Assembly (NCBI GenBank): GCA_030667965.1 | Contig: DAOUUW010000001.1 | Span: 2,014 to 66,013, forward strand | DNA length: 64,000 nt | Origin: Deltaproteobacteria bacterium | GTDB lineage: Bacteria > Desulfobacterota > Desulfobulbia > Desulfobulbales > SURF-16 | Direction of reading: 5' to 3' | Part shown: positions 1-64,000 of the stretch, in pieces | Position numbering within the stretch: position 1 is the stretch's first letter | Layout of the letters: each line of letters starts with the position of its first letter | Made by a program: the position numbers and the translations under genes | Notes under the pieces: model-generated | Seen by the model: only the letters and a program-made list of their open reading frames with translations | What the model was told of the DNA's origin: nothing | Database searches by the model: none

Positions 1-519
1 GAAACGGCAGCCGATGCAGCGGTGAAAGTCCATCATGATAATGCCGTCTTCATTCTTAAAGGTGGCATTTGTCGGACATGCCCGCACACAGGGGGGCTTG
101 TCACAGTGGTTACAGGTGACAAGAAACTGCATGGAGTGCACAGTATGATCCTTTTTATAATGACTCTGCTCTGGAAAGGCATAGGCAAAAGGTTCATTCC
201 ATAACCATTTAATTTCATCCTTCCTGTTGCCGAAATCCGGCACATTATATTCGGTGTGACATGCTTTAACGCATTTTTCCGCCATTCCGGGATTTGCATG
301 AAATATTCTGGTATCAATGACCAGCCCGTAACGTTTACCTGTCGGGGCTGCATCATGGCCACCATGTCCGGCGTCGCCGTGTGCAGCGGGAGCCGCGTCG
401 CCGCCTCCTGCTGCATGAACATCATTCTTCAACAGCATGTTCAGGGCAGAAGGCGCTCCTACGCCGGCAACAGCTGAAATACCGGCAATTTTGAGGAATT
501 TTCTTCTTGAATTATCCAT
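1..519 (-). CDS. dsrO: DsrO, periplasmic ferredoxin-like subunit of DsrMKJOP (3' end runs off the left edge)
   Basis: My own minus-strand translation from ATG 519..517 reads MDNSRRKFLKIAGISAVAG (twin-arginine signal SRRKFLK), then CNHCDKPPCVRACP and CIGCRF ferredoxin Cys clusters. The frame is open to position 1, so it is missing from the ORF track; track ORF 33..425 is a different, spurious frame. The start overlaps the dsrJ stop (TAATG). Confidence 0.85.
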   Translation of the reverse strand, partial: MDNSRRKFLKIAGISAVAGVGAPSALNMLLKNDVHAAGGGDAAPAAHGDAGHGGHDAAPTGKRYGLVIDTRIFHANPGMAEKCVKACHTEYNVPDFGNRKDEIKWLWNEPFAYAFPEQSHYKKDHTVHSMQFLVTCNHCDKPPCVRACPTNATFKNEDGIIMMDFHRCIGCRF

Positions 520-923
520 TATTTCGCCTCCTGTTGTACCATTTCTTCCTGGGGTTCCTGGGGCGCAATGTGGCAATCCCAACAGTATGGATAAACAGAA
601 GCAAACTCGTGACAAACATCACAAAATTTCTTCTTGCTGGTGTGGCAAAGCATACAGCCTTTCTGCAGGCTTCTTTCGTACATCTTGCCCTCAACTTTTA
701 TCTGTTCTCTATTTCCTTCACGGATGACTTCATCGCGCCAATCATTGAGAAGTTTCATATGGGTTTTATTAATCTCTGCCAGAGGAAGCACACACTCTTT
801 GTGGTCTTTCGGCTTCTCAGGCTTAGGGGCCTCCAGCTTCTTGCCGGCATTATTAAAAACGGCAAATAGCATGAGAGCAACGAAAATAATCAGGCCGGGT
901 ATAATCTTTCCTTTATTGTACAT
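519..923 (-). CDS. dsrJ: DsrJ, triheme cytochrome c subunit of DsrMKJOP
   Basis: 134 aa with an N-terminal membrane anchor and three CxxCH motifs (CMLCH, CDVCH, CWDCH). It lies between dsrK and dsrO. Confidence 0.85.
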   Translation of the reverse strand: MYNKGKIIPGLIIFVALMLFAVFNNAGKKLEAPKPEKPKDHKECVLPLAEINKTHMKLLNDWRDEVIREGNREQIKVEGKMYERSLQKGCMLCHTSKKKFCDVCHEFASVYPYCWDCHIAPQEPQEEMVQQEAK

Positions 924-926
924 ACG

Positions 927-2555
927 TTACCCCTCCATTCCTTCAAGAGGCTCAAAGCGGAGTCCCGATTCCCTCTCTTCTTTTTCGCCGTCCATTACTA
1001 AAGCATTGCCGACAAGCTCCGATATCCCGCAAATTTCAACATTCGGATTCCAGTACTCAACCATGGATGTCAAAGTCGCCCGGTCAATGGCACAGACGCA
1101 GGACATCATGTTGACATTGAATTTTTCCTCCACATGTTTCAATGCATTAGCCCTGGGCAGGCCGGAACGCATACGGAGCTCCATGATCTCACCGGTATTC
1201 AGGCCGGTGCCGCTGCCGCAGCAGTAGGTTTTCTCGCGGATAGTGTTTTCCGGCATCTCATACCACTTGGGCACGACATGATCCATAATATATCGCGGCT
1301 CTTCAAGCAGGCCCATGGCCCTGGCCGGGTTACATGAGTCGTGGAAAGTACAAATACGATGGGCATTACGCATGGGGTCGAGTTTGAGCTTGTTGTTTTT
1401 AATCAGGTCAGCGGTAAACTCGCTGATATGGACCATCTTGGTGGAACTGGTATTGTCAAAAACAGTGCCGGTGATGGGTGACTGGGGAACCTCAAGGAAG
1501 TCCGCCGGACCATTCATGGTGTCCATATACTGATGGAGAACGCGCCACATATGACCACATTCACCGCCAAGAATCCACTTGACACCCAGCCTCTTGGCCT
1601 CGGCATACATCTTGCCGTTGAGCTTCTTCATCATCTCGTTATTGGTGAAGAGACCGAAGTTGCCGCCCTCGGACGAGTAGGTGGACCAGGTGTAGTCCAG
1701 GCCGATATGCTCAAAGAGCAGCAGATAGCCCATAGCAGTATAGATACCGGGCTCAGCAAAAACATCCGCAGACGGAGTAATAAATAGAATCTCCGCCCCC
1801 TTGCGGTTCCAGGTCGGTTCAATGTGAATGCCGGTAATGTCCTCGATGTCGTCACAGAGATAGCTGACGTTATCTTTATAGGTATGGGGCTGCAGACCCA
1901 TATGGTTACCGGTGCGGTTTGAGTTGGCGCAAGGCTCCAGGATCCAGTTGGTGTTTATACCGACAAGATGCAGCAGCTCACGCAGGATAATGGTTACTTC
2001 AGCCGTATCAATACCGTACGGGCAGAAGGCGGAACAGCGGCGGCACTCTGTACACTGATAGGCATACATGAACCACTCTTTCACCACTTCAATGGTCAGG
2101 GGTCGGGCGCCGGCCATCTTGCCCAGCAGTTTTCCAGCCGTGGTGAATTCATTACGGTACACGGATCGAAGGAGCTCTGCCCTCAGGACAGGCATATTTT
2201 TCGGATCTCCGGTACCGAGGAAAAAGTGACACTTATCAGCACAGGCGCCACAGCGGACACAGATATCCATAAAAACTTTCAGGGTCCGGAATTTATCCAG
2301 ACGTTCTTTCAAACCGTTTAAGATAATATCCTCCCAGTCGTCCGGCAGTTTCCAGTCATCATCCACAGGATTCCACTCCCGCGGATAGGGAAACTTGTGG
2401 TATTCTACAATGGACACTTTGCCCGGGTAACAAGAGTCGCCTTCCATGAATTTAGCCGGAACATCCATCCACTCCTTCTGGGGGATAGCTCCGGTCATCA
2501 GGGATGGCTCCCTTACGACACTTACACCTAATTCTTCTGCTTTTGGAATCGCCAT
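927..2555 (-). CDS. dsrK: DsrK, HdrD-like catalytic FeS subunit of DsrMKJOP
   Basis: 542 aa. Has two 4Fe-4S motifs (CVRCGACADKC, CTECRRCSAFCP) and a C-terminal CCG-type motif (YCCGSGTG). It follows dsrM with a 5-nt gap. Confidence 0.92.
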   Translation of the reverse strand: MAIPKAEELGVSVVREPSLMTGAIPQKEWMDVPAKFMEGDSCYPGKVSIVEYHKFPYPREWNPVDDDWKLPDDWEDIILNGLKERLDKFRTLKVFMDICVRCGACADKCHFFLGTGDPKNMPVLRAELLRSVYRNEFTTAGKLLGKMAGARPLTIEVVKEWFMYAYQCTECRRCSAFCPYGIDTAEVTIILRELLHLVGINTNWILEPCANSNRTGNHMGLQPHTYKDNVSYLCDDIEDITGIHIEPTWNRKGAEILFITPSADVFAEPGIYTAMGYLLLFEHIGLDYTWSTYSSEGGNFGLFTNNEMMKKLNGKMYAEAKRLGVKWILGGECGHMWRVLHQYMDTMNGPADFLEVPQSPITGTVFDNTSSTKMVHISEFTADLIKNNKLKLDPMRNAHRICTFHDSCNPARAMGLLEEPRYIMDHVVPKWYEMPENTIREKTYCCGSGTGLNTGEIMELRMRSGLPRANALKHVEEKFNVNMMSCVCAIDRATLTSMVEYWNPNVEICGISELVGNALVMDGEKEERESGLRFEPLEGMEG

Positions 2556-2560
2556 TTTAT

Positions 2561-3556
2561 TTATTCCTTTTCTACTGGGATGTCGGCATCTTTCATGAAC
2601 TCTCTGAACTCATCTTCATAGGCCGCATACGAATGGGGCTTGATTGCCGGATCGTTCCATGGATTAATATGCCGTTTTGAACGACTGTTGTTGGCCATAT
2701 TACGTGTCGTACTGAGGAAAATACCGCCCATATGCATCAATTTGCTGAATGGGAAGTAGACCAGCAGTGCACACACCAACGTAACATGAATAAAGAAAAT
2801 AGGATGAATTCCAGCCGGCAATGCAGGTGAAAAGGACGCCAGCCCGGCGGTAAGCTGTTTGACGGCCGTGATATCAACCCTGTAATAATAACGCATGAGA
2901 AGACCGGTTACGCCGATGGCAAAAAGAAGAAACAGCGGGAAATAATCTGCCGGCAATGAAATATACCGGATATGGCGTAAAATTATGCGTCTAGAAAAAA
3001 GAAAAGCGATTGCCGCAAGAAAAATAACATCGGTGGCGTACAATCTCGGTGCTCCGATCTGCATCATACCGTCCGCCATTTCAAGCAGGGGTACGAAAAA
3101 CGGAATCGGTTCGGTGAAAAGACGAAGATGGCGCAGAACAATAATTAAAAACGAATAGTGGAACAGTATGGAAAAAAGCCAGAGGGACTTACTGGAACCA
3201 TACACAATTTTCGGGCCGTCATGCATTTCCGCCCTGGTATTTCTGAAAAGTGACCGGAAGGCACAAACTTCCAGAATCATCCGACCGACTACTTCCAGTG
3301 TGTTGTTTGGACTTTCAAGCCTGTTATACTTGATCCAGGGCAGTGATTTTCCCTGGCCGCATGTGGTAGGAATCTGGAATGGAACCGGGGATTTTGACCA
3401 TTCTATGACACGGTTACAAAATCCGACGATAAACACACCAAATGCCAGATAGGGCAGCACCACCCCTAACAAATATTGCAGACCCGTTACCTTCCCTCCC
3501 AAGAAGGAAACCAAGACTAGTGCTAAGACTGCAACGAAGGAATACAGGACTCTCAT
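2561..3556 (-). CDS. dsrM: DsrM, NarI-like membrane diheme b subunit
   Basis: 331 aa polytopic membrane protein directly upstream of dsrK. It has the NarI/HdrE-like layout with conserved His in the TM helices. Confidence 0.88.
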   Translation of the reverse strand: MRVLYSFVAVLALVLVSFLGGKVTGLQYLLGVVLPYLAFGVFIVGFCNRVIEWSKSPVPFQIPTTCGQGKSLPWIKYNRLESPNNTLEVVGRMILEVCAFRSLFRNTRAEMHDGPKIVYGSSKSLWLFSILFHYSFLIIVLRHLRLFTEPIPFFVPLLEMADGMMQIGAPRLYATDVIFLAAIAFLFSRRIILRHIRYISLPADYFPLFLLFAIGVTGLLMRYYYRVDITAVKQLTAGLASFSPALPAGIHPIFFIHVTLVCALLVYFPFSKLMHMGGIFLSTTRNMANNSRSKRHINPWNDPAIKPHSYAAYEDEFREFMKDADIPVEKE

Positions 3557-3562
3557 TTACCG

Positions 3563-3727
3563 TTACCTCGCCTCATCAAAAGTGTGTAAAAATTCCCGAA
3601 ACCGCCGTATTTCGACATCTTCCGGGGCCGCATAAAACATGCAATGTCCCGGCACTGCCCGGACACCACCAACTGCACCTTCAGCCGGACTGTACAGATG
3701 GGCTTTTGCTCTTTTTTCCCTTTTCAT
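3563..3727 (-). CDS. Doubtful small ORF (54 aa from internal Met) just upstream of dsrM
   Basis: Part of track ORF 3563..3838. It stops 6 nt before the dsrM ATG and overlaps the 3' end of the RsbRD-like ORF in another frame. I recognise no family. See the finding on this junction. Confidence 0.2.
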   Translation of the reverse strand: MKREKRAKAHLYSPAEGAVGGVRAVPGHCMFYAAPEDVEIRRFREFLHTFDEAR

Positions 3728-4226
3728 GGCGCAGTAGACCAGAGGGACATCCTCCCGCAATAACGAGGCCTCTTCCAGACGTAGTTTCTGAAATCCGTAC
3801 CCGGTTAATTCGCTCTCTACTCGCCATATACATGTCAAAAACAGCTAAAGCCGCTGCATCAATCCTGGCATCAAATGCCAGCCACTCCTTATAAGAACCG
3901 GTCATAGTCTTTTTGGTCAGTTCCTGCCGAACAATATATTTCAGCTTAAAGACAAAAGAAACAGCGCTTGAAGCTGAAATTTCCTGAACAGCCCGAAGAC
4001 TGATGAGTTGCTCCAGATACGGCGTCAACACTTCGTTGTCGCTCGGTTCACAGAGCACATCATACAGTTCTTCAAGCCCGGTTCTGACCTTATGGCCGAC
4101 AGGATTGGCAAACGGATTTTTCTGCTTTTTAAAAATAACAAAGGTGTCGTGAGCATAGGACTCCAGTATCGAGTCTTCCCATTTCTCAAGAATTACCTTC
4201 TTGTTTTCCAACAGCAATTTTTCCAT
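3681..4226 (-). CDS. RsbRD N-terminal-domain-like protein (dsr-associated)
   Basis: Track ORF 3681..4283 trimmed to MEKLLLENKKVILEKWEDSILESY at ATG 4226, which is preceded by AAGGGGA. The sequence resembles RsbRD_N-type proteins that I recall being encoded next to dsrMK in sulfate reducers. This is a memory-based assignment. Confidence 0.5.
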   Translation of the reverse strand: MEKLLLENKKVILEKWEDSILESYAHDTFVIFKKQKNPFANPVGHKVRTGLEELYDVLCEPSDNEVLTPYLEQLISLRAVQEISASSAVSFVFKLKYIVRQELTKKTMTGSYKEWLAFDARIDAAALAVFDMYMASRERINRVRISETTSGRGLVIAGGCPSGLLRHEKGKKSKSPSVQSG

Positions 4227-4349
4227 TTCGCGTCCCCTTGTCCACGGTATTTCAGTAAAAATACCCAAAAGATGAATGACCATTCATATACAAAGACCGA
4301 TGGTTAGCACATTTAAATACAATTTTCAACGAAAAAATAGGGGAAGGGA

Positions 4350-4775
4350 TCAGATGGTAAGATCGATCAGTATGCCGACTTCCTTCTGCAGGTTTGTCAA
4401 TAACTTCGGCAGTTCACTGATATGGACAGTCTCGTCTTTAACAAGAAAACAGGCAACGCCGCTTGTACAGTCATAAATATCAAGGGCATAGCCGTTTTCA
4501 TCTTTGATGAGACCGAGATGAATGGCAATATTTGTTTTTTCCAGATTGTCGTTTACCTGCTTTATCAAAAGCTGCAAATCTTTTTCCGCCTCATCGGAAA
4601 GATTTTCTTCCACACCTTGCAAATAAGGCCTGTTTTTCCCTTTTCGCCATCTGCCGGAGTAATGATTCACCGGCAGGAGCGGATTAATACCGGCTATCTC
4701 CCTTAACCTGAGTGGAGATTCACCGGTATCTACAGCAGGGCGGCGGGGAAATTTAAATTCGTCGGTTATTACCAT
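4350..4775 (-). CDS. Hypothetical protein, FlaG-like C-terminal half
   Basis: 141 aa. The C-terminal segment LLIKQVNDNLEKTNIAIHLGLIKDENGYALDIYDCTSG...ISELPKLLTNLQKEVGILIDLTI has the pattern of FlaG family proteins. The similarity is weak and unverified. Confidence 0.35.
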   Translation of the reverse strand: MVITDEFKFPRRPAVDTGESPLRLREIAGINPLLPVNHYSGRWRKGKNRPYLQGVEENLSDEAEKDLQLLIKQVNDNLEKTNIAIHLGLIKDENGYALDIYDCTSGVACFLVKDETVHISELPKLLTNLQKEVGILIDLTI

Positions 4776-4971
4776 GGGCGAGAATTTGAAGTTTCAGCTT
4801 TCAGTCAACTTTTTACAAAGATGTGCATGCATACCATAAAGTAATGAAACTCAATCTCCGGAACAAATTAAGACAGGTCGGGAAATTGAGTCATCATCTC
4901 TTTGGTGGCAATTTATGAGGCTATGAACTCCGGCTCTGTGTTATGAACTTAGCGCCCTACGGGCGGGCTTT

Positions 4972-5084
4972 AGACAGGATCAACAAGATAGACATGATAA
5001 AAAAATCCAGTTAATCCTGATAAATTCGTAAAAAGTACATTTTGCCGTCTATTTTGACTTTTTACGAGACCGTCAATCCTGTCT
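4972..5084. repeat. Nested inverted repeats downstream of the radical SAM gene
   Basis: Outer pair AGACAGGAT (4972-4980) / ATCCTGTCT (5076-5084). Inner perfect 11-bp pair TCGTAAAAAGT (5026-5036) / ACTTTTTACGA (5057-5067) with a 20-nt loop. Confidence 0.7.
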
Positions 5085-5110
5085 TAAAAAAAACAAAAAA
5101 ATGGAAATTC

Positions 5111-6838
5111 CTATGCTTTCAAGTTAAGTTTTTTCAAAGTGGCCGCTTCGTTCTGACCATCGTTCAATTCCCTGTAACAGGCTGCAATAAAATTTAAGGT
5201 CTGGGCTGATTCCTGAAATTTCAGGAGAAACGAAAGAGCCTTATCGAATTGACCCAGGTTCATGTAACTTATGCCCTGGCAGAGATTTATCTGCTCGTCA
5301 TCAGGAAAATGTTTTATCCCTTCTGAAAGAACTTCTATGGATTCGGCATAGTCCCTGTTTTTCTGCCGGATCATACCCAGTCCGAGAAAAGCGCGGGAGA
5401 CCGGATGGTATTCAAGGGATTTTCGATACAGCTTTTCCGCAATTTTTTTACTGTCACCAAGCGCTTCCACTCCCGAATATTCACCAGAGTCAAAAGACAT
5501 GGCAAGTCTCGAATAGAAATCGGCATGCATCGGATAGAGTTCAGGATTATCGACAAGATCGATCTCATCCAAAAAGAATGGAAGATTTTTAAAAAAATTG
5601 GTCTGCAGCATATTCTTGTAATTCTCGATATCTCCCCGGGGCATTTGTTTGTCGGTTTCAAAGTACATGATATCTTCAATCGGATTCAGCCAGATATCAT
5701 CTGAAATGTTAAACTTTTTCTTGAACTCCGAATAAAGCTCTGTACCCGGAAACAGAACAAGAACGTGGAAGATGACCACCAGGGGCTTAATCTCGTTGAC
5801 CAGGTCAATGCTTTCCTGAATCGTCTCCCTGGTTTCGCCGGGGGAGCCGAAGATTATATATGCCCGGGGCAGTATGCCGTAATAAAGCGTGGTCCTGAAC
5901 GCATTTCTGATCTGATCATTCGTGGTCTTTTTGTTCAACACGTTTCTGATTTTGGGAGAACCGCTTTCCACACCAAAACTGATCTGGATGCATCCGGCCT
6001 TTCGCATCCAGAAGACGACCTCTTCAGTTATAAAATTGACCCTTGATATCGCAAACCAGGTTATCTTGAGTCCACGTTCTATGATCTGTCTGCAGATCTC
6101 AATCACCTTTTCTTTTTTAAAAGTAAATGTATCGTCGGAAATAAGAAAAAACGTGATGCCTCTTTTGTATTGGAGTTCAAGCTGGTCAACAAAGTAGCCG
6201 GCCGAGTGGAATCTTACCCTCTGTCCCCAGAACTTCGGGGATCCGCAGAATGTACAATTCCCAGGGCAGCCACGGGTTAAGGCCAGATGCTCAAAAGTAT
6301 AATATTTGGCGGGATTGGGCAGTTCGTCCAGATCCCGGACGGGCTCCGCATCCTGGGTCTTTACCGGCGTTTTGTTCTTTCGATAGGCAATTCCGCGGAT
6401 GGCGCTGATTTTTGCAAACTCTTTCTTTTCAATACACTCTATCAGGCTCAAAAAGGTATATTCCCCTTCTCCACGAATAACGTAGTCTATTTGCGGAAAG
6501 TGGGTGAGGAAATGTTTCCAGAGAAAGGTCGGGGTAATACCGCCAAAGACAATTTTTATATCCGGGTCGACCTGTTTGGCAACCCTTGCTATTTCAATAC
6601 CGCCCCAACGGTTTGCCTGCAGAATGGAAAAGCCGATAACATCGGGTCTTTTTTCAACAAGCACAGCCCTGATCTCTTCAGGAGACCGGCCGAGCTTCTG
6701 CCAGTTGAGGATCTCAACATCATATTTTTTTTCCTTTAAAAGAGCAGCTACGTAATATATGCCGATGGGCATGCTCTCGACATTTTCCGCATGAATTCGA
6801 TCTTCGAGGCAATAAGGATATATGAGTAAAATTTTCAT
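5111..6838 (-). CDS. B12-binding-domain radical SAM protein with C-terminal TPR repeats
   Basis: Start trimmed to MKILLIYPY (ATG 6838). Has an N-terminal B12-binding-like region, the radical SAM motif CPGNCTFC (CX3CX2C), and a TPR-like C-terminus (LGMIRQKNRDYAESIEVL..., YMNLGQFDKALSFL). Confidence 0.8.
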   Translation of the reverse strand: MKILLIYPYCLEDRIHAENVESMPIGIYYVAALLKEKKYDVEILNWQKLGRSPEEIRAVLVEKRPDVIGFSILQANRWGGIEIARVAKQVDPDIKIVFGGITPTFLWKHFLTHFPQIDYVIRGEGEYTFLSLIECIEKKEFAKISAIRGIAYRKNKTPVKTQDAEPVRDLDELPNPAKYYTFEHLALTRGCPGNCTFCGSPKFWGQRVRFHSAGYFVDQLELQYKRGITFFLISDDTFTFKKEKVIEICRQIIERGLKITWFAISRVNFITEEVVFWMRKAGCIQISFGVESGSPKIRNVLNKKTTNDQIRNAFRTTLYYGILPRAYIIFGSPGETRETIQESIDLVNEIKPLVVIFHVLVLFPGTELYSEFKKKFNISDDIWLNPIEDIMYFETDKQMPRGDIENYKNMLQTNFFKNLPFFLDEIDLVDNPELYPMHADFYSRLAMSFDSGEYSGVEALGDSKKIAEKLYRKSLEYHPVSRAFLGLGMIRQKNRDYAESIEVLSEGIKHFPDDEQINLCQGISYMNLGQFDKALSFLLKFQESAQTLNFIAACYRELNDGQNEAATLKKLNLKA

Positions 6839-6942
6839 TTTTTCGGACAAAATTTTGATAATCTCGATAGGAGTGAAAAGTGCACATTGACTTACAAAAC
6901 GCAACTCAACCTACGGCTTTTTTAAAAAGGCATTAAAATTTA

Positions 6943-7008
6943 TCTCACAAGACACAGAGTTCACAGTATTTTTTTTCTTTTCTCTGTGTCTCTGCGAGCT
7001 CTGTGAGA
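6943..7008 (-). terminator. Hairpin downstream of maf (possible terminator)
   Basis: GACACAGAG (6951-6959) pairs with CTCTGTGTC (6982-6990), and outer TCTCACA (6943-6949) pairs with TGTGAGA (7002-7008). On the minus strand it is followed by an AT-rich stretch, not a clean U-tract. Confidence 0.3.
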
Positions 7009-7048
7009 AATTTTCATATCATAACAGGTTATCTCAATTCGGAGCGTA

Positions 7049-7666
7049 CTACTCTAAAGATGTAACAGGTAGAATGACCCCGACTTCGAGCATATCCTCC
7101 ACCACCTGGGCCATCGGAAGGCCTATGACGTTGGAGTATGAGCCGTCGATTTTTTCAACCAGAAACCCGCCCCGGCCCTGCAGCCCGTAGGAGCCGGCCT
7201 TGTCAAGGGGTTCTCCGGTCAACACATAAGCCCGGCACAGTTCTTCGGTGAGTGGACGGAAGAGAACATCCGTTTTCACCGCCCTTTTGACCAGTTGATT
7301 ACAGGAAGGGGAATAAAGACAATAGCCGGTCCACACCTCATGCCAACTACCCGACAATTTACCCAACATGACCATGGCATCAGCATTGTCTGCCGGTTTG
7401 CCCAAAATCTCTCCATCAAAAACAACAACCGTATCCGCAGCCAGAACACAGGCTGCGGTATTGTCCCGTGAAACGACAAGGGCCTTCTCACCTGCGAGAC
7501 GCAGAACAAAATCCTTCGGGCTCTCACCGGACTTGATAATTTCATCCACTGCCGCAGGCTGCACGGTAAATTGCAGACCAAGCTCCCGTAAAAATCTTTG
7601 CCGCCTCGGAGAAGCCGAGGCCAGCACAAGCGCTCCAGCAGTTACAAACCCTCCCTCCATTATCAT
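7049..7666 (-). CDS. maf: Maf-like nucleoside triphosphate pyrophosphatase
   Basis: Has the LVLASASPRRQRFL signature and Maf length. The start is ambiguous: TTG 7690, ATG 7666 or ATG 7660. Confidence 0.85.
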   Translation of the reverse strand: MIMEGGFVTAGALVLASASPRRQRFLRELGLQFTVQPAAVDEIIKSGESPKDFVLRLAGEKALVVSRDNTAACVLAADTVVVFDGEILGKPADNADAMVMLGKLSGSWHEVWTGYCLYSPSCNQLVKRAVKTDVLFRPLTEELCRAYVLTGEPLDKAGSYGLQGRGGFLVEKIDGSYSNVIGLPMAQVVEDMLEVGVILPVTSLE

Positions 7667-7807
7667 TAGGAGGCTATCCGAGAATAGCAATTTTTTCTCA
7701 AATCAAGGAATATAAAAAAAATTACCGCAGGCATATAGATGATATTCCGAGGATAATTTTTTTTACATAACGCAGAGTTGGGGGAAAAGGGCATTTTCGG
7801 TAGCCTC

Positions 7808-8560
7808 CTAGGCGCGGATGGCGTAGCCACCATCCACAACAAGGGTCTGGCCATGAATCATCTTTGCATAATCACTGCATAGAAACAGGGCAAGATCAGC
7901 AACATCCGCCGGGGTGGTGAGGCGGCCAAGAGGTGTACGCTTCAGGGCTGTCTCAAGGATCTGCTCGCGGTTGGGGAATTTTTTCAAGGCCTCGGTATCA
8001 ACGGCTCCGGCACTGATGGTATTCACTGTAATTTTCAGGTAACCAAGCTCAACAGCCAGGTGACGGACAAGGGATTCAAGCGCTGCTTTGGAGGCGCCCA
8101 CCGCCGTATAATTTTCCACGGCACGCACCGACCCCAGGCTCGATACCGCCAGAATACGCCCACCCTCACCCATGAGAGGAACGGCTTGCTGGCTCAAGGT
8201 CAGCAGAGCCCGGGCATTAATATCCATTGCCCAGTTCCAGTGGCGGGTGCTTAACTCCATAACCGGCTTAAGCACCCCGGAAGCAGCATTACTGACCAGA
8301 AAATCGACCCGGCCGTAATGTGCCTTAATATCTTCAAACATGGACTTCACATCATCATCGTTGGCTACATTGGCCTTGACAACAAGGCATTGTGCTCCGG
8401 TGCTCTCAATTTCTGCGGCAGTTGCCTCGGCGTCGCGTTTATGGCGGACATAATTAACCACCAGGTTAATACCACTTTCAGCAAAACGCATGGCAATAGC
8501 CCGACCTATACCCCGGGAACTGCCTGTAACAAGGGCAACTTTTCCTTTAAGATTATACAT
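7808..8560 (-). CDS. Short-chain dehydrogenase/reductase, FabL-like enoyl-ACP reductase
   Basis: Start at ATG 8560 (MYNLKGKVALVTG), preceded by GGAG. Has the cofactor motif TGSSRGIG and the catalytic YTAVGASK (YxxxK). Its overall layout resembles FabL-type SDRs. Confidence 0.75.
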   Translation of the reverse strand: MYNLKGKVALVTGSSRGIGRAIAMRFAESGINLVVNYVRHKRDAEATAAEIESTGAQCLVVKANVANDDDVKSMFEDIKAHYGRVDFLVSNAASGVLKPVMELSTRHWNWAMDINARALLTLSQQAVPLMGEGGRILAVSSLGSVRAVENYTAVGASKAALESLVRHLAVELGYLKITVNTISAGAVDTEALKKFPNREQILETALKRTPLGRLTTPADVADLALFLCSDYAKMIHGQTLVVDGGYAIRA

Positions 8561-8693
8561 GCACAAACTCCTTTTCATTCATTTCATTTTTTGCCAACAA
8601 ATTAAAAGAATAAAGTCTCAACCTGGAAATGTAAAGGGACAAGTTTGAGCCAAAAACCTTCACGACGGCCTTTTGTAATGATAATAATGATAA

Positions 8694-9644
8694 TTATGAA
8701 GATGGCTGCTGCCGGAGTAAACGTATTCGACGAATAAGACTTGCCGCTACATGAAAGGGCTGAAAGGGCACAGGTTTTAAGCGCGAGGGGACAAGAAAAT
8801 CATCTACAGAAATTTCTGAAGGATGCAGTAGAGGGAAAACCAGGTCTGTAAAGCGGCAACCGGTCATATCCCGGCGCTCGGTTTCCCGCCATACCATACT
8901 TTGTTGGTGGTCGACCCCCAATAGCATTAACAGGGCCGTATCAAGCGCCACGGGATTTTCAGATCCCGCAACAACACCCAGGGGAAAAGGGTCACCATTC
9001 ACCGGGCCTTCCCTGTGCATGGCGCAAATACCATCAATAAATGTGAATCCGGCGGGGAGCACTGCCAGCAGATCAACCAGCATACGGGCAAAAAGATGCG
9101 GCTCCTTGCCGAGCTTCTGGTGAAGCAGAGCCTTGGTAAAACCCTTCACAGTGCCGAAATAATTTTTTACCGCCAAAGTAACCAGGGTTTGGGAATGGGC
9201 TTTCACCCTCGGTAAATTAATGAGCAAATCGCAGTCAAGGACCTGAGATGCCAGGGGAAGAGATTGCCCTCCTGCCAGAGTGACTTTTTCCCCCTTGCTG
9301 AAATGCACCTGTTTTACGGCCAGTCCCTTTAAGGCCCGGGATATACCACAGGTCTGCATAACAGCCGGAGCCCGACCAAAAGCAGGTGAATCCCCAATAA
9401 CAACTCCAGCTCCATGATCCAGACACCACTGGGCTGCTGCAGCTACAAATTCCGGATGACTGCAGGCAAGCCCTTTATGACCTCGCCCGGAAACAAGATT
9501 CGGTTTCAACAATACATTACTGCCAAAAGGCAAACGAAAAGAAGATGCAGCAGCGATTTGATCAAGCCCATCTTTAATTTTCGCCCGGTCATATTCCTGG
9601 CAGCGGACAAAACCCACCCCCGTTGAAGAAATGTGCATTTTCAA
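8694..9644 (-). CDS. DUF362 domain protein
   Basis: 316 aa. VLLKPNLVS...HPEFVAAAAQWCLDHGAGVVIGDSP is typical of DUF362 as I recall it. An alternative start is ATG 9638. Confidence 0.65.
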   Translation of the reverse strand: MKMHISSTGVGFVRCQEYDRAKIKDGLDQIAAASSFRLPFGSNVLLKPNLVSGRGHKGLACSHPEFVAAAAQWCLDHGAGVVIGDSPAFGRAPAVMQTCGISRALKGLAVKQVHFSKGEKVTLAGGQSLPLASQVLDCDLLINLPRVKAHSQTLVTLAVKNYFGTVKGFTKALLHQKLGKEPHLFARMLVDLLAVLPAGFTFIDGICAMHREGPVNGDPFPLGVVAGSENPVALDTALLMLLGVDHQQSMVWRETERRDMTGCRFTDLVFPLLHPSEISVDDFLVPSRLKPVPFQPFHVAASLIRRIRLLRQQPSS

Positions 9645-9656
9645 ACCCTATAAATA

Positions 9657-9694
9657 GAAAAAGGCCGATCTTGGGGGGACAAGACCAGCCTTTT
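9657..9694 (-). promoter_or_regulatory. Terminator-like hairpin in the 5' leader of the DUF362 gene
   Basis: GGCCGATCTTG / CAAGACCAGCC form 9 pairs with 2 mismatches and a 6-nt loop, flanked by an A-run and a T-run. On the minus strand the U-rich tail ends about 30 nt before ATG 9644. Confidence 0.35.
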
Positions 9695-9739
9695 TCAGGA
9701 GAAAGGAGATAAGAGTTGTTATCTTGTTGTTTTGTAATA

Positions 9740-9754
9740 GCAACATGTATGCCA
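9740..9754 (-). promoter_or_regulatory. Sigma-54 (-24/-12) promoter for the DUF362 operon
   Basis: The minus strand reads TGGCATACATGTTGC, matching TGGCAC-N5-TTGC with correct GG/GC spacing, about 95 nt upstream of the ATG. Confidence 0.55.
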
Positions 9755-9919
9755 ATGACAAAATAAAATTCATTTCCCTCCAAAACCATTGGTACATAAG
9801 GCTTCAGCGCTCTTCCCCCCGCAAAACTCGCCCCCATGGAAAGATACAATTTTTTAAACTTTATCCCTTTTCCAACTACTTCAAAAAAAATATCCTTTAA
9901 AAACAGCGCACTGGACGAA

Positions 9920-9935
9920 GTTCAATTTTTTGAAC
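9920..9935. promoter_or_regulatory. 16-bp palindrome GTTCAATTTTTTGAAC (candidate activator site)
   Basis: Perfect inverted repeat GTTCAA-N4-TTGAAC in the divergent DUF362/fliL spacer. Confidence 0.3.
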
Positions 9936-9993
9936 CATACCTTTTTTGCCCTTTCCGCCTACCAAAAAAGCTGTTTTCACCCGCCAAAAAGCA

Positions 9994-10010
9994 AAACACA
10001 GACTGTGTTT
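9994..10010. promoter_or_regulatory. 17-bp palindrome AAACACAG-A-CTGTGTTT (candidate activator site)
   Basis: Perfect 8+1+8 inverted repeat about 280 bp upstream of the fliL sigma-54 promoter. Confidence 0.3.
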
Positions 10011-10091
10011 ACATAAAAAATTCAATTTTTTTAATTTTCTCGGCAAATCAACACCCCCCTCTCTCATTTGTCAAATCAAGTCATCACTTTC

Positions 10092-10126
10092 CTCAATTCT
10101 CAATTCTCAATTCTCAATTCTCAATT
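10092..10126. repeat. Tandem heptamer (CTCAATT)x5
   Basis: Five perfect contiguous copies counted directly in the sequence. Confidence 0.95.
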
Positions 10127-10288
10127 CAACATGCTTCATTTTTTTGACTTTTACATCTTTAAAAGGTCAGAAAAATGACCCTGCCATTTGCACCTTCCGT
10201 ATTTTTAACTAACAAGGGGTAGTGCCCAGATGATAAACTCCTAAAAATAACAAAAGCTTATCTCTCATTGTACTAATCAATACAAATA

Positions 10289-10303
10289 TGGCATACTAAT
10301 TGC
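10289..10303 (+). promoter_or_regulatory. Sigma-54 (-24/-12) promoter for fliL and the downstream flagellar operon
   Basis: TGGCATACTAATTGC matches TGGCAC-N5-TTGC, 60 nt upstream of the fliL ATG. Confidence 0.65.
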
Positions 10304-10362
10304 CGTAGCCTTGTACAGATAAAACTAACAATAAACGACTTTTACCAGCAGGAGACATAATC

Positions 10363-10863
10363 ATGGCTGAAGATGATGCCAAAACAGCAGAAGATGGCGA
10401 AAAGCCCAAAAAGAAATCAAAAAAAATGCTTTTTATCATTTTTGGAGTCGCCATTCTCCTCCTTGGCGGCGGTGGTTTTTTTGCCTACACTACATTCCTG
10501 GCCCCAAAACCAATTCCAGATGAAAGCATACCCGGACTAGAGGCAAATCTACCCGAACCTGTGGGTGAAATTTTCACAATGAAACCCTTTGTGGTCAACC
10601 TGGCCGATCCGAAAGGAAAGCGCTATCTTAAAATGAAAATCAGCCTTGAACTTGAAACCGTCGAAGCAGTGGAAAGAACGCAGAAAATCGCTCCGAAACT
10701 CCGGGATATTGTCATCATGATGCTGACCAGCCTTACTTTTGAAGAGGTCATGACCCCTGAAGGCAAACTACAAATCCGGGATGAACTTCTGGAACGTTTT
10801 AAACTGGCAGCCCGGCCCGACAAAATTAAAAACATCTATTTTTCCGAGTTTGTCGTGCAGTAA
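10363..10863 (+). CDS. fliL: Flagellar basal-body-associated protein FliL
   Basis: 166 aa with a single N-terminal TM and the FliL core (FTMKPFVVNLADPKGKRYLKMKISLE...IRDELLERF). First gene of the fli cluster. Confidence 0.85.
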   Translation: MAEDDAKTAEDGEKPKKKSKKMLFIIFGVAILLLGGGGFFAYTTFLAPKPIPDESIPGLEANLPEPVGEIFTMKPFVVNLADPKGKRYLKMKISLELETVEAVERTQKIAPKLRDIVIMMLTSLTFEEVMTPEGKLQIRDELLERFKLAARPDKIKNIYFSEFVVQ

Positions 10864-10988
10864 AACGAGCAACAACAGACGCAATTTTAAGAGGATTCGC
10901 ACCTTTTCCCTCTTTACCTTAATTGAAACGGAACTATTCAGGTGATTATTTTGATTCATTTAACTTTGATACGTCTGCTAATGCCCTA

Positions 10989-11167
10989 GGCACAAAGGCA
11001 CAAAGGCACAATAGGCACAATAGGCACAATAGGCACAATAGGCACAATAGGCACAAAGGCACAAAGGCACAAAGGCACAAAGGCACAAAGTGACAAAGTG
11101 ACAAAGTGACAAAGTGACAAAGTGACAAAGTGACAAAGGCACAAAGTGACAAAGGCACAAAGTGACA
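10989..11167. repeat. Block-structured 8-9-bp tandem array (about 22 units) in the fliL-fliM spacer
   Basis: Counted order: GGCACAAA x2, GGCACAATA x5, GGCACAAA x5, GTGACAAA x6, then alternating GGCACAAA/GTGACAAA. Confidence 0.95.
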
Positions 11168-11230
11168 GATAAGCGAAGACTTCGAAGGCACTGAGTGAAG
11201 GTAATTTTCTATTAAGATATTTTCCTTAAA

Positions 11231-11280
11231 CTTTGTGCCTCTGTGCCTCCTGCCTTTGTGCCTGAATTTGGCACAATAGG
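11231..11280. repeat. Inverted copies of the array unit plus one direct copy
   Basis: CTTTGTGCC, TCTGTGCC, TCCTGCC and TTTGTGCC (11231-11262) are reverse complements of the GGCACAAAG-type units. GGCACAATAGG is direct at 11270-11280. Confidence 0.9.
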
Positions 11281-11353
11281 CGTTGGGAGTAAATCTGCTG
11301 CATCACCCGAAAAGTTACACCAATACAACCCTAAAAAAGCGTGAAATTTTCCA

Positions 11354-12343
11354 ATGGAACAGATTCTCAGTCAAGATGAAGTTGATGCCCTGTTAAAAGG
11401 GATCTCCGGGGGAGAAATTGAGGAACCCGAAGAACAGATCGTTGAAGATACTCTTGAATATTCAAAGTATGACTTCAGCCGGCAAGAACGAATTGTCCAG
11501 GTCAAGATGCCTGCCATGGAGGCCATCAATGATGTTTTTTTACGCTCCATCAGGCCGTCAATCGCAGGAACCCTTCGCCGCATTCTGGATATTACGGCAG
11601 TACCCATGGAACTGGAACGTTTCGGTGCGTTTGTCCGGACTCTTCCCGTACCCAGCAGCCTGCAGATTTTCAAGATGGATCCCTTCCGCGGTCACGCTCT
11701 TTTTGTTATTGAACCAAAACTGGTTTTTGCCTTTGTTGAAAGCTTTCTGGGAGGAACCGGCGCCAGAAACGTACGAATTGAAGGACGAGATTTTACCGGC
11801 ATAGAGCAGAAATTAATCGAGCGCATTGTCAACCTGCTGCTCAATGATCTGCAAAAGGCCTGGCACTCATTGTGTCCCATTAAGGTTCATCATGTGCGCA
11901 GCGAAATCAATCCGCAATTTGCCAAAATATGCGAGCCCGAAGAAGTGGTCATCATCAATCGGTACGAGGTTGACATGGACAAAGCAGTGGGCAGCATTAC
12001 ATCCTGCATCCCCCTCAGCAACCTTGAATCCGTCAAACAAAAACTAATGACAGCCTTTACAAAAGATCAAAGCGAAGAAGACATGATCCTCAAACAGATT
12101 TTAACGGAAAACATCAAAAATATTCCCGTAGATATCAAGGTGAACCTTGGACAAACCACTCTGGCCGCCGGCGACATTCTCAGTCTGGAAAAAGGCGACA
12201 TTATCCAGCTCGACAAAAGAAAAGACGAACTGATGCCCTGTTTCATCAGTGGTGTCCGCAAATACATGGGATCCCCAGGGATCCACCGGGGCAATAAAGC
12301 TTTTTTAATTAAACGTAAGGTCTTTGATCAGGAAAAAGACTAA
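11354..12343 (+). CDS. fliM: Flagellar motor switch protein FliM
   Basis: 329 aa. The N-terminal LSQDEVDALL is the CheY-P binding motif, followed by the FliM middle domain and a C-terminal SpoA-like domain. Confidence 0.93.
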   Translation: MEQILSQDEVDALLKGISGGEIEEPEEQIVEDTLEYSKYDFSRQERIVQVKMPAMEAINDVFLRSIRPSIAGTLRRILDITAVPMELERFGAFVRTLPVPSSLQIFKMDPFRGHALFVIEPKLVFAFVESFLGGTGARNVRIEGRDFTGIEQKLIERIVNLLLNDLQKAWHSLCPIKVHHVRSEINPQFAKICEPEEVVIINRYEVDMDKAVGSITSCIPLSNLESVKQKLMTAFTKDQSEEDMILKQILTENIKNIPVDIKVNLGQTTLAAGDILSLEKGDIIQLDKRKDELMPCFISGVRKYMGSPGIHRGNKAFLIKRKVFDQEKD

Positions 12344-12360
12344 CCAGCTGCGCTAAAGGC

Positions 12361-12402
12361 TTTTAGACTAAAGGGGTTTAGGCCTTCAGCCTTCAGTCTA
12401 AA
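12361..12402 (+). other. Stem-loop between fliM and fliN
   Basis: TTTTAGACT (12361-12369) and AGTCTAAAA (12394-12402) form a perfect 9-bp inverted repeat with inner AAGG/CCTT pairing. It contains a GCCTTCA x2 tandem. Confidence 0.6.
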
Positions 12403-12443
12403 AACCTTAAAAATGGCAATGAAACATAAAGCGGAGAAAAACA

Positions 12444-12902
12444 ATGGCTGACAAAAAAATGGATGATGCCTGGGCCGACGCCCTGGAAGAGTCAAAAAAC
12501 GCTGAAGGCGGGGCAGCGAAGAACAGTGAAGGTCAGGACTGGGACACGCTTACTCCTCAAGATAACAACGACAACAATGGCACCGCAACCGGAGCAGTCA
12601 ACTTTGACGAACTGGGAGACGTCCCGGAAGGACAGGCAGGCATCCAAAATCTCGATTTTCTGCTGGATATCCCCCTGCAGCTTTCCGTCGAACTTGGCCG
12701 CACCAGCTTGATCATTGACAAAATGCTGCAATTGGCCCAGGGATCAGTGGTTGAACTTGAAAAAACAGCCGGTGAACCTGTTGACATCTATGTAAATCGG
12801 AAACTTCTGGGTAAAGGCGAAGTCATTGTCGTCAACGATCGTTTCGGAGTGAGAATCACCGAAATAATCAGCCAATCAGACCGCATCAAAAATATGGCTT
12901 AA
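12444..12902 (+). CDS. fliN: Flagellar motor switch protein FliN
   Basis: 152 aa with an acidic N-terminus and a C-terminal SpoA domain (IPLQLSVELGRT...GEPVDIYVNRKLLGKGEVIVVNDRFGVRITEI). Confidence 0.92.
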   Translation: MADKKMDDAWADALEESKNAEGGAAKNSEGQDWDTLTPQDNNDNNGTATGAVNFDELGDVPEGQAGIQNLDFLLDIPLQLSVELGRTSLIIDKMLQLAQGSVVELEKTAGEPVDIYVNRKLLGKGEVIVVNDRFGVRITEIISQSDRIKNMA

Positions 12903-12923
12903 GCCGGTTTTTTCCTGAGAATA

Positions 12924-13448
12924 ATGGACAATAATAGACTGTCATCCATACATAGCAGGCGTTGCCTGCGAGCTGGGAACACATGCGTATGGGCCATGCT
13001 CCCCCTGTTGTTCATCATGACCGCCCCCATTGCATCATGGGCGGCCGGTGAGCCGGCTGCATCCTCCGTCAGTACGCCTGCTGCCGACCTTGCCCACACA
13101 ACGTCTCTTGCCATTACCCTGCTCAAGGTCTTCGGCGCGCTCATCGTGGTTGTGGGGCTGATGGTTGTTGTTTCCTTCTGGTTAAGAAAAATGGGCCTTA
13201 GCCGGACGGGCAGCCGACAGGGAACTCTGATCAACGTACTTGACACAAAAATGATCGCCTCAAAAAAATATATTTCCGTTGTTCGCATTGGAGAAGAAAC
13301 CGTTGCCCTTGGCGTCACGGACCAGCAAATCACCCTGCTGACAAATCTTGACAACAAAACAATCCCCTTACCGGACAGCCCGTCAAACAACGTGGGACAA
13401 ACATCCTTTGCATCCCTGCTCGGCAAGATAGTTCGGGGTGAAAAATGA
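12924..13448 (+). CDS. fliO: Flagellar export protein FliO
   Basis: Has a single TM (LLKVFGALIVVVGLMVVVSFWL) and the motif KYISVVRIGEETVALGVTDQQITLL. It sits between fliN and fliP and its stop overlaps the fliP start. The start codon is uncertain. Confidence 0.7.
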   Translation: MDNNRLSSIHSRRCLRAGNTCVWAMLPLLFIMTAPIASWAAGEPAASSVSTPAADLAHTTSLAITLLKVFGALIVVVGLMVVVSFWLRKMGLSRTGSRQGTLINVLDTKMIASKKYISVVRIGEETVALGVTDQQITLLTNLDNKTIPLPDSPSNNVGQTSFASLLGKIVRGEK

Positions 13449-14191
13449 AAAAAAACATCTTTTTTCTGACAACGTTTTTTCTCCTTTTTGCTGCATCAAA
13501 CAGCTGGTCCGTCACCCTGCCGACAGTGCAGGTCGGGCTGGCTGAAACGGATGACCCCAAACAGGTTGCCGTACTCATTGAAATCCTTCTCATCTTCACC
13601 GTGCTGGCAATGGCGCCGGCCATACTACTGATGACCACCTGCTTTACCCGCCTTGTTATAGCCTTCTCCTTTCTCAGAAGCGCCCTGGGCACCCAGCAGA
13701 TGCCGCCGGCCCAGGTCCTGATTGGCCTGTCTCTCTTTTTAACAATTTTCATCATGACTCCTGTCTTAAAAGACATGAACGAGACGGCGGTCAAACCTTA
13801 CCTTGATGAAAAAATCGGCTTGCAGCAGGCTTACAACCAAGGCATCAAGCCCTTGCGCTCCTTCATGTTCAAGCATACCCGCGAAAAAGACCTGGCTCTT
13901 TTTTTCGGCATCAGCAAAATGGAGAAACCGGCCAACAAGGATGAAGTACCCATTTCCATTCTTGTTCCCGCCTTCATGATCAGTGAACTGAAAACGGCCT
14001 TCCAGATAGGGTTCATTCTCTTTTTACCCTTTCTGGTCATAGACATGGTGGTCGCCAGCGTCCTTCTTTCCATGGGCATGATGATGCTGCCGCCGGTCAT
14101 GGTTTCTCTGCCGTTCAAACTATTGCTCTTTGTCCTGGTTGACGGCTGGTATCTCATCGTCGGCTCCCTTGTGAAGAGTTTCGGAGTGTAA
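13445..14191 (+). CDS. fliP: Flagellar type III export apparatus protein FliP
   Basis: 248 aa with a signal peptide and conserved FLRSALGTQQMPP and FLPFLVIDMVVASVLLSMGMMMLPP segments. Confidence 0.95.
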   Translation: MKKNIFFLTTFFLLFAASNSWSVTLPTVQVGLAETDDPKQVAVLIEILLIFTVLAMAPAILLMTTCFTRLVIAFSFLRSALGTQQMPPAQVLIGLSLFLTIFIMTPVLKDMNETAVKPYLDEKIGLQQAYNQGIKPLRSFMFKHTREKDLALFFGISKMEKPANKDEVPISILVPAFMISELKTAFQIGFILFLPFLVIDMVVASVLLSMGMMMLPPVMVSLPFKLLLFVLVDGWYLIVGSLVKSFGV

Positions 14192-14193
14192 CC

Positions 14194-14463
14194 ATGACCC
14201 CGCTGGATGCCGTCACATTAGGTCAAAACGCCATAACCATCACCCTTCTTCTTTCCGCCCCTTTGCTCCTGGTGGGCATGGCTGTGGGTCTGATGATCGC
14301 CATATTCCAGGCAACCACCCAGATCCAGGAAATGACCCTGACCTTTGTACCGAAAATCGTTGCCGTCATGCTGGCTCTGCTCTTTTTTTCCTCGTGGATG
14401 CTCATCAAGCTCAATGATTACACAAAAGACCTTTTCCTGAGCATTCCGGACATCATCAGGTGA
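14194..14463 (+). CDS. fliQ: Flagellar export apparatus protein FliQ
   Basis: 89 aa two-TM protein containing IFQATTQIQEMTLTFVPK, positioned between fliP and fliR. Confidence 0.93.
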   Translation: MTPLDAVTLGQNAITITLLLSAPLLLVGMAVGLMIAIFQATTQIQEMTLTFVPKIVAVMLALLFFSSWMLIKLNDYTKDLFLSIPDIIR

Positions 14464-14475
14464 CAGAGGAAAACC

Positions 14476-15267
14476 ATGGTTGACACCGCACTTTTAAACT
14501 GGACCCTGGAACATTTTCTGGTTGTGGTTATTGTCATGATCAGGGTTGGCCCCCTGATTTTTTTCATGCCCGTCACCGGGTCGAGAACCGTTCCTTCCCA
14601 GGTGAAAATCCTTGTGACCGTTGCAACGGCACTGGTGCTGGCCCCGGTCGTGCCGGTTCATAGCGACCAACTGCCGCAAAGCGTTTTGGGCTTTCTGATT
14701 TTTATCCTTTCCGAACTTGCTTTTGCAGGCATTCTGGCCGTTTTCGCCCGCATGGTTTTTGACACCGTGCAGCTGGCCGGTCAAATGTTGGGAATCCAGA
14801 TGGGTATGGGTATGGCCGGTGTGATGGATCCGCAATTCGGTTTCCAGACCTCCCTTGTCGGCCAGTTCTGGAATGTGATGGCCATTCTTATTTTTTTAGC
14901 TATCAACGGACACCACCTATTTTTCAAAACGCTGACTGAAAGCTTTTTCTGGGTGGAACCGGGCACGCTTCATATCACCCAGGCCACCTTTGAAGGAGTC
15001 ATCCAGGGTGCGTCCCGCATGTTTTTCATGGCCGTGAAAATTATGGCCCCGGCCTCAGCGGCTGTTTTCTTTTCCCATGTTGCCATGGGTATTATTGCCA
15101 AGACTGTTCCACAAATTCCCATTCTCATTGTGGGCATGCCTCTTAATATCGGGGTTGGCTTTATTTTTGTCGGTCTTTCACTGACCTACTTCATGCCCCT
15201 GATGATCAATCATTTCGAAATGCTGGGCAGACTGCTGCCCAAGCTTGCCCAGGGACTTGGAGGGTAA
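14476..15267 (+). CDS. fliR: Flagellar export apparatus protein FliR
   Basis: 263 aa polytopic membrane protein between fliQ and flhB. Confidence 0.9.
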   Translation: MVDTALLNWTLEHFLVVVIVMIRVGPLIFFMPVTGSRTVPSQVKILVTVATALVLAPVVPVHSDQLPQSVLGFLIFILSELAFAGILAVFARMVFDTVQLAGQMLGIQMGMGMAGVMDPQFGFQTSLVGQFWNVMAILIFLAINGHHLFFKTLTESFFWVEPGTLHITQATFEGVIQGASRMFFMAVKIMAPASAAVFFSHVAMGIIAKTVPQIPILIVGMPLNIGVGFIFVGLSLTYFMPLMINHFEMLGRLLPKLAQGLGG

Positions 15268-15270
15268 CAG

Positions 15271-16338
15271 ATGGCTGAAGAACAGAGCGGCCAGGAAAAA
15301 ACCGAAGAACCAACGGCAAGGCGTCTGCAGGATGCCCGCAAAAAAGGTGATGTGGGCAAAAGCATGGAAGTTCCTTCTGCTGCCGTGCTGCTTCTCGGTC
15401 TGCTGACAATTTATATTCTCAGCGGCTATATGCTGGAAAACCTCCTATCCCTGCTGCGTCATTACCTTACCAATCTTCACTCCATTGAAATCGTACCCAG
15501 CAACATGGTCATGCTGGCCACGGAGTCAATCCGCTATCTGGGCATCATCACCGGCCCGCTGATGCTCGTCATCTTCATTACCGCCCTGGCATCAAACTAT
15601 GCGCAGGTTGGCTTTCTATTCACAACGGAAAAAATAACGCCCAAATATGAAAAAATCGATCCAATTAAAGGTTTAGGCCGCATATTTTCCATGCAGACCG
15701 TGGCCAACACGATTAAATCAATTGCCAAACTTCTTATCGTCGGCTTTGTCGGCTATTACGAAATAATGAAAAACATAGAAGGACTGGGCCCCTTGATGGA
15801 TCAGGACCCCTATGCCATTCTGGTCTTTTATGCCAGGGTTTCTTTCTGGATATTTTTAAAATCAGCACTCATTATCGCTGTCCTTGCAGCCATTGATTAT
15901 GCCTTTCAGCGTTGGCAATTCCTCAAAAAAATGAAGATGACCAAACAAGAAGTGAAAGAAGAGGCCAAAATGACCGAAGGTGACCCCCACGTTAAGGGCC
16001 GTATCCGCTCCATCCAGATGGAAATGGCCAGAAAGCGCATGATGAGCGAAGTCCCCAAGGCTGATGTGATCATTACCAACCCCACCCGCCTGGCCATTGC
16101 CCTGACATATGATGCTGCCACCATGAGTGCGCCGTCGGTTATCGCCAAAGGAGCCGGCATCATTGCCAAGAGAATCAAGGAAATAGCCAGGGAAAATGGT
16201 ATTCCCATTGTGGAGGACAAGCCTCTTGCCCGGGAATTATACAAATCAGTTGAAATTAATGATCAGATACCGGACAATCTCTTCCAGGCTGTGGCAGAAG
16301 TTCTGGCCTTTGTCTATGGGCAGAAGAAAAGCGCATAA
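15271..16338 (+). CDS. flhB: Flagellar export apparatus switch protein FlhB
   Basis: 355 aa. N-terminal QEKTEEPTARRLQDARKKGDV, four TM helices, and an NPTR site (ITNPTRLAIAL) at the position of the NPTH autocleavage motif. Confidence 0.95.
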   Translation: MAEEQSGQEKTEEPTARRLQDARKKGDVGKSMEVPSAAVLLLGLLTIYILSGYMLENLLSLLRHYLTNLHSIEIVPSNMVMLATESIRYLGIITGPLMLVIFITALASNYAQVGFLFTTEKITPKYEKIDPIKGLGRIFSMQTVANTIKSIAKLLIVGFVGYYEIMKNIEGLGPLMDQDPYAILVFYARVSFWIFLKSALIIAVLAAIDYAFQRWQFLKKMKMTKQEVKEEAKMTEGDPHVKGRIRSIQMEMARKRMMSEVPKADVIITNPTRLAIALTYDAATMSAPSVIAKGAGIIAKRIKEIARENGIPIVEDKPLARELYKSVEINDQIPDNLFQAVAEVLAFVYGQKKSA

Positions 16339-16420
16339 GGGCAATTGATAATTGATAATTTTAGGATGGCTGAAAATATCGAACCACAACCTTTAACTTT
16401 TAACCTGATGTTCTCATTTT

Positions 16421-18514
16421 ATGGCTGAAAAAACTTCAAAATTCGGGTTGGACGCAATACACATGGAACCGTCGAGCCTTATGATGGCGGTCGGGGTGGT
16501 CGCTGTTCTATTGATCATGATCATGCCTTTACCCACCCTGGTGCTGGATCTTCTGCTTTCACTGGGCATCACCATGAGCCTGGTGGTGCTGCTGATGTCC
16601 ATGTACAACACCAATCCCCTCGATTTTTCATCATTTCCTTCTCTGCTTTTGCTCACCACACTGTTCAGGCTGTCGCTTAATGTTGCCTCCACCCGCCTTA
16701 TCCTGCTGCACGGCCATGAGGGGCCAGGCGCTGTGGGCCAGGTTATCCAGTCTTTTGGAAACTTTGTTGTCGGCGGCAGTTTTGCCGTTGGTCTTATTAT
16801 CTTTCTTATCATGGTTCTTATCAACTTCATTGTTATCACCAAAGGATCAGGCCGTATTGCCGAGGTTGCCGCCCGATTCACCCTGGACGCCATGCCTGGT
16901 AAACAAATGGCCATTGATGCCGATCTCAATGCCGGCCTTATCAACGAAGAAGCCGCAAAAAAACGACGTTCGGAAATCAGCCGCCAATCCGAATTTTACG
17001 GCTCCATGGACGGTGCCAGCAAATTTGTCCGTGGTGAGGCCATTGCCAGTATTGTCATTATGGTCATAAATATCCTCGGTGGCCTTTTCATCGGCATTAT
17101 CCTGCAGAACATGGACATTGCCCAGGCCGCAGAAACATACACCCTGCTGACTATTGGCGACGGGCTTGTATCCCAGATTCCTTCGCTGATCATATCCACC
17201 TCAGCCGGTATTATTGTCAGCCGGGCCGCTTCCGACGACAGCATGGGCAAGGAACTGACTAAGCAGTTTGCCAAACAGCCCCAGGCCCTCGCCGTGTCAT
17301 CAGGCATCATCATGCTTTTCGGACTCATACCCGGCCTGCCCCACCTGCCGTTTCTCATGCTTGGAGCAACCATGGGTGGTCTTGCCTGGGTTGCCTTCCA
17401 GAAAAATGCAGAGGCAAAACAGGAAGAGGAACTGATAGAAGAACAGGTAGAGAAGGGTCCTCCTTCCGGAGCACCGGAAACTGTGGAGGCTCTATTACCG
17501 CTGGATACTTTGGAACTTGAAGTCGGCTACGGGCTCATCCCCCTGGTGGACGAAAAACAGGATGGAGATCTGCTTGAGCGCATCAGGGGAATTCGCCGCC
17601 AGTTCGCCATAGATATGGGACTCATCATCCCTCCCTTGCACGTCAGGGACAATTTGCAGATCAAACCTGACGAATACATCTTGCTTCTAAAAGGCGTCGA
17701 AATAGCCCGCGGCGAGTTAATGATGGGCTATTTCCTGGCCATGGATTCCGGCTCCGCCAAAAGAGAAATTGAGGGTATTCCCACCGAAGAGCCTGCCTTT
17801 AAACTTCCGGCACTCTGGATCAGTAAAGAGAAAAAAGATGAGGCCCAGCTTGCAGGATATACCGTGGTTGACCCATCCACCGTGGTGGCAACTCACTTAA
17901 CCGAAATCCTTCGCTCCCACGCCCATGAACTGCTGGGGCGGCAGGATACGCAGAAACTGCTGGACAATCTGGCCAAAACCCATCCAAAAGTTGTGGAAGA
18001 ACTTGTTCCCGGACTACTCCCACTGGGAAAAGTACAAAAAGTACTGCAAAACCTGCTACGGGAACGGGTTTCCATCCGCGACCTGCTCACCATCAGTGAA
18101 ACCCTGGCCGACTTTGCACCCATGGGTAAGGATGCGGAAATCCTCACCGAATATGTCCGCCGGAAACTATGCCGATCCATCGTCAATTCTCTTTCAGGAG
18201 AAGAAGGCCTCCTGTCTGTTCTCACTCTGGCCACCAGAGTTGAAGACCTGGTGCGGGAGTCCGTACAAACCACTGAACAAGGCTCATTTATGTCGCTTGA
18301 CCCGAAAATGGGACAAAAAATCATTGAATCAATCCAAACTGCCGTGGATAAAGTTTCAGAAGACGGCTATCAGCCAATCATCATCAGCAGCCCTGTGGTG
18401 CGTCGTCATCTCAGGAAACTTATTGAAAGATTTATGCCCCAGGTGGTGGTATTATCACACAATGAGCTGACAACCCAATCCACCATAAAGTCCCTGGGAA
18501 CAATTGAGATTTAA
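16421..18514 (+). CDS. flhA: Flagellar export apparatus protein FlhA
   Basis: 697 aa with an N-terminal 8-TM domain (FPSLLLLTTLFRLSLNVASTRLIL) and a large cytoplasmic C-terminal domain. Confidence 0.96.
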   Translation: MAEKTSKFGLDAIHMEPSSLMMAVGVVAVLLIMIMPLPTLVLDLLLSLGITMSLVVLLMSMYNTNPLDFSSFPSLLLLTTLFRLSLNVASTRLILLHGHEGPGAVGQVIQSFGNFVVGGSFAVGLIIFLIMVLINFIVITKGSGRIAEVAARFTLDAMPGKQMAIDADLNAGLINEEAAKKRRSEISRQSEFYGSMDGASKFVRGEAIASIVIMVINILGGLFIGIILQNMDIAQAAETYTLLTIGDGLVSQIPSLIISTSAGIIVSRAASDDSMGKELTKQFAKQPQALAVSSGIIMLFGLIPGLPHLPFLMLGATMGGLAWVAFQKNAEAKQEEELIEEQVEKGPPSGAPETVEALLPLDTLELEVGYGLIPLVDEKQDGDLLERIRGIRRQFAIDMGLIIPPLHVRDNLQIKPDEYILLLKGVEIARGELMMGYFLAMDSGSAKREIEGIPTEEPAFKLPALWISKEKKDEAQLAGYTVVDPSTVVATHLTEILRSHAHELLGRQDTQKLLDNLAKTHPKVVEELVPGLLPLGKVQKVLQNLLRERVSIRDLLTISETLADFAPMGKDAEILTEYVRRKLCRSIVNSLSGEEGLLSVLTLATRVEDLVRESVQTTEQGSFMSLDPKMGQKIIESIQTAVDKVSEDGYQPIIISSPVVRRHLRKLIERFMPQVVVLSHNELTTQSTIKSLGTIEI

Positions 18515-18543
18515 AGACCAATTAAACTAATCAGACCAACCTT

Positions 18544-19743
18544 ATGCGTATTAAACGATTTGAAGCACCGAACAGCACGTCCGCCCTGGCTCTTGTCAAG
18601 AAGGAACTCGGAGAAAACGCGGTGATACTTACCAATAAAACCCTGGATGCCGGGACTCCGAACCAGCGTTTTGAAATGGTGGCGGCCATGGATTACGATC
18701 TTGAAACACTCACTGTTCCGTCCGGCAACGGGCAAACGTCCCATATGCGGAACAATTCTGCCAACGCCGGCAACCGCCCTCCCGATGTCAGCAAACCGAC
18801 CATATACGGCTACAACGCATATCAAAAAAAGCAGTTGGATCGACCTGAAGAAGCCTTAAAGAAATCCGAAAAGAAAATCAGTATTGAGTCCCATGATCTG
18901 CGTATGCGCTTTGCAGACATGCTCAGAAAAAATGGGGTAACTCCACCAATTAAACACCCCTGTAGCGAAAACTTCACTCAGCCTTCTTCAACTCCGGCAG
19001 CATTGGAAACAAAGCGTCCGAAGCAGGAAGATGTTGCCCGCTGGCGCAACCAGCTCATTGAACAAATCCAGGCTGCTCCGCCGAAAATCAATGCAAGAGG
19101 CAAGGCAACCATCCTGGCACTCATCGGCCCCACGGGTGTGGGCAAAACAACAACATCCGCCAAAATCGCCGCCTGGTATAAATTGCGTAAAAATTACAAA
19201 GTAGCCCTGCTCTCAATGGACTGCTATCGCATCGGCGCCACGGACCAGTTGCGGACCTATGCCCGCATCATGCAGATTCCCTGCGAAATTGTCCTGCGGC
19301 AAAAAGACTTGACCAAAGCCATTGACAGACACCGGGATTGCGATCTCATCATCATTGACACCGCCGGAAAGAGTCCGTACGACAATGATCATATCATGGA
19401 ACTGGCAGAGTGGTTTTCTTCCTTTGACAGCATTGAGCCCCAACTTGTTCTCAGTGCCACTACCAAGAAAGAGGATCTGCAAAAGACAATCGACTCGTAC
19501 GCTGCCATAGGACCAACCGGCCTCATCCTGACCAAAATAGACGAAACACGGGCATATGCAGCACTGTGCCAACAAGTGGCAAACGCAGGAATCCCGGTCT
19601 CTTATCTCGCCACCGGCCAGAAAGTTCCGGAGGATTTTTTCGTGGCCTGTAAACCGTTTCTTGATGACCTGTTCAGAAGAGGATGGACAGCCGTTGACGA
19701 TGCGAAAAACACTTTTTTTGCCAAAGCAGAAAACGCGACTTAA
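18544..19743 (+). CDS. flhF: Flagellar biosynthesis SRP-type GTPase FlhF
   Basis: 399 aa with P-loop LIGPTGVGKTTT, DTAG and TKIDE motifs, located after flhA. Confidence 0.92.
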   Translation: MRIKRFEAPNSTSALALVKKELGENAVILTNKTLDAGTPNQRFEMVAAMDYDLETLTVPSGNGQTSHMRNNSANAGNRPPDVSKPTIYGYNAYQKKQLDRPEEALKKSEKKISIESHDLRMRFADMLRKNGVTPPIKHPCSENFTQPSSTPAALETKRPKQEDVARWRNQLIEQIQAAPPKINARGKATILALIGPTGVGKTTTSAKIAAWYKLRKNYKVALLSMDCYRIGATDQLRTYARIMQIPCEIVLRQKDLTKAIDRHRDCDLIIIDTAGKSPYDNDHIMELAEWFSSFDSIEPQLVLSATTKKEDLQKTIDSYAAIGPTGLILTKIDETRAYAALCQQVANAGIPVSYLATGQKVPEDFFVACKPFLDDLFRRGWTAVDDAKNTFFAKAENAT

Positions 19744-19794
19744 TCAATACCTTCCGGAACGGAAGGTATTGTCGACAAACAGGAATACAAACAA

Positions 19795-20679
19795 ATGCAT
19801 CAGGCCGACACCTTGGAAAAACTCATGAACAACTCCGGTGCCCCATCGACACATTATCGCCCAGAGACTGCACACAAAGGCCCCAGGGTCATCTGCGTCA
19901 CCAGTGGCAAGGGAGGTGTCGGCAAAACAAACATTGTCGTAAATCTCGCCTACTGCCTTGCAAACATGGGGAAGAGAGTGGTGGTTCTCGATGGCGACCT
20001 CAACCTGGCAAACGTGGACATCTTGCTGGGCATCACCCCGCACTACAACCTGCATCACGTTTTTTTAGGAGAAAAAAGCCTCAGAGATATCCTGGTGCAG
20101 GGACCGGGGGGCTTTTCCATACTGCCGGCCAGTTCCGGTATCCTCGAAATGGCCGACCTGACGGAAGAGCAGAAACTCTACTTTCTTGCCGAGATGGACG
20201 AACTGGGAGAGAAAATAGACATCCTGCTCATCGACACGGCCGCAGGAATTAACAAAAATGTAATATACTTCACCCTGGCAGCCCAGGAGCGTATCATTGT
20301 CTTAAGTCCGGAGCCCACCTCACTCACCGACGCCTATGCCATGATCAAGGTCCTCTCCACCCGGCATGACGTAAAAAAATTTCGCATCCTTATCAACTCG
20401 GCAAATTCAGAAAAAGAGGCGCTTGCCGTCTTCCGCCAGCTCAGCATGGTAGCAGATCGCTTTCTCAACACACTTTCGCTGGACTATATTGGTTACATCC
20501 CCTTTGACGCGAGACTTCCACAAGCTGTTCGCGCCCAACGCCTGTTAACGGAACTCTCACCACAATCCAAAGCAAGTCTCATGCTCAAAAAACTTGCAAA
20601 TCAACTTGCCCGGGAAGAACAAACAACTCAACAAGATGGAAATATTAAATTTTTCTGGAAAGGACTGTTGCATTTATAA
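19795..20679 (+). CDS. flhG: MinD/ParA-type ATPase FlhG (FleN/YlxH)
   Basis: 294 aa with the deviant Walker A motif SGKGGVGKT, between flhF and fliA. Confidence 0.9.
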   Translation: MHQADTLEKLMNNSGAPSTHYRPETAHKGPRVICVTSGKGGVGKTNIVVNLAYCLANMGKRVVVLDGDLNLANVDILLGITPHYNLHHVFLGEKSLRDILVQGPGGFSILPASSGILEMADLTEEQKLYFLAEMDELGEKIDILLIDTAAGINKNVIYFTLAAQERIIVLSPEPTSLTDAYAMIKVLSTRHDVKKFRILINSANSEKEALAVFRQLSMVADRFLNTLSLDYIGYIPFDARLPQAVRAQRLLTELSPQSKASLMLKKLANQLAREEQTTQQDGNIKFFWKGLLHL

Positions 20680-20765
20680 TATACTCTCATCAGGCAACTT
20701 AATGACACAGAGATGAAACGTGCTTCAGGTGCGAAATCTTCTGAAAAATCCATTCAGACGGTAAT

Positions 20766-21551
20766 ATGAACAAACAGTATTCACCAAAATTCAAGGATTA
20801 CACAAAAGCATATTTTGCTTCTTCGTCCGAGTTGAGTCCGGATAAACGCAATGAGCTCATCCTTACCTATACCCCGTTGATAAAATATATTGCCAACCGC
20901 CTGGCGAACCGCCTTCCGCCCCAAGTATCCCCGGACGATCTCGTCAGTTGCGGCATTATCGGCCTCATTGATGCAATTGACAAATTTGACATTAACAAGA
21001 ACGTACAGTTTAAAACCTATGCCGAATTCCGAATCAAGGGGGCAATGCTGGACGAATTACGATCCCTGGACTGGGTTCCCCGCTCCATACGCCGCAAAAT
21101 CACTGATCTTGAACAGGTATATTCCCAACTTGAAAAAAAACTTGGTCGACCGGCAACCGACGAAGAAGCTGCCGGCAAAATGAATATCTCCCTGGAAAAT
21201 TTCCATCAGCTTTTAAACGAAACCAAATCGGTAACCTTTTTAGACATTGAGCTTCTGCGCCGGCACCCACCGAACTCCATGCTCTCCAGCAGCGCCTGTG
21301 AGTCTTTCAGTTCCCATGAAACTGATCCTTTTGCAGCTCTCAACCTTGGGCAAATTCGAGATTTACTGGCCAAAGCCATTGACGAACTGCCGGAAAAAGA
21401 ACGGCTCACTGTTTCGCTGTATTATATTAACGAATTGACAATGAAGGAAATAGGCCATGTGCTGGATTATACGGAATCACGCATTTCTCAAATGCACAGC
21501 AAGGCCATGCTCCGCCTGCGGACAAAAATGAAAAAAGCTATGGGAGAATGA
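20766..21551 (+). CDS. fliA: Flagellar sigma factor FliA (sigma-28)
   Basis: 261 aa with sigma-70 family regions 2, 3 and 4 (FKTYAEFRIKGAMLDELR; region 4 LTMKEIGHVLDYTESRISQMHSKAM), in the flhFG-fliA context. Confidence 0.92.
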   Translation: MNKQYSPKFKDYTKAYFASSSELSPDKRNELILTYTPLIKYIANRLANRLPPQVSPDDLVSCGIIGLIDAIDKFDINKNVQFKTYAEFRIKGAMLDELRSLDWVPRSIRRKITDLEQVYSQLEKKLGRPATDEEAAGKMNISLENFHQLLNETKSVTFLDIELLRRHPPNSMLSSSACESFSSHETDPFAALNLGQIRDLLAKAIDELPEKERLTVSLYYINELTMKEIGHVLDYTESRISQMHSKAMLRLRTKMKKAMGE

Positions 21552-21561
21552 GAACATTTAT

Positions 21562-21757
21562 ATAACTATTCAGCTTATGTGAAAAAAGTTACGAAAAGCT
21601 CGGTCTGTAACTGTTCAGCAGTGCACCCCAAGGGCACTTCCTGCAGGGCGCTCCAGATGTGCGCAAGCAGGCTGGAGAACAATAGTTGGGCTATGTGAAA
21701 CAGCCTGATCGTGTGCAGGTAGCGTAGACTCCGGATGGGGTGCTGCTGAATAGTTAC
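21562..21757. mobile_element. 196-bp MITE-like insertion with 13-bp terminal inverted repeats and an 8-bp target-site duplication
   Basis: Left end ATAACTATTCAGC (21562-21574). Right end GCTGAATAGTTAC (21745-21757), 12/13 as reverse complement. Flanking direct repeats ACATTTAT at 21554-21561 and 21758-21765. An internal third copy GTAACTGTTCAGC (21607-21619) and an extended 17-bp stem join 21607-21629 to 21737-21757. Confidence 0.7.
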
Positions 21758-21850
21758 ACATTTATTTCGCAGAAACGCCCTTTACGTCTGCGATAAAATC
21801 ATTTATTTTCAAACAAACACAAACCCTTTTTTACACCTTCGGGAGGAACA

Positions 21851-22228
21851 ATGGCCGATACCAACATGAAAATCCTTGTCGTGGATGATTTCGCCACCAT
21901 GCGTCGAATTGTCAAAAACATCCTGGTCCAACTCGGATATAAAAACATTGTTGAGGCTGACGACGGAACGACAGCCGTCGAGATCCTCAAGCAAGAAAAA
22001 GTGGACATGATCATTTCCGACTGGAACATGCCGAAAATGACAGGCCTGGAGCTTCTCAAACATGTCCGCGCCGATGCCGACCTTGCCAATATACCATTTC
22101 TCATGGTTACTGCGGAAGCCCAGCAGGACAACATAATCCTTGCCGTCAAGGCCAAAGTGAGCCAGTATATTGTTAAACCTTTTACAGCTGAGACCCTTGG
22201 CGAAAAAATCAACAAAATTTTAGGATAA
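21851..22228 (+). CDS. cheY: Chemotaxis response regulator CheY
   Basis: 125 aa single receiver domain with VVDD, the phospho-acceptor in ISDWNMP, and conserved Lys in VKPF. Confidence 0.93.
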   Translation: MADTNMKILVVDDFATMRRIVKNILVQLGYKNIVEADDGTTAVEILKQEKVDMIISDWNMPKMTGLELLKHVRADADLANIPFLMVTAEAQQDNIILAVKAKVSQYIVKPFTAETLGEKINKILG

Positions 22229-22273
22229 TTTTTATCTCTTGTTGTTAACACGGAGTGCAATATCGCAAGTTAA

Positions 22274-23116
22274 ATGGCCGCAGACCCCAAATCAAACAAC
22301 CCACTGGACTTTGACTTACCTGAAGGACTGGAAGATGATATAGGAGACGACTGGGAGACAGCGTTCAAGGCTGAAGACTTTATGCTTCCGCCCGACGAAG
22401 AGCCGGAAAATTTTTTCGCCAAAAAAGGAGAAAGCCATGAAGACATTGACCTGGCCTCCCTGCTTGAACCCACTGAAGGCAAGGCAAAAGATTCAAGCTC
22501 TACTGCGGATGGAACACAAGCTGTTGGCTCGAAAGTCCCGGAAAAACCGGAAGATTCTCTCCTGGCCCGCTGCAAAAACTGGTATGCCTTTTGCCCCCCA
22601 TACCAGAAAATACTTTTTCCCCTTTTGGCCTTCCTGACTGTGACATCCATCCCGGCCACCCTGTTTTTCCTCTCTACCACTGAGCAACTGACAGAGCAGA
22701 CTACATCACCTTCACAGCAGGACACGGCAAAAATGCTTACTGCAAAGCAACCGGGTTTGCAAGTATCACCTGAGGAAACACTGCCGGCAACTCCCGCAAA
22801 AATCCGCAAGAAATGGCCCATGCCGGCTTTCTTAATCACTGTTGAACAGCCGGATAACAAAGAAGACCTCATCATCCGAGTGGATGTAAGCCTCGTTCTG
22901 CAACTTGAGCCGGGACAGTCACCCCCGGAGGACAAGCGGTCCTCTGTGCGCGATGCCATTTATCAATTTTACATCAACCGGCCACTTGATGAATTGCGCC
23001 GATTTCCCCTTGCACGGGGCGAAATGATACGCAAGCTTGACGCATGGCTCAAGAAAGAGTCTCCCCACCCCCCCATAGCCTCCGTCATTATTGACCGCTA
23101 CCAGATTTTAAAGTAA
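22274..23116 (+). CDS. FliL-like membrane protein with a long acidic N-terminal region
   Basis: 280 aa with an acidic N-terminus, one TM (FPLLAFLTVTSIPATLFFL), and a C-terminal half (FLITVEQPDNKEDLIIRVDVSLVLQL...VRDAIYQFY...IDRYQIL) that follows the same pattern as FliL at 10363. Confidence 0.5.
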   Translation: MAADPKSNNPLDFDLPEGLEDDIGDDWETAFKAEDFMLPPDEEPENFFAKKGESHEDIDLASLLEPTEGKAKDSSSTADGTQAVGSKVPEKPEDSLLARCKNWYAFCPPYQKILFPLLAFLTVTSIPATLFFLSTTEQLTEQTTSPSQQDTAKMLTAKQPGLQVSPEETLPATPAKIRKKWPMPAFLITVEQPDNKEDLIIRVDVSLVLQLEPGQSPPEDKRSSVRDAIYQFYINRPLDELRRFPLARGEMIRKLDAWLKKESPHPPIASVIIDRYQILK

Positions 23117-23243
23117 ATCCACACGTTACATTTTTGTAAAACCTACCAAGCATTAATACAAAATTGTAACACCCCCCTGCCACCTAAAAACAACATTCCC
23201 CACTAAAACTATACATTTCAACATGTTACGCACAGGAAACTCG

Positions 23244-23259
23244 TGGCACACATGATGCA
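23244..23259 (+). promoter_or_regulatory. Sigma-54 (-24/-12) promoter upstream of amt-glnK
   Basis: TGGCACACATGATGCA has GG and GC at consensus spacing, about 68 nt upstream of the amt ATG. Confidence 0.6.
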
Positions 23260-23326
23260 TTGTGACTGTGCAGCTTTCACGTTATTAGATATCCGGCAAT
23301 TCAACAAAGCAAAGAGAGTTTAAAGA

Positions 23327-24553
23327 ATGATTTCAGGAGCAGACACGGCATTTATCCTTATTTCAGCAGCACTGGTGCTGCTGATGACACCGGGATTGGC
23401 ATTATTTTACGCAGGAATGGTTCGAGGTAAAAATGTTCTCGGCACCATACTACAGTCATTTATCATGATTTCCGTCATCAGCATAGAATGGGTCTACATT
23501 GGGTACAGCATGGCCTTTGGGCCTGACGTGGCAGGCTTTGTCGGAGACCTTTCCTTTTTTGCGCTTAACGGTGTCACCAGTGCCCCCAGTTCCGAGTACG
23601 CAACCACCATTCCCCAAACTGTCTTCATGATCTATCAATGCATGTTCGCCATTATTACTCCGGCACTTATCACCGGCGCCATTGCCGAACGTATGCGATT
23701 CGGCCCCTTTCTTATTTTCAGTCTGGCCTGGGCCATCGTTGTCTACAATCCCGTGTGCCATTGGGTATGGGGCAGCGGCGGCTGGCTGGGAGCCAGAGGC
23801 GTTCTAGATTTCGCCGGTGGTCTGGTTGTCCACCTGACTTCCGGTATGGCAGCCCTTGCCGCAGTCATTGTCCTTGGCCCCCGTAAAGGTCTGGGCAGGG
23901 AGAGTTTTATCCCCCACAGTCTCCCCATGACCCTGCTCGGCACCGGCCTTCTCTGGTTCGGCTGGTTCGGTTTTAATGGAGGGAGCGCCCTGGCCGCTGA
24001 CGGCATTGCCGCAGGCGCCTTTGTTGCAACACACCTGGCAGGCATGGCCGGTATGGCGATGTGGACGCTTGTCGAGTGGATCCACTATAAAAGGCCAACC
24101 ACTCTTGGCGCAGCTTCCGGTGCCATTGCCGGTCTTGCCACTGTTACACCGGCAGCTGGCTTCATCACACCTAATGCAGCCATCATTATCGGCCTTATTG
24201 CCGGTTTCTGCTGCTACACTGCCGTATCATTTAAAAACAAAATCGGTTTTGACGACAGTCTCGATGTAGTCGGTATCCACGGAGTCGGCGGCATCATCGG
24301 CACAATATGCCTGGGAATATTTGCCTCAAAAGCGGTCAATTCCGGCGGAGCGGACGGCCTTCTGGCCGGCAACGCCGCCTTCCTCGGCACCCAGATTTTC
24401 GGCGTGGCAGTTGTTGGCGCTTACGCCTTTATTGCCAGCATCATCTTGCTTAAAATTACCGATATAATCTGTAGAGGACTTCGCGTGAAAGAGGAAGACG
24501 AAATTTTAGGACTTGACCAGAGCTCTCACAGCGAAACAGCATATAACATGTAG
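23327..24553 (+). CDS. amt: Ammonium transporter (Amt family)
   Basis: 408 aa polytopic protein with LMTPGLALFYAGMVR, DFAGGLVVHLTSG and VGIHGVGGIIG motifs. Confidence 0.95.
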   Translation: MISGADTAFILISAALVLLMTPGLALFYAGMVRGKNVLGTILQSFIMISVISIEWVYIGYSMAFGPDVAGFVGDLSFFALNGVTSAPSSEYATTIPQTVFMIYQCMFAIITPALITGAIAERMRFGPFLIFSLAWAIVVYNPVCHWVWGSGGWLGARGVLDFAGGLVVHLTSGMAALAAVIVLGPRKGLGRESFIPHSLPMTLLGTGLLWFGWFGFNGGSALAADGIAAGAFVATHLAGMAGMAMWTLVEWIHYKRPTTLGAASGAIAGLATVTPAAGFITPNAAIIIGLIAGFCCYTAVSFKNKIGFDDSLDVVGIHGVGGIIGTICLGIFASKAVNSGGADGLLAGNAAFLGTQIFGVAVVGAYAFIASIILLKITDIICRGLRVKEEDEILGLDQSSHSETAYNM

Positions 24554-24594
24554 TACCCAAAAAAACATTTAGAGAGAGGCTTTCTTTACTGTAA

Positions 24595-24984
<390 letters not shown>

Positions 24985-24985
24985 A

Positions 24986-27508
24986 ATGAACACGGCCTTA
25001 CGCGCCAAACGTGACGCCCTTGAAAACCTCTGGAGACAGGGTCTCAGCGGCCAGGCACTTCTTGACAAACACACCAGCATGATCGACATGGCCCTGTCAG
25101 GTTATTTCAAGGAAAACCAAAGCGACACCGCCGACATGGCCCTGGTCGCTCTCGGGGGTTACGGGCGCAGCGAACTGTTTCCCTACTCGGACATCGACCT
25201 GATGCTTCTTTACGAACCGGGCAAAGAGGAAAAACTTAACAGTGTAGCTGAATCCGTCTTTTACCCTCTGTGGGATGCCGGGTTAGAGGTTGGCCACGGC
25301 GTAAGAACACCTGATGTCTGCCTTGAAGAAGCGGGCAACGATTTTTTTCTCCAGGTCTCTCTGCTTGACGCCAGACTTATTGTCGGCTCCATGCCGCTTT
25401 TTTCGTCATTTATGGAGAAATACCGAAAGACGTATGTGGAAGGACAGCGCAAGTCCTTTCTCCAAGACATGATCTTCCACCGGCGCAAACGCCATGAGCG
25501 CTTTGCTAATCACAGCTACCTGCTTGAACCGCACATCAAGGAAGGCCGAGGCGGATTCAGGGATATGCAGGCCATGCTCTGGTCAGCCCAGGTCCTTTTC
25601 GGACTAAAAAAAGCGGAAGACCTGGAAGCAGCCGGCTTGCTCATCCCTAAAGAACTTGAGACGTTTAACAAAGCATCCAATGATCTCATAAAAATAAGAA
25701 ACCGCCTTCATTATCTCAGCAGCCGCAAAAACGATCAACTGTTTTTCGAGCATCAGGAGGAGATGGCCCAGGCTTTCGGCTACAAAGACCAGAAGGGAAA
25801 ACTCGGGGTTGAGGCCTTTATGCGGGACGTCCACAGCCACCTGCAAACCATTGCCGTAACCACCGATCTGTTTTTTGAACACGCCAGCGAGGTGCTGGGG
25901 CTGGATGAGGGCAAAACAGAGCCAAAAGAGCTTGAAACAGGGATTGTGCTGCGCCGGGAACGTATCCATATCAGCGGGAATCTATCCCTGGAAAAACGTC
26001 CACAGCTCCTGATGCGTGCCTTTGTTCAGGTCGCCAAAACAGGTTTCCCTCTGCATCACCGCACCAAAAAGCTTATCAGCAGCAGGGTGGATCTCATCAA
26101 TGACAAAATGAGGCAATCAAAACCCATGGGCAAGGCTTTTGTGGAAATACTGCAAAGCAAAAAAGGATCAATGGCAGCCCTGACCGATATGCTTGAAAGC
26201 GGGGCGCTAAGCGCTTATATTCCCGAATTTGCCAACCTGAAATCCCTGGCCCAGCATGACATCTATCACGTCTTTACAGTTGACCGGCATCTGCTGCAGA
26301 CAGTGGAGGAGATGAACAAGCTGCAAAAGTCGGAACACAACCTCTTCATCACTGTTGCGTCCCCTTCAATTCTTTTTCTTGCCGCCCTGCTCCATGATAT
26401 CGGCAAAGGATCCGGCAAAAATCACGCTGAATACGGAGCAGATCTGGCACGAAGCATCGGCGAACGAATTGGTATGCCCGCAGCCGACATCAACTGTCTT
26501 GCCTTTCTCGTGCGCGAACATCTTTTCCTGGCTGATATTGCCATGCGCCGCGACCTGGAAGACGAAGGCCTTATTATCCGCTGTGCCGAACATGTCGAAG
26601 ACCCGGACCGCCTGACCATGCTCTACCTGCTCACCATTGCCGATGCCCGGGCAACCGGACCTTCAGCCTGGTCGGACTGGAAAGCCGCCCTTCTCCAGGA
26701 ACTCTTCTTAAAAACAATAAATGTACTGGGAAGCGGCGGCCTCGCCCTGCCCGATCCGAGGCAGGAGGTCACCTGGATGCAGGAACAGATTACCGCCCTG
26801 CAGGGAGAAACGAGCCGGGTGCCACTGGAAATCCTGCCGGATGACTATCTTCAAGGCTTCACTCCGGACGAAGTGAGGGAGCATATTGACTGTCACGATC
26901 AACTGAAAACCAGAGATGTCCTCCTGCAGGCAAAAAGACATGGAGCACACTGGACCCTGTTGATAATGACCCGGGATAAACCAGGTATGCTGAGCAAAAT
27001 CTTCGGAGTCCTTGCCCTGCACAACCTGGAAGTGATGTCCGCCCAGATCTACACATGGAAGGACGGCACCGTGGTCGACACCCTGGATGTTGTCTCAACA
27101 CTGGACAACAACTTCGAAGACCAGGACTGGCAGGCCCTGCGGAGCGATTTGTCCAGGGCTATCCATTTCAAACTCGGCCTGGCTCACCGCCTGCACCAAA
27201 AACTCAAACCGGCCCAGCATGCAAGCCCCCAGGTGGGAAAACAACAGCCGGCTAAGGTGATCATTGACCATTCCGAATCCGAACTTTATACCATTATTGA
27301 GGTTTACGCCTTGAACAGAACAGGATTACTTTACGATATCACCCGCACTCTGACTGATTTCGGCATCAACATCTTCCGGGCCAAAATAGGCACCAAGGGT
27401 GATCAGATCGTTGATGTCTTTTATGTATTAAACCATGAAGGAGAAAAAATTAAAGACATAGCTTTTCAACAAGAAATTCAAAACAGCCTGCTTTATATCG
27501 CAGGCTGA
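24986..27508 (+). CDS. glnD: [Protein-PII] uridylyltransferase / uridylyl-removing enzyme GlnD
   Basis: 840 aa with a nucleotidyltransferase motif (GGYGRSELFPYSDIDL), an HD domain (LLHDIGKG) and two C-terminal ACT-like domains. Confidence 0.92.
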   Translation: MNTALRAKRDALENLWRQGLSGQALLDKHTSMIDMALSGYFKENQSDTADMALVALGGYGRSELFPYSDIDLMLLYEPGKEEKLNSVAESVFYPLWDAGLEVGHGVRTPDVCLEEAGNDFFLQVSLLDARLIVGSMPLFSSFMEKYRKTYVEGQRKSFLQDMIFHRRKRHERFANHSYLLEPHIKEGRGGFRDMQAMLWSAQVLFGLKKAEDLEAAGLLIPKELETFNKASNDLIKIRNRLHYLSSRKNDQLFFEHQEEMAQAFGYKDQKGKLGVEAFMRDVHSHLQTIAVTTDLFFEHASEVLGLDEGKTEPKELETGIVLRRERIHISGNLSLEKRPQLLMRAFVQVAKTGFPLHHRTKKLISSRVDLINDKMRQSKPMGKAFVEILQSKKGSMAALTDMLESGALSAYIPEFANLKSLAQHDIYHVFTVDRHLLQTVEEMNKLQKSEHNLFITVASPSILFLAALLHDIGKGSGKNHAEYGADLARSIGERIGMPAADINCLAFLVREHLFLADIAMRRDLEDEGLIIRCAEHVEDPDRLTMLYLLTIADARATGPSAWSDWKAALLQELFLKTINVLGSGGLALPDPRQEVTWMQEQITALQGETSRVPLEILPDDYLQGFTPDEVREHIDCHDQLKTRDVLLQAKRHGAHWTLLIMTRDKPGMLSKIFGVLALHNLEVMSAQIYTWKDGTVVDTLDVVSTLDNNFEDQDWQALRSDLSRAIHFKLGLAHRLHQKLKPAQHASPQVGKQQPAKVIIDHSESELYTIIEVYALNRTGLLYDITRTLTDFGINIFRAKIGTKGDQIVDVFYVLNHEGEKIKDIAFQQEIQNSLLYIAG

Positions 27509-27643
27509 CAAACAGCCTTAAACATTTTTTAAAATTTAACAAAAAAGTAAAAAAAACTACGTCAGTTACGCAGGATATGACACAGAAAAACCTGCCGCAT
27601 GACGCAACAATCCCTTATCCAGAGAAATAAAAGGAGAACAGAA

Positions 27644-28975
27644 ATGACCAGAGATGAAATCTTAAAAATCGTCAAAGAGCAAAACATCAATTTTTTCCGC
27701 CTGCAGTTTGTTGACATCAACGGCACCATGAAAAACGTGGCCATCCCGCGCAGCCAGATCAACAAGGCGCTGGACGGGCAATTGATGTTTGACGGCTCCT
27801 CAATCGACGGCTTTGCCCGTATCCAGGAGTCGGACATGTACCTCAAACCCGACTATGACACGTTCTGCATCCTGCCATGGCGCAACAAGGACGGTATTGC
27901 CGCAGCGCGCATCATCTGCGATGTTTATATGGCAGACGGCAGCACCCCCTTTGAGGGATGTCCCCGCCTCAACCTGCAAAAATCCCTGGCAAAAGCCAAG
28001 GAGATGGGTTTCACCATGAACGTCGGTACCGAGGCCGAGTTCTTCCTCTTCAATTTAGATGAAAAAGGCAAGCCCACCACTGAAACCCACGATACCGCTG
28101 GTTACTTCAGCCTTGACCCTGATGACGACGGCACCAACTGCCGCCGTGAAATCATTGAGACCCTGGAGAAAATGGGATTTGAGATTGAGGCATCCCATCA
28201 TGAGGTTGCCGAAGGCCAGCATGAAATAAACTTCAAATACGCCGATGCCCTGACCTGCGCAGACAACACTGTCACCTTTAAATGGGTTGTAAAAACCATT
28301 GCCAGAAAATACAACCTGCACGCCACCTTCATGCCCAAACCTGTGTTCGGCATCAATGGTTCCGGCATGCACACCAACCAGTCCCTGTTTAACCTGGACG
28401 GCTCCAACGCCTTTTTTGATGAAAACGACAAATTGCGCCTGAGCGAAGTTGCCTATCAGTATATTGCCGGTATAAGCAAAAACGCCCGCGGTTTTGCCGC
28501 TGTCACCAACCCCCTGGTCAACTCATACAAACGCCTTGTTCCCGGCTATGAGGCTCCGGTGTATGTTGCCTGGTCATGCTCAAACCGCAGTGCCCTGCTA
28601 CGCATCCCCGCATCCCGCGGCATAGGCACCCGTGTTGAGGTTCGCTGCCCGGATCCGGCATGCAACCCCTATCTGGCCTTTGCCATGATGCTGAACTCAG
28701 GACTCGACGGTGTGGTCAACAAGTTAACACCTCCCAAGTCCGTGGACATCAACATCTTTGCCATGACAGCTGAAGAAAAAGAAACTGCCGACATCCCCAG
28801 CATGCCCGCCAATCTTAAAGAAGCTTTGGACGAACTGAAAGCAAATCCCCTTGCCAAAGAGACCCTGGGTGATCATATCTATGAAAAATACTGCGTCATC
28901 AAAGAGGCCGAATGGGACTCCTTTCGTACAGCTGTCACCGACTGGGAGTTAAACGCCTATCTGACCACTCACTAA
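27644..28975 (+). CDS. glnA: Glutamine synthetase, type I
   Basis: Start trimmed to MTRDEILK (ATG 27644), preceded by AAAGGAG. Has GS motifs [30 protein letters not shown] and NRSALLRIP. Confidence 0.95.
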
Positions 28976-29020
28976 GGTGTCGCTCCACAAATAGTGACAG
29001 CCTGTACCCGTAGAACGGAA

Positions 29021-29054
29021 AAAGCCCGGAATCCTTTAAGGAGCCCGGGCTTTT
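29021..29054. terminator. Bidirectional rho-independent terminator between glnA and smr
   Basis: GCCCGG (29024-29029) pairs with CCGGGC (29045-29050). The stem is extended by an A-run and T-run on either side, with a 15-nt loop. Confidence 0.75.
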
Positions 29055-29108
29055 CATTGCACCAACAATAAACCTGTCGCTGACTGACAACATTACCGTC
29101 AACCATTT

Positions 29109-29570
29109 TTACCGGGCAACTTTCAAATAAACAATCACCGCCCCGCTTTTACTCTTTTCGCCTTTTTCCCAAACATAGTCTTCAACCGGACCGGATGTTT
29201 TCATTGCCCTTACCACTTGCTCAACCACATCCGGCAGCACGGCCTTCCCTTCAGAATGCAAACCCTTGCCGGTAATAATCCTTACAGCTTCCAGACCCTT
29301 TCCCCGGGCTGTTACAAGAAAACTCTCCGCCCTGATTTCAGCTTCCGAGGCTGTGAAACCATGTAAATCCAGCTGCTCCTCAGGAGAAGGGAGCCTCTTT
29401 TCCCTGGCCGGGGGAGCAGGCTTGCTCTGCTGCAAAAAGAACAGACTTTCTTTATCAAAGAGACGAAAATCAAATACCTCGACAAAGGACTTCTCCTTGT
29501 CTTGTTCCTCCTCTGCAAAAGGAAAATCATCATCTGTCAACCGGGGCAGCCCCTCTTTTTTACGACTCAT
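29109..29570 (-). CDS. Smr domain protein
   Basis: 153 aa with a C-terminal Smr domain (LDLHGFTASEAE...IITGKGLHS). Confidence 0.8.
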   Translation of the reverse strand: MSRKKEGLPRLTDDDFPFAEEEQDKEKSFVEVFDFRLFDKESLFFLQQSKPAPPAREKRLPSPEEQLDLHGFTASEAEIRAESFLVTARGKGLEAVRIITGKGLHSEGKAVLPDVVEQVVRAMKTSGPVEDYVWEKGEKSKSGAVIVYLKVAR

Positions 29571-29822
29571 TTTCCTTTTCTACCCCGAACCACAGTTATA
29601 CAGAAAATTCGGCAGACTCAAACATGAATCATTACGCCCTTAAGAACTATACTGTCTTTTAAAACAGATTAACAAAAGAGCGACAATCAAAAAAGAAAGG
29701 ACATAGAGACAACGGGGCAAGGTTTTGCGGGAATTCCGGGGAAAAAAGAGAAGGGAAGCATGGAGCAAAAAGGGTATTTTTGTCGGCAAAACCAGACGAA
29801 AATACTCTGAAAACGAGTCTTC

Positions 29823-30122
29823 TTACAGCATTATCCTGTCAATCGGCCCCTGGTACACCACGGGTATAATACCTCTGCTGATAACGGATCTTTCCGCCGC
29901 TTTACAAATTCGCGTCATATACACTTTCTGGCAGTCCTGAATGATATCTGTAACCCAGTCATACATTTCACTGTCAAAAAAGTCGGCAAACATTGGCTCG
30001 GAAGCCCTTTCTCCCACAAGATGAAGGCCACTTTTCATTTTTTCATAAATCAAAAAACGTTCTGCACTTCCAAAACGGCCATCAACTTCTTTTTTATTGC
30101 TTGACACAACGGCTATACGCAT
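29823..30122 (-). CDS. NifB/NifX-family (dinitrogenase FeMo-cofactor-binding fold) small protein
   Basis: 99 aa. MRIAVVSSNKKEVDGRFGSAERFLIYE matches the usual N-terminal pattern of this family. Confidence 0.55.
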   Translation of the reverse strand: MRIAVVSSNKKEVDGRFGSAERFLIYEKMKSGLHLVGERASEPMFADFFDSEMYDWVTDIIQDCQKVYMTRICKAAERSVISRGIIPVVYQGPIDRIML

Positions 30123-30547
30123 CGTTATTCTCCAGCATAGAGGACTATCTCGGCAAGAAATCTCTTACCTTCTTTTTTTGACAAACAAAAAACCTTACGT
30201 CTCACCATGCTGTTCATACTTCAAGTTCCATACCAGCAATATCTTTCCTCTTTGTTTTGTCCACAACATTCCGTTTTCCCCGTTAAAAAAAAATTCGCCT
30301 ATATTAACGGCCAAAACAAATAGTTTAATTTTTTGTTCAAAGGTGTTGCATGATCCAATTTTTTGAACTCAAAAACAAAAATACCATCAACTTTTCACCT
30401 TGACCACGCCATGCTTTAATAATATGCTTCACACTCCCATTCCGCTTTTAACGTTGCCGGTTCATTTATATTCCGGCGACGCGATTCGCATCCGTCCAGT
30501 CACAACAGAACCATTTGTTTTTTTTAAAAAAATAGAGATAGTGAGAG

Positions 30548-30832
30548 GTGAAAAAATTGACAAGCCAGACAACCGCCCCGGAGGGCTACATCAAAAAAGA
30601 AACAATGTGGCTTGTCATGTTGGTAGCTCTTGCCTCTTTTAAAAAGGCTGTTTCGATTAATCCTGATCATCCCACTGCACGGTTTAACAGTGGAATTGTC
30701 CTGCTGTATGACATGAAAGACCGTGACGCTGCCATTCAGACCTGGAAGGAACTTGTGCAACTGCATCCGGACGCCAAAGCACCGAACGGGCAACTTGTTT
30801 CAGAAATCATTGACGAGGTCAAGGAGCCTTAG
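30548..30832 (+). CDS. Short TPR-like protein, possibly an internally deleted remnant
   Basis: GTG start, 94 aa. An N-terminal TM start (ETMWLVMLVALA) runs directly into a single C-terminal TPR-like unit (INPDHPTARFNSGIVLLYDMKDRDAAIQTWKELVQLHP). Confidence 0.35.
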   Translation: MKKLTSQTTAPEGYIKKETMWLVMLVALASFKKAVSINPDHPTARFNSGIVLLYDMKDRDAAIQTWKELVQLHPDAKAPNGQLVSEIIDEVKEP

Positions 30833-30967
30833 ATACACTGAGTCCGAGACTTCAAACGCCAATAATAGTTGCATGGATAACAACGATTTTTGAACCACAG
30901 AATATCTAAAGATATCGCAAAACACTCAGGCAAGCTGATCAGACATAAGCTTGACATAATCCGGGGA

Positions 30968-31756
30968 TCAAGAAGAAAGGATCAAAGCCAGAGCAATCCA
31001 CCCCAGGGCTTCGCCAAACTCACAACTTGCCCCAAGGACATCGCCCGTCACACCGCCAAAAACGTTATGGGCATGAAAACGCAAACAGACAGAGGGCAAG
31101 CAAGAGCAGACAAAAACTACCGCTATTTGAAAGAAACCGGTAGCAGCCCAGGGGAGGACTGCCAAAACAGGTAATAAAAAAAGAAACCCGGCAAAAAGCA
31201 TATGCGGTGTAACTTTGCCCACAAACGCATGGCCTGTGCCTATTTCTCTGGGGTAGCGGCTTCTCCAGGCCAGCGAGGCCATTGCCCAACGGGACGCAGC
31301 AGGAACAAAGGCCAGGACAAAGAATATGGAGAACAGCACGCTCCCCGGCATCCTACCGGCAATTTCCAGTATGGCGGCAAGAGCGGCGGTTTTTGCAAAA
31401 AGAGTGAGAACGAGAGCAACAACACCAAATGCCCCTGTGGCTGAATCCTTCATAATGGCCAGACGTTTTCCCCTGTCAAAGCTGCCGCCCAGTCCGTCCG
31501 CCAGATCTGCCACTCCGTCGAGATGTAGCCCCCGTGTCATCCATGCTTCAAAAGCAACCAGCAGCACGGCTGCCGGCAAAGGAGTCATGCCCAGTCCAGA
31601 CAGCAGCAAGGACAATGCTGCCATAAGCAAACCTATAAGCCAGCCGACCAGAGGGAAAAAAACAGCACTGCGGGTCACGACGACCGGGGAAACCATACCC
31701 ACCGACAACGGTATTCTCGTCAAAAACGTTATGGAAACAAAAAATGGCTGCAGCAT
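30968..31756 (-). CDS. cobS: Adenosylcobinamide-GDP ribazoletransferase CobS
   Basis: 262 aa polytopic protein. Has the FLTRIPL start motif and HLDGVADLADG. Confidence 0.9.
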   Translation of the reverse strand: MLQPFFVSITFLTRIPLSVGMVSPVVVTRSAVFFPLVGWLIGLLMAALSLLLSGLGMTPLPAAVLLVAFEAWMTRGLHLDGVADLADGLGGSFDRGKRLAIMKDSATGAFGVVALVLTLFAKTAALAAILEIAGRMPGSVLFSIFFVLAFVPAASRWAMASLAWRSRYPREIGTGHAFVGKVTPHMLFAGFLFLLPVLAVLPWAATGFFQIAVVFVCSCLPSVCLRFHAHNVFGGVTGDVLGASCEFGEALGWIALALILSS

Positions 31757-31761
31757 GAGGA

Positions 31762-32823
31762 CTATCCTGCACTGACTCCAGCCTCGTCAAATGTGGCCAT
31801 TTCATTCATAATTTTCACACCGGCATCAATAATACCCATGGCCAGGGCGGCGCCCGTGCCCTCCCCAAGCCTCATGCCAAGGTCAAGAAGCGGGGCTTGT
31901 CCAATTTTCTCAAAGAAAAGCCGATGTCCATGCTCTGCCGACATGTGACTGAAAAAACAGTAATCAGCCACCTCAGCCTTCATTTTAATGGCCGTCAGAG
32001 CTGCTGCACTGGAAATAAAGCCGTCCACCACCACCGGCACTCTGCTGCGGGCACATTCGAGGATCATACCGCAGATAGCTGCGATTTCGAGTCCGCCAAG
32101 ACAAGCCAGAATCTCCAACGGACTACCGCATTGTTTTTTATTAACCTCAATCCCTTTTTTTATGACAAAAATCTTATGATGCAGAGCTGCGTCATCAATA
32201 CCCGTTCCTCTCCCGGTAATTTCTTCCGGCTCCACCTCAAGTAACACGGCTAACATAGCGGCTGAGGGGGTGGTATTGGCAATTCCCATTTCTCCTGTGC
32301 CCAGCATGTTTGCTCCGTCCTCAATGGCCTCCCTGGCAGTTTGTACGCCGACCCCAATGGCAGCAAGGGCTTCATCCACCTTCATGGCAGGCCCCCGGGC
32401 CAGATTATCCGTTCCGGCCTTCACCTTTCGGCAGAGAAGACCCTCTCCGCTGACCTCACCAGCAACTCCCACATCAATAACACGGACCTCAGCCCCCACA
32501 TGGCGAGCCAGAACGTTTACTCCGGCTCCACCCCGAAGAAAATTGAAAACCATCTGCCGGGTAACCTCACTGGGAAAGCTGCTGACCCCCTCTGCGGCAA
32601 CGCCATGGTCAGCCGCAAAGGTAAGTATTTTTTTATTTTCTGTATCCGGCACCAGGGTCTGCTGTATGCCGCATACCCTTCGCGCCAGAGACTCAAGCTT
32701 GCCGAGACTGCCCTGAGGCTTTGTCAGATTATCAAGCCGTGTCTGGGCCTGCTCCATAATCATTTCGTCCAACAGCCTGATTTGCCCCAGCAGTATATTA
32801 AAATCTTCCTGTGTAAATATCAT
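31762..32823 (-). CDS. cobT: Nicotinate-nucleotide--dimethylbenzimidazole phosphoribosyltransferase CobT
   Basis: 353 aa with LTKPQGSLGKLE and GEMGIANTT motifs. Confidence 0.92.
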   Translation of the reverse strand: MIFTQEDFNILLGQIRLLDEMIMEQAQTRLDNLTKPQGSLGKLESLARRVCGIQQTLVPDTENKKILTFAADHGVAAEGVSSFPSEVTRQMVFNFLRGGAGVNVLARHVGAEVRVIDVGVAGEVSGEGLLCRKVKAGTDNLARGPAMKVDEALAAIGVGVQTAREAIEDGANMLGTGEMGIANTTPSAAMLAVLLEVEPEEITGRGTGIDDAALHHKIFVIKKGIEVNKKQCGSPLEILACLGGLEIAAICGMILECARSRVPVVVDGFISSAAALTAIKMKAEVADYCFFSHMSAEHGHRLFFEKIGQAPLLDLGMRLGEGTGAALAMGIIDAGVKIMNEMATFDEAGVSAG

Positions 32824-33632
32824 TGTTCCTCGTTCCTGTTATTTTTTTCTTCATAATGCCAATTTGCCGACACATGTTGCAATGATACGTACAAATCCTT
32901 TTCATTATAGACTTCAATGGTCACCACACCGCCATAACCGCAGCGTGTCATAGTTTCAGCCAGATTTACAGTCAGGTCAGACTGGGCAGCAGGCAGGGCC
33001 TGATGGTCTTTGCCTCCGACAACGCCATGATAATGGATATGTAAAGCCCGGGGAATATCCTCAAAAAGCTGTTGCATGTCATGATCAAAAAAAAGGCCAT
33101 GACCAATATCGACACAGAGCTGAAAGCCGTTTTCCAGGGCCAGGGTACGCACCGGCCCAAATGGATATTCAATGTTTTCAATGGCCAGGCGGCTGCCGTC
33201 ACTGCCTGCCGTTCTTTTCAGCAGAACAAGAAAAGAATCAAGGTTCTCCATCCATAGGGAAACGGGCATATCCTCCCGTGGGAGATGAAGATCAAAACAG
33301 AGGGGCTGCAATGGGGCAAGCTCTTCCATTAAACGGACGATTTCATGCACATCGTCCTGACGTACAGCAGCAGAATGGCTTCCCGGACGAATATCAAGGG
33401 GAAGATGGACGGTATAACTCACATCGTGTTCTTGAGCCACTGATCGCAACAACTCCATATCCAGCCGCTGGGGCATGGGACTTTTTGAGGGAGATTCAAA
33501 AAAAAGAAGCTGTATATCATCAACCTTATCCGCCAGGAAACGAACATTTTCCTCCACCCCTGCCGGCAAGACAAACGATGTAGCACCAAGGCGCCATGGA
33601 TAGCGGCGCTTGAGAGTCTCCATCACTCGCAT
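32820..33632 (-). CDS. Xylose-isomerase-like TIM-barrel protein, candidate CbiR-type cobamide-remodelling phosphodiesterase
   Basis: 270 aa with a sugar-phosphate isomerase/AP-endonuclease-2-like pattern. Its stop overlaps the cobT start. The alternative start at ATG 33623 overlaps the upstream stop (TGATG). The CbiR call rests on context and memory of that family. Confidence 0.5.
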   Translation of the reverse strand: MRVMETLKRRYPWRLGATSFVLPAGVEENVRFLADKVDDIQLLFFESPSKSPMPQRLDMELLRSVAQEHDVSYTVHLPLDIRPGSHSAAVRQDDVHEIVRLMEELAPLQPLCFDLHLPREDMPVSLWMENLDSFLVLLKRTAGSDGSRLAIENIEYPFGPVRTLALENGFQLCVDIGHGLFFDHDMQQLFEDIPRALHIHYHGVVGGKDHQALPAAQSDLTVNLAETMTRCGYGGVVTIEVYNEKDLYVSLQHVSANWHYEEKNNRNEEQ

Positions 33633-34438
33633 CCCGAAAGACAGACAAGCTCTCCTGCCTTATCTTGCCAGGCCAGTGACAGAACGGGAACTCCCTCCTT
33701 GCCGAAAGAAAGAAACGATGCCACCGTATCATAGGCCAGGGCAGGATCATTATTCTTCTCACTGATATGGGCAAGAACCACATGCTGCATGTCCCTATGG
33801 TAAAGTTCCCGGATCAAGCGGGCGGCGTCCTCATTGGCCAGATGGCCATGCCTTGAGCGAACGCGTTGTTGCAGTGGGAGGGGATACGGTCCGTTTTTTA
33901 ACATTTCCGGATCATGATTACATTCAATGATCAAACCGTTGCATCCGGCCAGATGATACTGTATAAGGCGCGACAGCATCCCTGTATCGGTACAGTATCC
34001 CAACCGACAGCTTCCGCTTTGGATGACAAAGCCGACCGGATCAGCGGTATCATGGGAAACGGCAAAGGGATGTATATGGAAATTATGCAGGGTAAAAGAA
34101 GAACCGGTATGAAAATGGCGCAAAAGAGGAACCTTGCCTAAAATCTTTTCGGCAGCTGAAAAAGTTCCCTGGTTTGCATATAATGCAATATTATATTTAC
34201 GGGCCAGAATTGCCGCGCCCCGGACATGGTCACCATGTTCATGGGTGACAAGGATGGCGCTGAGTCGATCAAGGGACAGGCCGACGGAAGCTGCTCGTCT
34301 CTCAACTTCTACTGCGGAAAAACCATTGTCAATAAGAAAGGCTTTTCCCTGCGCCTCCACATAGGTGGCATTTCCCCTGCTACCACTGCCCAAAACACAA
34401 AAACGCATATCTCCCGGCTCAGAAAGGGAACGATTCAT
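33623..34438 (-). CDS. MBL-fold metallo-hydrolase
   Basis: 271 aa with FCVLGSGSRGNA and the metal motif THEHGDHVRG. Confidence 0.85.
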   Translation of the reverse strand: MNRSLSEPGDMRFCVLGSGSRGNATYVEAQGKAFLIDNGFSAVEVERRAASVGLSLDRLSAILVTHEHGDHVRGAAILARKYNIALYANQGTFSAAEKILGKVPLLRHFHTGSSFTLHNFHIHPFAVSHDTADPVGFVIQSGSCRLGYCTDTGMLSRLIQYHLAGCNGLIIECNHDPEMLKNGPYPLPLQQRVRSRHGHLANEDAARLIRELYHRDMQHVVLAHISEKNNDPALAYDTVASFLSFGKEGVPVLSLAWQDKAGELVCLSGCE

Positions 34439-34905
34439 ACTTTAATTGAACTGACACCGGTATGGCCAAAACCGCCTTCCTGACGAGTTGTCTCATCAAG
34501 AGCATCAACTTCCGAAATGATAGCCCGACTAACAGGAGCCAATACAAGCTGGGCAATTCGGTCACCGCGATGAATGGTAAAGGCTACGCTTGCCAGATTT
34601 ACAAGGCCTATTTGCACTTCACCCCGGTAATCGGCATCAATGGTTCCGGGACTGTTGACAACGGTAATACCGTGCTTAACGGCAAGCCCACTGCGCGGCC
34701 TCACCTGCAATTCAAACCCAGGTGTCACGGCCACGGCAAAACCACTTGGCACCATGCATATTTGTCCCGGATCGAGAGTGAGTGGAGCATCAATGGCTGC
34801 GGAGACATCCATACCAGCGGCAAGATCTGATTGATAGGATGGCAACGGCAGGTCACTGCTTTGTAGAGGGTCAAGCCAGCGTAATAAAAGCGGCATCTCT
34901 TGCAT
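34435..34905 (-). CDS. dut: dUTP diphosphatase
   Basis: 156 aa with PRSGLAVKHG, GTIDADYRGE and GGFGHTG motifs. Confidence 0.93.
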   Translation of the reverse strand: MQEMPLLLRWLDPLQSSDLPLPSYQSDLAAGMDVSAAIDAPLTLDPGQICMVPSGFAVAVTPGFELQVRPRSGLAVKHGITVVNSPGTIDADYRGEVQIGLVNLASVAFTIHRGDRIAQLVLAPVSRAIISEVDALDETTRQEGGFGHTGVSSIKV

Positions 34906-34932
34906 GAAATTTTGAACTCTCGTTTATAATTT

Positions 34933-35024
34933 TGTGATTACGAATCATATCGGCAGGGATTGCAAAATTTTTCCCATGCGTTTCAAAAAAATATCACATT
35001 ACATGAAACACGATGGTAATCACA
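34933..35024. mobile_element. Degenerate copy of the TGTGATTACC-ended inverted-repeat element
   Basis: TGTGATTAC (34933-34941) pairs with GTAATCACA (35016-35024). The 18-mer CGATGGTAATCACATAAA (35011-35028) is identical to 46785-46802. Confidence 0.5.
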
Positions 35025-35077
35025 TAAATTTTTGAAAAGCCTGCTGGAAGAAGGCTCTACGGGACACTTGGATCTTT

Positions 35078-36337
35078 TTATGCCGGTAAATCCCAAGCGA
35101 CATCTGCATCAACCACCGGTCCAAGCACCGCAGCAGTCAGACCCCGGCCAAAGAGGCGGACGGCAAGCTCGTTCACCTCATCCGCGGTGACCCTTTCAAG
35201 CCCGTCAAGCACCTCGTCAAAGGAAATATGACGACCGAAATAAAGCTCATTTCTGGCAGCCCTGACCATTCTCGATTCAAGATTTTCCGCCGCCAGAAAA
35301 AGTCCGGATCTACCATAATCCCTGGCCCCATCAAGCTCTGAAGGATAAACGGGAACCCGACACAAAGTTTCAATTTCAGTCCGTACTACAGACAATGATT
35401 CATTGAGGTTTGCCGGATTAACTCCCAGATAAATACCCAGATAGCCGCTGTCGGCAAAGGAATCAAGATAGGAATGAACCGAATAGGCAAGTCCGCGTTT
35501 TTCCCGTACTTCCTGGAAAAGCCGTGAGCTCATATTGCCTCCCAGAAGAACATTGAGCAGCATAAGCTTATAACGGTCCCCGGACGTTACCGGCAGCCCG
35601 TACGTTCCAAGAGTTACATGAACCTGCTCCAAAGGCTTTGCAAAAACCTTTTGCACAGGATTGAGCTCCTGCGGTTTCTGCCTGAGCGTGCCGGAATCCG
35701 GCACTGCGGGAAGGGAGGAAAAAGCATTGTTCAGCAGATCAACAAATTGCCGGTGCTCCACATTGCCTGCAGCTGCAAGGACAATACGGTCAGCGGTATA
35801 GAATCTGCTCACATGGTCCAAAAGTTTCTTGCAGTCCATATGCGAAACAACTTCAGCGGAACCAAGGACCGTTTTACCCAAGGGATGGTGTCCCCAGAGC
35901 ATCCCTTCAAAAAGCTCATAAACCATCTCTTCCGGGGTATCTTCCACCATGCTGATTTCCTGCAGAATGACCTGCCGTTCCCTGTCAACCTCCTGCGGGG
36001 CAAAGAGGGAATGAAAAAAGAAATCTGTAAACAACTCCAGAAGTTGCGGCAATCGGTTGTCAAGGACAGTGGCGTAAAAACAAGTAGCATCCTTACTGGT
36101 AAAAGCATTTGCCGTGCCGCCGAGAACATCAAGTTCCCTGGCGATCTGGGCGGCGGAACGCCTTGCCGTGCCTTTGAAAAGCATATGTTCGACAAAATGG
36201 GAGCAACCGTTCGTCAAATCATGTTCATCACGAGCTCCAACATCGACCCATATGCCGAAACTGACTGTCCTGGCGTGGGGAATATATTCAGAGACAAGGC
36301 GCAGACCGTTATCAAAAACAGTTTTTTGGTGCATCAT
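35078..36337 (-). CDS. M16 family (pitrilysin-like) zinc peptidase
   Basis: 419 aa with the inverted zinc motif HFVEHMLFKGT. Confidence 0.88.
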   Translation of the reverse strand: MMHQKTVFDNGLRLVSEYIPHARTVSFGIWVDVGARDEHDLTNGCSHFVEHMLFKGTARRSAAQIARELDVLGGTANAFTSKDATCFYATVLDNRLPQLLELFTDFFFHSLFAPQEVDRERQVILQEISMVEDTPEEMVYELFEGMLWGHHPLGKTVLGSAEVVSHMDCKKLLDHVSRFYTADRIVLAAAGNVEHRQFVDLLNNAFSSLPAVPDSGTLRQKPQELNPVQKVFAKPLEQVHVTLGTYGLPVTSGDRYKLMLLNVLLGGNMSSRLFQEVREKRGLAYSVHSYLDSFADSGYLGIYLGVNPANLNESLSVVRTEIETLCRVPVYPSELDGARDYGRSGLFLAAENLESRMVRAARNELYFGRHISFDEVLDGLERVTADEVNELAVRLFGRGLTAAVLGPVVDADVAWDLPA

Positions 36338-36411
36338 TTTTTATTTCTCATTACAGATTTCGTATTTTTACTTTCAAAATACGAAATCTGTATTAGAAAA
36401 TCCGCAATCAA

Positions 36412-38505
36412 TTATCCTTCCAGCTCCGCCATGGCAGCCTTACGACTCAAACGGATCTTACCTCGCTGATCAACAGCCAGCACCTTAACCATGACTTCAT
36501 CACCCTCCTTGAGAACATCCGAAACCTTCTCAACTCTTTTGTCTTGAAGTTCGGAGATATGGACAAGACCGTCGGTTCCCGGCAGGATCTCGACAAAGGC
36601 GCCAAAATCAACGATCTTCTGCACCTTGCCCTTGTATATTTTACCCACCTCGGCCTCTGCGGTAATTTCCATTACCCGATCATAGGCCTTCTGACCGGCA
36701 ATTCCGTCCGGGGCAAAGATCTTCACTTTGCCGGAATCTTCCACATCAATCTTGACATCGTATTCAGCAGTGAGAGACTTGATCATCTTGCCGCCCGGGC
36801 CAATGAGGTCACGGATCTTGTCCGGATTAATCTCCATACTGACAACCTTCGGCGCATGATCGGGCAATTCGGCACGTGGCGTATCAAGGGCTTCGGCCAT
36901 CTTCCCGAGAATATGCAGCCGTCCTGCCTTTGCCTGGTCCAGAGCCTGGGTCATAATCTCTTTAGAGATTCCTTCGATCTTTATATCCATCTGCAGAGCG
37001 GTAATACCGTCCGCCGTACCGCACACCTTGAAATCCATATCACCAAGATGATCTTCGTCACCAAGAATGTCTGACAGAACAACAAGTTTGTCACCATCCT
37101 TGATCAACCCCATGGCAATGCCGGATACCGGCTGCTTAATCGGAACGCCGGCATCCATCAGGGCCAGGCAGCCGCCGCAAACGCTGGCCATGGATGACGA
37201 ACCGTTTGACTCCAACACATCTGAAACAATACGAATGGTATAGGGGAACTGCTCCCCGTCCGGCAAAACAGCTTCAATTGCCCTGGTAGCCAAGGCGCCA
37301 TGGCCGATATCTCTACGGCTCGGACCACGCATGAAGCGAACTTCGCCAACACAGAATGGAGGGAAATTATAATGCAGCATAAAACGCCTGTTTTCCATGC
37401 CCTCAAGGGTTTCGACACGTTGCTCATCGTCTCCGCTGCCCAATGTTGCAGTAACTATGGCCTGGGTTTCTCCGCGGGTAAACAGGGCTGAACCGTGAAC
37501 CCTGGGCAAGGTGGCAATTTCACTGGTAATAGGACGAATATCATCAAAACTTCTGCCGTCAATACGTTTTTTCTCATCAACGATCATACTGCGCATCATT
37601 GTTTTCTTCAGATCATACAGAAGCCCTTTCGCCTCACCCTGTCTGGCAAGACCATCTTCTTTCTCAAGCTCTGCCAGCATTTCATTCTGCAATGCATGGA
37701 AAACATCGGATCGTTCCATCTTGTCAGCTGTTGTAATAACCTTCTGCATGCCGGAACCGGCAATATCAGCAACCTGTTTTTTCAGAACCTCATCAATCAC
37801 GGGTGGGCTAACCTGCATCTTCTCCCGTCCCACTTCCTGACGTAATTCATCCTGCAAGTCAAGCAGGGGCTGCAGTCCTTCATGGCCGAAATATATACCG
37901 GCAAGAACCTCTTCCTCGGTCAGATTATCGGCGCCGCCCTCAACCATGACAACAGCATTTCGCGTTCCGGCAACAACCAGTTCCATTCTCGAATTCACTA
38001 ACTGATCCCTGGTGGGGTTGAGGACGTATTCACCATCGATGTAACCTACCCGCACTCCGGCAATGGGTCCGAGAAACGGGATATCGGAAATCGTTAATGC
38101 GGCAGATGCGCCTATCATTGCCAACACATCAGAATTATTTTGTTTATCCGCAGAAAGAACGGTGGCGATAATCTGTGTCTCATTGGTGAACCCATCAGCA
38201 AATAATGGCCGCAGCGGTCGGTCAATAATACGGCAGGTCAATGTCTCCTTTTCAGTCGGCCTGCCAATTTCACGACGGAAATAGCTGCCGGGAATACGGC
38301 CCACTGCATAAAAACGCTCCTGATATTCCACCGTTAACGGGAAAAAATCGATATCAGGCCGTCCTTCCTTTGCAGTGGTTGCCGTTACCAGCACCACGGT
38401 TTCTCCGTATGTGACAACAACGGCACCATTTGCCTGTTTGGCCATTTTACCGGTTTCAACGGTAAGGGTTCGACCACCAATTTCTACTTGTGTTTTTTTA
38501 TACAT
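36412..38505 (-). CDS. pnp: Polyribonucleotide nucleotidyltransferase (PNPase)
   Basis: Start trimmed to MYKKTQVEIGGRTL (ATG 38505). Has two RNase PH domains plus KH and S1 domains at the C-terminus. Confidence 0.96.
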   Translation of the reverse strand: MYKKTQVEIGGRTLTVETGKMAKQANGAVVVTYGETVVLVTATTAKEGRPDIDFFPLTVEYQERFYAVGRIPGSYFRREIGRPTEKETLTCRIIDRPLRPLFADGFTNETQIIATVLSADKQNNSDVLAMIGASAALTISDIPFLGPIAGVRVGYIDGEYVLNPTRDQLVNSRMELVVAGTRNAVVMVEGGADNLTEEEVLAGIYFGHEGLQPLLDLQDELRQEVGREKMQVSPPVIDEVLKKQVADIAGSGMQKVITTADKMERSDVFHALQNEMLAELEKEDGLARQGEAKGLLYDLKKTMMRSMIVDEKKRIDGRSFDDIRPITSEIATLPRVHGSALFTRGETQAIVTATLGSGDDEQRVETLEGMENRRFMLHYNFPPFCVGEVRFMRGPSRRDIGHGALATRAIEAVLPDGEQFPYTIRIVSDVLESNGSSSMASVCGGCLALMDAGVPIKQPVSGIAMGLIKDGDKLVVLSDILGDEDHLGDMDFKVCGTADGITALQMDIKIEGISKEIMTQALDQAKAGRLHILGKMAEALDTPRAELPDHAPKVVSMEINPDKIRDLIGPGGKMIKSLTAEYDVKIDVEDSGKVKIFAPDGIAGQKAYDRVMEITAEAEVGKIYKGKVQKIVDFGAFVEILPGTDGLVHISELQDKRVEKVSDVLKEGDEVMVKVLAVDQRGKIRLSRKAAMAELEG

Positions 38506-38554
38506 ACATTCACCTTGCGGATTACGAACTACGACGGAAAGCTTAAGAAAAACT

Positions 38555-38587
38555 GCAAAGCAAAAAGCAAAAAGCAAAAAGCAGAAA
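38555..38587. repeat. Tandem heptamer GCAAAAA (about 4.5 units)
   Basis: GCAAA GCAAAAA GCAAAAA GCAAAAA GCAGAAA, counted directly. It lies in the pnp leader. Confidence 0.9.
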
Positions 38588-38607
38588 TAATAGCATTTCT
38601 TTCTAAC

Positions 38608-38640
38608 TTTTAATTTTTAATTTTTGAATTTTGAATTTTT
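38608..38640. repeat. Tandem heptamers TTTTAAT x2 and TTTTGAA x2
   Basis: Counted directly. T-tracts are phased every 7 bp. Confidence 0.9.
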
Positions 38641-38733
38641 CCCAACCGTTCCTTTAAAGCCCTCAGTCCTAATTCGTAACCCGACATAAAAATAATAAAA
38701 GTCCAGTGGCTCTTTCGAGCCCTGGACCAATCC

Positions 38734-38791
38734 CAAAAAACCGCTTGTCAAGCGATCAGTTGTCAGCAATAGAGTGTAATGCTGACAGCTG
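38734..38791 (-). terminator. rpsO terminator / pnp leader hairpins
   Basis: On the minus strand there is a 12-bp stem (38757-38768 / 38780-38791, one GU pair), then a small hairpin CGCTT-GAC-AAGCG followed by TTTTTT. A further hairpin lies at 38701-38727. Confidence 0.55.
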
Positions 38792-38828
38792 ACGACTAAC
38801 GGGTCTATAGCTTCCGACTGCGCCGGAC

Positions 38829-39098
38829 TTACTTCCTGATACCAAGTTCCTTGATCACTGTGCGGTATCTATCAATACTTTTCCCTTTCAGGTAATTGAG
38901 CAGCCTTCTGCGTTGGCCAACCATTTTCAACAGACCACGGCGGGAATGATGGTCTTTTTTATTGGTCTGAAAATGCTCTGTCAAGTTGGAAATCCTGGCG
39001 CTCAACAGCGCCACCTGCACCTCCGGGGAACCGGTGTCGCCTTCATGGGTAGCAAATTTCTCAATTATCTCTTGCTTTTGTGCAACTTGAAATGTCAT
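38829..39098 (-). CDS. rpsO: 30S ribosomal protein S15
   Basis: 89 aa with [17 protein letters not shown] and [17 protein letters not shown]. Confidence 0.97.
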
Positions 39099-39159
39099 TA
39101 TTCTATATCCTCCTACAAAATTATAATCCGTTTTAATTAAGTCCGTTTACAACTTTTTC

Positions 39160-39882
39160 CTATAAACCTGCCGACACCGCATCAACAGGAATCATATGTT
39201 CCAACAACAGGTTAACCACTGTCCGGCGATCCTGATCCAAATCTTTACCATCTATGGTATCCGTCACTGAATACATGCCACTTCTCAGGCGTCTCAACTC
39301 AACAAGATGGGCTCCGCAACCTAAAGCCCTACCGATATCCGAGGCAAGGGTGCGAATATAGGTCCCTTTACCGCAAACAACCCTGATCTGCAACAGGTCA
39401 CCCTGCCAGGCAAGGGCCTCGATTTCCATAATTCGAATGAGTCGCGGCTCCTTTTCTACCTTTATGCCTTTTCTCGCATAATAATACAAGGGTTTTCCCT
39501 TATATTTCAAGGCCGAAAAAGCCGGAGGCTGCTGAAGCTGATCACCGGCAAACTCCTGCATGCAAGCGTCAATCCTCTCTCTGGTCACATCGACTATATC
39601 ATGCCGGGAAATGACCTTTCCAGTCAGATCCTGGCTGTCTGTTTCTATTCCCAGTTTCAGGGTGGCCGTGTACTCTTTTTCTCCCTCCATCAAGGAAGCA
39701 ATCCGGCGGGTTGCGGTACGTCCGGCACAGACAACAAGAAGGCCGGAAGCAAAGGGATCGAGCGTTCCAGCGTGCCCCACTTTTTTTATCTGTAAGACCC
39801 GTTTGATCAACCGCACCATCCCAAACGAGGAAGGTCCGACAGGCTTATCGATCAGAAAGATCGCCGGGGGAACAACTTGCAT
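39160..39882 (-). CDS. truB: tRNA pseudouridine-55 synthase TruB
   Basis: Start trimmed to MQVVPPAIFLIDKP (ATG 39882). Has the catalytic motif GHAGTLDPFASG. Confidence 0.9.
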   Translation of the reverse strand: MQVVPPAIFLIDKPVGPSSFGMVRLIKRVLQIKKVGHAGTLDPFASGLLVVCAGRTATRRIASLMEGEKEYTATLKLGIETDSQDLTGKVISRHDIVDVTRERIDACMQEFAGDQLQQPPAFSALKYKGKPLYYYARKGIKVEKEPRLIRIMEIEALAWQGDLLQIRVVCGKGTYIRTLASDIGRALGCGAHLVELRRLRSGMYSVTDTIDGKDLDQDRRTVVNLLLEHMIPVDAVSAGL

Positions 39883-40861
39883 CTTGTATCTCTCTGGTCT
39901 CCAGCAATGAATGCAACTCATCCAGCAGCTGCTTTTGCACTTGCTCTACACGGGCTCCGGGTATCTTGAAGCCGGCGGCATTGCTGTGCCCGCCCCCGCC
40001 AAATTTCCGGGCAATCCGCGCCACATCATAATTACCTTTTGACCGCAGACTGACCCCGACAACATCCTCGGATTCCTTAATAAAAGCCGCAATCTTCACC
40101 GTATGCAGAGAGCGGGGATAATTAATAAAGAGCTCCGTATCCGCTCCAGTGGTGCCGGTTTTCCGGTACATCTCACGCGTAACCGTAATGATTGCCAGTT
40201 GTTCACCTGCATACAAGGTCAGGGTTACCAGAACTTCCTGCAGGAGCTGCAAACGATTTTTAGTAAAATTATCAAAAATTTTTCCGGATATTTCAGCCGG
40301 TTTTACTCCTCTTGCCACAAGTTCGCCTGCTATTCGCAAAGTATCGGCCGATGTTGAAGCGTACTTGAACGAACCAGTGTCCGAAACAATGGCTGCGTAG
40401 AGAAGATACGCGGTTTCAAAGGAAATATCTTCCGACATGGCAAGGGAGAGTTCATATACCATCTCCGCAGTTGATGATTTTCCAGGCTCCACCCAGCGAA
40501 AATCGCCAAAATCACAATGTCCGCTATGATGATCAATAACAGCAAAGGGATGAATGGACTGCAGATCATCCTTCGCCTTACCAAGACGCCTGTCATCACC
40601 ACAGTCCAGGGCCACCGCACAATCAAATTCATCAAGAGCAGGCAGCCCTATGCCTATTCTGGATGATCCAGGCAGAAAATCAAGAATATAATGGATCGGC
40701 TCTTCACTGTAGAGATACACCTGTTTTCCCATGGACCGGAGGATATTACCCAGGGCCAACTGCGATCCCAGAGCATCTACATCTGGAAAAACATGGGTTG
40801 CAATGAGAATTTTTTTTGCCGTTCTCAGAACTGCAACAATTTCAGAAAGAGCCGGATTCAT
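39845..40861 (-). CDS. nrnA: DHH-family phosphoesterase, NrnA-like
   Basis: Has DHH motifs (HVFPDVDALGS, DCGD, VIDHHSGH) and a DHHA1 GGGH motif. The start is uncertain: ATG 40861 or 40879. Confidence 0.75.
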   Translation of the reverse strand: MNPALSEIVAVLRTAKKILIATHVFPDVDALGSQLALGNILRSMGKQVYLYSEEPIHYILDFLPGSSRIGIGLPALDEFDCAVALDCGDDRRLGKAKDDLQSIHPFAVIDHHSGHCDFGDFRWVEPGKSSTAEMVYELSLAMSEDISFETAYLLYAAIVSDTGSFKYASTSADTLRIAGELVARGVKPAEISGKIFDNFTKNRLQLLQEVLVTLTLYAGEQLAIITVTREMYRKTGTTGADTELFINYPRSLHTVKIAAFIKESEDVVGVSLRSKGNYDVARIARKFGGGGHSNAAGFKIPGARVEQVQKQLLDELHSLLETREIQDASCSPGDLSDR

Positions 40862-41252
40862 TTTCACTGGAGATATCATGAAATATTTTATCCATTTTAG
40901 CGTCATATTCCCCGGACGGATCAGGATAGAAAACAAGATCCGGCGCATAACGCAACTGCATCACTTTGGCCAGAGAACTTCGCATGAAACCTTTGGCCCT
41001 CGTTAATGCCTGTCGAACTTTCCCGCAAGATTCCTCGGGGCAGCTGTAATAGATTTTAGCAATCTTTAAATCATTGCTCATTTCCACATGGGCAATGTTC
41101 ACACTATGCAGAGCAGGATCTTTTACCTTATAGAGAAGGAGCGTGGATATCTCGTTTCTAATGGAATCAGCCACCCTTGCCGGACGCCTTTTCGGTTCCG
41201 GTGCAAGTCCTTCCGGCAGCCTGAAACGGGATTTTGACTTTGTTGAAGCCAT
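40842..41252 (-). CDS. rbfA: Ribosome-binding factor A
   Basis: 136 aa with RVADSIRNEISTLL and a KH-like core, located after infB. Confidence 0.88.
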   Translation of the reverse strand: MASTKSKSRFRLPEGLAPEPKRRPARVADSIRNEISTLLLYKVKDPALHSVNIAHVEMSNDLKIAKIYYSCPEESCGKVRQALTRAKGFMRSSLAKVMQLRYAPDLVFYPDPSGEYDAKMDKIFHDISSENESGSF

Positions 41253-41273
41253 AAATGGTCAAAGGAGAACTGA

Positions 41274-43976
41274 TTACAGTTCAGCCTCGATTTCCTCCAT
41301 AATAAACCCTTCAAGGCGGTCTCCCACCTTGATATCATTATAATTTTCTATACCAATGCCGCATTCATAGCCTGCCTGCACCTCTTTTGCGTCATCCTTG
41401 AATCTCCGCAAAGACGCTATCTTGCCTGTGTTGACAACAACACCATCACGCAGCAGACGGACATGGGCATTTCTCAGCATTTTGCCATCCGTCACATAAC
41501 AACCGGCAATTGTACCAATCCTAGGCACATGAAACGTTTCCCGCACTTCGGCGTTGCCGATAATCTTTTCTTCAAACGTTGGATCAAGCAGGCCGACCAT
41601 AGCATTCCTGATATCATCAAGTGCATGATAAATTACATCATAATAACGCATATCAACATTTTCCGCCTTTGCCAAATCAGCCACTTTGACACTTGGGCGC
41701 ACATTAAAACCAATAATCAGAGCATCCGATGCCGCCGCCAGAAGAACATCCGACTCAATGATGGTACCAGTCCCTTCATGGAGAACCTTCACTTTTATTT
41801 CATCGGTACTCAGTTCCGTAATGGCCTTGCCGAATGCTTCCAGGGTACCCTGAACATCAGCGCGCAACAAGACACGTAATTCTTTTACGTCGCCCTCCTG
41901 CAATTTTTCAAAGAGATTATCAAGTGAAATCTTCGTACTGCTTGCAAGTTCGCTCTCACGACTTTTCAACCTTCTGTCAGTGCAGACTTTTTTGGCCATT
42001 TTCTCATCAGGAACAACGACAAATTCATCCCCGGCCCTGGGCACGCCGCTCAGCCCCTGCACTTCCACAGGCATGGACGGTCCTGCCTCCATAACCGTTC
42101 TGCCCTTATCGTCGGACAATGACCTAACCTTGCCGCTATAAAGACCGGCAACAAAATAATCACCTACGCGCAGGGTTCCATGCTGAACAAGCACTGTGGC
42201 CACCGGACCTCTTCCCTTATGAAGCTGAGCCTCAATAACCCATCCTTTGGCACGGCGCTTAACATCAGCCTTTAATTCAAGAATCTCCGTCTGCAGCAGG
42301 ATATTTTCAACAAGTTCATCAATGCCGGTTCCCGTTTTGGCCGAGGTCTCGCAGTAGATGGTATCACCACCCCAGTCCTCAGGAATCATTCCAAGATCGG
42401 CGAGTTCCCTCTGCACCCTGGCAGGATCGGCATTTTCCTTGTCGATCTTGTTCACCGCAACCAGAATAGGCACGCCTGCCGCCTTGGCATGATTAATTGC
42501 CTCTTTGGTCTGATCCATGACACCATCATCCGCGGCAACCACCAGCACCACAACATCCGTCACCTGGGCTCCACGTGAGCGCATTTCTGTGAACGCCGCA
42601 TGGCCCGGAGTATCAAGAAAAACAAGATCACCATGGGATGAACGAACGTAATGTGCACCTATATGTTGGGTAATGCCGCCTGCCTCTCCTGCCGCTACAT
42701 CGGTATTTCGAATCGCATCCAGGATTGAGGTTTTCCCATGGTCAACGTGACCCATAACAGTAATAACCGGAGGACGGGGAAGCTCAACTCCGCCACCTTC
42801 AGATTCATCAAGGTTAAGGATGGATTGCTCTTCAGTTACACCCTGTTCCACTTCAAAACCAAAATCGGTGGCAATGAGCGTTGCAGTATCAACATCCAGG
42901 GCCTGGTTAACAGTGGCCATGACCCCAAGGCCTATGAGTTTAGCAATAACCTCGTTGGCTTTAACACCCATCCTGTGAGACATATCACCAACGGAGATTG
43001 TCTCAAGAATCTTGATACGCTTCTTGATGGCTTTGGTTTCACTGACAACCTCAACAGCCGCATCGCGCTTTTTCTTTTTATGTCCGCCACGAAATCCGCG
43101 ACCAACTCGGACATCAGCAGCAATACGGCCACCGAGCCGGGCAAGATCTGCCGCATCAACATCAACAGCGCCTTTTTGCTTAGCGCCTTTTCTAAAACGC
43201 CCATCAGTGGGCTCATGGCTGAATTTCACAAAGCGCTTCCCTTTTTTTCCTTTTACTTTATCCCTTACGGAATCTTCTGTTTTATCAGTCTGTGTTATTG
43301 CGGGCTTTTCAGAAACAATTTTATTCTTTTTCGGTTTTTCAACCTTTTTAGGTCTGACCCGTTTTTCCTCCGTTTGAATCGGAAGTTCCGTTTGACCTAT
43401 AATTTTCGCCAACCCCTTTTTTCTTTTGGGAACGGGCGCTTCTGCATTCAGTGGCTCTTCAACAGGTTTTTCTTCAGGTTTCGCAACAATTTTTTCTTCC
43501 ACATCTACAGGGGCGATATCATCAATTTCTTCTACTTTTTTATCAGGCTCAAATATCTGCTCTGCTTTCTGAACAGGTTCTTCAGACGCAACAACAACTT
43601 CAGGCTCAGGAACAGATACTTCATCTATTAATCCTTCAGCCGTTTCGACCGTCTCTGCAGGTAATGGTGCAACTTTCCCCTCGATCTCTTCCCCAGGCTC
43701 CTCGACAGGCTCTTCGACAAGCTCTTCGACAAGCGGCTCAGACACAACTTTTTTTCGTCTTCTAATGATCGTTGTCCTGCCTTTTTGCTCTATTCTCTTT
43801 TCTTTAACCTCGACCTTAGAGAAACCAAGTTCCTGGCGGATTTTATCAGCTGTTTCCTCGTCAAGTGAAGAGTTATATGCCCGTACCTTATAACCCAATT
43901 CTATGAGTTGAGCGGTCAAGACCTTACTTTCAACTCCAGCCTCCTTGGCCAGATCGTATACCCGAATTTTTCCCAT
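41274..43976 (-). CDS. infB: Translation initiation factor IF-2
   Basis: 900 aa with a G domain ([25 protein letters not shown]) and an acidic, repetitive N-terminal region. Confidence 0.97.
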
Positions 43977-44011
43977 TATCTGCTCCTGAACAGCCCTTCT
44001 CTTGTACTTCT

Positions 44012-44296
44012 CTACTGTAATGTCTTTTCAACAAGAGACAAAATATTGCCTTGCCATGTCAAATTATTTCGACGAAATACCCTGGCAATTTTTTTCTTGT
44101 CTTTTAATATGCTTTTCATGCAGGTTGCCTTTCTGCAACTGTAAGCGCCTCTTCCAGCCATTTTCTGTGCAGTGTCTAATACTATTTCTCCGTTTGAGAC
44201 AACCAGCCTCAGCAGATTTTTTTTTGCATTTTTCTTTCCGCAACCAAGACACGTCCGCTGGGGCGCTGCCGCATCTACCTTGCACATGTTTGTCAT
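44012..44296 (-). CDS. ylxR: YlxR/DUF448 RNA-binding protein
   Basis: Has the RTCLGCGKK motif and lies between nusA and infB. Confidence 0.85.
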
Positions 44297-44319
44297 TTTT
44301 CCCAGGATGGCTCGTCTAC

Positions 44320-45651
44320 TTAAGCGGGTTCATGATCCGGCAACTCCGGGGTCTCAGGCTCATCAGGGGCTGAATCACCAGACTGCAAGGATGGATCTTC
44401 CTCCACGGGAAGCTCCTCCAGATATTGCCTGGCTGACTGCAGCAAATCCTCTACAGTCTTCACATCATCCAAGCCGGTTATTCCCTGAATATCTGCTGCA
44501 TCAGCCTCCAGTAATTCCCCGGCAGATGTTACCCCCTCTTCATACAACGCTTCCGCTATTTTTTCCGTCATGCCCTTCAAAAGCATCAGAGACTGAAAGC
44601 CCTCTTCCATCATCCTGGCATATCTCTGCTCACTCTTTACATCAATCCTCCAGCCCAACAATATTGAGGCAAGACGGACATTCTGTCCCTGCCTGCCAAT
44701 GGCAAGGGAAAGTTGATCATCAGGAACCACGACAAGCAGTTTTTTCCTATCCTCATCAACCACAACCATGGACACCTGCGCCGGCGCCAGGGCGTTGGAC
44801 ACATACTTCGCCGGATCAGGGCTCCACGGGACGATATCAATTTTTTCACCCTGCAGTTCCTGGACAACATTCTGTACCCGCGAGCCCTTCATGCCGACAC
44901 ATGCGCCAACAGGATCAACATCGCTTTCCGATGATGAGACAGCTATTTTGGCCCGTGATCCCGGTTCGCGGCAAGCGTTCATTATCGAGACTATGCCTTC
45001 TGAAATTTCAGGGACTTCCATTTCGAATAATTTCACCAGAAATTCCTTGCAGGTGCGACTCAACACAAGTTGATGGTCACGTACATCCTGGCGCACGTCT
45101 AGAAGATAAGCCCTTATCCTGTCACCCTGACGATAAGAACGCCTTGGCATCTGCTCTTTCTTGGGCAACAAGGCATCTGTACGCCCGAGATTGACAATCA
45201 TATTACCGCGCTCAAAACGCTGCACTATTCCATTGACAATTTCACCCTTACGATCCTTATACATTTCATAAATGACGTCCTTTTCGGCATCTTTCATTTT
45301 CTGTATAATGACCTGCTTGGCTGACTGGGCAGCGATACGTCCAAGATCGGACACATTTTCCATCTTCGACCCCAGCTCATCGCCGGGATCTACATCAGGA
45401 TCAAGCCTTTTCGCTTCAGCAAATGATACTTCAGTCTGCTCATCCTCAACTTTTTCAACAACCGTGCGAAATTGAAACAACTCTATTTCGCCAAATTCTT
45501 CATTAAAAGTTACTTCAATGTCCCGCCTCAGGCCATATCTTTTCTTTGCAGCAGACAGTACTGCCTCTTCAAGCGCTTCGACGAGAATCTGCCGATCAAT
45601 GCCTTTGTCCCTGCTTATTTGATCAATGATTCTTTTTAAATCTGATAACAT
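44320..45651 (-). CDS. nusA: Transcription termination/antitermination factor NusA
   Basis: 443 aa with an N-terminal domain, S1 and two KH domains, and an acidic C-terminus. Confidence 0.96.
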   Translation of the reverse strand: MLSDLKRIIDQISRDKGIDRQILVEALEEAVLSAAKKRYGLRRDIEVTFNEEFGEIELFQFRTVVEKVEDEQTEVSFAEAKRLDPDVDPGDELGSKMENVSDLGRIAAQSAKQVIIQKMKDAEKDVIYEMYKDRKGEIVNGIVQRFERGNMIVNLGRTDALLPKKEQMPRRSYRQGDRIRAYLLDVRQDVRDHQLVLSRTCKEFLVKLFEMEVPEISEGIVSIMNACREPGSRAKIAVSSSESDVDPVGACVGMKGSRVQNVVQELQGEKIDIVPWSPDPAKYVSNALAPAQVSMVVVDEDRKKLLVVVPDDQLSLAIGRQGQNVRLASILLGWRIDVKSEQRYARMMEEGFQSLMLLKGMTEKIAEALYEEGVTSAGELLEADAADIQGITGLDDVKTVEDLLQSARQYLEELPVEEDPSLQSGDSAPDEPETPELPDHEPA

Positions 45652-45732
45652 TATTTGTCTCCATAATTTCAGCCGATTCCTGTTTAAGGAGCAGTTGAAC
45701 TGGAAATATCGCCGATTAAAACATTGGCGCCG

Positions 45733-46197
45733 TTAAAATTCGATAACTAGCTTTGCTTTTTTAATTTTCTCCAATGGAAAGGCACGAGTATCGCCATCAA
45801 TTTTCATTGTAACGACATCACTATCGACCTTCTCTACAATTCCGGTCAACCTCTGCCTGCCTCCATCATCCTCTATGTCTATCCGCACCTTTTCCCCTTT
45901 GTTTCGCCTAAAATCGCTGCTTGATCGCAAGGGACGGTCCAGTCCTGGAGAAGACACCTCCAGTGTATATTTCTGTTCAATCACATCTTCAACATCAAGA
46001 AGATGATTTATTTCGCGGCTGACTCTAGTGCAATCTCCGACAGTTATACCGCCTTCCTTGAAAATAATCAGTCGAAGAACCCAGCCAATCTGCTCCTGAC
46101 GAAACTGTACTTCAACCAGCTCAAGATCATGTTCAGAAAGCACAGGCTCCGCAAGACGACTTACCGTATCTGTAATGTTATCATTGTATGAAGTCAT
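45733..46197 (-). CDS. rimP: Ribosome maturation factor RimP
   Basis: Start trimmed to MTSYNDNITD (ATG 46197). Contains LELVEVQF...LEVSSPGLDRPL. Confidence 0.9.
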   Translation of the reverse strand: MTSYNDNITDTVSRLAEPVLSEHDLELVEVQFRQEQIGWVLRLIIFKEGGITVGDCTRVSREINHLLDVEDVIEQKYTLEVSSPGLDRPLRSSSDFRRNKGEKVRIDIEDDGGRQRLTGIVEKVDSDVVTMKIDGDTRAFPLEKIKKAKLVIEF

Positions 46198-46433
46198 ATT
46201 TGCAAATGAACCAGACACCTTGACAGCATATTTTAAACAAAAAAAGCGGGCAAAGCCCACTTTTTATTAGATGACGAATATCACTCGCTATCACGTCAGA
46301 AGAAATAACTGTCTTTCTTCTGTTACACTAGTAACAAAAAAACTTAAACCCAAAAACAAACAGTCGCGGGCGTACAAACATTACGCAGCAAAAATTGTAT
46401 CTAAAACCCGCAGATGAGCCTATCACTTATCCT

Positions 46434-46509
46434 TGGAGCGGACAACGGGGTTCGAACCCGCGACACCAAGCTTGGGAAGCTTGTACTCTACCAACTGAGC
46501 TATGTCCGC
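46434..46509 (-). tRNA. tRNA-Gly (anticodon CCC)
   Basis: Minus-strand sequence GCGGACATAGCTCAGTTGGTAGAGTACAAGCTTCCCAAGCTTGGTGTCGCGGGTTCGAACCCCGTTGTCCGCTCCA. It folds by hand into a cloverleaf: 7-bp acceptor stem, anticodon loop TTCCCAA, T-loop TTCGAAC and an encoded CCA. Confidence 0.9.
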
Positions 46510-46525
46510 AACGAATTAATTTTAC

Positions 46526-46553
46526 AGTATACAAACTTTTTCAAGCTTGTCAA
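46526..46553 (-). promoter_or_regulatory. Sigma-70-type promoter for tRNA-Gly (and probably rimP-nusA-infB)
   Basis: The minus strand reads TTGACA, a 16-nt spacer, then TATACT. The -10 element ends 16 nt before the mature tRNA 5' end. Confidence 0.65.
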
Positions 46554-46610
46554 GTTGTCTGTACTGAGATCAGGCAAGGGCTGATTAAATCGCAATTACA
46601 TATAAAAAAA

Positions 46611-46798
46611 TGTGATTACCACTAATTTTCAGCCTCCTGAGTAAGTAACCGGCAAAGAATGAGGGTGGGAGCGGATTTATCCGCAAATTTTCTGGGTTGG
46701 CAAGCAAGCAGTTTCATCTCCTTGCCGGCCCTTTTCGCGGCTAAAGCCGCTCCTACAGCACTGCACTGATGAATGGCTGAATTTCGATGGTAATCACA
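46611..46798. mobile_element. 188-bp MITE-like element with 11-bp perfect terminal inverted repeats, an 8-bp target-site duplication and an internal REP-like palindrome pair
   Basis: TIRs are TGTGATTACCA (46611-46621) and TGGTAATCACA (46788-46798). Flanking direct repeats TAAAAAAA lie at 46603-46610 and 46799-46806. Inside are GGGAGCGGATTTATCCGCAAA (about 46665-46687) and its inverted relative CGCGGCTAAAGCCGCTCCTAC (about 46734-46757). Confidence 0.65.
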
Positions 46799-46799
46799 T

Positions 46800-46859
46800 A
46801 AAAAAATGCCCCTGTAAGTGAAATGACAGTTGTAAATCTATCATTTCACTTACAGGGGC
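46800..46859 (-). terminator. Rho-independent terminator of the nuo operon
   Basis: Perfect 19-bp stem GCCCCTGTAAGTGAAATGA (46808-46826) / TCATTTCACTTACAGGGGC (46841-46859) with a 14-nt loop. On the minus strand it is followed by a run of 7 T. Confidence 0.85.
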
Positions 46860-46912
46860 AAGATAACAAAAAAAGGGGAGTAGATATCGGCTGATGCCGA
46901 CAAATAACCCTA

Positions 46913-48328
46913 TTACAGTATAGAACGAACAGCAGTGCTTGCTATTTCAAGTATTTGTTTAGGAACAACTCCCATGTATATAATAACAGCTATGAGCGAA
47001 ATACTGACAACTTGGGTCATCATATCTACCTTTACATTCGGACGATCTTCAGGGTCACTGCAGAAGGCAACCCGTACAACAGACAGATAATAATAGATAG
47101 CAATGGCCGTATTCAAGGCAGCGAGGATGACCAAGGCCAGATGCCCGTCATTCAAAGCTGCAGTCAGCAGCATGAATTTTCCCATAAATCCGACAAAAGG
47201 AGGTATACCGGCAAGTGCCATCATACCCACAAGAAGGGTCAGGGCCAAAAGCGGTGCTCTTTTATACAACCCGCTCAAGTCCTCTACCTTAACATTTTCT
47301 CCATTTTCGGAAACCTTGCATATAACAAGAAAGCAGGCAAGATTCATGAACAGATAGCCGAGAATATAATAAATTGATGTGGCAAATCCTGTTTCTTTCA
47401 GGGTCAGCAGACCCAAGAGAACGAATCCGGCATGCGCAATGCCGGAAAAGCCGAGCATACGTTTGATATCGGTCTGTACAAGGGCGGATAAATTTCCGTA
47501 AAACATGGAACATACAGCTAGTACCATGAGCAGGTTCACAACAGATGCACCGGCATCAGGTGCAACAAGTGTTGTTATACGAATCAGGATTGCGACTGCT
47601 CCAAGCTTTGGCACTGTTGCAATAAATGACGTAGTTGCATTTGATGCACCCTGATAGACATCAGGAACCCAGAAATGAAAAGGGAACACACCAAGCTTGT
47701 AAAATAAGCCGCACATAAATAAGGCAATTGCCAGCATGGCTGTCGGGCTTGCTGCAAGCACATGAAGTTTCGGTACCAGTTCAATGAAATATGTTGTGCC
47801 TGTCAATCCATAAATAAAACTGATTCCGTACAGCATAGTGCCGGTTGCAATGACACCGAAGACGATATACTTAATTGCCGCCTCCATCTGAATGCGAAGG
47901 CCGGTATGATCATCCCGCATGGGAACCATCAGATATAATGAATAAGACGAAAGCTCAAGGGCTACAAAGAGAGTTAAAATCTCAACACTGCTGACCATCA
48001 TGACCAGGCCGAGGGTACTTAACAGCATAAAGAGATAGTACTCGGGACGCATCCTGTCCGTCACACCTTTTAATTCACTGCTGAATATGAGTACCGCAAT
48101 GAGACCCAGCGAGATACTTAGCTTGAATATCTGGGAAAACAAATCAACCCGATAAGCGTCAAAAAACATATTTCCCTTGGATTGCAGGGTGACAAGGCAC
48201 AAGACGGTTGAGGCAACGGCCAGTGCAAGTGTTATGTTTTTCGCCAACTGCCCATTTCCCCGGCCGAGACAGACTCCGAAGAGAACCAGACTTCCTATTA
48301 GCAGTAATAACTCTGGTGCAAACAACAT
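46913..48328 (-). CDS. nuoN: NADH-quinone oxidoreductase subunit N
   Basis: 471 aa antiporter-like polytopic protein, last gene of the nuo operon. Confidence 0.88.
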   Translation of the reverse strand: MLFAPELLLLIGSLVLFGVCLGRGNGQLAKNITLALAVASTVLCLVTLQSKGNMFFDAYRVDLFSQIFKLSISLGLIAVLIFSSELKGVTDRMRPEYYLFMLLSTLGLVMMVSSVEILTLFVALELSSYSLYLMVPMRDDHTGLRIQMEAAIKYIVFGVIATGTMLYGISFIYGLTGTTYFIELVPKLHVLAASPTAMLAIALFMCGLFYKLGVFPFHFWVPDVYQGASNATTSFIATVPKLGAVAILIRITTLVAPDAGASVVNLLMVLAVCSMFYGNLSALVQTDIKRMLGFSGIAHAGFVLLGLLTLKETGFATSIYYILGYLFMNLACFLVICKVSENGENVKVEDLSGLYKRAPLLALTLLVGMMALAGIPPFVGFMGKFMLLTAALNDGHLALVILAALNTAIAIYYYLSVVRVAFCSDPEDRPNVKVDMMTQVVSISLIAVIIYMGVVPKQILEIASTAVRSIL

Positions 48329-48427
48329 ATTTTATCCTTCTACTGTTTTAATCAGCTTTCCTTAAATTTAACCATGCAGGTCACATAAAGCTTCCTGCAA
48401 AGCCGTTTACTATCAGGAATTCCCATA

Positions 48428-49939
48428 TCAGGGCAACATCACCATGGCCATTTGTGCCGACTTAGCAACATCTACCTGCTGAAGCAGATAATCCACACTG
48501 GTGTGCAAAACGCTCAAAAAGGGCTCCGGTGCAAGTCCTATCCAGAACACAAAGACAAGTAACGGCGCCAATGTTGCAATTTCACGCACATTCAAATCTG
48601 CAAGATCAGGCCTGCCTGGCCCTTTGAAGAGAACATACTGCAGCAGGCGCATCATATATGCAGCGGCAAGGATAGCGCCCGGAATCGCAGCGCCGCCTAT
48701 AATTTTATTTTCGCTGAATGCGCTAGCCAGGATCAAAAACTCACCAACAAAACTGTTCGTTGCCGGGAAAGCAAGTGATGAAAGGGAAAATACAGTCAGA
48801 AACGAAACAAAAATCGGTACATTCTGGGCAATTCCGGAATGGTCTGCCAGCTCGCGGCTATGTGTTCTTTCATACATCATACCAACACAGAGAAACAGCG
48901 CACCGGTTGTTACACCATGATTTATCATCTGCAGAATGGCGCCTTCCAGTCCCTGCTTATTAAGGAAGAAAATACCCAGTGTCACAAAGCCCATATGTCC
49001 AACACTGGAGTAGGCAATAAGCTTTTTCATATCCGACTGGGCAAGGGCGGTAAAGCCACCATAGAGAATTGCCGCAATGGACAGCCAGAGAATGTAGGGC
49101 CCAAGGCTTAAGGTTGCAAGTGGTGTAATGGGCAGACAAAAACGCAGAAACCCATAGGTACCCATTTTCAAAAGAATACTGGCAAGGATTACACTGCCGG
49201 CAGTGGGCGCCTCAACATGAGCGGCCGGTAACCAGGTATGGAAGGGAAACATGGGAACCTTGATGGCAAAAGCAAGAAAGAAGGCAAGGAATACCCAGAT
49301 CTGCATCGTGTTGGAATAATCCTGACCCATCATCATTGGAATGCTGAAGGTTCCTGTATGTAGATAAAGCGCAATGATTGCCACAAGCAGCATGACAGAT
49401 CCGGAAAGGGTATAAAGAAAAAACTTAATAGAAGCATAAACCTTTCTCGGACCACCCCAGACAGCAATGAGAAGATACATGGGAATAAGCATTGCTTCCC
49501 ACAGGACATAGAAAAGGACAAAGTCAAGCGCCATAAAAACACCGACCATTGCCGTTTCCATGATCAGCAGGCAGATCATGAACTCTTTTACACGTTTTTG
49601 AATATATGTCCACGAACCCATGACACAAAGAGGCATAATGAAGGTCGTAAGTAGAACCAGCAGAAGGCTGATACCATCAATTCCCATAGTGTAGTATATG
49701 TTCAGGCTGGGAATCCAGCTGACATGCTCACCAAACTGATATTTGGCTGTTGTAGAGTCAAAACCCGTATAAAGAGAAAATGAAATAACAGCAGTGACTG
49801 TGGTAATAATCATCGTCCAAATGCGCTGGACATTTTCACCCGGGAGAAAGAGCAAAACAAATGCGCCTGCAAGGGGAAGAAATACCAGAGTGCTCAAAAG
49901 GGGAAACCCTTCATTCATTATCAGAAAATCCATTCCCAC
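48428..49939 (-). CDS. nuoM: NADH-quinone oxidoreductase subunit M
   Basis: 503 aa antiporter-like subunit (FPLLSTLVFLPL..., WLPAAHVEAPTAGSVILA). The start may be at a downstream Met. Confidence 0.88.
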   Translation of the reverse strand: MGMDFLIMNEGFPLLSTLVFLPLAGAFVLLFLPGENVQRIWTMIITTVTAVISFSLYTGFDSTTAKYQFGEHVSWIPSLNIYYTMGIDGISLLLVLLTTFIMPLCVMGSWTYIQKRVKEFMICLLIMETAMVGVFMALDFVLFYVLWEAMLIPMYLLIAVWGGPRKVYASIKFFLYTLSGSVMLLVAIIALYLHTGTFSIPMMMGQDYSNTMQIWVFLAFFLAFAIKVPMFPFHTWLPAAHVEAPTAGSVILASILLKMGTYGFLRFCLPITPLATLSLGPYILWLSIAAILYGGFTALAQSDMKKLIAYSSVGHMGFVTLGIFFLNKQGLEGAILQMINHGVTTGALFLCVGMMYERTHSRELADHSGIAQNVPIFVSFLTVFSLSSLAFPATNSFVGEFLILASAFSENKIIGGAAIPGAILAAAYMMRLLQYVLFKGPGRPDLADLNVREIATLAPLLVFVFWIGLAPEPFLSVLHTSVDYLLQQVDVAKSAQMAMVMLP

Positions 49940-49976
49940 TATCCTCTATTACACTATAAGTTTACGTTATGACTCT

Positions 49977-51755
49977 TTAATAAAATACGATGACGAGTAC
50001 AAGGGCTGCAGCTATGGAAGCCGCATAAAATATACTGTATTGTATATTACCGGATTGAGCCTTGCGCATCACTCCACCAAGGGAGCGAACCGACCTGGCT
50101 GTCCCGTCTACCACCCCGTCAATGCCATGCCAGTCAAACCAGGACCAGAAGCGAGAAACAGCCATCAGGGAGAAAAGGCCGATGACACGATATATTTCTC
50201 CGACGCAGGTATCGATAAACTGAATTATCCTGCTGTCAACCCACATGAAGCAACGTCCGGCCATACGGTAGAACCAGTCAAGATCCAGACTGATTGTTGC
50301 AGTAGGTTTGATAAAGGGACGCAGGACATAGAAGGCGATACCGGCCGTACCAATGATCTGCAATGTTTCTGACAGATGATAAGCTGTATATGGGTGATAA
50401 TCCACAGGAAAGGGCAGCATACCGTAGAGATAGGCAGTATAACAGCCGATAAAAACACACATAACCGATGCTATTACCATGGCAGCCTGCATATTCCATG
50501 GGGGATCTTCAGCTTTTTCCCATACCTCAGGGCTGCAGTTGTTTTTACCAAACCATATGTAATAAGGAACCTTTATACCGGCAAGCAGAAATGTTCCACC
50601 GGAGGCGAGGATAAGAGCAAATGAGGCCCAGATGTGATGTGACTCCATGCCCCCGGCAATGATCATTGATTTACTGACAAAACCGCTGAACAGCGGGAAA
50701 CCTGCGATGGAAAGGCCGCCAATCATGGTAAAGATAAATGTCTTCGGCATTTTCTTGTACAGGCCGCCAAGTTCATTCAATTTACAGGTCCCTGTCATAT
50801 ACAGAACAGAACCGGTACCCATGAACAGCAGTCCGTTATAAAGTATATGGGCAAAGGCATGGGCGCAGGCACCATTAATTGCAAGACTGGAACCTATACC
50901 TACGCCGACAACCATGTATCCGACCTGGCTCACAGTATCCCAGGCGAATATCCTGCGCCCATCGTTTTCGAGGATACCGTAAACAACACCGTACAGTGCC
51001 ATGATCGCCCCCAAGGGGATCAAAATGTCCATACCGGCAAATCCGCGGGCCAGAACATAAATGGCTGTTTTGGTAGTAAAGGCGCACATGAAGACGGCAC
51101 CGGCCACACTTGCCTCGGCATACGCATCCGGCAGCCATGAATGAAATGGCGGCACGGCGGCATTAACCATAAATCCAATGAGTATAAGGTACGTGGCAAG
51201 ATTCGGCGCATCTACGCCCAGCGGAACAAAGGAAAGATCTCCGCCGGTGTTGTAGTAACGCAGGGTAAATCCCGCCAGCAGGAAGAGACCGCCTATGGTG
51301 TGTATCAACACATAACGGTAACCGGTTGCAATTGACTGAGGCCCGCCCCGTTGCCAGACCAGAAAGACGGAGGCAAATGCCATCAATTCCCAGAAAAGGA
51401 AAAGGACAATGAAATCTCCACACAGGATTGTGCCGATTGAACCCGCTACATAAAACCAGGCGGCTATATGATGTCCGTCGTCTTCAACATTAAGGGAAAA
51501 GAGTGTGCCTATGATGCACATAAAGGACATAATATAGGCAAATATCAGGCTCAGACGGTCAACCCGGCCGAATATGAGCTGCCAGTCAAGAAACTGGACA
51601 ATTCCATAGATTCCTTTATCAAGGCTGAGTACACACAAAAATGTCAAAATTGGAACAATGAGGAGAAAAGGCTTACGAATCGGCCCTCTCATCAAGGGCA
51701 GAAGAAGTCCGCCGATAATCAGAATGAGTGCAGGATGCAGCCAGAAATTACTCAT
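49977..51755 (-). CDS. nuoL: NADH-quinone oxidoreductase subunit L (antiporter-like core plus C-terminal lateral-helix/anchor segment)
   Basis: The C-terminus GIDGVVDGTARSVRSLGGVMRKAQSGNIQYSIFYAASIAAALVLVIVF matches the NuoL/Nqo12 lateral-helix-to-last-TM pattern. Start taken at MSNFWLHPAL (ATG 51755); the ORF extends to 51770. Confidence 0.8.
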   Translation of the reverse strand: MSNFWLHPALILIIGGLLLPLMRGPIRKPFLLIVPILTFLCVLSLDKGIYGIVQFLDWQLIFGRVDRLSLIFAYIMSFMCIIGTLFSLNVEDDGHHIAAWFYVAGSIGTILCGDFIVLFLFWELMAFASVFLVWQRGGPQSIATGYRYVLIHTIGGLFLLAGFTLRYYNTGGDLSFVPLGVDAPNLATYLILIGFMVNAAVPPFHSWLPDAYAEASVAGAVFMCAFTTKTAIYVLARGFAGMDILIPLGAIMALYGVVYGILENDGRRIFAWDTVSQVGYMVVGVGIGSSLAINGACAHAFAHILYNGLLFMGTGSVLYMTGTCKLNELGGLYKKMPKTFIFTMIGGLSIAGFPLFSGFVSKSMIIAGGMESHHIWASFALILASGGTFLLAGIKVPYYIWFGKNNCSPEVWEKAEDPPWNMQAAMVIASVMCVFIGCYTAYLYGMLPFPVDYHPYTAYHLSETLQIIGTAGIAFYVLRPFIKPTATISLDLDWFYRMAGRCFMWVDSRIIQFIDTCVGEIYRVIGLFSLMAVSRFWSWFDWHGIDGVVDGTARSVRSLGGVMRKAQSGNIQYSIFYAASIAAALVLVIVFY

Positions 51756-51996
51756 CGTAATAATCCTCACGTGTCATGATTCCAAGGCTACCAAGAAATC
51801 TGGAAAAAAGAATAAGCAGCGCACACCCGATCAAGCCGAACAGACTCCAGAAGAATGGGAATTTTTCCATTTCAGTATGAGCATGACTTGTGTCAACCAT
51901 AAATGCACCCCAGATTGCCAGCGCACCTACCATTGCCAACCAGAGAAAGATAACCAACACTTTACGTTTGCGGAAGAATTCAATCAAACCTATCAT
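51748..51996 (-). CDS. Small two-TM membrane protein embedded in the nuo operon
   Basis: 82 aa. Its ATG overlaps the stop of the upstream gene (ATGA) and its stop overlaps the nuoL start region. It has two hydrophobic helices. I recognise no family. Confidence 0.6.
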   Translation of the reverse strand: MIGLIEFFRKRKVLVIFLWLAMVGALAIWGAFMVDTSHAHTEMEKFPFFWSLFGLIGCALLILFSRFLGSLGIMTREDYYDE

Positions 51997-53492
51997 CCTA
52001 TCACCGCCTTAACAAGATTCATGAAAAAATTTGGATAGATACCAATAATTACCGAAATAAAGCAACATGTACACAGCGGAATAACCATGCTTAACGGTGC
52101 TTCCTTGATGCCTTCATATGGTTCACCCTCGGGTCGCTTGCCGAAGAATGCCTTATAGGTAACCGGAGCAAAATAAGCGACATTAAGCAACGTACTTGCC
52201 AGCAACACGAGAATAATCCCAAAAGATCCAGACTCAATAGTTCCCACAAGGAGCTCCCATTTAGTCACAAATCCTGCAACCGGCGGAGCGCCGATCATGC
52301 TCAGTGAAGCAATGGCAAACGCACCGAAGGTAAATGGCATTGTTTTCGCAAGTCCACTCATTTCTGAAATATTCTTCTTACGGGTTGCAACATATATTGC
52401 ACCGGCACAGAAGAAGAGGGTAATTTTGGAAAATGCGTGGTTGGAAATATGGATCAGGCCGCCGGCTATACCATGGGGAGTCAACAGGCAGACGCCTAAC
52501 ATAATGTAGGAAAGCTGGCTGACTGTAGAATAGGCAAGTCGGGCCTTCAGATTATCCTTGGTCAAGGCAATGACGGAGGCCATGACAATGGTAAATCCGA
52601 CAAAATATGCGGTCGGTATTCCAAGGTTCAGGGCGCTCATCGTATCTGTACCGAAGCCGTAAAGCATCATACGCGTGGTACTGAAAACACCCACCTTAAC
52701 AACGGCAACTGCATGCAGCAGCGCACTGACCGGTGTTGGTGCAACCATGGCACCGGGCAGCCAGTGATGAACGGGCATGAGGCCGTTTTTAGCGAATCCG
52801 AAAAGGCAGAAGATAAAGAGCATGGTCACGATGGCCCCATTCGCGTCCGCCGCGAACATACCATCCTGAATATTATACGGAAAATCGAGGGTGCCTGTCA
52901 TGACGTATATGATAGCCAAAGCCGGCAGCAGAAGTCCTTTAGCCGTGGTGGTCAGATATACAATGTATTTTTTGGCTCCCTCGTAACCCTCTTCATCCTG
53001 GTGATGGGCAACAAGCGGGTAGGTACAGACACTGACTATCTCATAAAAGAGATACATGGTAAAGAGGTTATCAGAAAAAGCCACGCCGATTGCACCAAAG
53101 ATTGCAATGGCAAAACAGGTATTAAATCGAGTCTGGGCATGTTCATGCAGGCCCCTCATATACCCCATCGAATAAAAGGCCGCTATTACCCAGAGACTTG
53201 AAGCAACAAGAGCAAATATCATTGAAAAGGCATCGGCACGCAAGGTTACCGTTATACCCGGCAGGATCTTAAAGAGCTGATAGTAGAAAATTTTACCATC
53301 CAGCACCGGTGAAACCATTGTCAGCACAGTGGAGCAAAGTATCACAGCTGAAATAACTGAAATACTCTCTCGCAGATTGGGCTTTTTGCCCGTCATGGAG
53401 ACGCAGATTGCGCCAATAAGCGGCACAACCAAAGCCCAAACTATCTTAGTACTGGTTACTATATCGCTGTTCACAGCGTTTACAATTTCCAT
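51993..53492 (-). CDS. Additional antiporter-like subunit (NuoM/MrpD-like), no lateral helix
   Basis: 499 aa. Has FRADAFSMIFALV, LFYEIVSVCTYPLV and WLPGAMVAPTPVSALLHAVAVVKVG, typical of the proton-conducting membrane transporter family. It starts 16 nt after nuoK. Confidence 0.8.
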   Translation of the reverse strand: MEIVNAVNSDIVTSTKIVWALVVPLIGAICVSMTGKKPNLRESISVISAVILCSTVLTMVSPVLDGKIFYYQLFKILPGITVTLRADAFSMIFALVASSLWVIAAFYSMGYMRGLHEHAQTRFNTCFAIAIFGAIGVAFSDNLFTMYLFYEIVSVCTYPLVAHHQDEEGYEGAKKYIVYLTTTAKGLLLPALAIIYVMTGTLDFPYNIQDGMFAADANGAIVTMLFIFCLFGFAKNGLMPVHHWLPGAMVAPTPVSALLHAVAVVKVGVFSTTRMMLYGFGTDTMSALNLGIPTAYFVGFTIVMASVIALTKDNLKARLAYSTVSQLSYIMLGVCLLTPHGIAGGLIHISNHAFSKITLFFCAGAIYVATRKKNISEMSGLAKTMPFTFGAFAIASLSMIGAPPVAGFVTKWELLVGTIESGSFGIILVLLASTLLNVAYFAPVTYKAFFGKRPEGEPYEGIKEAPLSMVIPLCTCCFISVIIGIYPNFFMNLVKAVIG

Positions 53493-53508
53493 GAGCCTTT
53501 CCCTGATG

Positions 53509-53829
53509 CTATCCGTTAAGTTCTACTAAGTCTTCAGTTTCGATTGACTTGTAATTTCGATATACTGCAATAACAATACTCATGGCTATGGCAGCTTCAG
53601 CTGCAGCAATTGCCATTATAAAAAGAGTAATAATCTGGCCTGTGGTGGGATCAGGCGCCAGAAAGTGGCTGAATGCCATAAAATTGATAGAGGCTCCGCA
53701 AAGAACTAATTCTGCGGCAATAAGCATACCAATCAAACTAGGCCGCCGAACAAGACCAAAAACGCCGAATCCGAAAAGTATTGCACCAATTACAAGGTAC
53801 GTGTTGAGCTGAGAGCTGAGCATTAACAT
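53509..53829 (-). CDS. nuoK: NADH-quinone oxidoreductase subunit K
   Basis: 106 aa, three TM helices, at the position after nuoJ (start overlaps the nuoJ stop). Confidence 0.88.
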   Translation of the reverse strand: MLMLSSQLNTYLVIGAILFGFGVFGLVRRPSLIGMLIAAELVLCGASINFMAFSHFLAPDPTTGQIITLFIMAIAAAEAAIAMSIVIAVYRNYKSIETEDLVELNG

Positions 53830-54359
53830 TATTCTTCATCCCTCCCTTGCCTGGCCAGAACAAGTGATCCGATTATGGCAACCAGCAGTACTATTGAAAC
53901 AAGTTCAAAAACCATGCTGTACTGGGTCAGCAGATTGACCCCAATAGTCTTTACCGATCCATCATTAATTTTAGTCGCCGCCGCCATCCACTCTCCATGC
54001 ACCGCAGCGTATCCAAGCGCATAGGCCATGGCGCCACCACAGAGAGCAGCCAGGCCTCCGCTTAATCCAGTGATCTTTCTTGCCACTTTTGCCTCATTTG
54101 GTTCAGCCAGCATGATGGCAAAGGCAAGTGTTACACAGACCGCGCCAACATAGATCAACAACTGCATCATGGCGACAAAGGGACTGTTCAGGAAATAATA
54201 CAGACCGGCAACACCAACAAAACAAATCGCCAGCCCTGTAACACTTCTGATCAGCCTCTTGCTGCAGGTAGCAACTACGGCACCGAACATTGTAACGGCA
54301 ATCAGGATCAGGAAAATTAACCCGGCCAACCCTTCCGGTGAAAACAATGACGGATTCAT
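53829..54359 (-). CDS. nuoJ: NADH-quinone oxidoreductase subunit J
   Basis: 176 aa membrane protein between nuoI and nuoK. Confidence 0.85.
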   Translation of the reverse strand: MNPSLFSPEGLAGLIFLILIAVTMFGAVVATCSKRLIRSVTGLAICFVGVAGLYYFLNSPFVAMMQLLIYVGAVCVTLAFAIMLAEPNEAKVARKITGLSGGLAALCGGAMAYALGYAAVHGEWMAAATKINDGSVKTIGVNLLTQYSMVFELVSIVLLVAIIGSLVLARQGRDEE

Positions 54360-54958
54360 CAGCTTTTTCCCTCTGCTTTTTCGCCGCCTTCACCCTCTTT
54401 CTCTGTTGCGGCTTTGGCGGCTGCTTCTTTCTTTTCAGCAGCGGCTTTGGCAGCTGCCTCTATCTTTTCCTGCTCTTTCTTTAAGAGTGCAGGATCAACT
54501 TTCGGCTCCGGAACACCTTCAGGATGGAGTTTCTGCAGAAGATCAAAAACGAAATCTTCTTTCCTTGTACTGGCCAGATTGTATTCATTTGAAAAGTCAA
54601 TAGCAGCCGGCTTACAGTTTTCAACACACTGACCACAGAGACTGCAGGTGGTAAAATCAAGGATATAAGCGGTCAGTACCTTGCCTTTTACCCCCGGCAC
54701 CTTTTTGGACTTCACTGTAATACAATTTGAAGGACATCCCTTTTGACACATTCCGCATGATATACATGTATGGGTGCCTGTCTCTGAATCCATGAGCAGC
54801 TCAATATGCCCCCGGTAGCGGGGTGCCATCTTAACGGATTCATGGGGATACTGGAGGGTGATTGGCCGGGTCAAAAATTCCTTATTAGTAATCTTCAAGC
54901 CGATAGCCAAACTCTTTATGCCGTTTAAGAGATAACTGAAGTAACCAGACATAATCAA
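54359..54958 (-). CDS. nuoI: NADH-quinone oxidoreductase subunit I with an Ala/Lys/Glu-rich C-terminal tail
   Basis: Has two 4Fe-4S motifs (CISCGMCQKGCP, CSLCGQCVENCK). The roughly 45-aa tail reads EQEKIEAAAKAAAEKKEAAAKAATEKEGEGGEKAEGKS. Confidence 0.9.
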   Translation of the reverse strand: MIMSGYFSYLLNGIKSLAIGLKITNKEFLTRPITLQYPHESVKMAPRYRGHIELLMDSETGTHTCISCGMCQKGCPSNCITVKSKKVPGVKGKVLTAYILDFTTCSLCGQCVENCKPAAIDFSNEYNLASTRKEDFVFDLLQKLHPEGVPEPKVDPALLKKEQEKIEAAAKAAAEKKEAAAKAATEKEGEGGEKAEGKS

Positions 54959-55938
54959 AAGACCTTTATAAATAAGGCGGTAACTAATAAGTTAACCAGC
55001 GAGAACGGAATGAGATACTTCCAGGATAGATTCAACAGGCCCCATAATGTGGTTCGTGGATAGGTCCAACGTATCCAGACAATGGTCCAGATAAGAAAAT
55101 ACATTTTTAAAAGAAACCAGTGAGGACCGGGAAAAAGACCGAAGGGACACTGCCATCCGCCTAAAAAGAGGATTGTCGTCAGACTGGCACCGATCATCAT
55201 GTTGCCATATTCCGCCATCATAAAGAGGCCGAAACCCATACCACCGTATTCTGTAATATAACCGGCAACAAGCTCACTTTCCGCCTCACCGAGATCAAAA
55301 GGAGCGCGATTTATCTCGGCCATGGAACAGACAAAAAAGACCAGAAACGAAATCGGCATTAAAATTGATTTATCAAGCGCGAAGACATTCCAGTTCCAAA
55401 ACATGCCGCTCTGGGATCTGATAATCTCATTCAGGTTCATTGTGCCGGTGATCATGACGATGGTGATCGCCGTTATCAGCATGGGAATTTCGAAGGCAAC
55501 GCTTTGAGAAACAGCCCTGGTACCGGCAATGAGTGAATATTTATTGCCCGATGCCCAGCCGCCCAGGAGAATTGACAATCCTGCGGCTGAGGCAACTGCA
55601 AAAATCATAATCAGACCATAATCAAATTCGCGGGGTACGAGATTTTCTCCCCAGGGAATGGTGACAAATAAAATTACGGTGGCAACCATAGCCAGCACGG
55701 GAGCTGACATGTAGAGCAGCCTGTCGGCATTGTCCGGTACAACCAGCTGTTTTGACATGAGCTTCAAACCGTCTGCCAGTGGTTGCAGAAGCCCGTAAGG
55801 CCCAACATCTTTCGGACCAATTCGACGCTGGATATGCCCTGCCCCTTTCCTTTCAACCCAGCCGAGATAGGCAAGATTCAGACCGAGAAAAGCCGCAATC
55901 CCTACAAAATAACTAAGTATTCGTATCAGTTCATCCAT
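54955..55938 (-). CDS. nuoH: NADH-quinone oxidoreductase subunit H
   Basis: 327 aa polytopic protein with GWVERKGAGHIQRRIGP and AEINRAPFDLGEAESELVAGY. Confidence 0.93.
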   Translation of the reverse strand: MDELIRILSYFVGIAAFLGLNLAYLGWVERKGAGHIQRRIGPKDVGPYGLLQPLADGLKLMSKQLVVPDNADRLLYMSAPVLAMVATVILFVTIPWGENLVPREFDYGLIMIFAVASAAGLSILLGGWASGNKYSLIAGTRAVSQSVAFEIPMLITAITIVMITGTMNLNEIIRSQSGMFWNWNVFALDKSILMPISFLVFFVCSMAEINRAPFDLGEAESELVAGYITEYGGMGFGLFMMAEYGNMMIGASLTTILFLGGWQCPFGLFPGPHWFLLKMYFLIWTIVWIRWTYPRTTLWGLLNLSWKYLIPFSLVNLLVTALFIKVF

Positions 55939-55950
55939 ACTTATTACTCC

Positions 55951-57069
55951 TTACCGATCCATCTCAGGTATGACAAGATCAAGGCTTCCCATAAAGGCCA
56001 GGGCGTCTGACAGCAGCATGCCGCGGCTTGCCTCCTCAAACAGACTGAGATTGGAATAGGTCGGCGACCTCAGCCTCATTCGATAGGATGTATTTGTTGC
56101 ATCACTGACTGTCCGCATACTGAATGTTCCACGAGCAGCTTCCACGGCAAAATGATAATCACCCTTAGGCGGCTTGAGTATCTTGGGCGCTTTTTCAGCT
56201 TTCACCGGACCATCCGGCATCTTATCCAGAGCCTGTTCAATGATGCGCATTGACTGTTCCATCTCATCCATTCGTACCATATAGCGTGCCATGGAATCAC
56301 ATTCATGATAAACGGGAACATCAAAATCCAACTCAGGATACACACTGTACGGCTCATTCTTGCGAATATCAAAATTAACACCGGATCCACGCAGTACCGG
56401 TCCAGTTGCCCCGTACTTACGGCACATATCAGCTGATATGTGGCCGATATCAACAAGTCGTTCCATGAGAATGACATTTTTTGTTACCAGATCGTGGTAC
56501 ATGGGTATCTGGGGCCGTAATCTTTTGATAAAGGCCCTGGTACCTGTGATGAAATCGTCATCAACATCATTATACACGCCACCGAAACGAAAATAGCAGT
56601 AGGTAAGCCGGGAACCGGTGACAGATTCAAGCAAATCGAGAATCTGCTCACGTTCATCAAAGGCATACATGAGCGGTGTGAAACCGCCAAGGTCGAGGAT
56701 AAAGGCCCCGAACCAGAGCAAATGGCTCTGGAGGCGGTTCAGCTCAACCGTAATGACGCGAATGTATTCCGCCCTCTCGGGAACCTCAATGCCCATGGCC
56801 CGCTCCAACAAACCGGCGTACCCATGGTTATAGGCAATGGCGGAAAGATAATCGAGACGGCCAAGGTTGGGCCAGAACTGATTCCATGTCCGGTTTTCGC
56901 CCATCTTTTCATGCATGCGATGGATATAGCCGAGCACAGGTTCAGCCTTGACAATATACTCGCCGTCCATGATTACCTTAACACGGAGTACACCATGGGT
57001 GGCTGGATGCTGTGGACCTATGTTAAGCTCAAAGGTCTCCTGCAACTGGCTTTGGGCTAGGAGTGTCAT
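55951..57069 (-). CDS. nuoD: NADH-quinone oxidoreductase subunit D
   Basis: 372 aa with NIGPQHPATHGVLR and a C-terminal DLVIPEMDR. Confidence 0.93.
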   Translation of the reverse strand: MTLLAQSQLQETFELNIGPQHPATHGVLRVKVIMDGEYIVKAEPVLGYIHRMHEKMGENRTWNQFWPNLGRLDYLSAIAYNHGYAGLLERAMGIEVPERAEYIRVITVELNRLQSHLLWFGAFILDLGGFTPLMYAFDEREQILDLLESVTGSRLTYCYFRFGGVYNDVDDDFITGTRAFIKRLRPQIPMYHDLVTKNVILMERLVDIGHISADMCRKYGATGPVLRGSGVNFDIRKNEPYSVYPELDFDVPVYHECDSMARYMVRMDEMEQSMRIIEQALDKMPDGPVKAEKAPKILKPPKGDYHFAVEAARGTFSMRTVSDATNTSYRMRLRSPTYSNLSLFEEASRGMLLSDALAFMGSLDLVIPEMDR

Positions 57070-57614
57070 AGTTTAAAATCCTTACGTAATGGATAATAAT
57101 CACAATCATCGGGCAGCAGAAATCGCTCGAGTTGCGGATGACCGACGAAGTTTATACCAAACAGTTCCCAGGTCTCACGCTCATGCCAGTTGGCCCCACC
57201 AAAAACCTCGGAAATCGTGGGAACGTCGGGTTTCTCCCGATCCACCCTGCACCTCACCACCACACGGAACAATTCTCCGCCGGTAAATGAGTAGTCATAG
57301 ACAATTTCAAACTGGCCATCCTTGAGCCAGTCGACGCCGGTCACCATTTCCATGGTCATCCCTTCGCTGTCAAGAATTTCTGCTGACCTGACAACCTGAT
57401 CAGGATTAACCTGGACATCAAGATGAAATCCACGTTTGGCATAGTCAGTTTCCAGCAGACCGTTTTCCCGAGGCTTTTCCTCTTCTTTTTTCTTAGCCTT
57501 GGGATCGACCTCGCCTTCTTCAGCAGCCTGTACTTCTTCTACCACTTCCTTTTGGGGAGGAAGTCCTTCAGAAGCCAACATTTCCAGTTCTCTTTTTATT
57601 TTTGCTCGATCCAT
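57066..57614 (-). CDS. nuoC: NADH-quinone oxidoreductase subunit C with a charged N-terminal extension
   Basis: 182 aa with a C-terminal ANWHERETWELFGINFVGHP. The first roughly 50 aa are Glu/Lys-rich. Confidence 0.88.
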   Translation of the reverse strand: MDRAKIKRELEMLASEGLPPQKEVVEEVQAAEEGEVDPKAKKKEEEKPRENGLLETDYAKRGFHLDVQVNPDQVVRSAEILDSEGMTMEMVTGVDWLKDGQFEIVYDYSFTGGELFRVVVRCRVDREKPDVPTISEVFGGANWHERETWELFGINFVGHPQLERFLLPDDCDYYPLRKDFKL

Positions 57615-57681
57615 AACATTACCATGTAGGTGGTCTCACAGAAGCCGACATTCAAACTGAATACTGTGAGAGGAAACAACG

Positions 57682-58236
57682 TTACCCTTTTACTGCTGTT
57701 TCAGGTTTCACCCGCGGCCATCGCCGAGTACCTGTAATTTTTTCCTCAAGCTCAAGTATTCCCTCTATCAGAGCCTCCGGTCGCGGGGGGCAACCGGGGA
57801 CATAGACATCAACGGGCAAAAAGCTATCAACACCTTCAATAACATTATATTGCCCTTTAAATTTGAACGGACCACCTGAAATAGCACAATTTCCCATGGC
57901 TATTACCCACTTGGGTTCAGTCATCTGGTCGTAGAGAATTTTCACAGGCTCCAGCATTTTTTTATTGACAGTGCCGGCGACGATCATCAAATCCGCCTGG
58001 CGCGGTGATGGCCGAAAAACTTCAGCACCGAAACGGGACAAATCAAATCGGGCGGCCCCTGCTGACATCATCTCGATGGCACAACAGGCCAAGCCAAAGG
58101 TCATGGGCCAGAGAGAATTTGCCCTGGCCAGCGCACGTAACTGATCAAGCATATGAAACTGTACAATTGATGAGGGGACAGAAGTCTCTATCCCTGATAT
58201 ACTTTCGGTTCCCACTTGAACACTCCCTTTTTCCAT
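57682..58236 (-). CDS. nuoB: NADH-quinone oxidoreductase subunit B
   Basis: Has [16 protein letters not shown] and [11 protein letters not shown]. The ATG at 58236 would overlap nuoA by 49 nt, so the start is uncertain. Confidence 0.9.
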
Positions 58237-58586
58237 GCATAAACAACCGCCAGTGAAAGAATGCCGACAAATAAGACAATCTCAATAAATGGCCGGAGAC
58301 CTTGAACATCGTTATATGCCATTGCAACTGGAAACAAAAACAAGACATCCACGTCAAAGGCGAGAAACATCAAGGCGTATAAATAATAAACAATTCCATA
58401 TCGAATCCAGGCCGGCCCAATTGTGTACATGCCGCACTCAATGGGTATGCCTGTTTTGTTTATGATATTGCGATTTCTGCGGGGAGCAAAAAAATAAACA
58501 ATGAGGAGGGGGCCGAAACCAAAGCCGAGACCACCAAGAGTGAAGGCGGCGATGTAGAGAAGGTCGGTAATAGCTTGCTGTTCCAC
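58188..58586 (-). CDS. nuoA: NADH-quinone oxidoreductase subunit A
   Basis: Start moved to GTG 58586, preceded by GGAG with a 7-nt spacer. 132 aa, three TM helices, PIECGM motif. Confidence 0.85.
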
Positions 58587-59052
58587 GATTAAACTCCTTT
58601 CTCCGTCCGGCAAAGTATGTAGCCGGGCGCTAAAGCTCACATCAGCCTGCTGACGTCATTTTTATTTGTGGATATAAATTTCACATAACCAACTCTTTCG
58701 AGCTATGCGCGGTACATTTTTTTTACGCACTGTTGCCGTTATTATCCCATCCAAAACTCTATGTCAAGAATAAAATGAATGAGTATTCACAAAAATACTA
58801 AGCCGGTATTCATTCTTCCAGGCTACAAAGGGATCAGCATATCCTCTTGATATAACAGGAGAATTAACACTGCAACAGCTGCTCTTTTTTTGTGTTTACG
58901 CACACAACCTGTTTCATTTAAAAAAACAGGATAAATCCGTAGAGATACGGAGATAGGAAAAACCGACACAACAAACTCAACAAGGGATGGTGCAACGGGC
59001 AGGGGCAGGGAGATTAACGTAATGATATTACGAGGATTACCAGGAACAACAG

Positions 59053-60522
59053 CTAGTTTTCAGAAAAGTCTCTTTTTTGCAACTGTGCCAGCAGGCGCTC
59101 ATGGATATTATCAAAGCCGCCGTTTGACAGGATAGCTACAACATCACCAGACTGCAGGAACGAAGCAAGATACTCAAGTATTCTATCTGTATCAGGAAAA
59201 TAATTTGCATGAGCCCCACGTTTTTTCAAACCGCCGACAAGTTCTTTTGCCGAGAACCTCTCCTCCTCCGGCACATTAACCAGAGCATCCGGCTCTTTCA
59301 CCAGAATATCATCCGCAGCCGCAAAAACCTTTTCGTACTCCGCCTGGAAAACCCGCCTTCTACTGGAATTAGTGCGGGGCTCAAAGACCGCAACAAGCCG
59401 TTGTCCGTCATATGCCGCCTTTAGGGCTATCAAGGTTTCACGAACGGATGTGGGGTGATGGGCAAAATCATCAATAACGGTGACGCCGCCGACAATGCCG
59501 CGCACCTCCTGCCTCCGCTTTACTCCCTGAAACAAACTGAGTTGCCGTTCAGCAACTTTGGCAGACAAGCCCAGTCTATCCAGCACCGCAAGAACAGCGA
59601 GACTGTTCAGGCAGTTATGACGCCCCGGCATGACCGTGGTAAAAGTGCCGCAGGACTGCCCGTTATGGAACGCCGTAAACGTGCTTCCCGTTCTGGTGCA
59701 GATAACATCGGACAATTGCCAGTCACTGTCACCCTGACCATAACCCACCACCGGACAGCGGGCGTCGCGGACAATTTCCCGCACAACCGGATCATCCATG
59801 CAGGCAACCAGACAGCCGTCTTCCGGCATAATGGCGACAAGCTTTGCAAACGATTTTTTGACGGCCTCCAGGTCGGCATAGATATCGGCATGATCAAACT
59901 CGATACTGGTGATAACGGCAATATGGGGCCGGTAATGGAGAAATTTCGGCCCCTTGTCAAAAAAAGCCGTGTCATACTCGTCCCCTTCGACTACAAAATG
60001 GGGCCCCTTTCCCACCCTGAAATTTCTGCCAAAGGCCTGCACAATACCGCCGATCATAAAACCGGGATCATACCCGGCACCGTGCAGCATGGTGGCAAGT
60101 ATGGAAGACGTGGTGGTTTTACCGTGCGTACCGGCAACAACCAGAGATTTTTTTCCTTCCAGAAACTTTTCCCCCAGAAGCTGGGGAAATGAAAGATAGG
60201 GGATGCCGCGTTCGGCAAGAGTTATCGCTTCCGGGTTTTTGCGGGTTATAACATTGCCGACAACAACAAGATCGGGGCGGGGGTCAAGATTTTCGGACGA
60301 GTATCCTTCCAGAATCGGTATGCCCATTTTGGCAAGAAAATCACTCATGGGCGGATAGACCTGGTTGTCTGAACCCGAGACATGAAAACCCTGTTTTTTC
60401 AGCATGCCGGCCATGGCGGCCATACCGGTGCCACAGACGCCCATCAAGTGAATATGCCGAACAGAATCAGGGAAAATATTTAAAGAGGGATCAAGTACAG
60501 CCCCCTCTTTATCCGCCATCAT
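59053..60522 (-). CDS. mpl: UDP-N-acetylmuramate:L-alanyl-gamma-D-glutamyl-meso-diaminopimelate ligase (Mpl)
   Basis: 489 aa Mur ligase with HLMGVCGTGMAAMAGML and GTHGKTTTSS, and Mpl-like overall length. Confidence 0.85.
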   Translation of the reverse strand: MMADKEGAVLDPSLNIFPDSVRHIHLMGVCGTGMAAMAGMLKKQGFHVSGSDNQVYPPMSDFLAKMGIPILEGYSSENLDPRPDLVVVGNVITRKNPEAITLAERGIPYLSFPQLLGEKFLEGKKSLVVAGTHGKTTTSSILATMLHGAGYDPGFMIGGIVQAFGRNFRVGKGPHFVVEGDEYDTAFFDKGPKFLHYRPHIAVITSIEFDHADIYADLEAVKKSFAKLVAIMPEDGCLVACMDDPVVREIVRDARCPVVGYGQGDSDWQLSDVICTRTGSTFTAFHNGQSCGTFTTVMPGRHNCLNSLAVLAVLDRLGLSAKVAERQLSLFQGVKRRQEVRGIVGGVTVIDDFAHHPTSVRETLIALKAAYDGQRLVAVFEPRTNSSRRRVFQAEYEKVFAAADDILVKEPDALVNVPEEERFSAKELVGGLKKRGAHANYFPDTDRILEYLASFLQSGDVVAILSNGGFDNIHERLLAQLQKRDFSEN

Positions 60523-60707
60523 GAACGTACGGCATCATTTACCGTTTTATGCACATGCACAAAGGTTTCTTCAAAATTTGCAGGGGAAAGACGCCCCGCT
60601 TCAATAAACTTGACAACGATTTCCTTGGTGACTTTTAAAATCGCTTCATCTGTGACCGGTTTATTAAAGGCGACGGCAGGGTCATGCGTTTTTTGAGAAG
60701 ACGACAT
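60519..60707 (-). CDS. Small hypothetical protein translationally coupled to mpl
   Basis: 62 aa. Its stop overlaps the mpl ATG (ATGA) and GGAGAG lies 6 nt upstream of its ATG. I recognise no family. Confidence 0.55.
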   Translation of the reverse strand: MSSSQKTHDPAVAFNKPVTDEAILKVTKEIVVKFIEAGRLSPANFEETFVHVHKTVNDAVRS

Positions 60708-60729
60708 TGAATACTCTCCTGGTGCAGAA

Positions 60730-60785
60730 TAAAAAAAGCCTCTGCGGTTATAAAGAAGGCCAATTCTTAGGTACCGTCAGAGGCT
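60730..60785 (-). terminator. Terminator-like hairpin plus U-tract 25 nt upstream of the 62-aa ORF (candidate attenuator)
   Basis: AGCCTCTGCGGT (60737-60748) pairs with ACCGTCAGAGGCT (60773-60785), 12 bp with one bulge. On the minus strand it is followed by TTTTTTTATT. It abuts a second hairpin, ATCTTTAAT (60786-60794) / ATTAAAGAT (60824-60832). Confidence 0.55.
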
Positions 60786-61008
60786 ATCTTTAATATTAGG
60801 AAAAACTTATAGGGCCATCCCCGATTAAAGATCAAACATTTTTTTACAACCTTGTCACACGCTCCGCAAGAACAAAAAAATTCTCCCGGAATCTTTTGCT
60901 TTTATTTATACCCAACACCAGAGAAAAAGTAAAGTTTCATAAACAATGTCACCCCAAAAGCAGTATCATAAAACAGAGGACCTTATAGAGAAAGCAGAAA
61001 TCAAAACG

Positions 61009-61048
61009 ACAAAAAAAACGGGTTACACCTTTTCAGGTGTAACCCGTT
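61009..61048 (-). terminator. Rho-independent terminator
   Basis: Perfect 13-bp stem AACGGGTTACACC (61017-61029) / GGTGTAACCCGTT (61036-61048) with a 6-nt loop. On the minus strand it is followed by a T-rich tract (TTTTTTGTCGTTTTG). Confidence 0.8.
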
Positions 61049-61345
61049 ACTATCGTGGTAAGCTCTATTGAATAGTACCATTATATTACTGCAATAACAC
61101 AACATCTTACGGGTACCAATTCACAGATACCGTCATAAGTACCGTCACACTTTGCATACTGCCATCAAAGAAGTATCGTTTTTCCGGCTAATAAGTAGCC
61201 AAAATAGCCATTTTGTTTCTTGGAAAACCAGTAGTTTTTTCCAACTAAGCTTGTTTTACAACAACAAACTGATTATTTCGCCCTCTAAATCATTTTTAAA
61301 AAAAACCAAAGGGACTCATTAACCGAAAGAATCGAAAATATCACC

Positions 61346-61600
61346 CTACTCCCCCCCAAACACCAATACCGAAACTTTCCTAGTCTTTTTCGATACAGCG
61401 AAATAAGACGCCTCTCCACCTGTCTGCGGGATCCTCTGTGCCATTTCCGGCACCGGGACATACCAGTAGTCCTCCTGGCCGCCTTTCAGCGTCCAATAGC
61501 AGGTGCCGGTCGGGAAGGTGTCAGTGACCTGATTGGCTGGCAGAAACTGCCGAGCATAATATTTATGGGCCAGGGTTATGGCTTCAGCTTTGTTGATCAT
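61346..61600 (-). CDS. Hypothetical small protein
   Basis: 84-aa ORF with no recognisable motif; Trp/Tyr-rich core (CYWTLKGGQEDYWYVPVP). Confidence 0.4.
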   Translation of the reverse strand: MINKAEAITLAHKYYARQFLPANQVTDTFPTGTCYWTLKGGQEDYWYVPVPEMAQRIPQTGGEASYFAVSKKTRKVSVLVFGGE

Positions 61601-61849
61601 GTAGAGTTTCCTTTCGAGAAATTGACATCCAATCTTGAGTCATTGGCTTCTCTAGCCCTCAAGATTTTAGGGAGAGGTCTTGACTTTCAACCCTGTGAAA
61701 ATCCAATATAGATATGTTGACTAACAGGAGGAATGTTAAGTTTGAAGATGCATGAAGTATTAGTAAATTCGATGTGGCAATCTTAAATACTGAACGCCAA
61801 ACTAACCGGCCGCCAGGCGCATAATATTCATTTATTCAGGAGTCTCATT

Positions 61850-61871
61850 TATATGTCAATTATATGTCAAT
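61850..61871. repeat. Tandem duplication TATATGTCAAT x2
   Basis: Two perfect contiguous 11-bp copies. Confidence 0.95.
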
Positions 61872-61893
61872 ATTTTTTGCACACTAAACAACA

Positions 61894-61921
61894 ACGTCCC
61901 CTAATGCACGTCCCCTAATGC
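61894..61921. repeat. Tandem duplication ACGTCCCCTAATGC x2
   Basis: Two perfect contiguous 14-bp copies, just downstream of the HTH gene stop. Confidence 0.95.
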
Positions 61922-61938
61922 ACACTGCAGACCTTCTA

Positions 61939-62925
61939 TCACGGCATTCCCTCCAGAAGCTTTTCACGGGCAGCTTCTACACGTTCGTCATCCATGTCCT
62001 GCGAGGAGAGGTAGAGTGACAGACGGTCAACCACACCGTCATGCCCAAACAAGCTGGGGGCATAACTCCAGATTTCGATTTCCGTTGCCTCGGGATCGAG
62101 ACTATCCAAAACTTGGAACTGGTGCTTCTGCTGCAAGGTCTTCCATTCCTCCTGACTGACAGCCAGCACCATGTTTTTGGGTTTTGCCAGCATGGAATAA
62201 TCGGCAAGGGCGGATAACCCGGCCCGATGGCCAATATGACGATCAACGTCGAAGTCAGAGACATAAATACGTTTTTTGACAGGGCTACGCATAAACGGAC
62301 GGGTTCTCTCCCAGAGCCCGCGACTGTTAAGGCTATACACATCAAGAACGCCCTGCTCTTCATTTAACTCAGCATCTTTCAGGATGGACTCCACCTCTCT
62401 GAAGGCCCTTGTCATCGTCATTTTGGAGTAGCCAAGAACTCTGGCCAGCTCGGTCGGCGTATATGCCGTCGCGTTCTGGTTATTATATATCCAGTGCAGA
62501 ACCAGGACCTGGGTGGAAGGATAGAAGTAATCGCTGATTTGCCGTTTATGGCGAAAGTGTTCACGTAAGTCGATGGCCAGCATGGGCAGGTATAACTGGT
62601 TGCCTGGAACAATAAACGGCAGGTTATGTTCAATAAGCCGCTTACGGTTATAGGCCGTCACCCTATCCCGGACATAAATAATCTCACCATCCCATTTGGC
62701 CCGAACTTGATCCATGTGTTTGCGGATGACAACCGGAGACTCTTCCTGGTCTCGGGTATCCGCCATCATCAGGCAAGTAAGCCCCAAAAAATCCACCCGA
62801 TAGAAGACATAGTTATCCTGCAAAAAGAACGGCAGGCGTTTACTTTCACTCCACTCGTCTGGAGTAATAGAGACAGCCAGGGTGTCGTGGATGTATTGTT
62901 TCAGATTGCTCAGTAATATTCGCAT
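61939..62925 (-). CDS. Hypothetical DNA-binding protein with a central helix-turn-helix
   Basis: 328 aa. YTPTELARVLGYSKMTMTRAFREVE (about residues 155-180) looks like a winged-helix/HTH. I do not recognise the flanking domains. AGGAGGG lies upstream of the ATG. Confidence 0.6.
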   Translation of the reverse strand: MRILLSNLKQYIHDTLAVSITPDEWSESKRLPFFLQDNYVFYRVDFLGLTCLMMADTRDQEESPVVIRKHMDQVRAKWDGEIIYVRDRVTAYNRKRLIEHNLPFIVPGNQLYLPMLAIDLREHFRHKRQISDYFYPSTQVLVLHWIYNNQNATAYTPTELARVLGYSKMTMTRAFREVESILKDAELNEEQGVLDVYSLNSRGLWERTRPFMRSPVKKRIYVSDFDVDRHIGHRAGLSALADYSMLAKPKNMVLAVSQEEWKTLQQKHQFQVLDSLDPEATEIEIWSYAPSLFGHDGVVDRLSLYLSSQDMDDERVEAAREKLLEGMP

Positions 62926-62932
62926 ATTCCCT

Positions 62933-62995
62933 CCTGTAACACATTTTCTGCACAGTAACTCTGTTCGTGTTACCGTGCAATAACAATGTTACAGG
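62933..62995. promoter_or_regulatory. Nested GTAAC/GTTAC inverted repeats overlapping the RBS of the HTH gene
   Basis: CCTGTAACAC (62933-62942), GTAAC (62955-62959), GTGTTAC (62967-62973) and TGTTACAGG (62987-62995). The first element overlaps the Shine-Dalgarno sequence on the minus strand. Confidence 0.45.
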
Positions 62996-63230
62996 TTGTT
63001 TGCTTTTCTTTTCTCAGCCAGGCTCAGGTGGTGATCGTTGATGCGGTCACCTTCCTTGCCACCGTATTCGAGACCCAGACGGTACCAGGGTGCAGAGGCA
63101 ACATCTTGGCCCCTGTCTTTACCCCATTTGACATTTGGTTTGTCACGCAGCACCCCAGCGCCTTTCTTGCCGACATCCGGCACAGAGAGGAAAGGTCGGA
63201 TGTTGAGCCGCACGCCGTCGTTAATATCGG

Positions 63231-63305
63231 GAGTAATTGGGAGTAATTGGGTCGGGAGTAATTGGGGTTGGAGTAATTGGGGAGGGAGTAATTGGGGTCA
63301 GAGTA
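63231..63305. repeat. Iteron-like array of GAGTAATTGG
   Basis: Five copies start at 63231, 63241, 63256, 63271 and 63286 (spacing 10, 15, 15, 15 bp). A degenerate sixth copy, GAGTAGAATT, starts at 63301. Confidence 0.9.
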
Positions 63306-63358
63306 GAATTAAATTCTGATCGGGGTCACGGCTTAATTTTACTCTGACCCCAATTACT
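63287..63358. repeat. 19-bp perfect inverted repeat flanking a 34-bp spacer
   Basis: AGTAATTGGGGTCAGAGTA (63287-63305) and TACTCTGACCCCAATTACT (63340-63358). The spacer contains the palindrome AGAATT-A-AATTCT. Confidence 0.9.
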
Positions 63359-63688
63359 TTTCTCCCTAATCTGAGTCCTGTTAATTTTTTAGTACGTATA
63401 CTGCACAGCAACATTAAAAGAGAATCAGGAAACATCTTCATATTTATAAAACTCCCTCATCTTGATCTTGCCAAAGCACACCTAAAAGCAGTAAGTTGTC
63501 TTCTTACAATTGAGAAATAAAAATTTTCCAGAAAAACCTGCCAATATCAACTTATCATGGCAAAAGGTCATGATAATCAATGGTTATGCAAAATCAGAAT
63601 TCCAGTATGATTGTTATGTACCTTGGATTGCCTATTAAAAAATATTCATACCAGCCGCTATGTGTTTGTGGCGGTAGAACGTGAGCAT

Positions 63689-64000
63689 ATGAAGATCAGT
63701 ATTATGCATATTTCGGATCTTCATCGAGATCCTAAGAATCCAATCTCAAATGAGGCATTACTCAACTCGCTAATTCAAGATGTTGAGAACTCTGCCGCCG
63801 AAGATCCTCCAATACCTCATCCTCAGATCATCATTGTTAGCGGTGACATCATCCAAGGAACGGGGAAAGACGCTGAAAAACCTGACGAAGTCCTTCGGGA
63901 GCAATACGATCAGGCCGAACAGTTTCTCGGTTCTTTAGCGGATAGGTTGCTCGGCGGAAACCGTCAAAGGATTGTCATTGTACCTGGCAACCACGACATC
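63689..64000 (+). CDS. Calcineurin-like metallophosphoesterase, N-terminal 104 codons (runs off the right edge)
   Basis: My own translation from ATG 63689: MKISIMHISDLHRD...IIIVSGDIIQG...IVIVPGNHDI. It carries the first three metallophosphoesterase motifs (DxH, GD, GNHD). It is absent from the ORF track because there is no stop in the window. Confidence 0.75.
   Translation, partial: MKISIMHISDLHRDPKNPISNEALLNSLIQDVENSAAEDPPIPHPQIIIVSGDIIQGTGKDAEKPDEVLREQYDQAEQFLGSLADRLLGGNRQRIVIVPGNHDI

Follow-up and report, generated by a model that had tools for sequence, protein, structure and literature searches.

Several kinds of short repeats and small inserts in bacterial genomes are reminiscent of the element that we describe here. 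The 23S rRNA genes of Leptospira and Coxiella contain intervening sequences with inverted repeats at their boundaries, and RNase III cuts these sequences out. Those intervening sequences that contain an open reading frame encode "S23p," a four-helix-bundle protein (PF05635). In Neisseria and Haemophilus, phase-variable contingency loci have simple-sequence repeats within an open reading frame or between promoter elements, and the number of units switches expression. The STRR repeats of cyanobacteria are intergenic arrays of heptamers. The TAACTGA direct repeats of Beggiatoaceae, Cyanobacteria, and Bacteroidetes are intergenic heptamer arrays as well, mostly with 2–6 copies, and the sets end a few nucleotides from a start codon, with inverted sets being very rare (1 of 170; PMC4679880).

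Here, we describe a tandem array of 8–9 bp units, followed by inverted copies of the unit, between the flagellar genes fliL and fliM. (By the window, we mean the entire 64 kb stretch of DNA that was analyzed.) We propose, with moderate confidence, that this locus is a repeat-armed intergenic cassette without a gene: the array forms its 5' arm, which was expanded by slippage, and the inverted units form its 3' arm. Our main point, which was not in the initial annotation of this DNA, is that a widespread family of cassettes has these two arms as its signature.

The array and its inverted partner

The 5' arm is made of 22 contiguous direct units in ordered blocks and spans 182 bp (10989–11170; Table 1). 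Tandem Repeats Finder places the array at 10988–11162, with a period of 8, 21.2 copies, 94% matches, and a score of 207. No other repeat in the window scores as high; the runner-up scores 104. Reading the array unit by unit, together with the Tandem Repeats Finder result, gave exactly the block structure that the initial annotation had described, and the four inverted units and the additional direct unit that it placed downstream are indeed there (11231–11262 and 11270–11281). The spacer was also identified correctly: both flanking genes match the expected families, and the spacer between them is 490 bp (10864–11353). The array begins 125 nt past the stop codon of fliL and ends 184 nt before the start of fliM, which is followed by fliN, fliO, and fliP.

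Table 1. Features of the fliL–fliM locus, with positions in the window.
Feature	Positions	Strand	Sequence or description
Sigma-54-type promoter-like motif	10289–10304	+	TGGCATACTAATTGCC; 59 nt upstream of the fliL start; GG and GC at canonical spacing
fliL	10363–10863	+	PF03748 (E = 1.1e-25)
5' arm, block 1	10989–11004	+	GGCACAAA x 2
5' arm, block 2	11005–11049	+	GGCACAATA x 5
5' arm, block 3	11050–11089	+	GGCACAAA x 5
5' arm, block 4	11090–11137	+	GTGACAAA x 6
5' arm, block 5	11138–11170	+	GGCACAAA and GTGACAAA alternating, x 4; final unit GTGACAGAT
Core (loop)	11171–11230	+	About 60 bp (gap of 60–61 bp between the arms)
3' arm, four inverted units	11231–11262	+	Complementary to the array in several registers
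Inverted unit 1	11231–11239		CTTTGTGCC
Inverted unit 2	11240–11247		TCTGTGCC
Inverted unit 3	11248–11254		TCCTGCC
Inverted unit 4	11255–11262		TTTGTGCC
Terminal direct unit	11270–11281	+	GGCACAATAGGC; second small hairpin by local pairing with 11248–11262
fliM	11354–12343	+	PF02154 (E = 9e-53); PF01052 (E = 6e-18)

The rest of the window contains a single GGCACAAA, a single GGCACAATA, and a single TTTGTGCC, so the clustering of the unit at the array is far beyond chance. This is the only GGCACAAA array in the 64 kb, and the other arrays in the window have different units. Within the core, there is one degenerate unit (GGCACTGA, 11187–11194). At the end of the core, a TAA (11227–11229) lies immediately 5' of ACTTTGTGCC, which resembles the stop codons of the cassette genes that we describe below. 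We checked for coding potential: the open reading frames across the array are just translations of the repeat (with a period of 8–9 nt, the reading frame is not kept across the array), and there is no open reading frame in the core. Reading by eye, we noticed no target-site duplication at the edges of the element.

The species was found in one sample only. A short-read assembly of that sample (Logan, SRR22839552, k = 31) encodes FliL and FliM proteins that are identical to those in the window, and it breaks at both edges of the array: one contig stops at about 11010 and another begins at 11174. This is how such an assembly is expected to behave at a genuine repeat. Since no homogeneous block is longer than 48 bp, larger k-mers can assemble the array unambiguously.

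Homogeneous blocks of a single variant are what unit-by-unit slippage after point changes would produce, so the array probably did grow by slippage, as initially suggested. Stepwise slippage could also account for the entire locus as an ordinary minisatellite, with no function: a GGCACAAA-like seed expanded within an unconstrained spacer, the inverted units are a small palindrome (either pre-existing or from template switching), and any likeness to the arms of cassettes is coincidental. The window also contains short arrays with unrelated units (at 10092, 38557–38640, and 63227–63305), which shows that this genome is generally prone to short tandem repeats. We consider the minisatellite explanation to be somewhat unlikely, primarily because of the comparisons to relatives and to cassettes that are described below.

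Some of these other repeats are worth describing. At 63227–63370 lies another element of this architecture, built from another unit. Its five direct GGGAGTAATTGGGG-type units lead into a hairpin of about 36 bp (MFE of -70 kcal/mol, z = -6.5), and an inverted unit forms the 3' arm of that hairpin. The element abuts a 79-amino-acid C-terminal fragment of the BREX methyltransferase PglX (63027–63227, minus strand; PADLOC PDLC02528, E = 9.5e-36, profile positions 1043–1120 of 1125), so this array lies at a gene-truncation junction. The arrays at 38557–38640 comprise the heptamers AAAATTC/AAAAATT and then four copies of GCTTTTT. They lie between two minus-strand genes that we take to be rpsO and pnp, from their leading residues. 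A long A/U stem is possible there, with a fold that is no better than those of shuffled sequences (z = -0.07). Finally, a perfect array of five CTCAATT units (10092–10127) precedes the sigma-54-type promoter of fliL by about 165–200 bp, within the gene-poor region of roughly 700 bp that separates a DUF362 gene from fliL. This is where sites for an enhancer-binding protein would be expected.

Transcription, pairing, and conservation

The array is likely to be transcribed. Seven relatives have an identical or near-identical sigma-54-type motif (TGGCATAnTAnTTGC) at the equivalent position upstream of fliL, and this conservation suggests that the motif at 10289–10304 is probably the promoter of a fliLMNOPQR transcript that would include the array. 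We scanned the spacer (10864–11353) for the sigma-54 pattern TGGCAC-N5-TTGC, with GG and GC 12 nt apart and up to two mismatches, and found no match; the array's units contain the GGCAC half only. Nor did scans of the spacer find sigma-28-like sites or terminator-like sites on the + strand. The only match from the promoter scan was a weak sigma-70-like site (9/12) at 10923–10952, upstream of the array. With no terminator and no sigma-54 or sigma-28 site in the spacer, it is plausible that the array is co-transcribed with fliL and fliM, in agreement with the proposal that it is part of a sigma-54-driven operon. (The bases before the fliM start, which are TTTCCAATG, or TCTCCATG in several relatives, include no obvious Shine-Dalgarno sequence.)

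If it is transcribed, the 3' arm is predicted to pair with the array in any of several registers. The best intermolecular duplex is between the 3' arm (36 nt) and the block of five GGCACAAA units, at -55 kcal/mol, with about 31 bp and two small internal loops. Other registers are predicted at -54, -50, and -48 kcal/mol. These predictions support the earlier idea of a register-variable hairpin, in which the inverted units could pair with many of the upstream units. The predicted local fold of 11120–11290 is more stable than all of 200 shuffled sequences (z = -3.3) and includes the small hairpin with the terminal direct unit, which competes with the longer pairing. For the entire spacer, the fold is only modestly better than for shuffled sequences (z = -1.75).

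Such a hairpin within an operon might be a dedicated cis-regulatory RNA. By this account, which is close to what the initial annotation had suggested for fliMN, slippage would change the number of units and thereby tune the translation of fliMNOPQR or the stability of the mRNA, much as at a contingency locus. The several pairing registers fit this account, as does the location of the array inside a probable sigma-54 operon with neither a terminator nor an internal promoter match. However, the end of the array is too far from the start of fliM for the hairpin to occlude the start region directly, and the array is neither within an open reading frame nor between promoter hexamers. A permissive Rfam search of 9500–12000 gave chance-level matches to eukaryotic families only; neither rRNA nor any other family was matched. 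Furthermore, near-identical strains with similar arrays (see below) show no change in copy number, although this comparison involves just two pairs and short arrays.

The array is also not conserved, which argues against a regulatory role. The initial annotation proposed comparing the locus across related genomes, and we compared it to 17 Desulfobulbaceae-type loci. In 14 related metagenome-assembled genomes (MAGs), whose FliM proteins are 82–87% identical to the window's, fliL is directly followed by fliM, with spacers of 48–167 bp. In the three next closest relatives, the spacers are 61–76 bp. None of the 17 spacers contains the array. (Among 5.8 billion proteins, the closest FliM, besides the source itself, is 87% identical.) The array is thus a lineage-specific insertion or expansion and not a conserved regulator, and any effect on FliM is expected to be incidental. 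Nothing that we found suggests an evolved role in controlling fliM. We conclude that the element is probably not a dedicated flagellar regulator, and we consider the cis-regulatory explanation to be quite unlikely.

The relatives also bear on the minisatellite explanation. The spacer in the window is about 400 bp longer than that of any relative, and the 182-bp array explains only part of the difference, which is more than a local expansion of the array would account for. We aligned the flanks of the element to the relatives' spacers to look for the insertion point. The only match was 9 nt long (GTAAATCTG, with one relative), which is suggestive but not significant. Neither the window nor the related loci contain a four-helix-bundle or GxxExxY gene of the kinds discussed in the next section, so no donor is visible.

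Arms of the same kind in other genomes

We scanned a metagenome collection for three tandem units of G[GT][CG]ACAAA (this octamer pattern only) and found at least 120 contigs with such arrays, with GC content of 27–67%. The contigs listed resemble the window in their arrays alone. Among the matches listed, the arrays are mostly intergenic and solo, have 3–11 units, and lie next to ordinary genes. These contigs also have many 7–9 bp arrays of other units, which suggests that they come from repeat-prone genomes. Two contigs have long AAACCCT arrays that resemble the telomeres of plants or algae, so part of the matches are probably eukaryotic. We also asked if solo arrays have a preferred strand relative to neighboring genes. 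Among the matches listed, 52 were on the same strand and 36 were on the opposite strand (p = 0.11), and we rejected this idea.

About one-eighth of the contigs among the matches listed have a second array nearby in inverted orientation. In 11 of the 12 close inverted pairs among these matches, the purine-rich arm comes first, as it does in the window. This non-random orientation argues against the minisatellite explanation. Six contigs (L018, L032, L063, L113, L133, and L053) have gene-less hairpins, with an array, a loop of 20–70 nt, and an inverted array. A cassette gene was found in only 2 of the 120 array-bearing contigs among the matches listed, and a first screen of the metagenome loci with jackhmmer found cassette genes at these two seed loci only. 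As most arrays of the GGCACARA type are solo and beside ordinary genes, which is what one would expect of minisatellites, an array by itself does not imply a cassette.

In the two seed loci, a direct GGCACARA array and an inverted array enclose a small gene. In L094, the gene belongs to PF05635/TIGR02436, the "23S rRNA intervening sequence protein" family of four-helix-bundle (bAvd-like) proteins. In L024, it is a GxxExxY gene (PF13366/TIGR04256). We then chose seven homologs of the L094 protein by the taxon and the size of the contig, blind to the flanking sequences (L140, L142, L143, L144, L146, L156, and L157). These are from Omnitrophica, Kiritimatiellae, Thermodesulfobacteriota, and other MAGs. 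All seven have a GGCACARA-type array just upstream of the gene, as does L094. And all eight have inverted TTTGTGCC-type arrays, of the form ACTTTGTGCC(T/C)TGTGCC, downstream of the gene, beginning anywhere from the stop codon itself to about 100 nt past it. In four of the eight loci (L094 and three of the homologs), the stop codon is joined directly to ACTTTGTGCC. Many homologs of the L094 protein sit on contigs of just 0.5–1.3 kb, which is consistent with assemblies breaking in such arms.

The window's element matches these cassettes closely. Its 5' arm is made of the same tandem GGCACARA units as in all eight loci. The purine-rich arm precedes the other, and the 3' arm, which is the inverted complement of the 5' units, has the same sequence as the 3' arms of L143 and L144. 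The junction TAA-ACTTTGTGCCTCTGTGCC is identical to the 3' junction of L144 at 18 of 18 nt. The element also lies in the spacer of a probable operon, as cassettes often do, and is absent from the 17 related loci. That the unit, the polarity of the arms, and the sequence of the 3' arm are the same as in eight of eight cassettes of one protein subfamily argues against a coincidental minisatellite. The length of the window's 5' arm is at the upper end among the loci that we compared; L143 has about 25 units in three blocks. In two pairs of near-identical strains with GGCACARA cassettes, the arrays are identical, so rapid change in copy number is not evident, at least for short arrays (n = 2). (At 1400–1540 of L156, which is from a Thermodesulfobacteriota MAG, there is also a 9-mer array of ten CCAACAAAC units just downstream of the four-helix-bundle cassette.)

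Where the window's element differs from these cassettes is in its cargo: instead of a PF05635 or PF13366 open reading frame, it has the 60-bp core. We considered that the core might be a relic of a four-helix-bundle gene, but we found no detectable signal (no match with nhmmer, and p of about 0.4 for Smith-Waterman alignment relative to shuffled sequences). This also fits the minisatellite explanation. Under the cassette explanation, which we prefer, the lack of an open reading frame or a relic implies that the window's element corresponds to the gene-less form only, as in the first five of the contigs with gene-less hairpins.

More distant four-helix-bundle genes have other short units around them. 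On plasmids of cultured cyanobacteria, the flanks are inverted in Nostoc (GTAGGGA/TCCCTAC), Geminocystis (AAGGGAA/TTCCCTT), and Picosynechococcus (GGAGATAA/TTATCTCC), and in direct orientation in Pseudanabaena (AAAAGCT and AAAAGCC). GxxExxY genes from Bacteroides, Bernardetia, and Gemmatirosa have CACAGAGG-like arms, which are a rotation of GGCACAGA, and one of these genes has a gene-less array hairpin alongside. Across eight loci on plasmids of cultured bacteria, the four-helix-bundle or GxxExxY genes are co-directional with the operons whose spacers they occupy: nrdB/nrdA, cas6/cas4, and cmr2/cmr3 (these three with cyanobacterial four-helix-bundle genes), fabD/fabG, and radA/FAD protein. Another cassette lies between sigma and anti-sigma genes. 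The short-unit arrays that flank the plasmid genes are mostly inverted. (In the eight plasmid loci, the upstream arms are purine-rich, with GAGG- or GGAG-like motifs that resemble Shine-Dalgarno sequences, and the downstream arms contain the complement.) Judging from these flanks, the repeat unit varies with the protein subfamily, and the architecture of the cassette is general.

We also considered that the 8-nt units might bind a protein and act as a sponge or decoy, either for a four-helix-bundle (Avd-like) protein that is encoded elsewhere or for sigma-54. CACARAGG is found around two unrelated families of cassette genes in several phyla, which exceeds what a stem would need, and GGCAC, which is present in 14 of the array's units, resembles the -24 element of sigma-54 promoters. 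However, the full sigma-54 pattern is absent from the spacer, and we rejected a sigma-54 decoy for this reason. Also, the period of 8–9 bp would make neighboring sites face different sides of the DNA helix, and the cyanobacterial four-helix-bundle genes have quite different units. CsrA- or Hfq-type sites were rejected from reading the sequence: the unit contains no GGA, which a CsrA-type site would have, and the array lacks A-R-N triplet periodicity. Overall, a protein-binding array seems very unlikely.

Returning to the cassette explanation, we propose that the family has the form 5'-(GGCACARA)n - cargo or short loop - (TYTGTGCC)m-3'. The cargo in other bacteria is a four-helix-bundle gene (TIGR02436/PF05635) or a GxxExxY gene (TIGR04256/PF13366), and some copies have just a short loop. 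The cargo looks like a small selfish gene. In the lineage of the window, and in this lineage only, an element would have entered, or arisen in, the fliL–fliM spacer. Its 5' arm would then have grown by replication slippage, giving homogeneous blocks of variant units. Transcription most likely starts at the sigma-54-type promoter that precedes fliL and includes the element in a fliL–fliMNOPQR mRNA. Once transcribed, the 3' arm would pair with the 5' arm, in any one of several registers, to form an imperfect duplex of about 31 bp. By analogy to ribosomal intervening sequences, this duplex is a candidate substrate for RNase III, or else a stability element, between the fliL and fliM cistrons. The effect on the output of FliM would probably be small and incidental, not an evolved control, so that the insertion would be nearly neutral.

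We speculate more broadly that hairpins with GGCACARA/TYTGTGCC arrays as arms, along with similar hairpins built from other units, make up a selfish family of intergenic elements and spread horizontally through the operon spacers of many phyla. Some members would carry a four-helix-bundle gene, and others a GxxExxY nuclease-like gene or no gene at all, and the stem formed by the arms might allow the element to be cut from the host's transcript, as in rRNA intervening sequences. This broader proposal is tentative, and we lean against it. If it is true, then the copy in the window is a member without cargo and divides the message of fliL from that of fliMNOPQR, and the family could account for some of the short tandem intergenic repeats of cyanobacteria and other bacteria that have lacked an explanation. 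To our knowledge, no transposase has been described for the repeat-armed cassettes.

As far as flagella are concerned, this element is probably a passenger. In practice, it interrupts short-read assemblies, and it may uncouple the expression of fliL from that of fliM in this one lineage. The wider interest is that four-helix-bundle and GxxExxY genes, which are abundant, uncharacterized, and annotated as "hypothetical," appear to travel with tandem-repeat arms, and that gene-less copies of these arms also exist. If confirmed, our proposal would give a concrete origin for some short tandem intergenic repeats, a testable model of RNA processing for how such genes can lie inside essential operons without harm, and a sequence signature for finding repeat-armed elements.

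Comparison with described elements

Short intergenic tandem arrays were already known, as were intervening sequences with a PF05635 protein and inverted termini. What appears to be new is the tandem-array arms around four-helix-bundle and GxxExxY genes: in the searchable library, our literature search found no paper with these repeat strings or with a description of such arms around these genes.

The 23S rRNA intervening sequences are similar to the window's element in that the inverted arms can form a long stem (in their case, around small cargo); in that the cargo family between identical arms elsewhere is PF05635; and, plausibly, in that the element lies inside a transcript and not between transcription units. 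They differ in that the window's element is located between protein-coding genes, in the spacer of an mRNA, instead of in helix 25 or 45 of 23S rRNA. Also, the window's arms are tandem arrays of 8–9 nt units, and there is no open reading frame between them.

Like the STRR and TAACTGA repeats, arrays of the window's type are intergenic tandem arrays of short units, with up to tens of copies, and their patchy phylogenetic distribution suggests horizontal spread. Unlike the TAACTGA repeats, the window's array has octamer units, lies 184 nt away from fliM, and is partnered by an inverted arm. As in contingency loci, a short tandem repeat that is prone to slippage adjoins a gene for a surface structure. 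But the window's array is non-coding and outside of any promoter elements (the sole, weak sigma-70-like match is upstream of it), and its 182-bp length and mixed units are atypical of contingency loci.

Finally, the window's element resembles MITEs and REP-type palindromes, as it is a gene-less intergenic insert that can form a hairpin. Its arms differ from theirs in being tandem arrays of unequal length, with 22 versus 4 units. By this comparison, the window's element would be to the gene-carrying cassettes as a MITE is to its parent transposon.

Follow-up and report, generated by a model that had tools for sequence, protein, structure and literature searches.

A Complex I Operon of an Anaerobic Thermodesulfobacteriota in Which an Mrp-Derived Three-Gene Module Appears to Replace NuoL

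Introduction

What kind of complex I is encoded by an operon that holds three genes between nuoK and nuoM? The question is raised by a nuo operon in a 64,000-nucleotide stretch of contig DAOUUW010000001.1 (the window, as the whole stretch analyzed is called here). A first-pass annotation had read the locus as a fourth antiporter-like subunit and an 82-aa membrane protein inserted between nuoK and nuoL, and had referred to complex I variants with a duplicated NuoM-like subunit. Variants of complex I with an extra pump bear on the number of protons moved per electron pair and on the use of ferredoxin by anaerobes.

Several such variants are on record. The Nitrospira-type "2M" complex I, which Chadwick et al. 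are said to have described in 2018, reportedly has a second NuoM and an insertion of ~26 aa in the lateral helix of NuoL. In the green complex I of Rhizobium and Sinorhizobium, described by Degli Esposti & Martinez Romero (2016; cited in PMC9040806 and PMC7415380), the place of NuoL is taken by a pair of MrpD-like subunits. The same substitution, by two MrpD-like subunits of green type, is found in Complex_I_3 of Ca. Manganitrophus, which has five pumps, two NuoM among them, with a 26-aa insertion in the helix of MrpD2 (PMC9040806).

This architecture has already been published for rhizobia and Manganitrophus, and the window is one more member. Less attention seems to have gone to two points: (i) the small protein encoded within the module, which belongs to an unnamed family, and (ii) a lateral helix of three-subunit length in a four-subunit arm. 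What is added here is that the module is Mrp-derived and widespread, and that it carries a conserved 82-aa protein for which Pfam and NCBIfam hold no model.

Gene Inventory of the Operon

The operon lies on the minus strand and runs nuoABCDHIJK, then X (499 aa), s (82 aa), and L′ (592 or 597 aa), then nuoM and nuoN (Table 1); it is Desulfobulbaceae-like. The open reading frames of X, s, and L′ are as tightly packed as the first-pass annotation had described, with overlapping start and stop codons, and its count of four antiporter-like subunits in the operon (X, L′, NuoM, and NuoN) is borne out by profile matches. NuoE, NuoF, and NuoG were not found in the window by tblastn, nor were the Mrp small subunits MrpB/C/E/F/G found there.

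Table 1. Features of the nuo operon, with coordinates in the window
Feature	Coordinates	Strand	Evidence and remarks
nuoA	58188..58640	(-)	PF00507 at 1.4e-25, ORF list; start codon uncertain, homologues about 133-140 aa
nuoB	57682..58236	(-)	translation, four cluster N2 cysteines (CCxxE, GNC, GCPP); PF01058 in colinear homologues
nuoC	57066..57614	(-)	PF00329 at 7.4e-33 over residues 67-182
nuoD	55951..57069	(-)	translation; PF00346 in colinear homologues
nuoH	54955..55938	(-)	translation; PF00146 in colinear homologues
nuoI	54359..54958	(-)	Fer4 family matches; 2x[4Fe-4S]
nuoJ	53829..54359	(-)	PF00499 at 2.7e-31
nuoK	53509..53829	(-)	PF00420 at 1.8e-20
X	51993..53492	(-)	PF00361 at 1.6e-57; NF006236 at 810.3 bits
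s	51748..51996	(-)	82-aa two-TM ORF, ATGA overlap with X stop, conserved homologues
L′	49977..51755	(-)	PF00361 at 1.1e-45; NF009310 at 718.6 bits; to 51770 if from GTG
nuoM	48428..49939	(-)	TIGR01972 at 589.7 bits
nuoN	46913..48328	(-)	TIGR01770 at 363.4 bits

Is this a quinone-reducing complex I or a group 4 hydrogenase? The former is indicated by the N2 cysteines of NuoB and by the His/Tyr quinone-site motifs of NuoD (GPQHPATHG and GRLDY, read from the translation), while a search of the NuoD translation for NiFe cysteine motifs returned none. The motifs of NuoB and NuoD are assigned after Thermus Nqo4 and Nqo6. As minor features, NuoC begins with a charged extension of ~60 aa, and the C-terminal tail of NuoI is rich in Lys, Glu, and Ala.

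X and L′, Two Subunits of Mrp Type

X is an antiporter-like subunit of 14 helices that ends after its core. This core has an MrpA/NuoL-like pattern: Glu in TM5, Lys in TM7, His and Lys in TM8, HxxxHxxxK in TM11, and Lys in TM12. The protein scores above the cut-off of NF006236, the NCBIfam "antiporter subunit D" (810.3 vs 663 bits), and below those of the NuoM model TIGR01972 (185.7 vs 263.8 bits) and of the NuoL models TIGR01974 (212.5 vs 407.5) and NF005141 (221.7 vs 556). L′ is above the cut-off of another NCBIfam model, NF009310 ("Na+/H+ antiporter subunit D"; 718.6 vs 564 bits), and below the same two NuoL cut-offs (150.6 vs 407.5 and 152.8 vs 556, respectively). Its likelier start is the ATG at 51755, giving 592 aa, rather than the GTG at 51770, giving 597 aa: a gene starting at the ATG overlaps the end of s by 8 nt, GAGGA precedes this codon by 9 nt, and 592 aa is also the length annotated for the database copy of L′ and for its homologues.

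In neighbor-joining trees (Poisson distances, 100 bootstrap replicates), X, L′, NuoM, NuoN, and the first Mrp D each form a clade with 100/100 support, and NuoL/MrpA form one with 99/100; the deep branching among these antiporter-like clades is supported at ≤57/100. X and L′ share their 100/100 clades with proteins of Sinorhizobium pSymA, and the copies from Mrp contexts fall in the same clades. By this placement, and by their matches to NCBIfam models of their own, X and L′ are neither split nor duplicated forms of NuoL or NuoM. X-s-L′ is one Mrp-derived module. X as a piece of a split nuoL, a possibility for which the first-pass annotation had proposed a phylogeny, was ruled out, X being a full-length subunit in a clade of its own.

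The earlier descriptions of the two proteins hold in part. X had been called NuoM/MrpD-like and without a lateral helix; its end after 14 helices agrees with this, but it lies outside the NuoM clade. L′ had been described as a NuoL-type protein of 597 aa, and an AlphaFold model does give it the lateral helix and TM16, but it fails TIGR01974 and is probably five residues shorter. With L′ so far below that model, there is no canonical NuoL in the operon; the module therefore replaces NuoL and is not inserted beside it, as had been thought.

The Lateral Helix and the Channel Residues of L′

The AlphaFold model of L′ (pLDDT 80) places TM15 at residues 458-482, a lateral helix of ~70 residues at 492-538 and 543-564, and TM16 at 572-591, and its best Foldseek matches are MrpA and NuoL. 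This C-terminal unit of NuoL type is absent from X.

How many subunits could such a helix span? The spacing between TM15 and TM16 rises with the number of subunits spanned, from 40-49 residues in canonical MrpA (two subunits) to 80 in E. coli NuoL (three) and 108 in the lengthened NuoL of locus L086 (four), which lies downstream of X-s and has a helix 28 residues longer. In L′ the spacing is ~90 residues here, confirming the earlier impression that its helix is not lengthened; it is 89 in 65 of 72 nuo operons, and for Mrp operons encoding three D-type subunits the median is 86. The lateral-helix region of L′ (89 residues) fits a three-subunit span, not four, for which the helix is ~20-30 residues too short.

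A further question is whether L′ pumps. Channel residues are conserved in L′ as they are in X, and in L′ the Glu of TM5, the Lys of TM8, both His of TM11, and the Lys of TM12 are invariant. In contrast, the Lys of TM7 is replaced by Asn in all L′ sequences of both sets (48/48 and 27/27), and where E. coli NuoL has K342 this lineage has Asn (11 of 48 sequences). Lacking the first Lys in all members and the second in this lineage, L′ may not pump normally.

The Small Membrane Protein s

The protein s consists of an N-terminal amphipathic helix and two TM helices (12-33 and 49-70), joined by a periplasmic loop (SHAHT..E) and followed by a cytoplasmic tail (MTREDYYD). Its start overlaps the stop of X as ATGA, in line with the first-pass annotation, and the same overlap is found in 71 of 76 nuo loci; s is nearly always translationally coupled to X. 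Homologues amount to 44 close clusters, to 653 representatives at 50% identity, and to at least 6,565 clusters at 90% identity, and the signature P.FW..FG...EDYYD is conserved in the family. The concern that the reading frame might not be conserved outside this genome can be put aside: s is, judging by its wide conservation, a real gene. Searches of Pfam, NCBIfam, and the PDB gave no matches, and s is a very large family without a name or a family model.

Could s be a remnant of something larger? Descent from the C-terminus of NuoL/MrpA was rejected: when the profiles of s and L′ were aligned with hhalign, the probability was 0.2%. Natural X-s fusions were not found among the best 150 s representatives. 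The haloarchaeal X, at 550 aa, looked like a candidate, and it was rejected as well: its extra length is a loop insertion before the last helix, without the s motif. An HMM search of the haloarchaeal X-L′ Mrp operon did not find s at that locus, so that s is not strictly required for the pairing of X with L′. On rhizobial plasmids, s tracks L′ almost one to one (97 vs 99 records).

The first-pass annotation had also suggested that s might supply missing bracing. The s of Mrp operons is mostly shorter, at ~70 aa, and lacks the HAHT loop; these operons encode only three antiporter-like subunits, a number that the helix can span. The protein is also found beside the lengthened NuoL of L086, and it is missing from the haloarchaeal X-L′ operon. 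As s is present where the helix is long enough, a role as missing brace is not specifically supported, and this predicted role is somewhat weakened.

Distribution and Comparison with Known Systems

Colinear nuo operons with the trio X-s-L′ number about 80 and are spread over several phyla. The order A-B-C-D-H-I-J-K-X-s-L′-M-N is kept in about 75 of 83 loci, which belong to Thermodesulfobacteriota, Verrucomicrobiota, Latescibacterota, Binatia, Acidobacteriota, and Betaproteobacteria, and also in locus L173. The trio is present in the nuo operons of Sinorhizobium pSymA, and it closes Mrp operons of the type mnhE-G-B-B-C-D-X-s-L′ (38 metagenome loci and Desulfurivibrio), in which small subunits of MrpB/C/E/F/G type are present. 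The module is widespread: one motif scan gave matches in at least 389 species genomes. The locus scan based on s used alignments A1 and A4; the broad alignment A2 was too diverse. On the co-occurrence survey proposed with the first reading, s accompanies X and L′ in nuo operons of several phyla and in Mrp operons. From these nuo, pSymA, and Mrp settings it follows that the module is Mrp-derived and that its four-pump architecture was already known.

In layout the operon corresponds to the green complex I of the literature and not to the "2M" type with its duplicated NuoM, to which the first-pass annotation had pointed. As in the former, two MrpD-like subunits replace NuoL between nuoK and nuoM; L′ is 48% identical to the pSymA protein (tblastn), and an 84-aa homologue of s, 36-40% identical, is encoded between the two pSymA genes. 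The differences are in the surroundings. The pSymA order is rearranged (J-K-X-s-L′-M-N-A-(B)-C-D-E-F) and includes nuoE and nuoF, whereas the window has the canonical order A-B-C-D-H-I-J-K without nuoEFG, and the host here is an anaerobic member of the Thermodesulfobacteriota rather than an alphaproteobacterium. With the 2M type, for which an extra proton per cycle is proposed, the window shares a fourth antiporter-like subunit; in contrast to that type, X is outside the NuoM clade and the helix of L′ is not lengthened. Unlike Complex_I_3 of Ca. Manganitrophus, the window has neither a second NuoM nor a 26-aa helix insertion.

The other relatives are the Mrp operons mnhE-(F)-G-B-B-C-D-X-s-L′, an irregular, "group 3"-like arrangement (PMC5703873). 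They have the same trio in the same order, with the lateral helix on L′ and in shared clades. They possess the MrpE/G/B/C subunits of the sodium path and no redox module, while the reverse is true of the window, and they encode three antiporter-like subunits rather than four.

Proposed Complex and Alternative Readings

What would the product of this operon look like? The reading we favor, with a probability of about 0.68, is a complex I of the 11-subunit type in which X-s-L′, of Mrp origin, replaces NuoL, giving the four-antiporter arm of a green complex I. Synteny suggests a membrane arm of four antiporter-like units, in which NuoM and NuoN are joined by X, s, and L′. X has a complete set of channel residues like that of MrpA/NuoL; s would be a small subunit of two helices whose translation is coupled to that of X; and L′ would contribute the lateral helix and, with TM16, an anchor. 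As there is no NADH module, electrons probably come from ferredoxin and pass to menaquinone; ferredoxin as donor for nuo operons without nuoEFG is an idea from the literature. A fourth pump would bring the yield to ~5 H+ per 2 e-. In reverse, more proton-motive force could be spent per electron pair, which would suit the large potential gap from ferredoxin to menaquinone.

The most likely order in the arm would be K/J - N - M - X - L′; L′ would then form the tip, and its helix would reach back across X and M. This order is suggested by the trend of spacing with subunits spanned and by a residue pair in X: TM12 of NuoM has Glu, as in canonical NuoM, and the Glu/Lys pair that this residue faces in canonical complex I is present in X and absent in L′. 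The helix being too short for four subunits, either N would go without a brace or the actual order is another. The most likely role of s is structural: it would accompany X in stoichiometric amounts, close to or at the X/L′ junction, and its invariant acidic-aromatic tail would lie on the cytoplasmic face, along which the lateral helix runs. The more general proposal, that s is a stoichiometric subunit of X-containing assemblies docking near the helix and that in green-type complexes the helix braces three of the four pumps, is tentative and stands at rather less than even odds. If it is true, s marks a very large bacterial class made up of green-type complex I and three-D Mrp antiporters, and the arm is held together in a manner absent from every solved complex I.

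Does L′ need to be a pump at all? It might mainly donate the lateral helix, pumping poorly or not at all, while X does the work of NuoL and the yield stays near 4 H+ per 2 e-. The Asn residues at TM7 and, in this lineage, at the K342 position agree with this, as does the full NuoL/MrpA-like set carried by X; however, the invariant residues of TM5, TM8, TM11, and TM12 would be hard to explain in a purely structural subunit, and TM7 varies in other working subunits (Glu in MbsH, according to a review), so that we consider such a division of labor unlikely. An order N - M - L′ - X, with the L′ helix bracing M and N and with X beyond the tip, tethered to L′ by s, is doubtful to about the same extent; it is a modified form of the earlier bracing idea. 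The canonical three-subunit length of the helix region speaks for this order, together with the constant position of s between X and L′ and the NuoL/MrpA-type core of X, a type that is terminal in known complexes. Yet the Mrp order D-X-s-L′ would then need a two-subunit helix of ~45 residues, far from the median observed for L′; in L086, X-s accompanies the longer NuoL helix, which implies that X lies under it; and L′ has no TM7 Lys to face the TM12 Glu of NuoM.

Similar questions concern the place of s in the finished complex. It could be an assembly factor or membrane chaperone for X, and its small size, its lack of detectable similarity to known subunits, and its dispensability in haloarchaeal X-L′ operons are compatible with this; but its ATGA coupling to X, like its overlap with L′, points to synthesis in equimolar amounts, and the position of s is fixed across distant phyla and in two kinds of complex, with nearly one s for each L′ on rhizobial plasmids, which makes the chaperone role improbable. 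Far less probable still is that X-s-L′ forms a separate antiporter-type unit, or an alternative to part of the arm, that shares the operon without building a four-pump arm. The trio does work in Mrp contexts too, and the co-assembly of four pumps is deduced from synteny alone; against this, the window holds neither Mrp small subunits nor a canonical NuoL, so that a complex without L′ would have no lateral helix, and the placement between nuoK and nuoM is conserved across phyla.

Relation to Solved Structures

No solved structure contains X, s, or L′, and a counterpart of s was not detected in MBS, the sulfane-sulfur reductase of Pyrococcus furiosus, which includes the best solved-structure sequence match to L′ (MbsH′, PDB 6u8y; 4.7e-37, identity ~24%). 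MBS differs from the complex proposed here in having another redox module and in keeping the Mrp sodium module. The likeness is in the architecture of the arm: MbsH′ carries TM15, a lateral helix, and TM16 and stands beside a second antiporter-like subunit.

Organization of the operon

Between nuoK and nuoM, the nuo operon carries a module of three genes: X, encoding an antiporter-like protein; s, encoding a small two-TM protein; and L', encoding an antiporter-like protein with a lateral helix. The first-pass annotation of these genes and of nuoM and nuoN was accurate: the ORFs, their coordinates, and the ATGA overlap between the stop of X and the ATG of s were all found. As for L', its most likely start is an ATG that gives 592 aa, shares 8 nt with the 3' end of s, and has GAGGA 9 nt upstream; the database copy of L' and its homologues are also called at 592 aa. 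Across the whole 64 kb, tblastn found no NuoE, F, or G, no additional antiporter-like genes, and no Mrp small subunits. Low-complexity sequence rich in Lys, Glu, and Ala makes up the last ∼40 aa of NuoI, and the first ∼60 aa of NuoC form a charged extension; from one colinear locus to another, both proteins differ widely in length.

Features of the operon region and of comparison loci (window positions unless a locus is named)
Feature	Position	Strand	Remark
nuoA, B, C, D, H, I, J, K	58640 down to 53509	minus	compact operon start
X, 499 aa	51993-53492	minus	after nuoK
s, 82 aa	51748-51996	minus	after X
L', 597 aa	49977-51770	minus	after s
ATG of the 592-aa L'	51755		most likely start
L' residue 307 (592-aa numbering)	50835-50837		Asn
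nuoM	48428-49939	minus	after L'
nuoN	46913-48328	minus	operon end
rimP-nusA-infB-(DHH family)-truB-pnp	36412-46260		ordinary housekeeping cluster directly downstream of nuoN
Mur ligase gene			upstream of nuoA, the operon's other flank
NuoI C-terminal tail	54359-54480
NuoC N-terminal extension	57435-57614
Desulfurivibrio Mrp operon	L057:4223-12100		also L056, L068, L069
nuo operon with X-s and a canonical-clade NuoL	L086:8472-12254
Haloarcula marina plasmid Mrp operon	L169:3718-8605
nuoM-nuoN apparent fusion	L001:12241-15399		L044 same contig; also L071

Identity of X and L'

PF00361 is present in both X and L', and both score below the curated cut-offs for NuoL, NuoM, and NuoN. X passes NF006236 (810 bits vs a 663-bit cut-off) and L' passes NF009310 (718.6 bits vs 564), both named "antiporter subunit D"; the nearest solved structures are MbhH and MbsH' (E-values 1e-37 to 1e-46). 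In a neighbor-joining tree of 106 antiporter-like sequences, including E. coli NuoL/M/N, canonical MrpA and MrpD, and X, L', M, and N from many loci, bootstrap support is 100/100 for each of the X, L', M, N, and first Mrp D clades and 99/100 for NuoL/MrpA; the deeper branching is without resolution. Since X and L' each have a clade of their own, X is ruled out as a NuoL fragment or NuoM duplicate, so that a split nuoL, which had been raised as a possibility, was not found, and L' is, on its sequence, not an ordinary NuoL. X, initially labelled "NuoM/MrpD-like", lies outside the NuoM clade; the label of L', "NuoL-type", fits the lateral helix and TM16 of its AlphaFold model, but not its separate clade and its score.

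With regard to channel residues, X has a TM5 Glu, a TM7 Lys, a His and a Lys in TM8, HxxxHxxxK in TM11, and a TM12 Lys. The TM8 His occurs in NuoL, MrpA, and X only, and the core of X, as judged from its residues, is MrpA/NuoL-like, without the C-terminal extension. L' has the TM5 Glu, TM8 Lys, two TM11 His, and TM12 Lys; its TM7 Lys is replaced by Asn in all sequences (27/27 and 48/48). At the position of E. coli NuoL K342, Lys is present in 37/48 L' and Asn in 11/48, including the window's lineage, where this is residue 307; the Asn is common to 10 other alignment sequences, closest relatives included. The canonical TM12 Glu is retained in nuoM.

Relation to known four-pump complexes

According to Yu et al. 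2022 (PMC9040806), complex I with four pumps is known in two forms, among them the 2M complex of Nitrospira, which has an additional NuoM and a helix insertion of ∼26 aa. A different layout, that of green complex I, is found on S. meliloti pSymA: nuoJ and nuoK are followed by genes for an MrpD-family protein of 487 aa, a hypothetical protein of 84 aa, and a 586-aa Na+/H+ antiporter subunit D, and these in turn by nuoM, N, A, C, D, E, and F. Its X and L' share the clades of the window's X and L'; unlike pSymA, the window operon has the canonical gene order and no nuoEFG. From this layout and the shared clades, the window carries a green-type membrane arm, i.e., two MrpD-like subunits replacing NuoL, on a canonical-order operon without nuoEFG. 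This is a genuine and well-conserved feature, but its architecture has been published before. Three aspects still merit structural work: the s subunit, which has no name; the descent of the module from Mrp, together with its breadth; and a helix whose length does not match the number of subunits.

Distribution and Mrp origin of the module

A motif scan of species genomes matched at least 389 genomes, and the order A-B-C-D-H-I-J-K-X-s-L'-M-N is essentially invariant in the 80 retained loci. Hosts include, among others, Desulfobulbaceae, Desulfurivibrionaceae, Desulfovibrio desulfuricans, Fundidesulfovibrio, and Desulfopila, as well as Verrucomicrobiota, Latescibacterota, Binatia, Acidobacteriota, and one betaproteobacterium. 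Some green-type operons have an apparent nuoM-nuoN fusion (product 1052-1092 aa).

A second scan, seeded with a shorter s subgroup (about 70 aa), gave 80 metagenome loci: X is upstream and L' downstream of s in every locus long enough for judging, and 38 of the 80 have the context mnhE-G-B-B-C-D-X-s-L'. In the tree, the nuo-context genes nest in the same clades as the Mrp-context genes. Given that X-s-L' ends many mnh operons, the trio is one module of a widespread Mrp type that has three D-like subunits. In the Mrp operon of Desulfurivibrio, X, s, and L' come last, after genes for MnhE, MnhG, an MbhE/MnhB-like protein, MnhC, and an MrpD-like protein of 516 aa; the three nest among nuo-context, not other Mrp-context, sequences, suggesting that Mrp and Nuo have exchanged the module within Desulfobulbales.

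Other combinations exist. In locus L086, a 14-subunit nuo operon with nuoEFG, a 509-aa X and an 82-aa s come before a canonical-clade NuoL of 650 aa, whose lateral-helix region exceeds that of E. coli NuoL by ∼28 residues; X-s can thus be combined with a lengthened true NuoL. In the Mrp operon on a Haloarcula marina plasmid, D, X, and L' are present and s is missing, which shows that s is dispensable for the X-L' pairing; X is 550 aa long there, owing to an inserted acidic loop of ∼55 aa that precedes the last helix.

Lateral helix and arrangement of the arm

The model of L' (pLDDT 80) places TM15 at 458-482, the lateral helix at 492-538 plus 543-564, and TM16 at 572-591, and its top Foldseek matches are MrpA and NuoL chains. 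The TM15-TM16 spacing is 40-49 residues in three canonical MrpA sequences (spanning two subunits), 80 in E. coli NuoL (three), and 108, with a duplicated VVDG.VNG motif, in the L086 NuoL (four). For L', the median is 86 in Mrp operons with three D-type subunits, where three are spanned, and in nuo operons the spacing is 89 in 65/72. By this comparison the window's helix is of three-subunit length, yet its arm has four subunits, which bears out quantitatively the earlier remark that the helix-bearing subunit is not lengthened.

How, then, are the four subunits ordered? Helix lengths and charge pattern favor N-M-X-L', with L' terminal: the TM12 Glu of NuoM would lie opposite the Glu/Lys pair of X and the TM12 Lys of X opposite the lone TM5 Glu of L', and the L' helix would extend back only to about the M/N boundary. 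The alternative N-M-L'-X agrees with the helix length in the nuo context, but disagrees with both the Mrp context and locus L086.

The small protein s

No match to s was found in Pfam, NCBIfam, or PDB, nor any published mention in the literature searched, although the latter is weak evidence because the original 2016/2018 papers were outside the reach of that search. The family is nonetheless large, with 44 close clusters, 653 representatives at 50% identity (the best 150 of them all small stand-alone proteins), and at least 6,565 clusters at 90% identity, so that the ORF is conserved well outside this genome; P47, F49, G54, and the E-D-Y-Y tail are universal. Some homologues bear the JGI names 'TRAP-type C4-dicarboxylate transport system permease small subunit' or 'DMT-like permease', which look spurious. 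The model of s (pLDDT 83) starts with a short helix, followed by TMs at 12-33 and 49-70 and, over REDYYD, another short helix at the C-terminus; the positive-inside rule would put both termini in the cytoplasm.

X and s overlap by ATGA in 71/76 nuo-context loci, and among rhizobial records of the plasmid collection s occurs in 97 and L' in 99. This tight coupling to X, the fixed position, and the near one-to-one co-occurrence with L' point to s as a stoichiometric partner of X. A specific replacement for missing helix length is an unlikely role, because s is present whether the helix is sufficient (Mrp operons), lengthened (L086), or short for the arm (green type). In the PLSDB gene table, which is incomplete, many rhizobial plasmids have no gene under the s match.

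Redox partners

By translation, the N2 cysteines are present in NuoB and the His and Tyr quinone-site motifs in NuoD, which lacks NiFe motifs. For nuo operons of sulfate reducers without nuoEFG, ferredoxin is the donor proposed in the literature. A fourth pump would suit the larger energy span from ferredoxin to menaquinone or, alternatively, would permit reverse operation at a higher proton cost.
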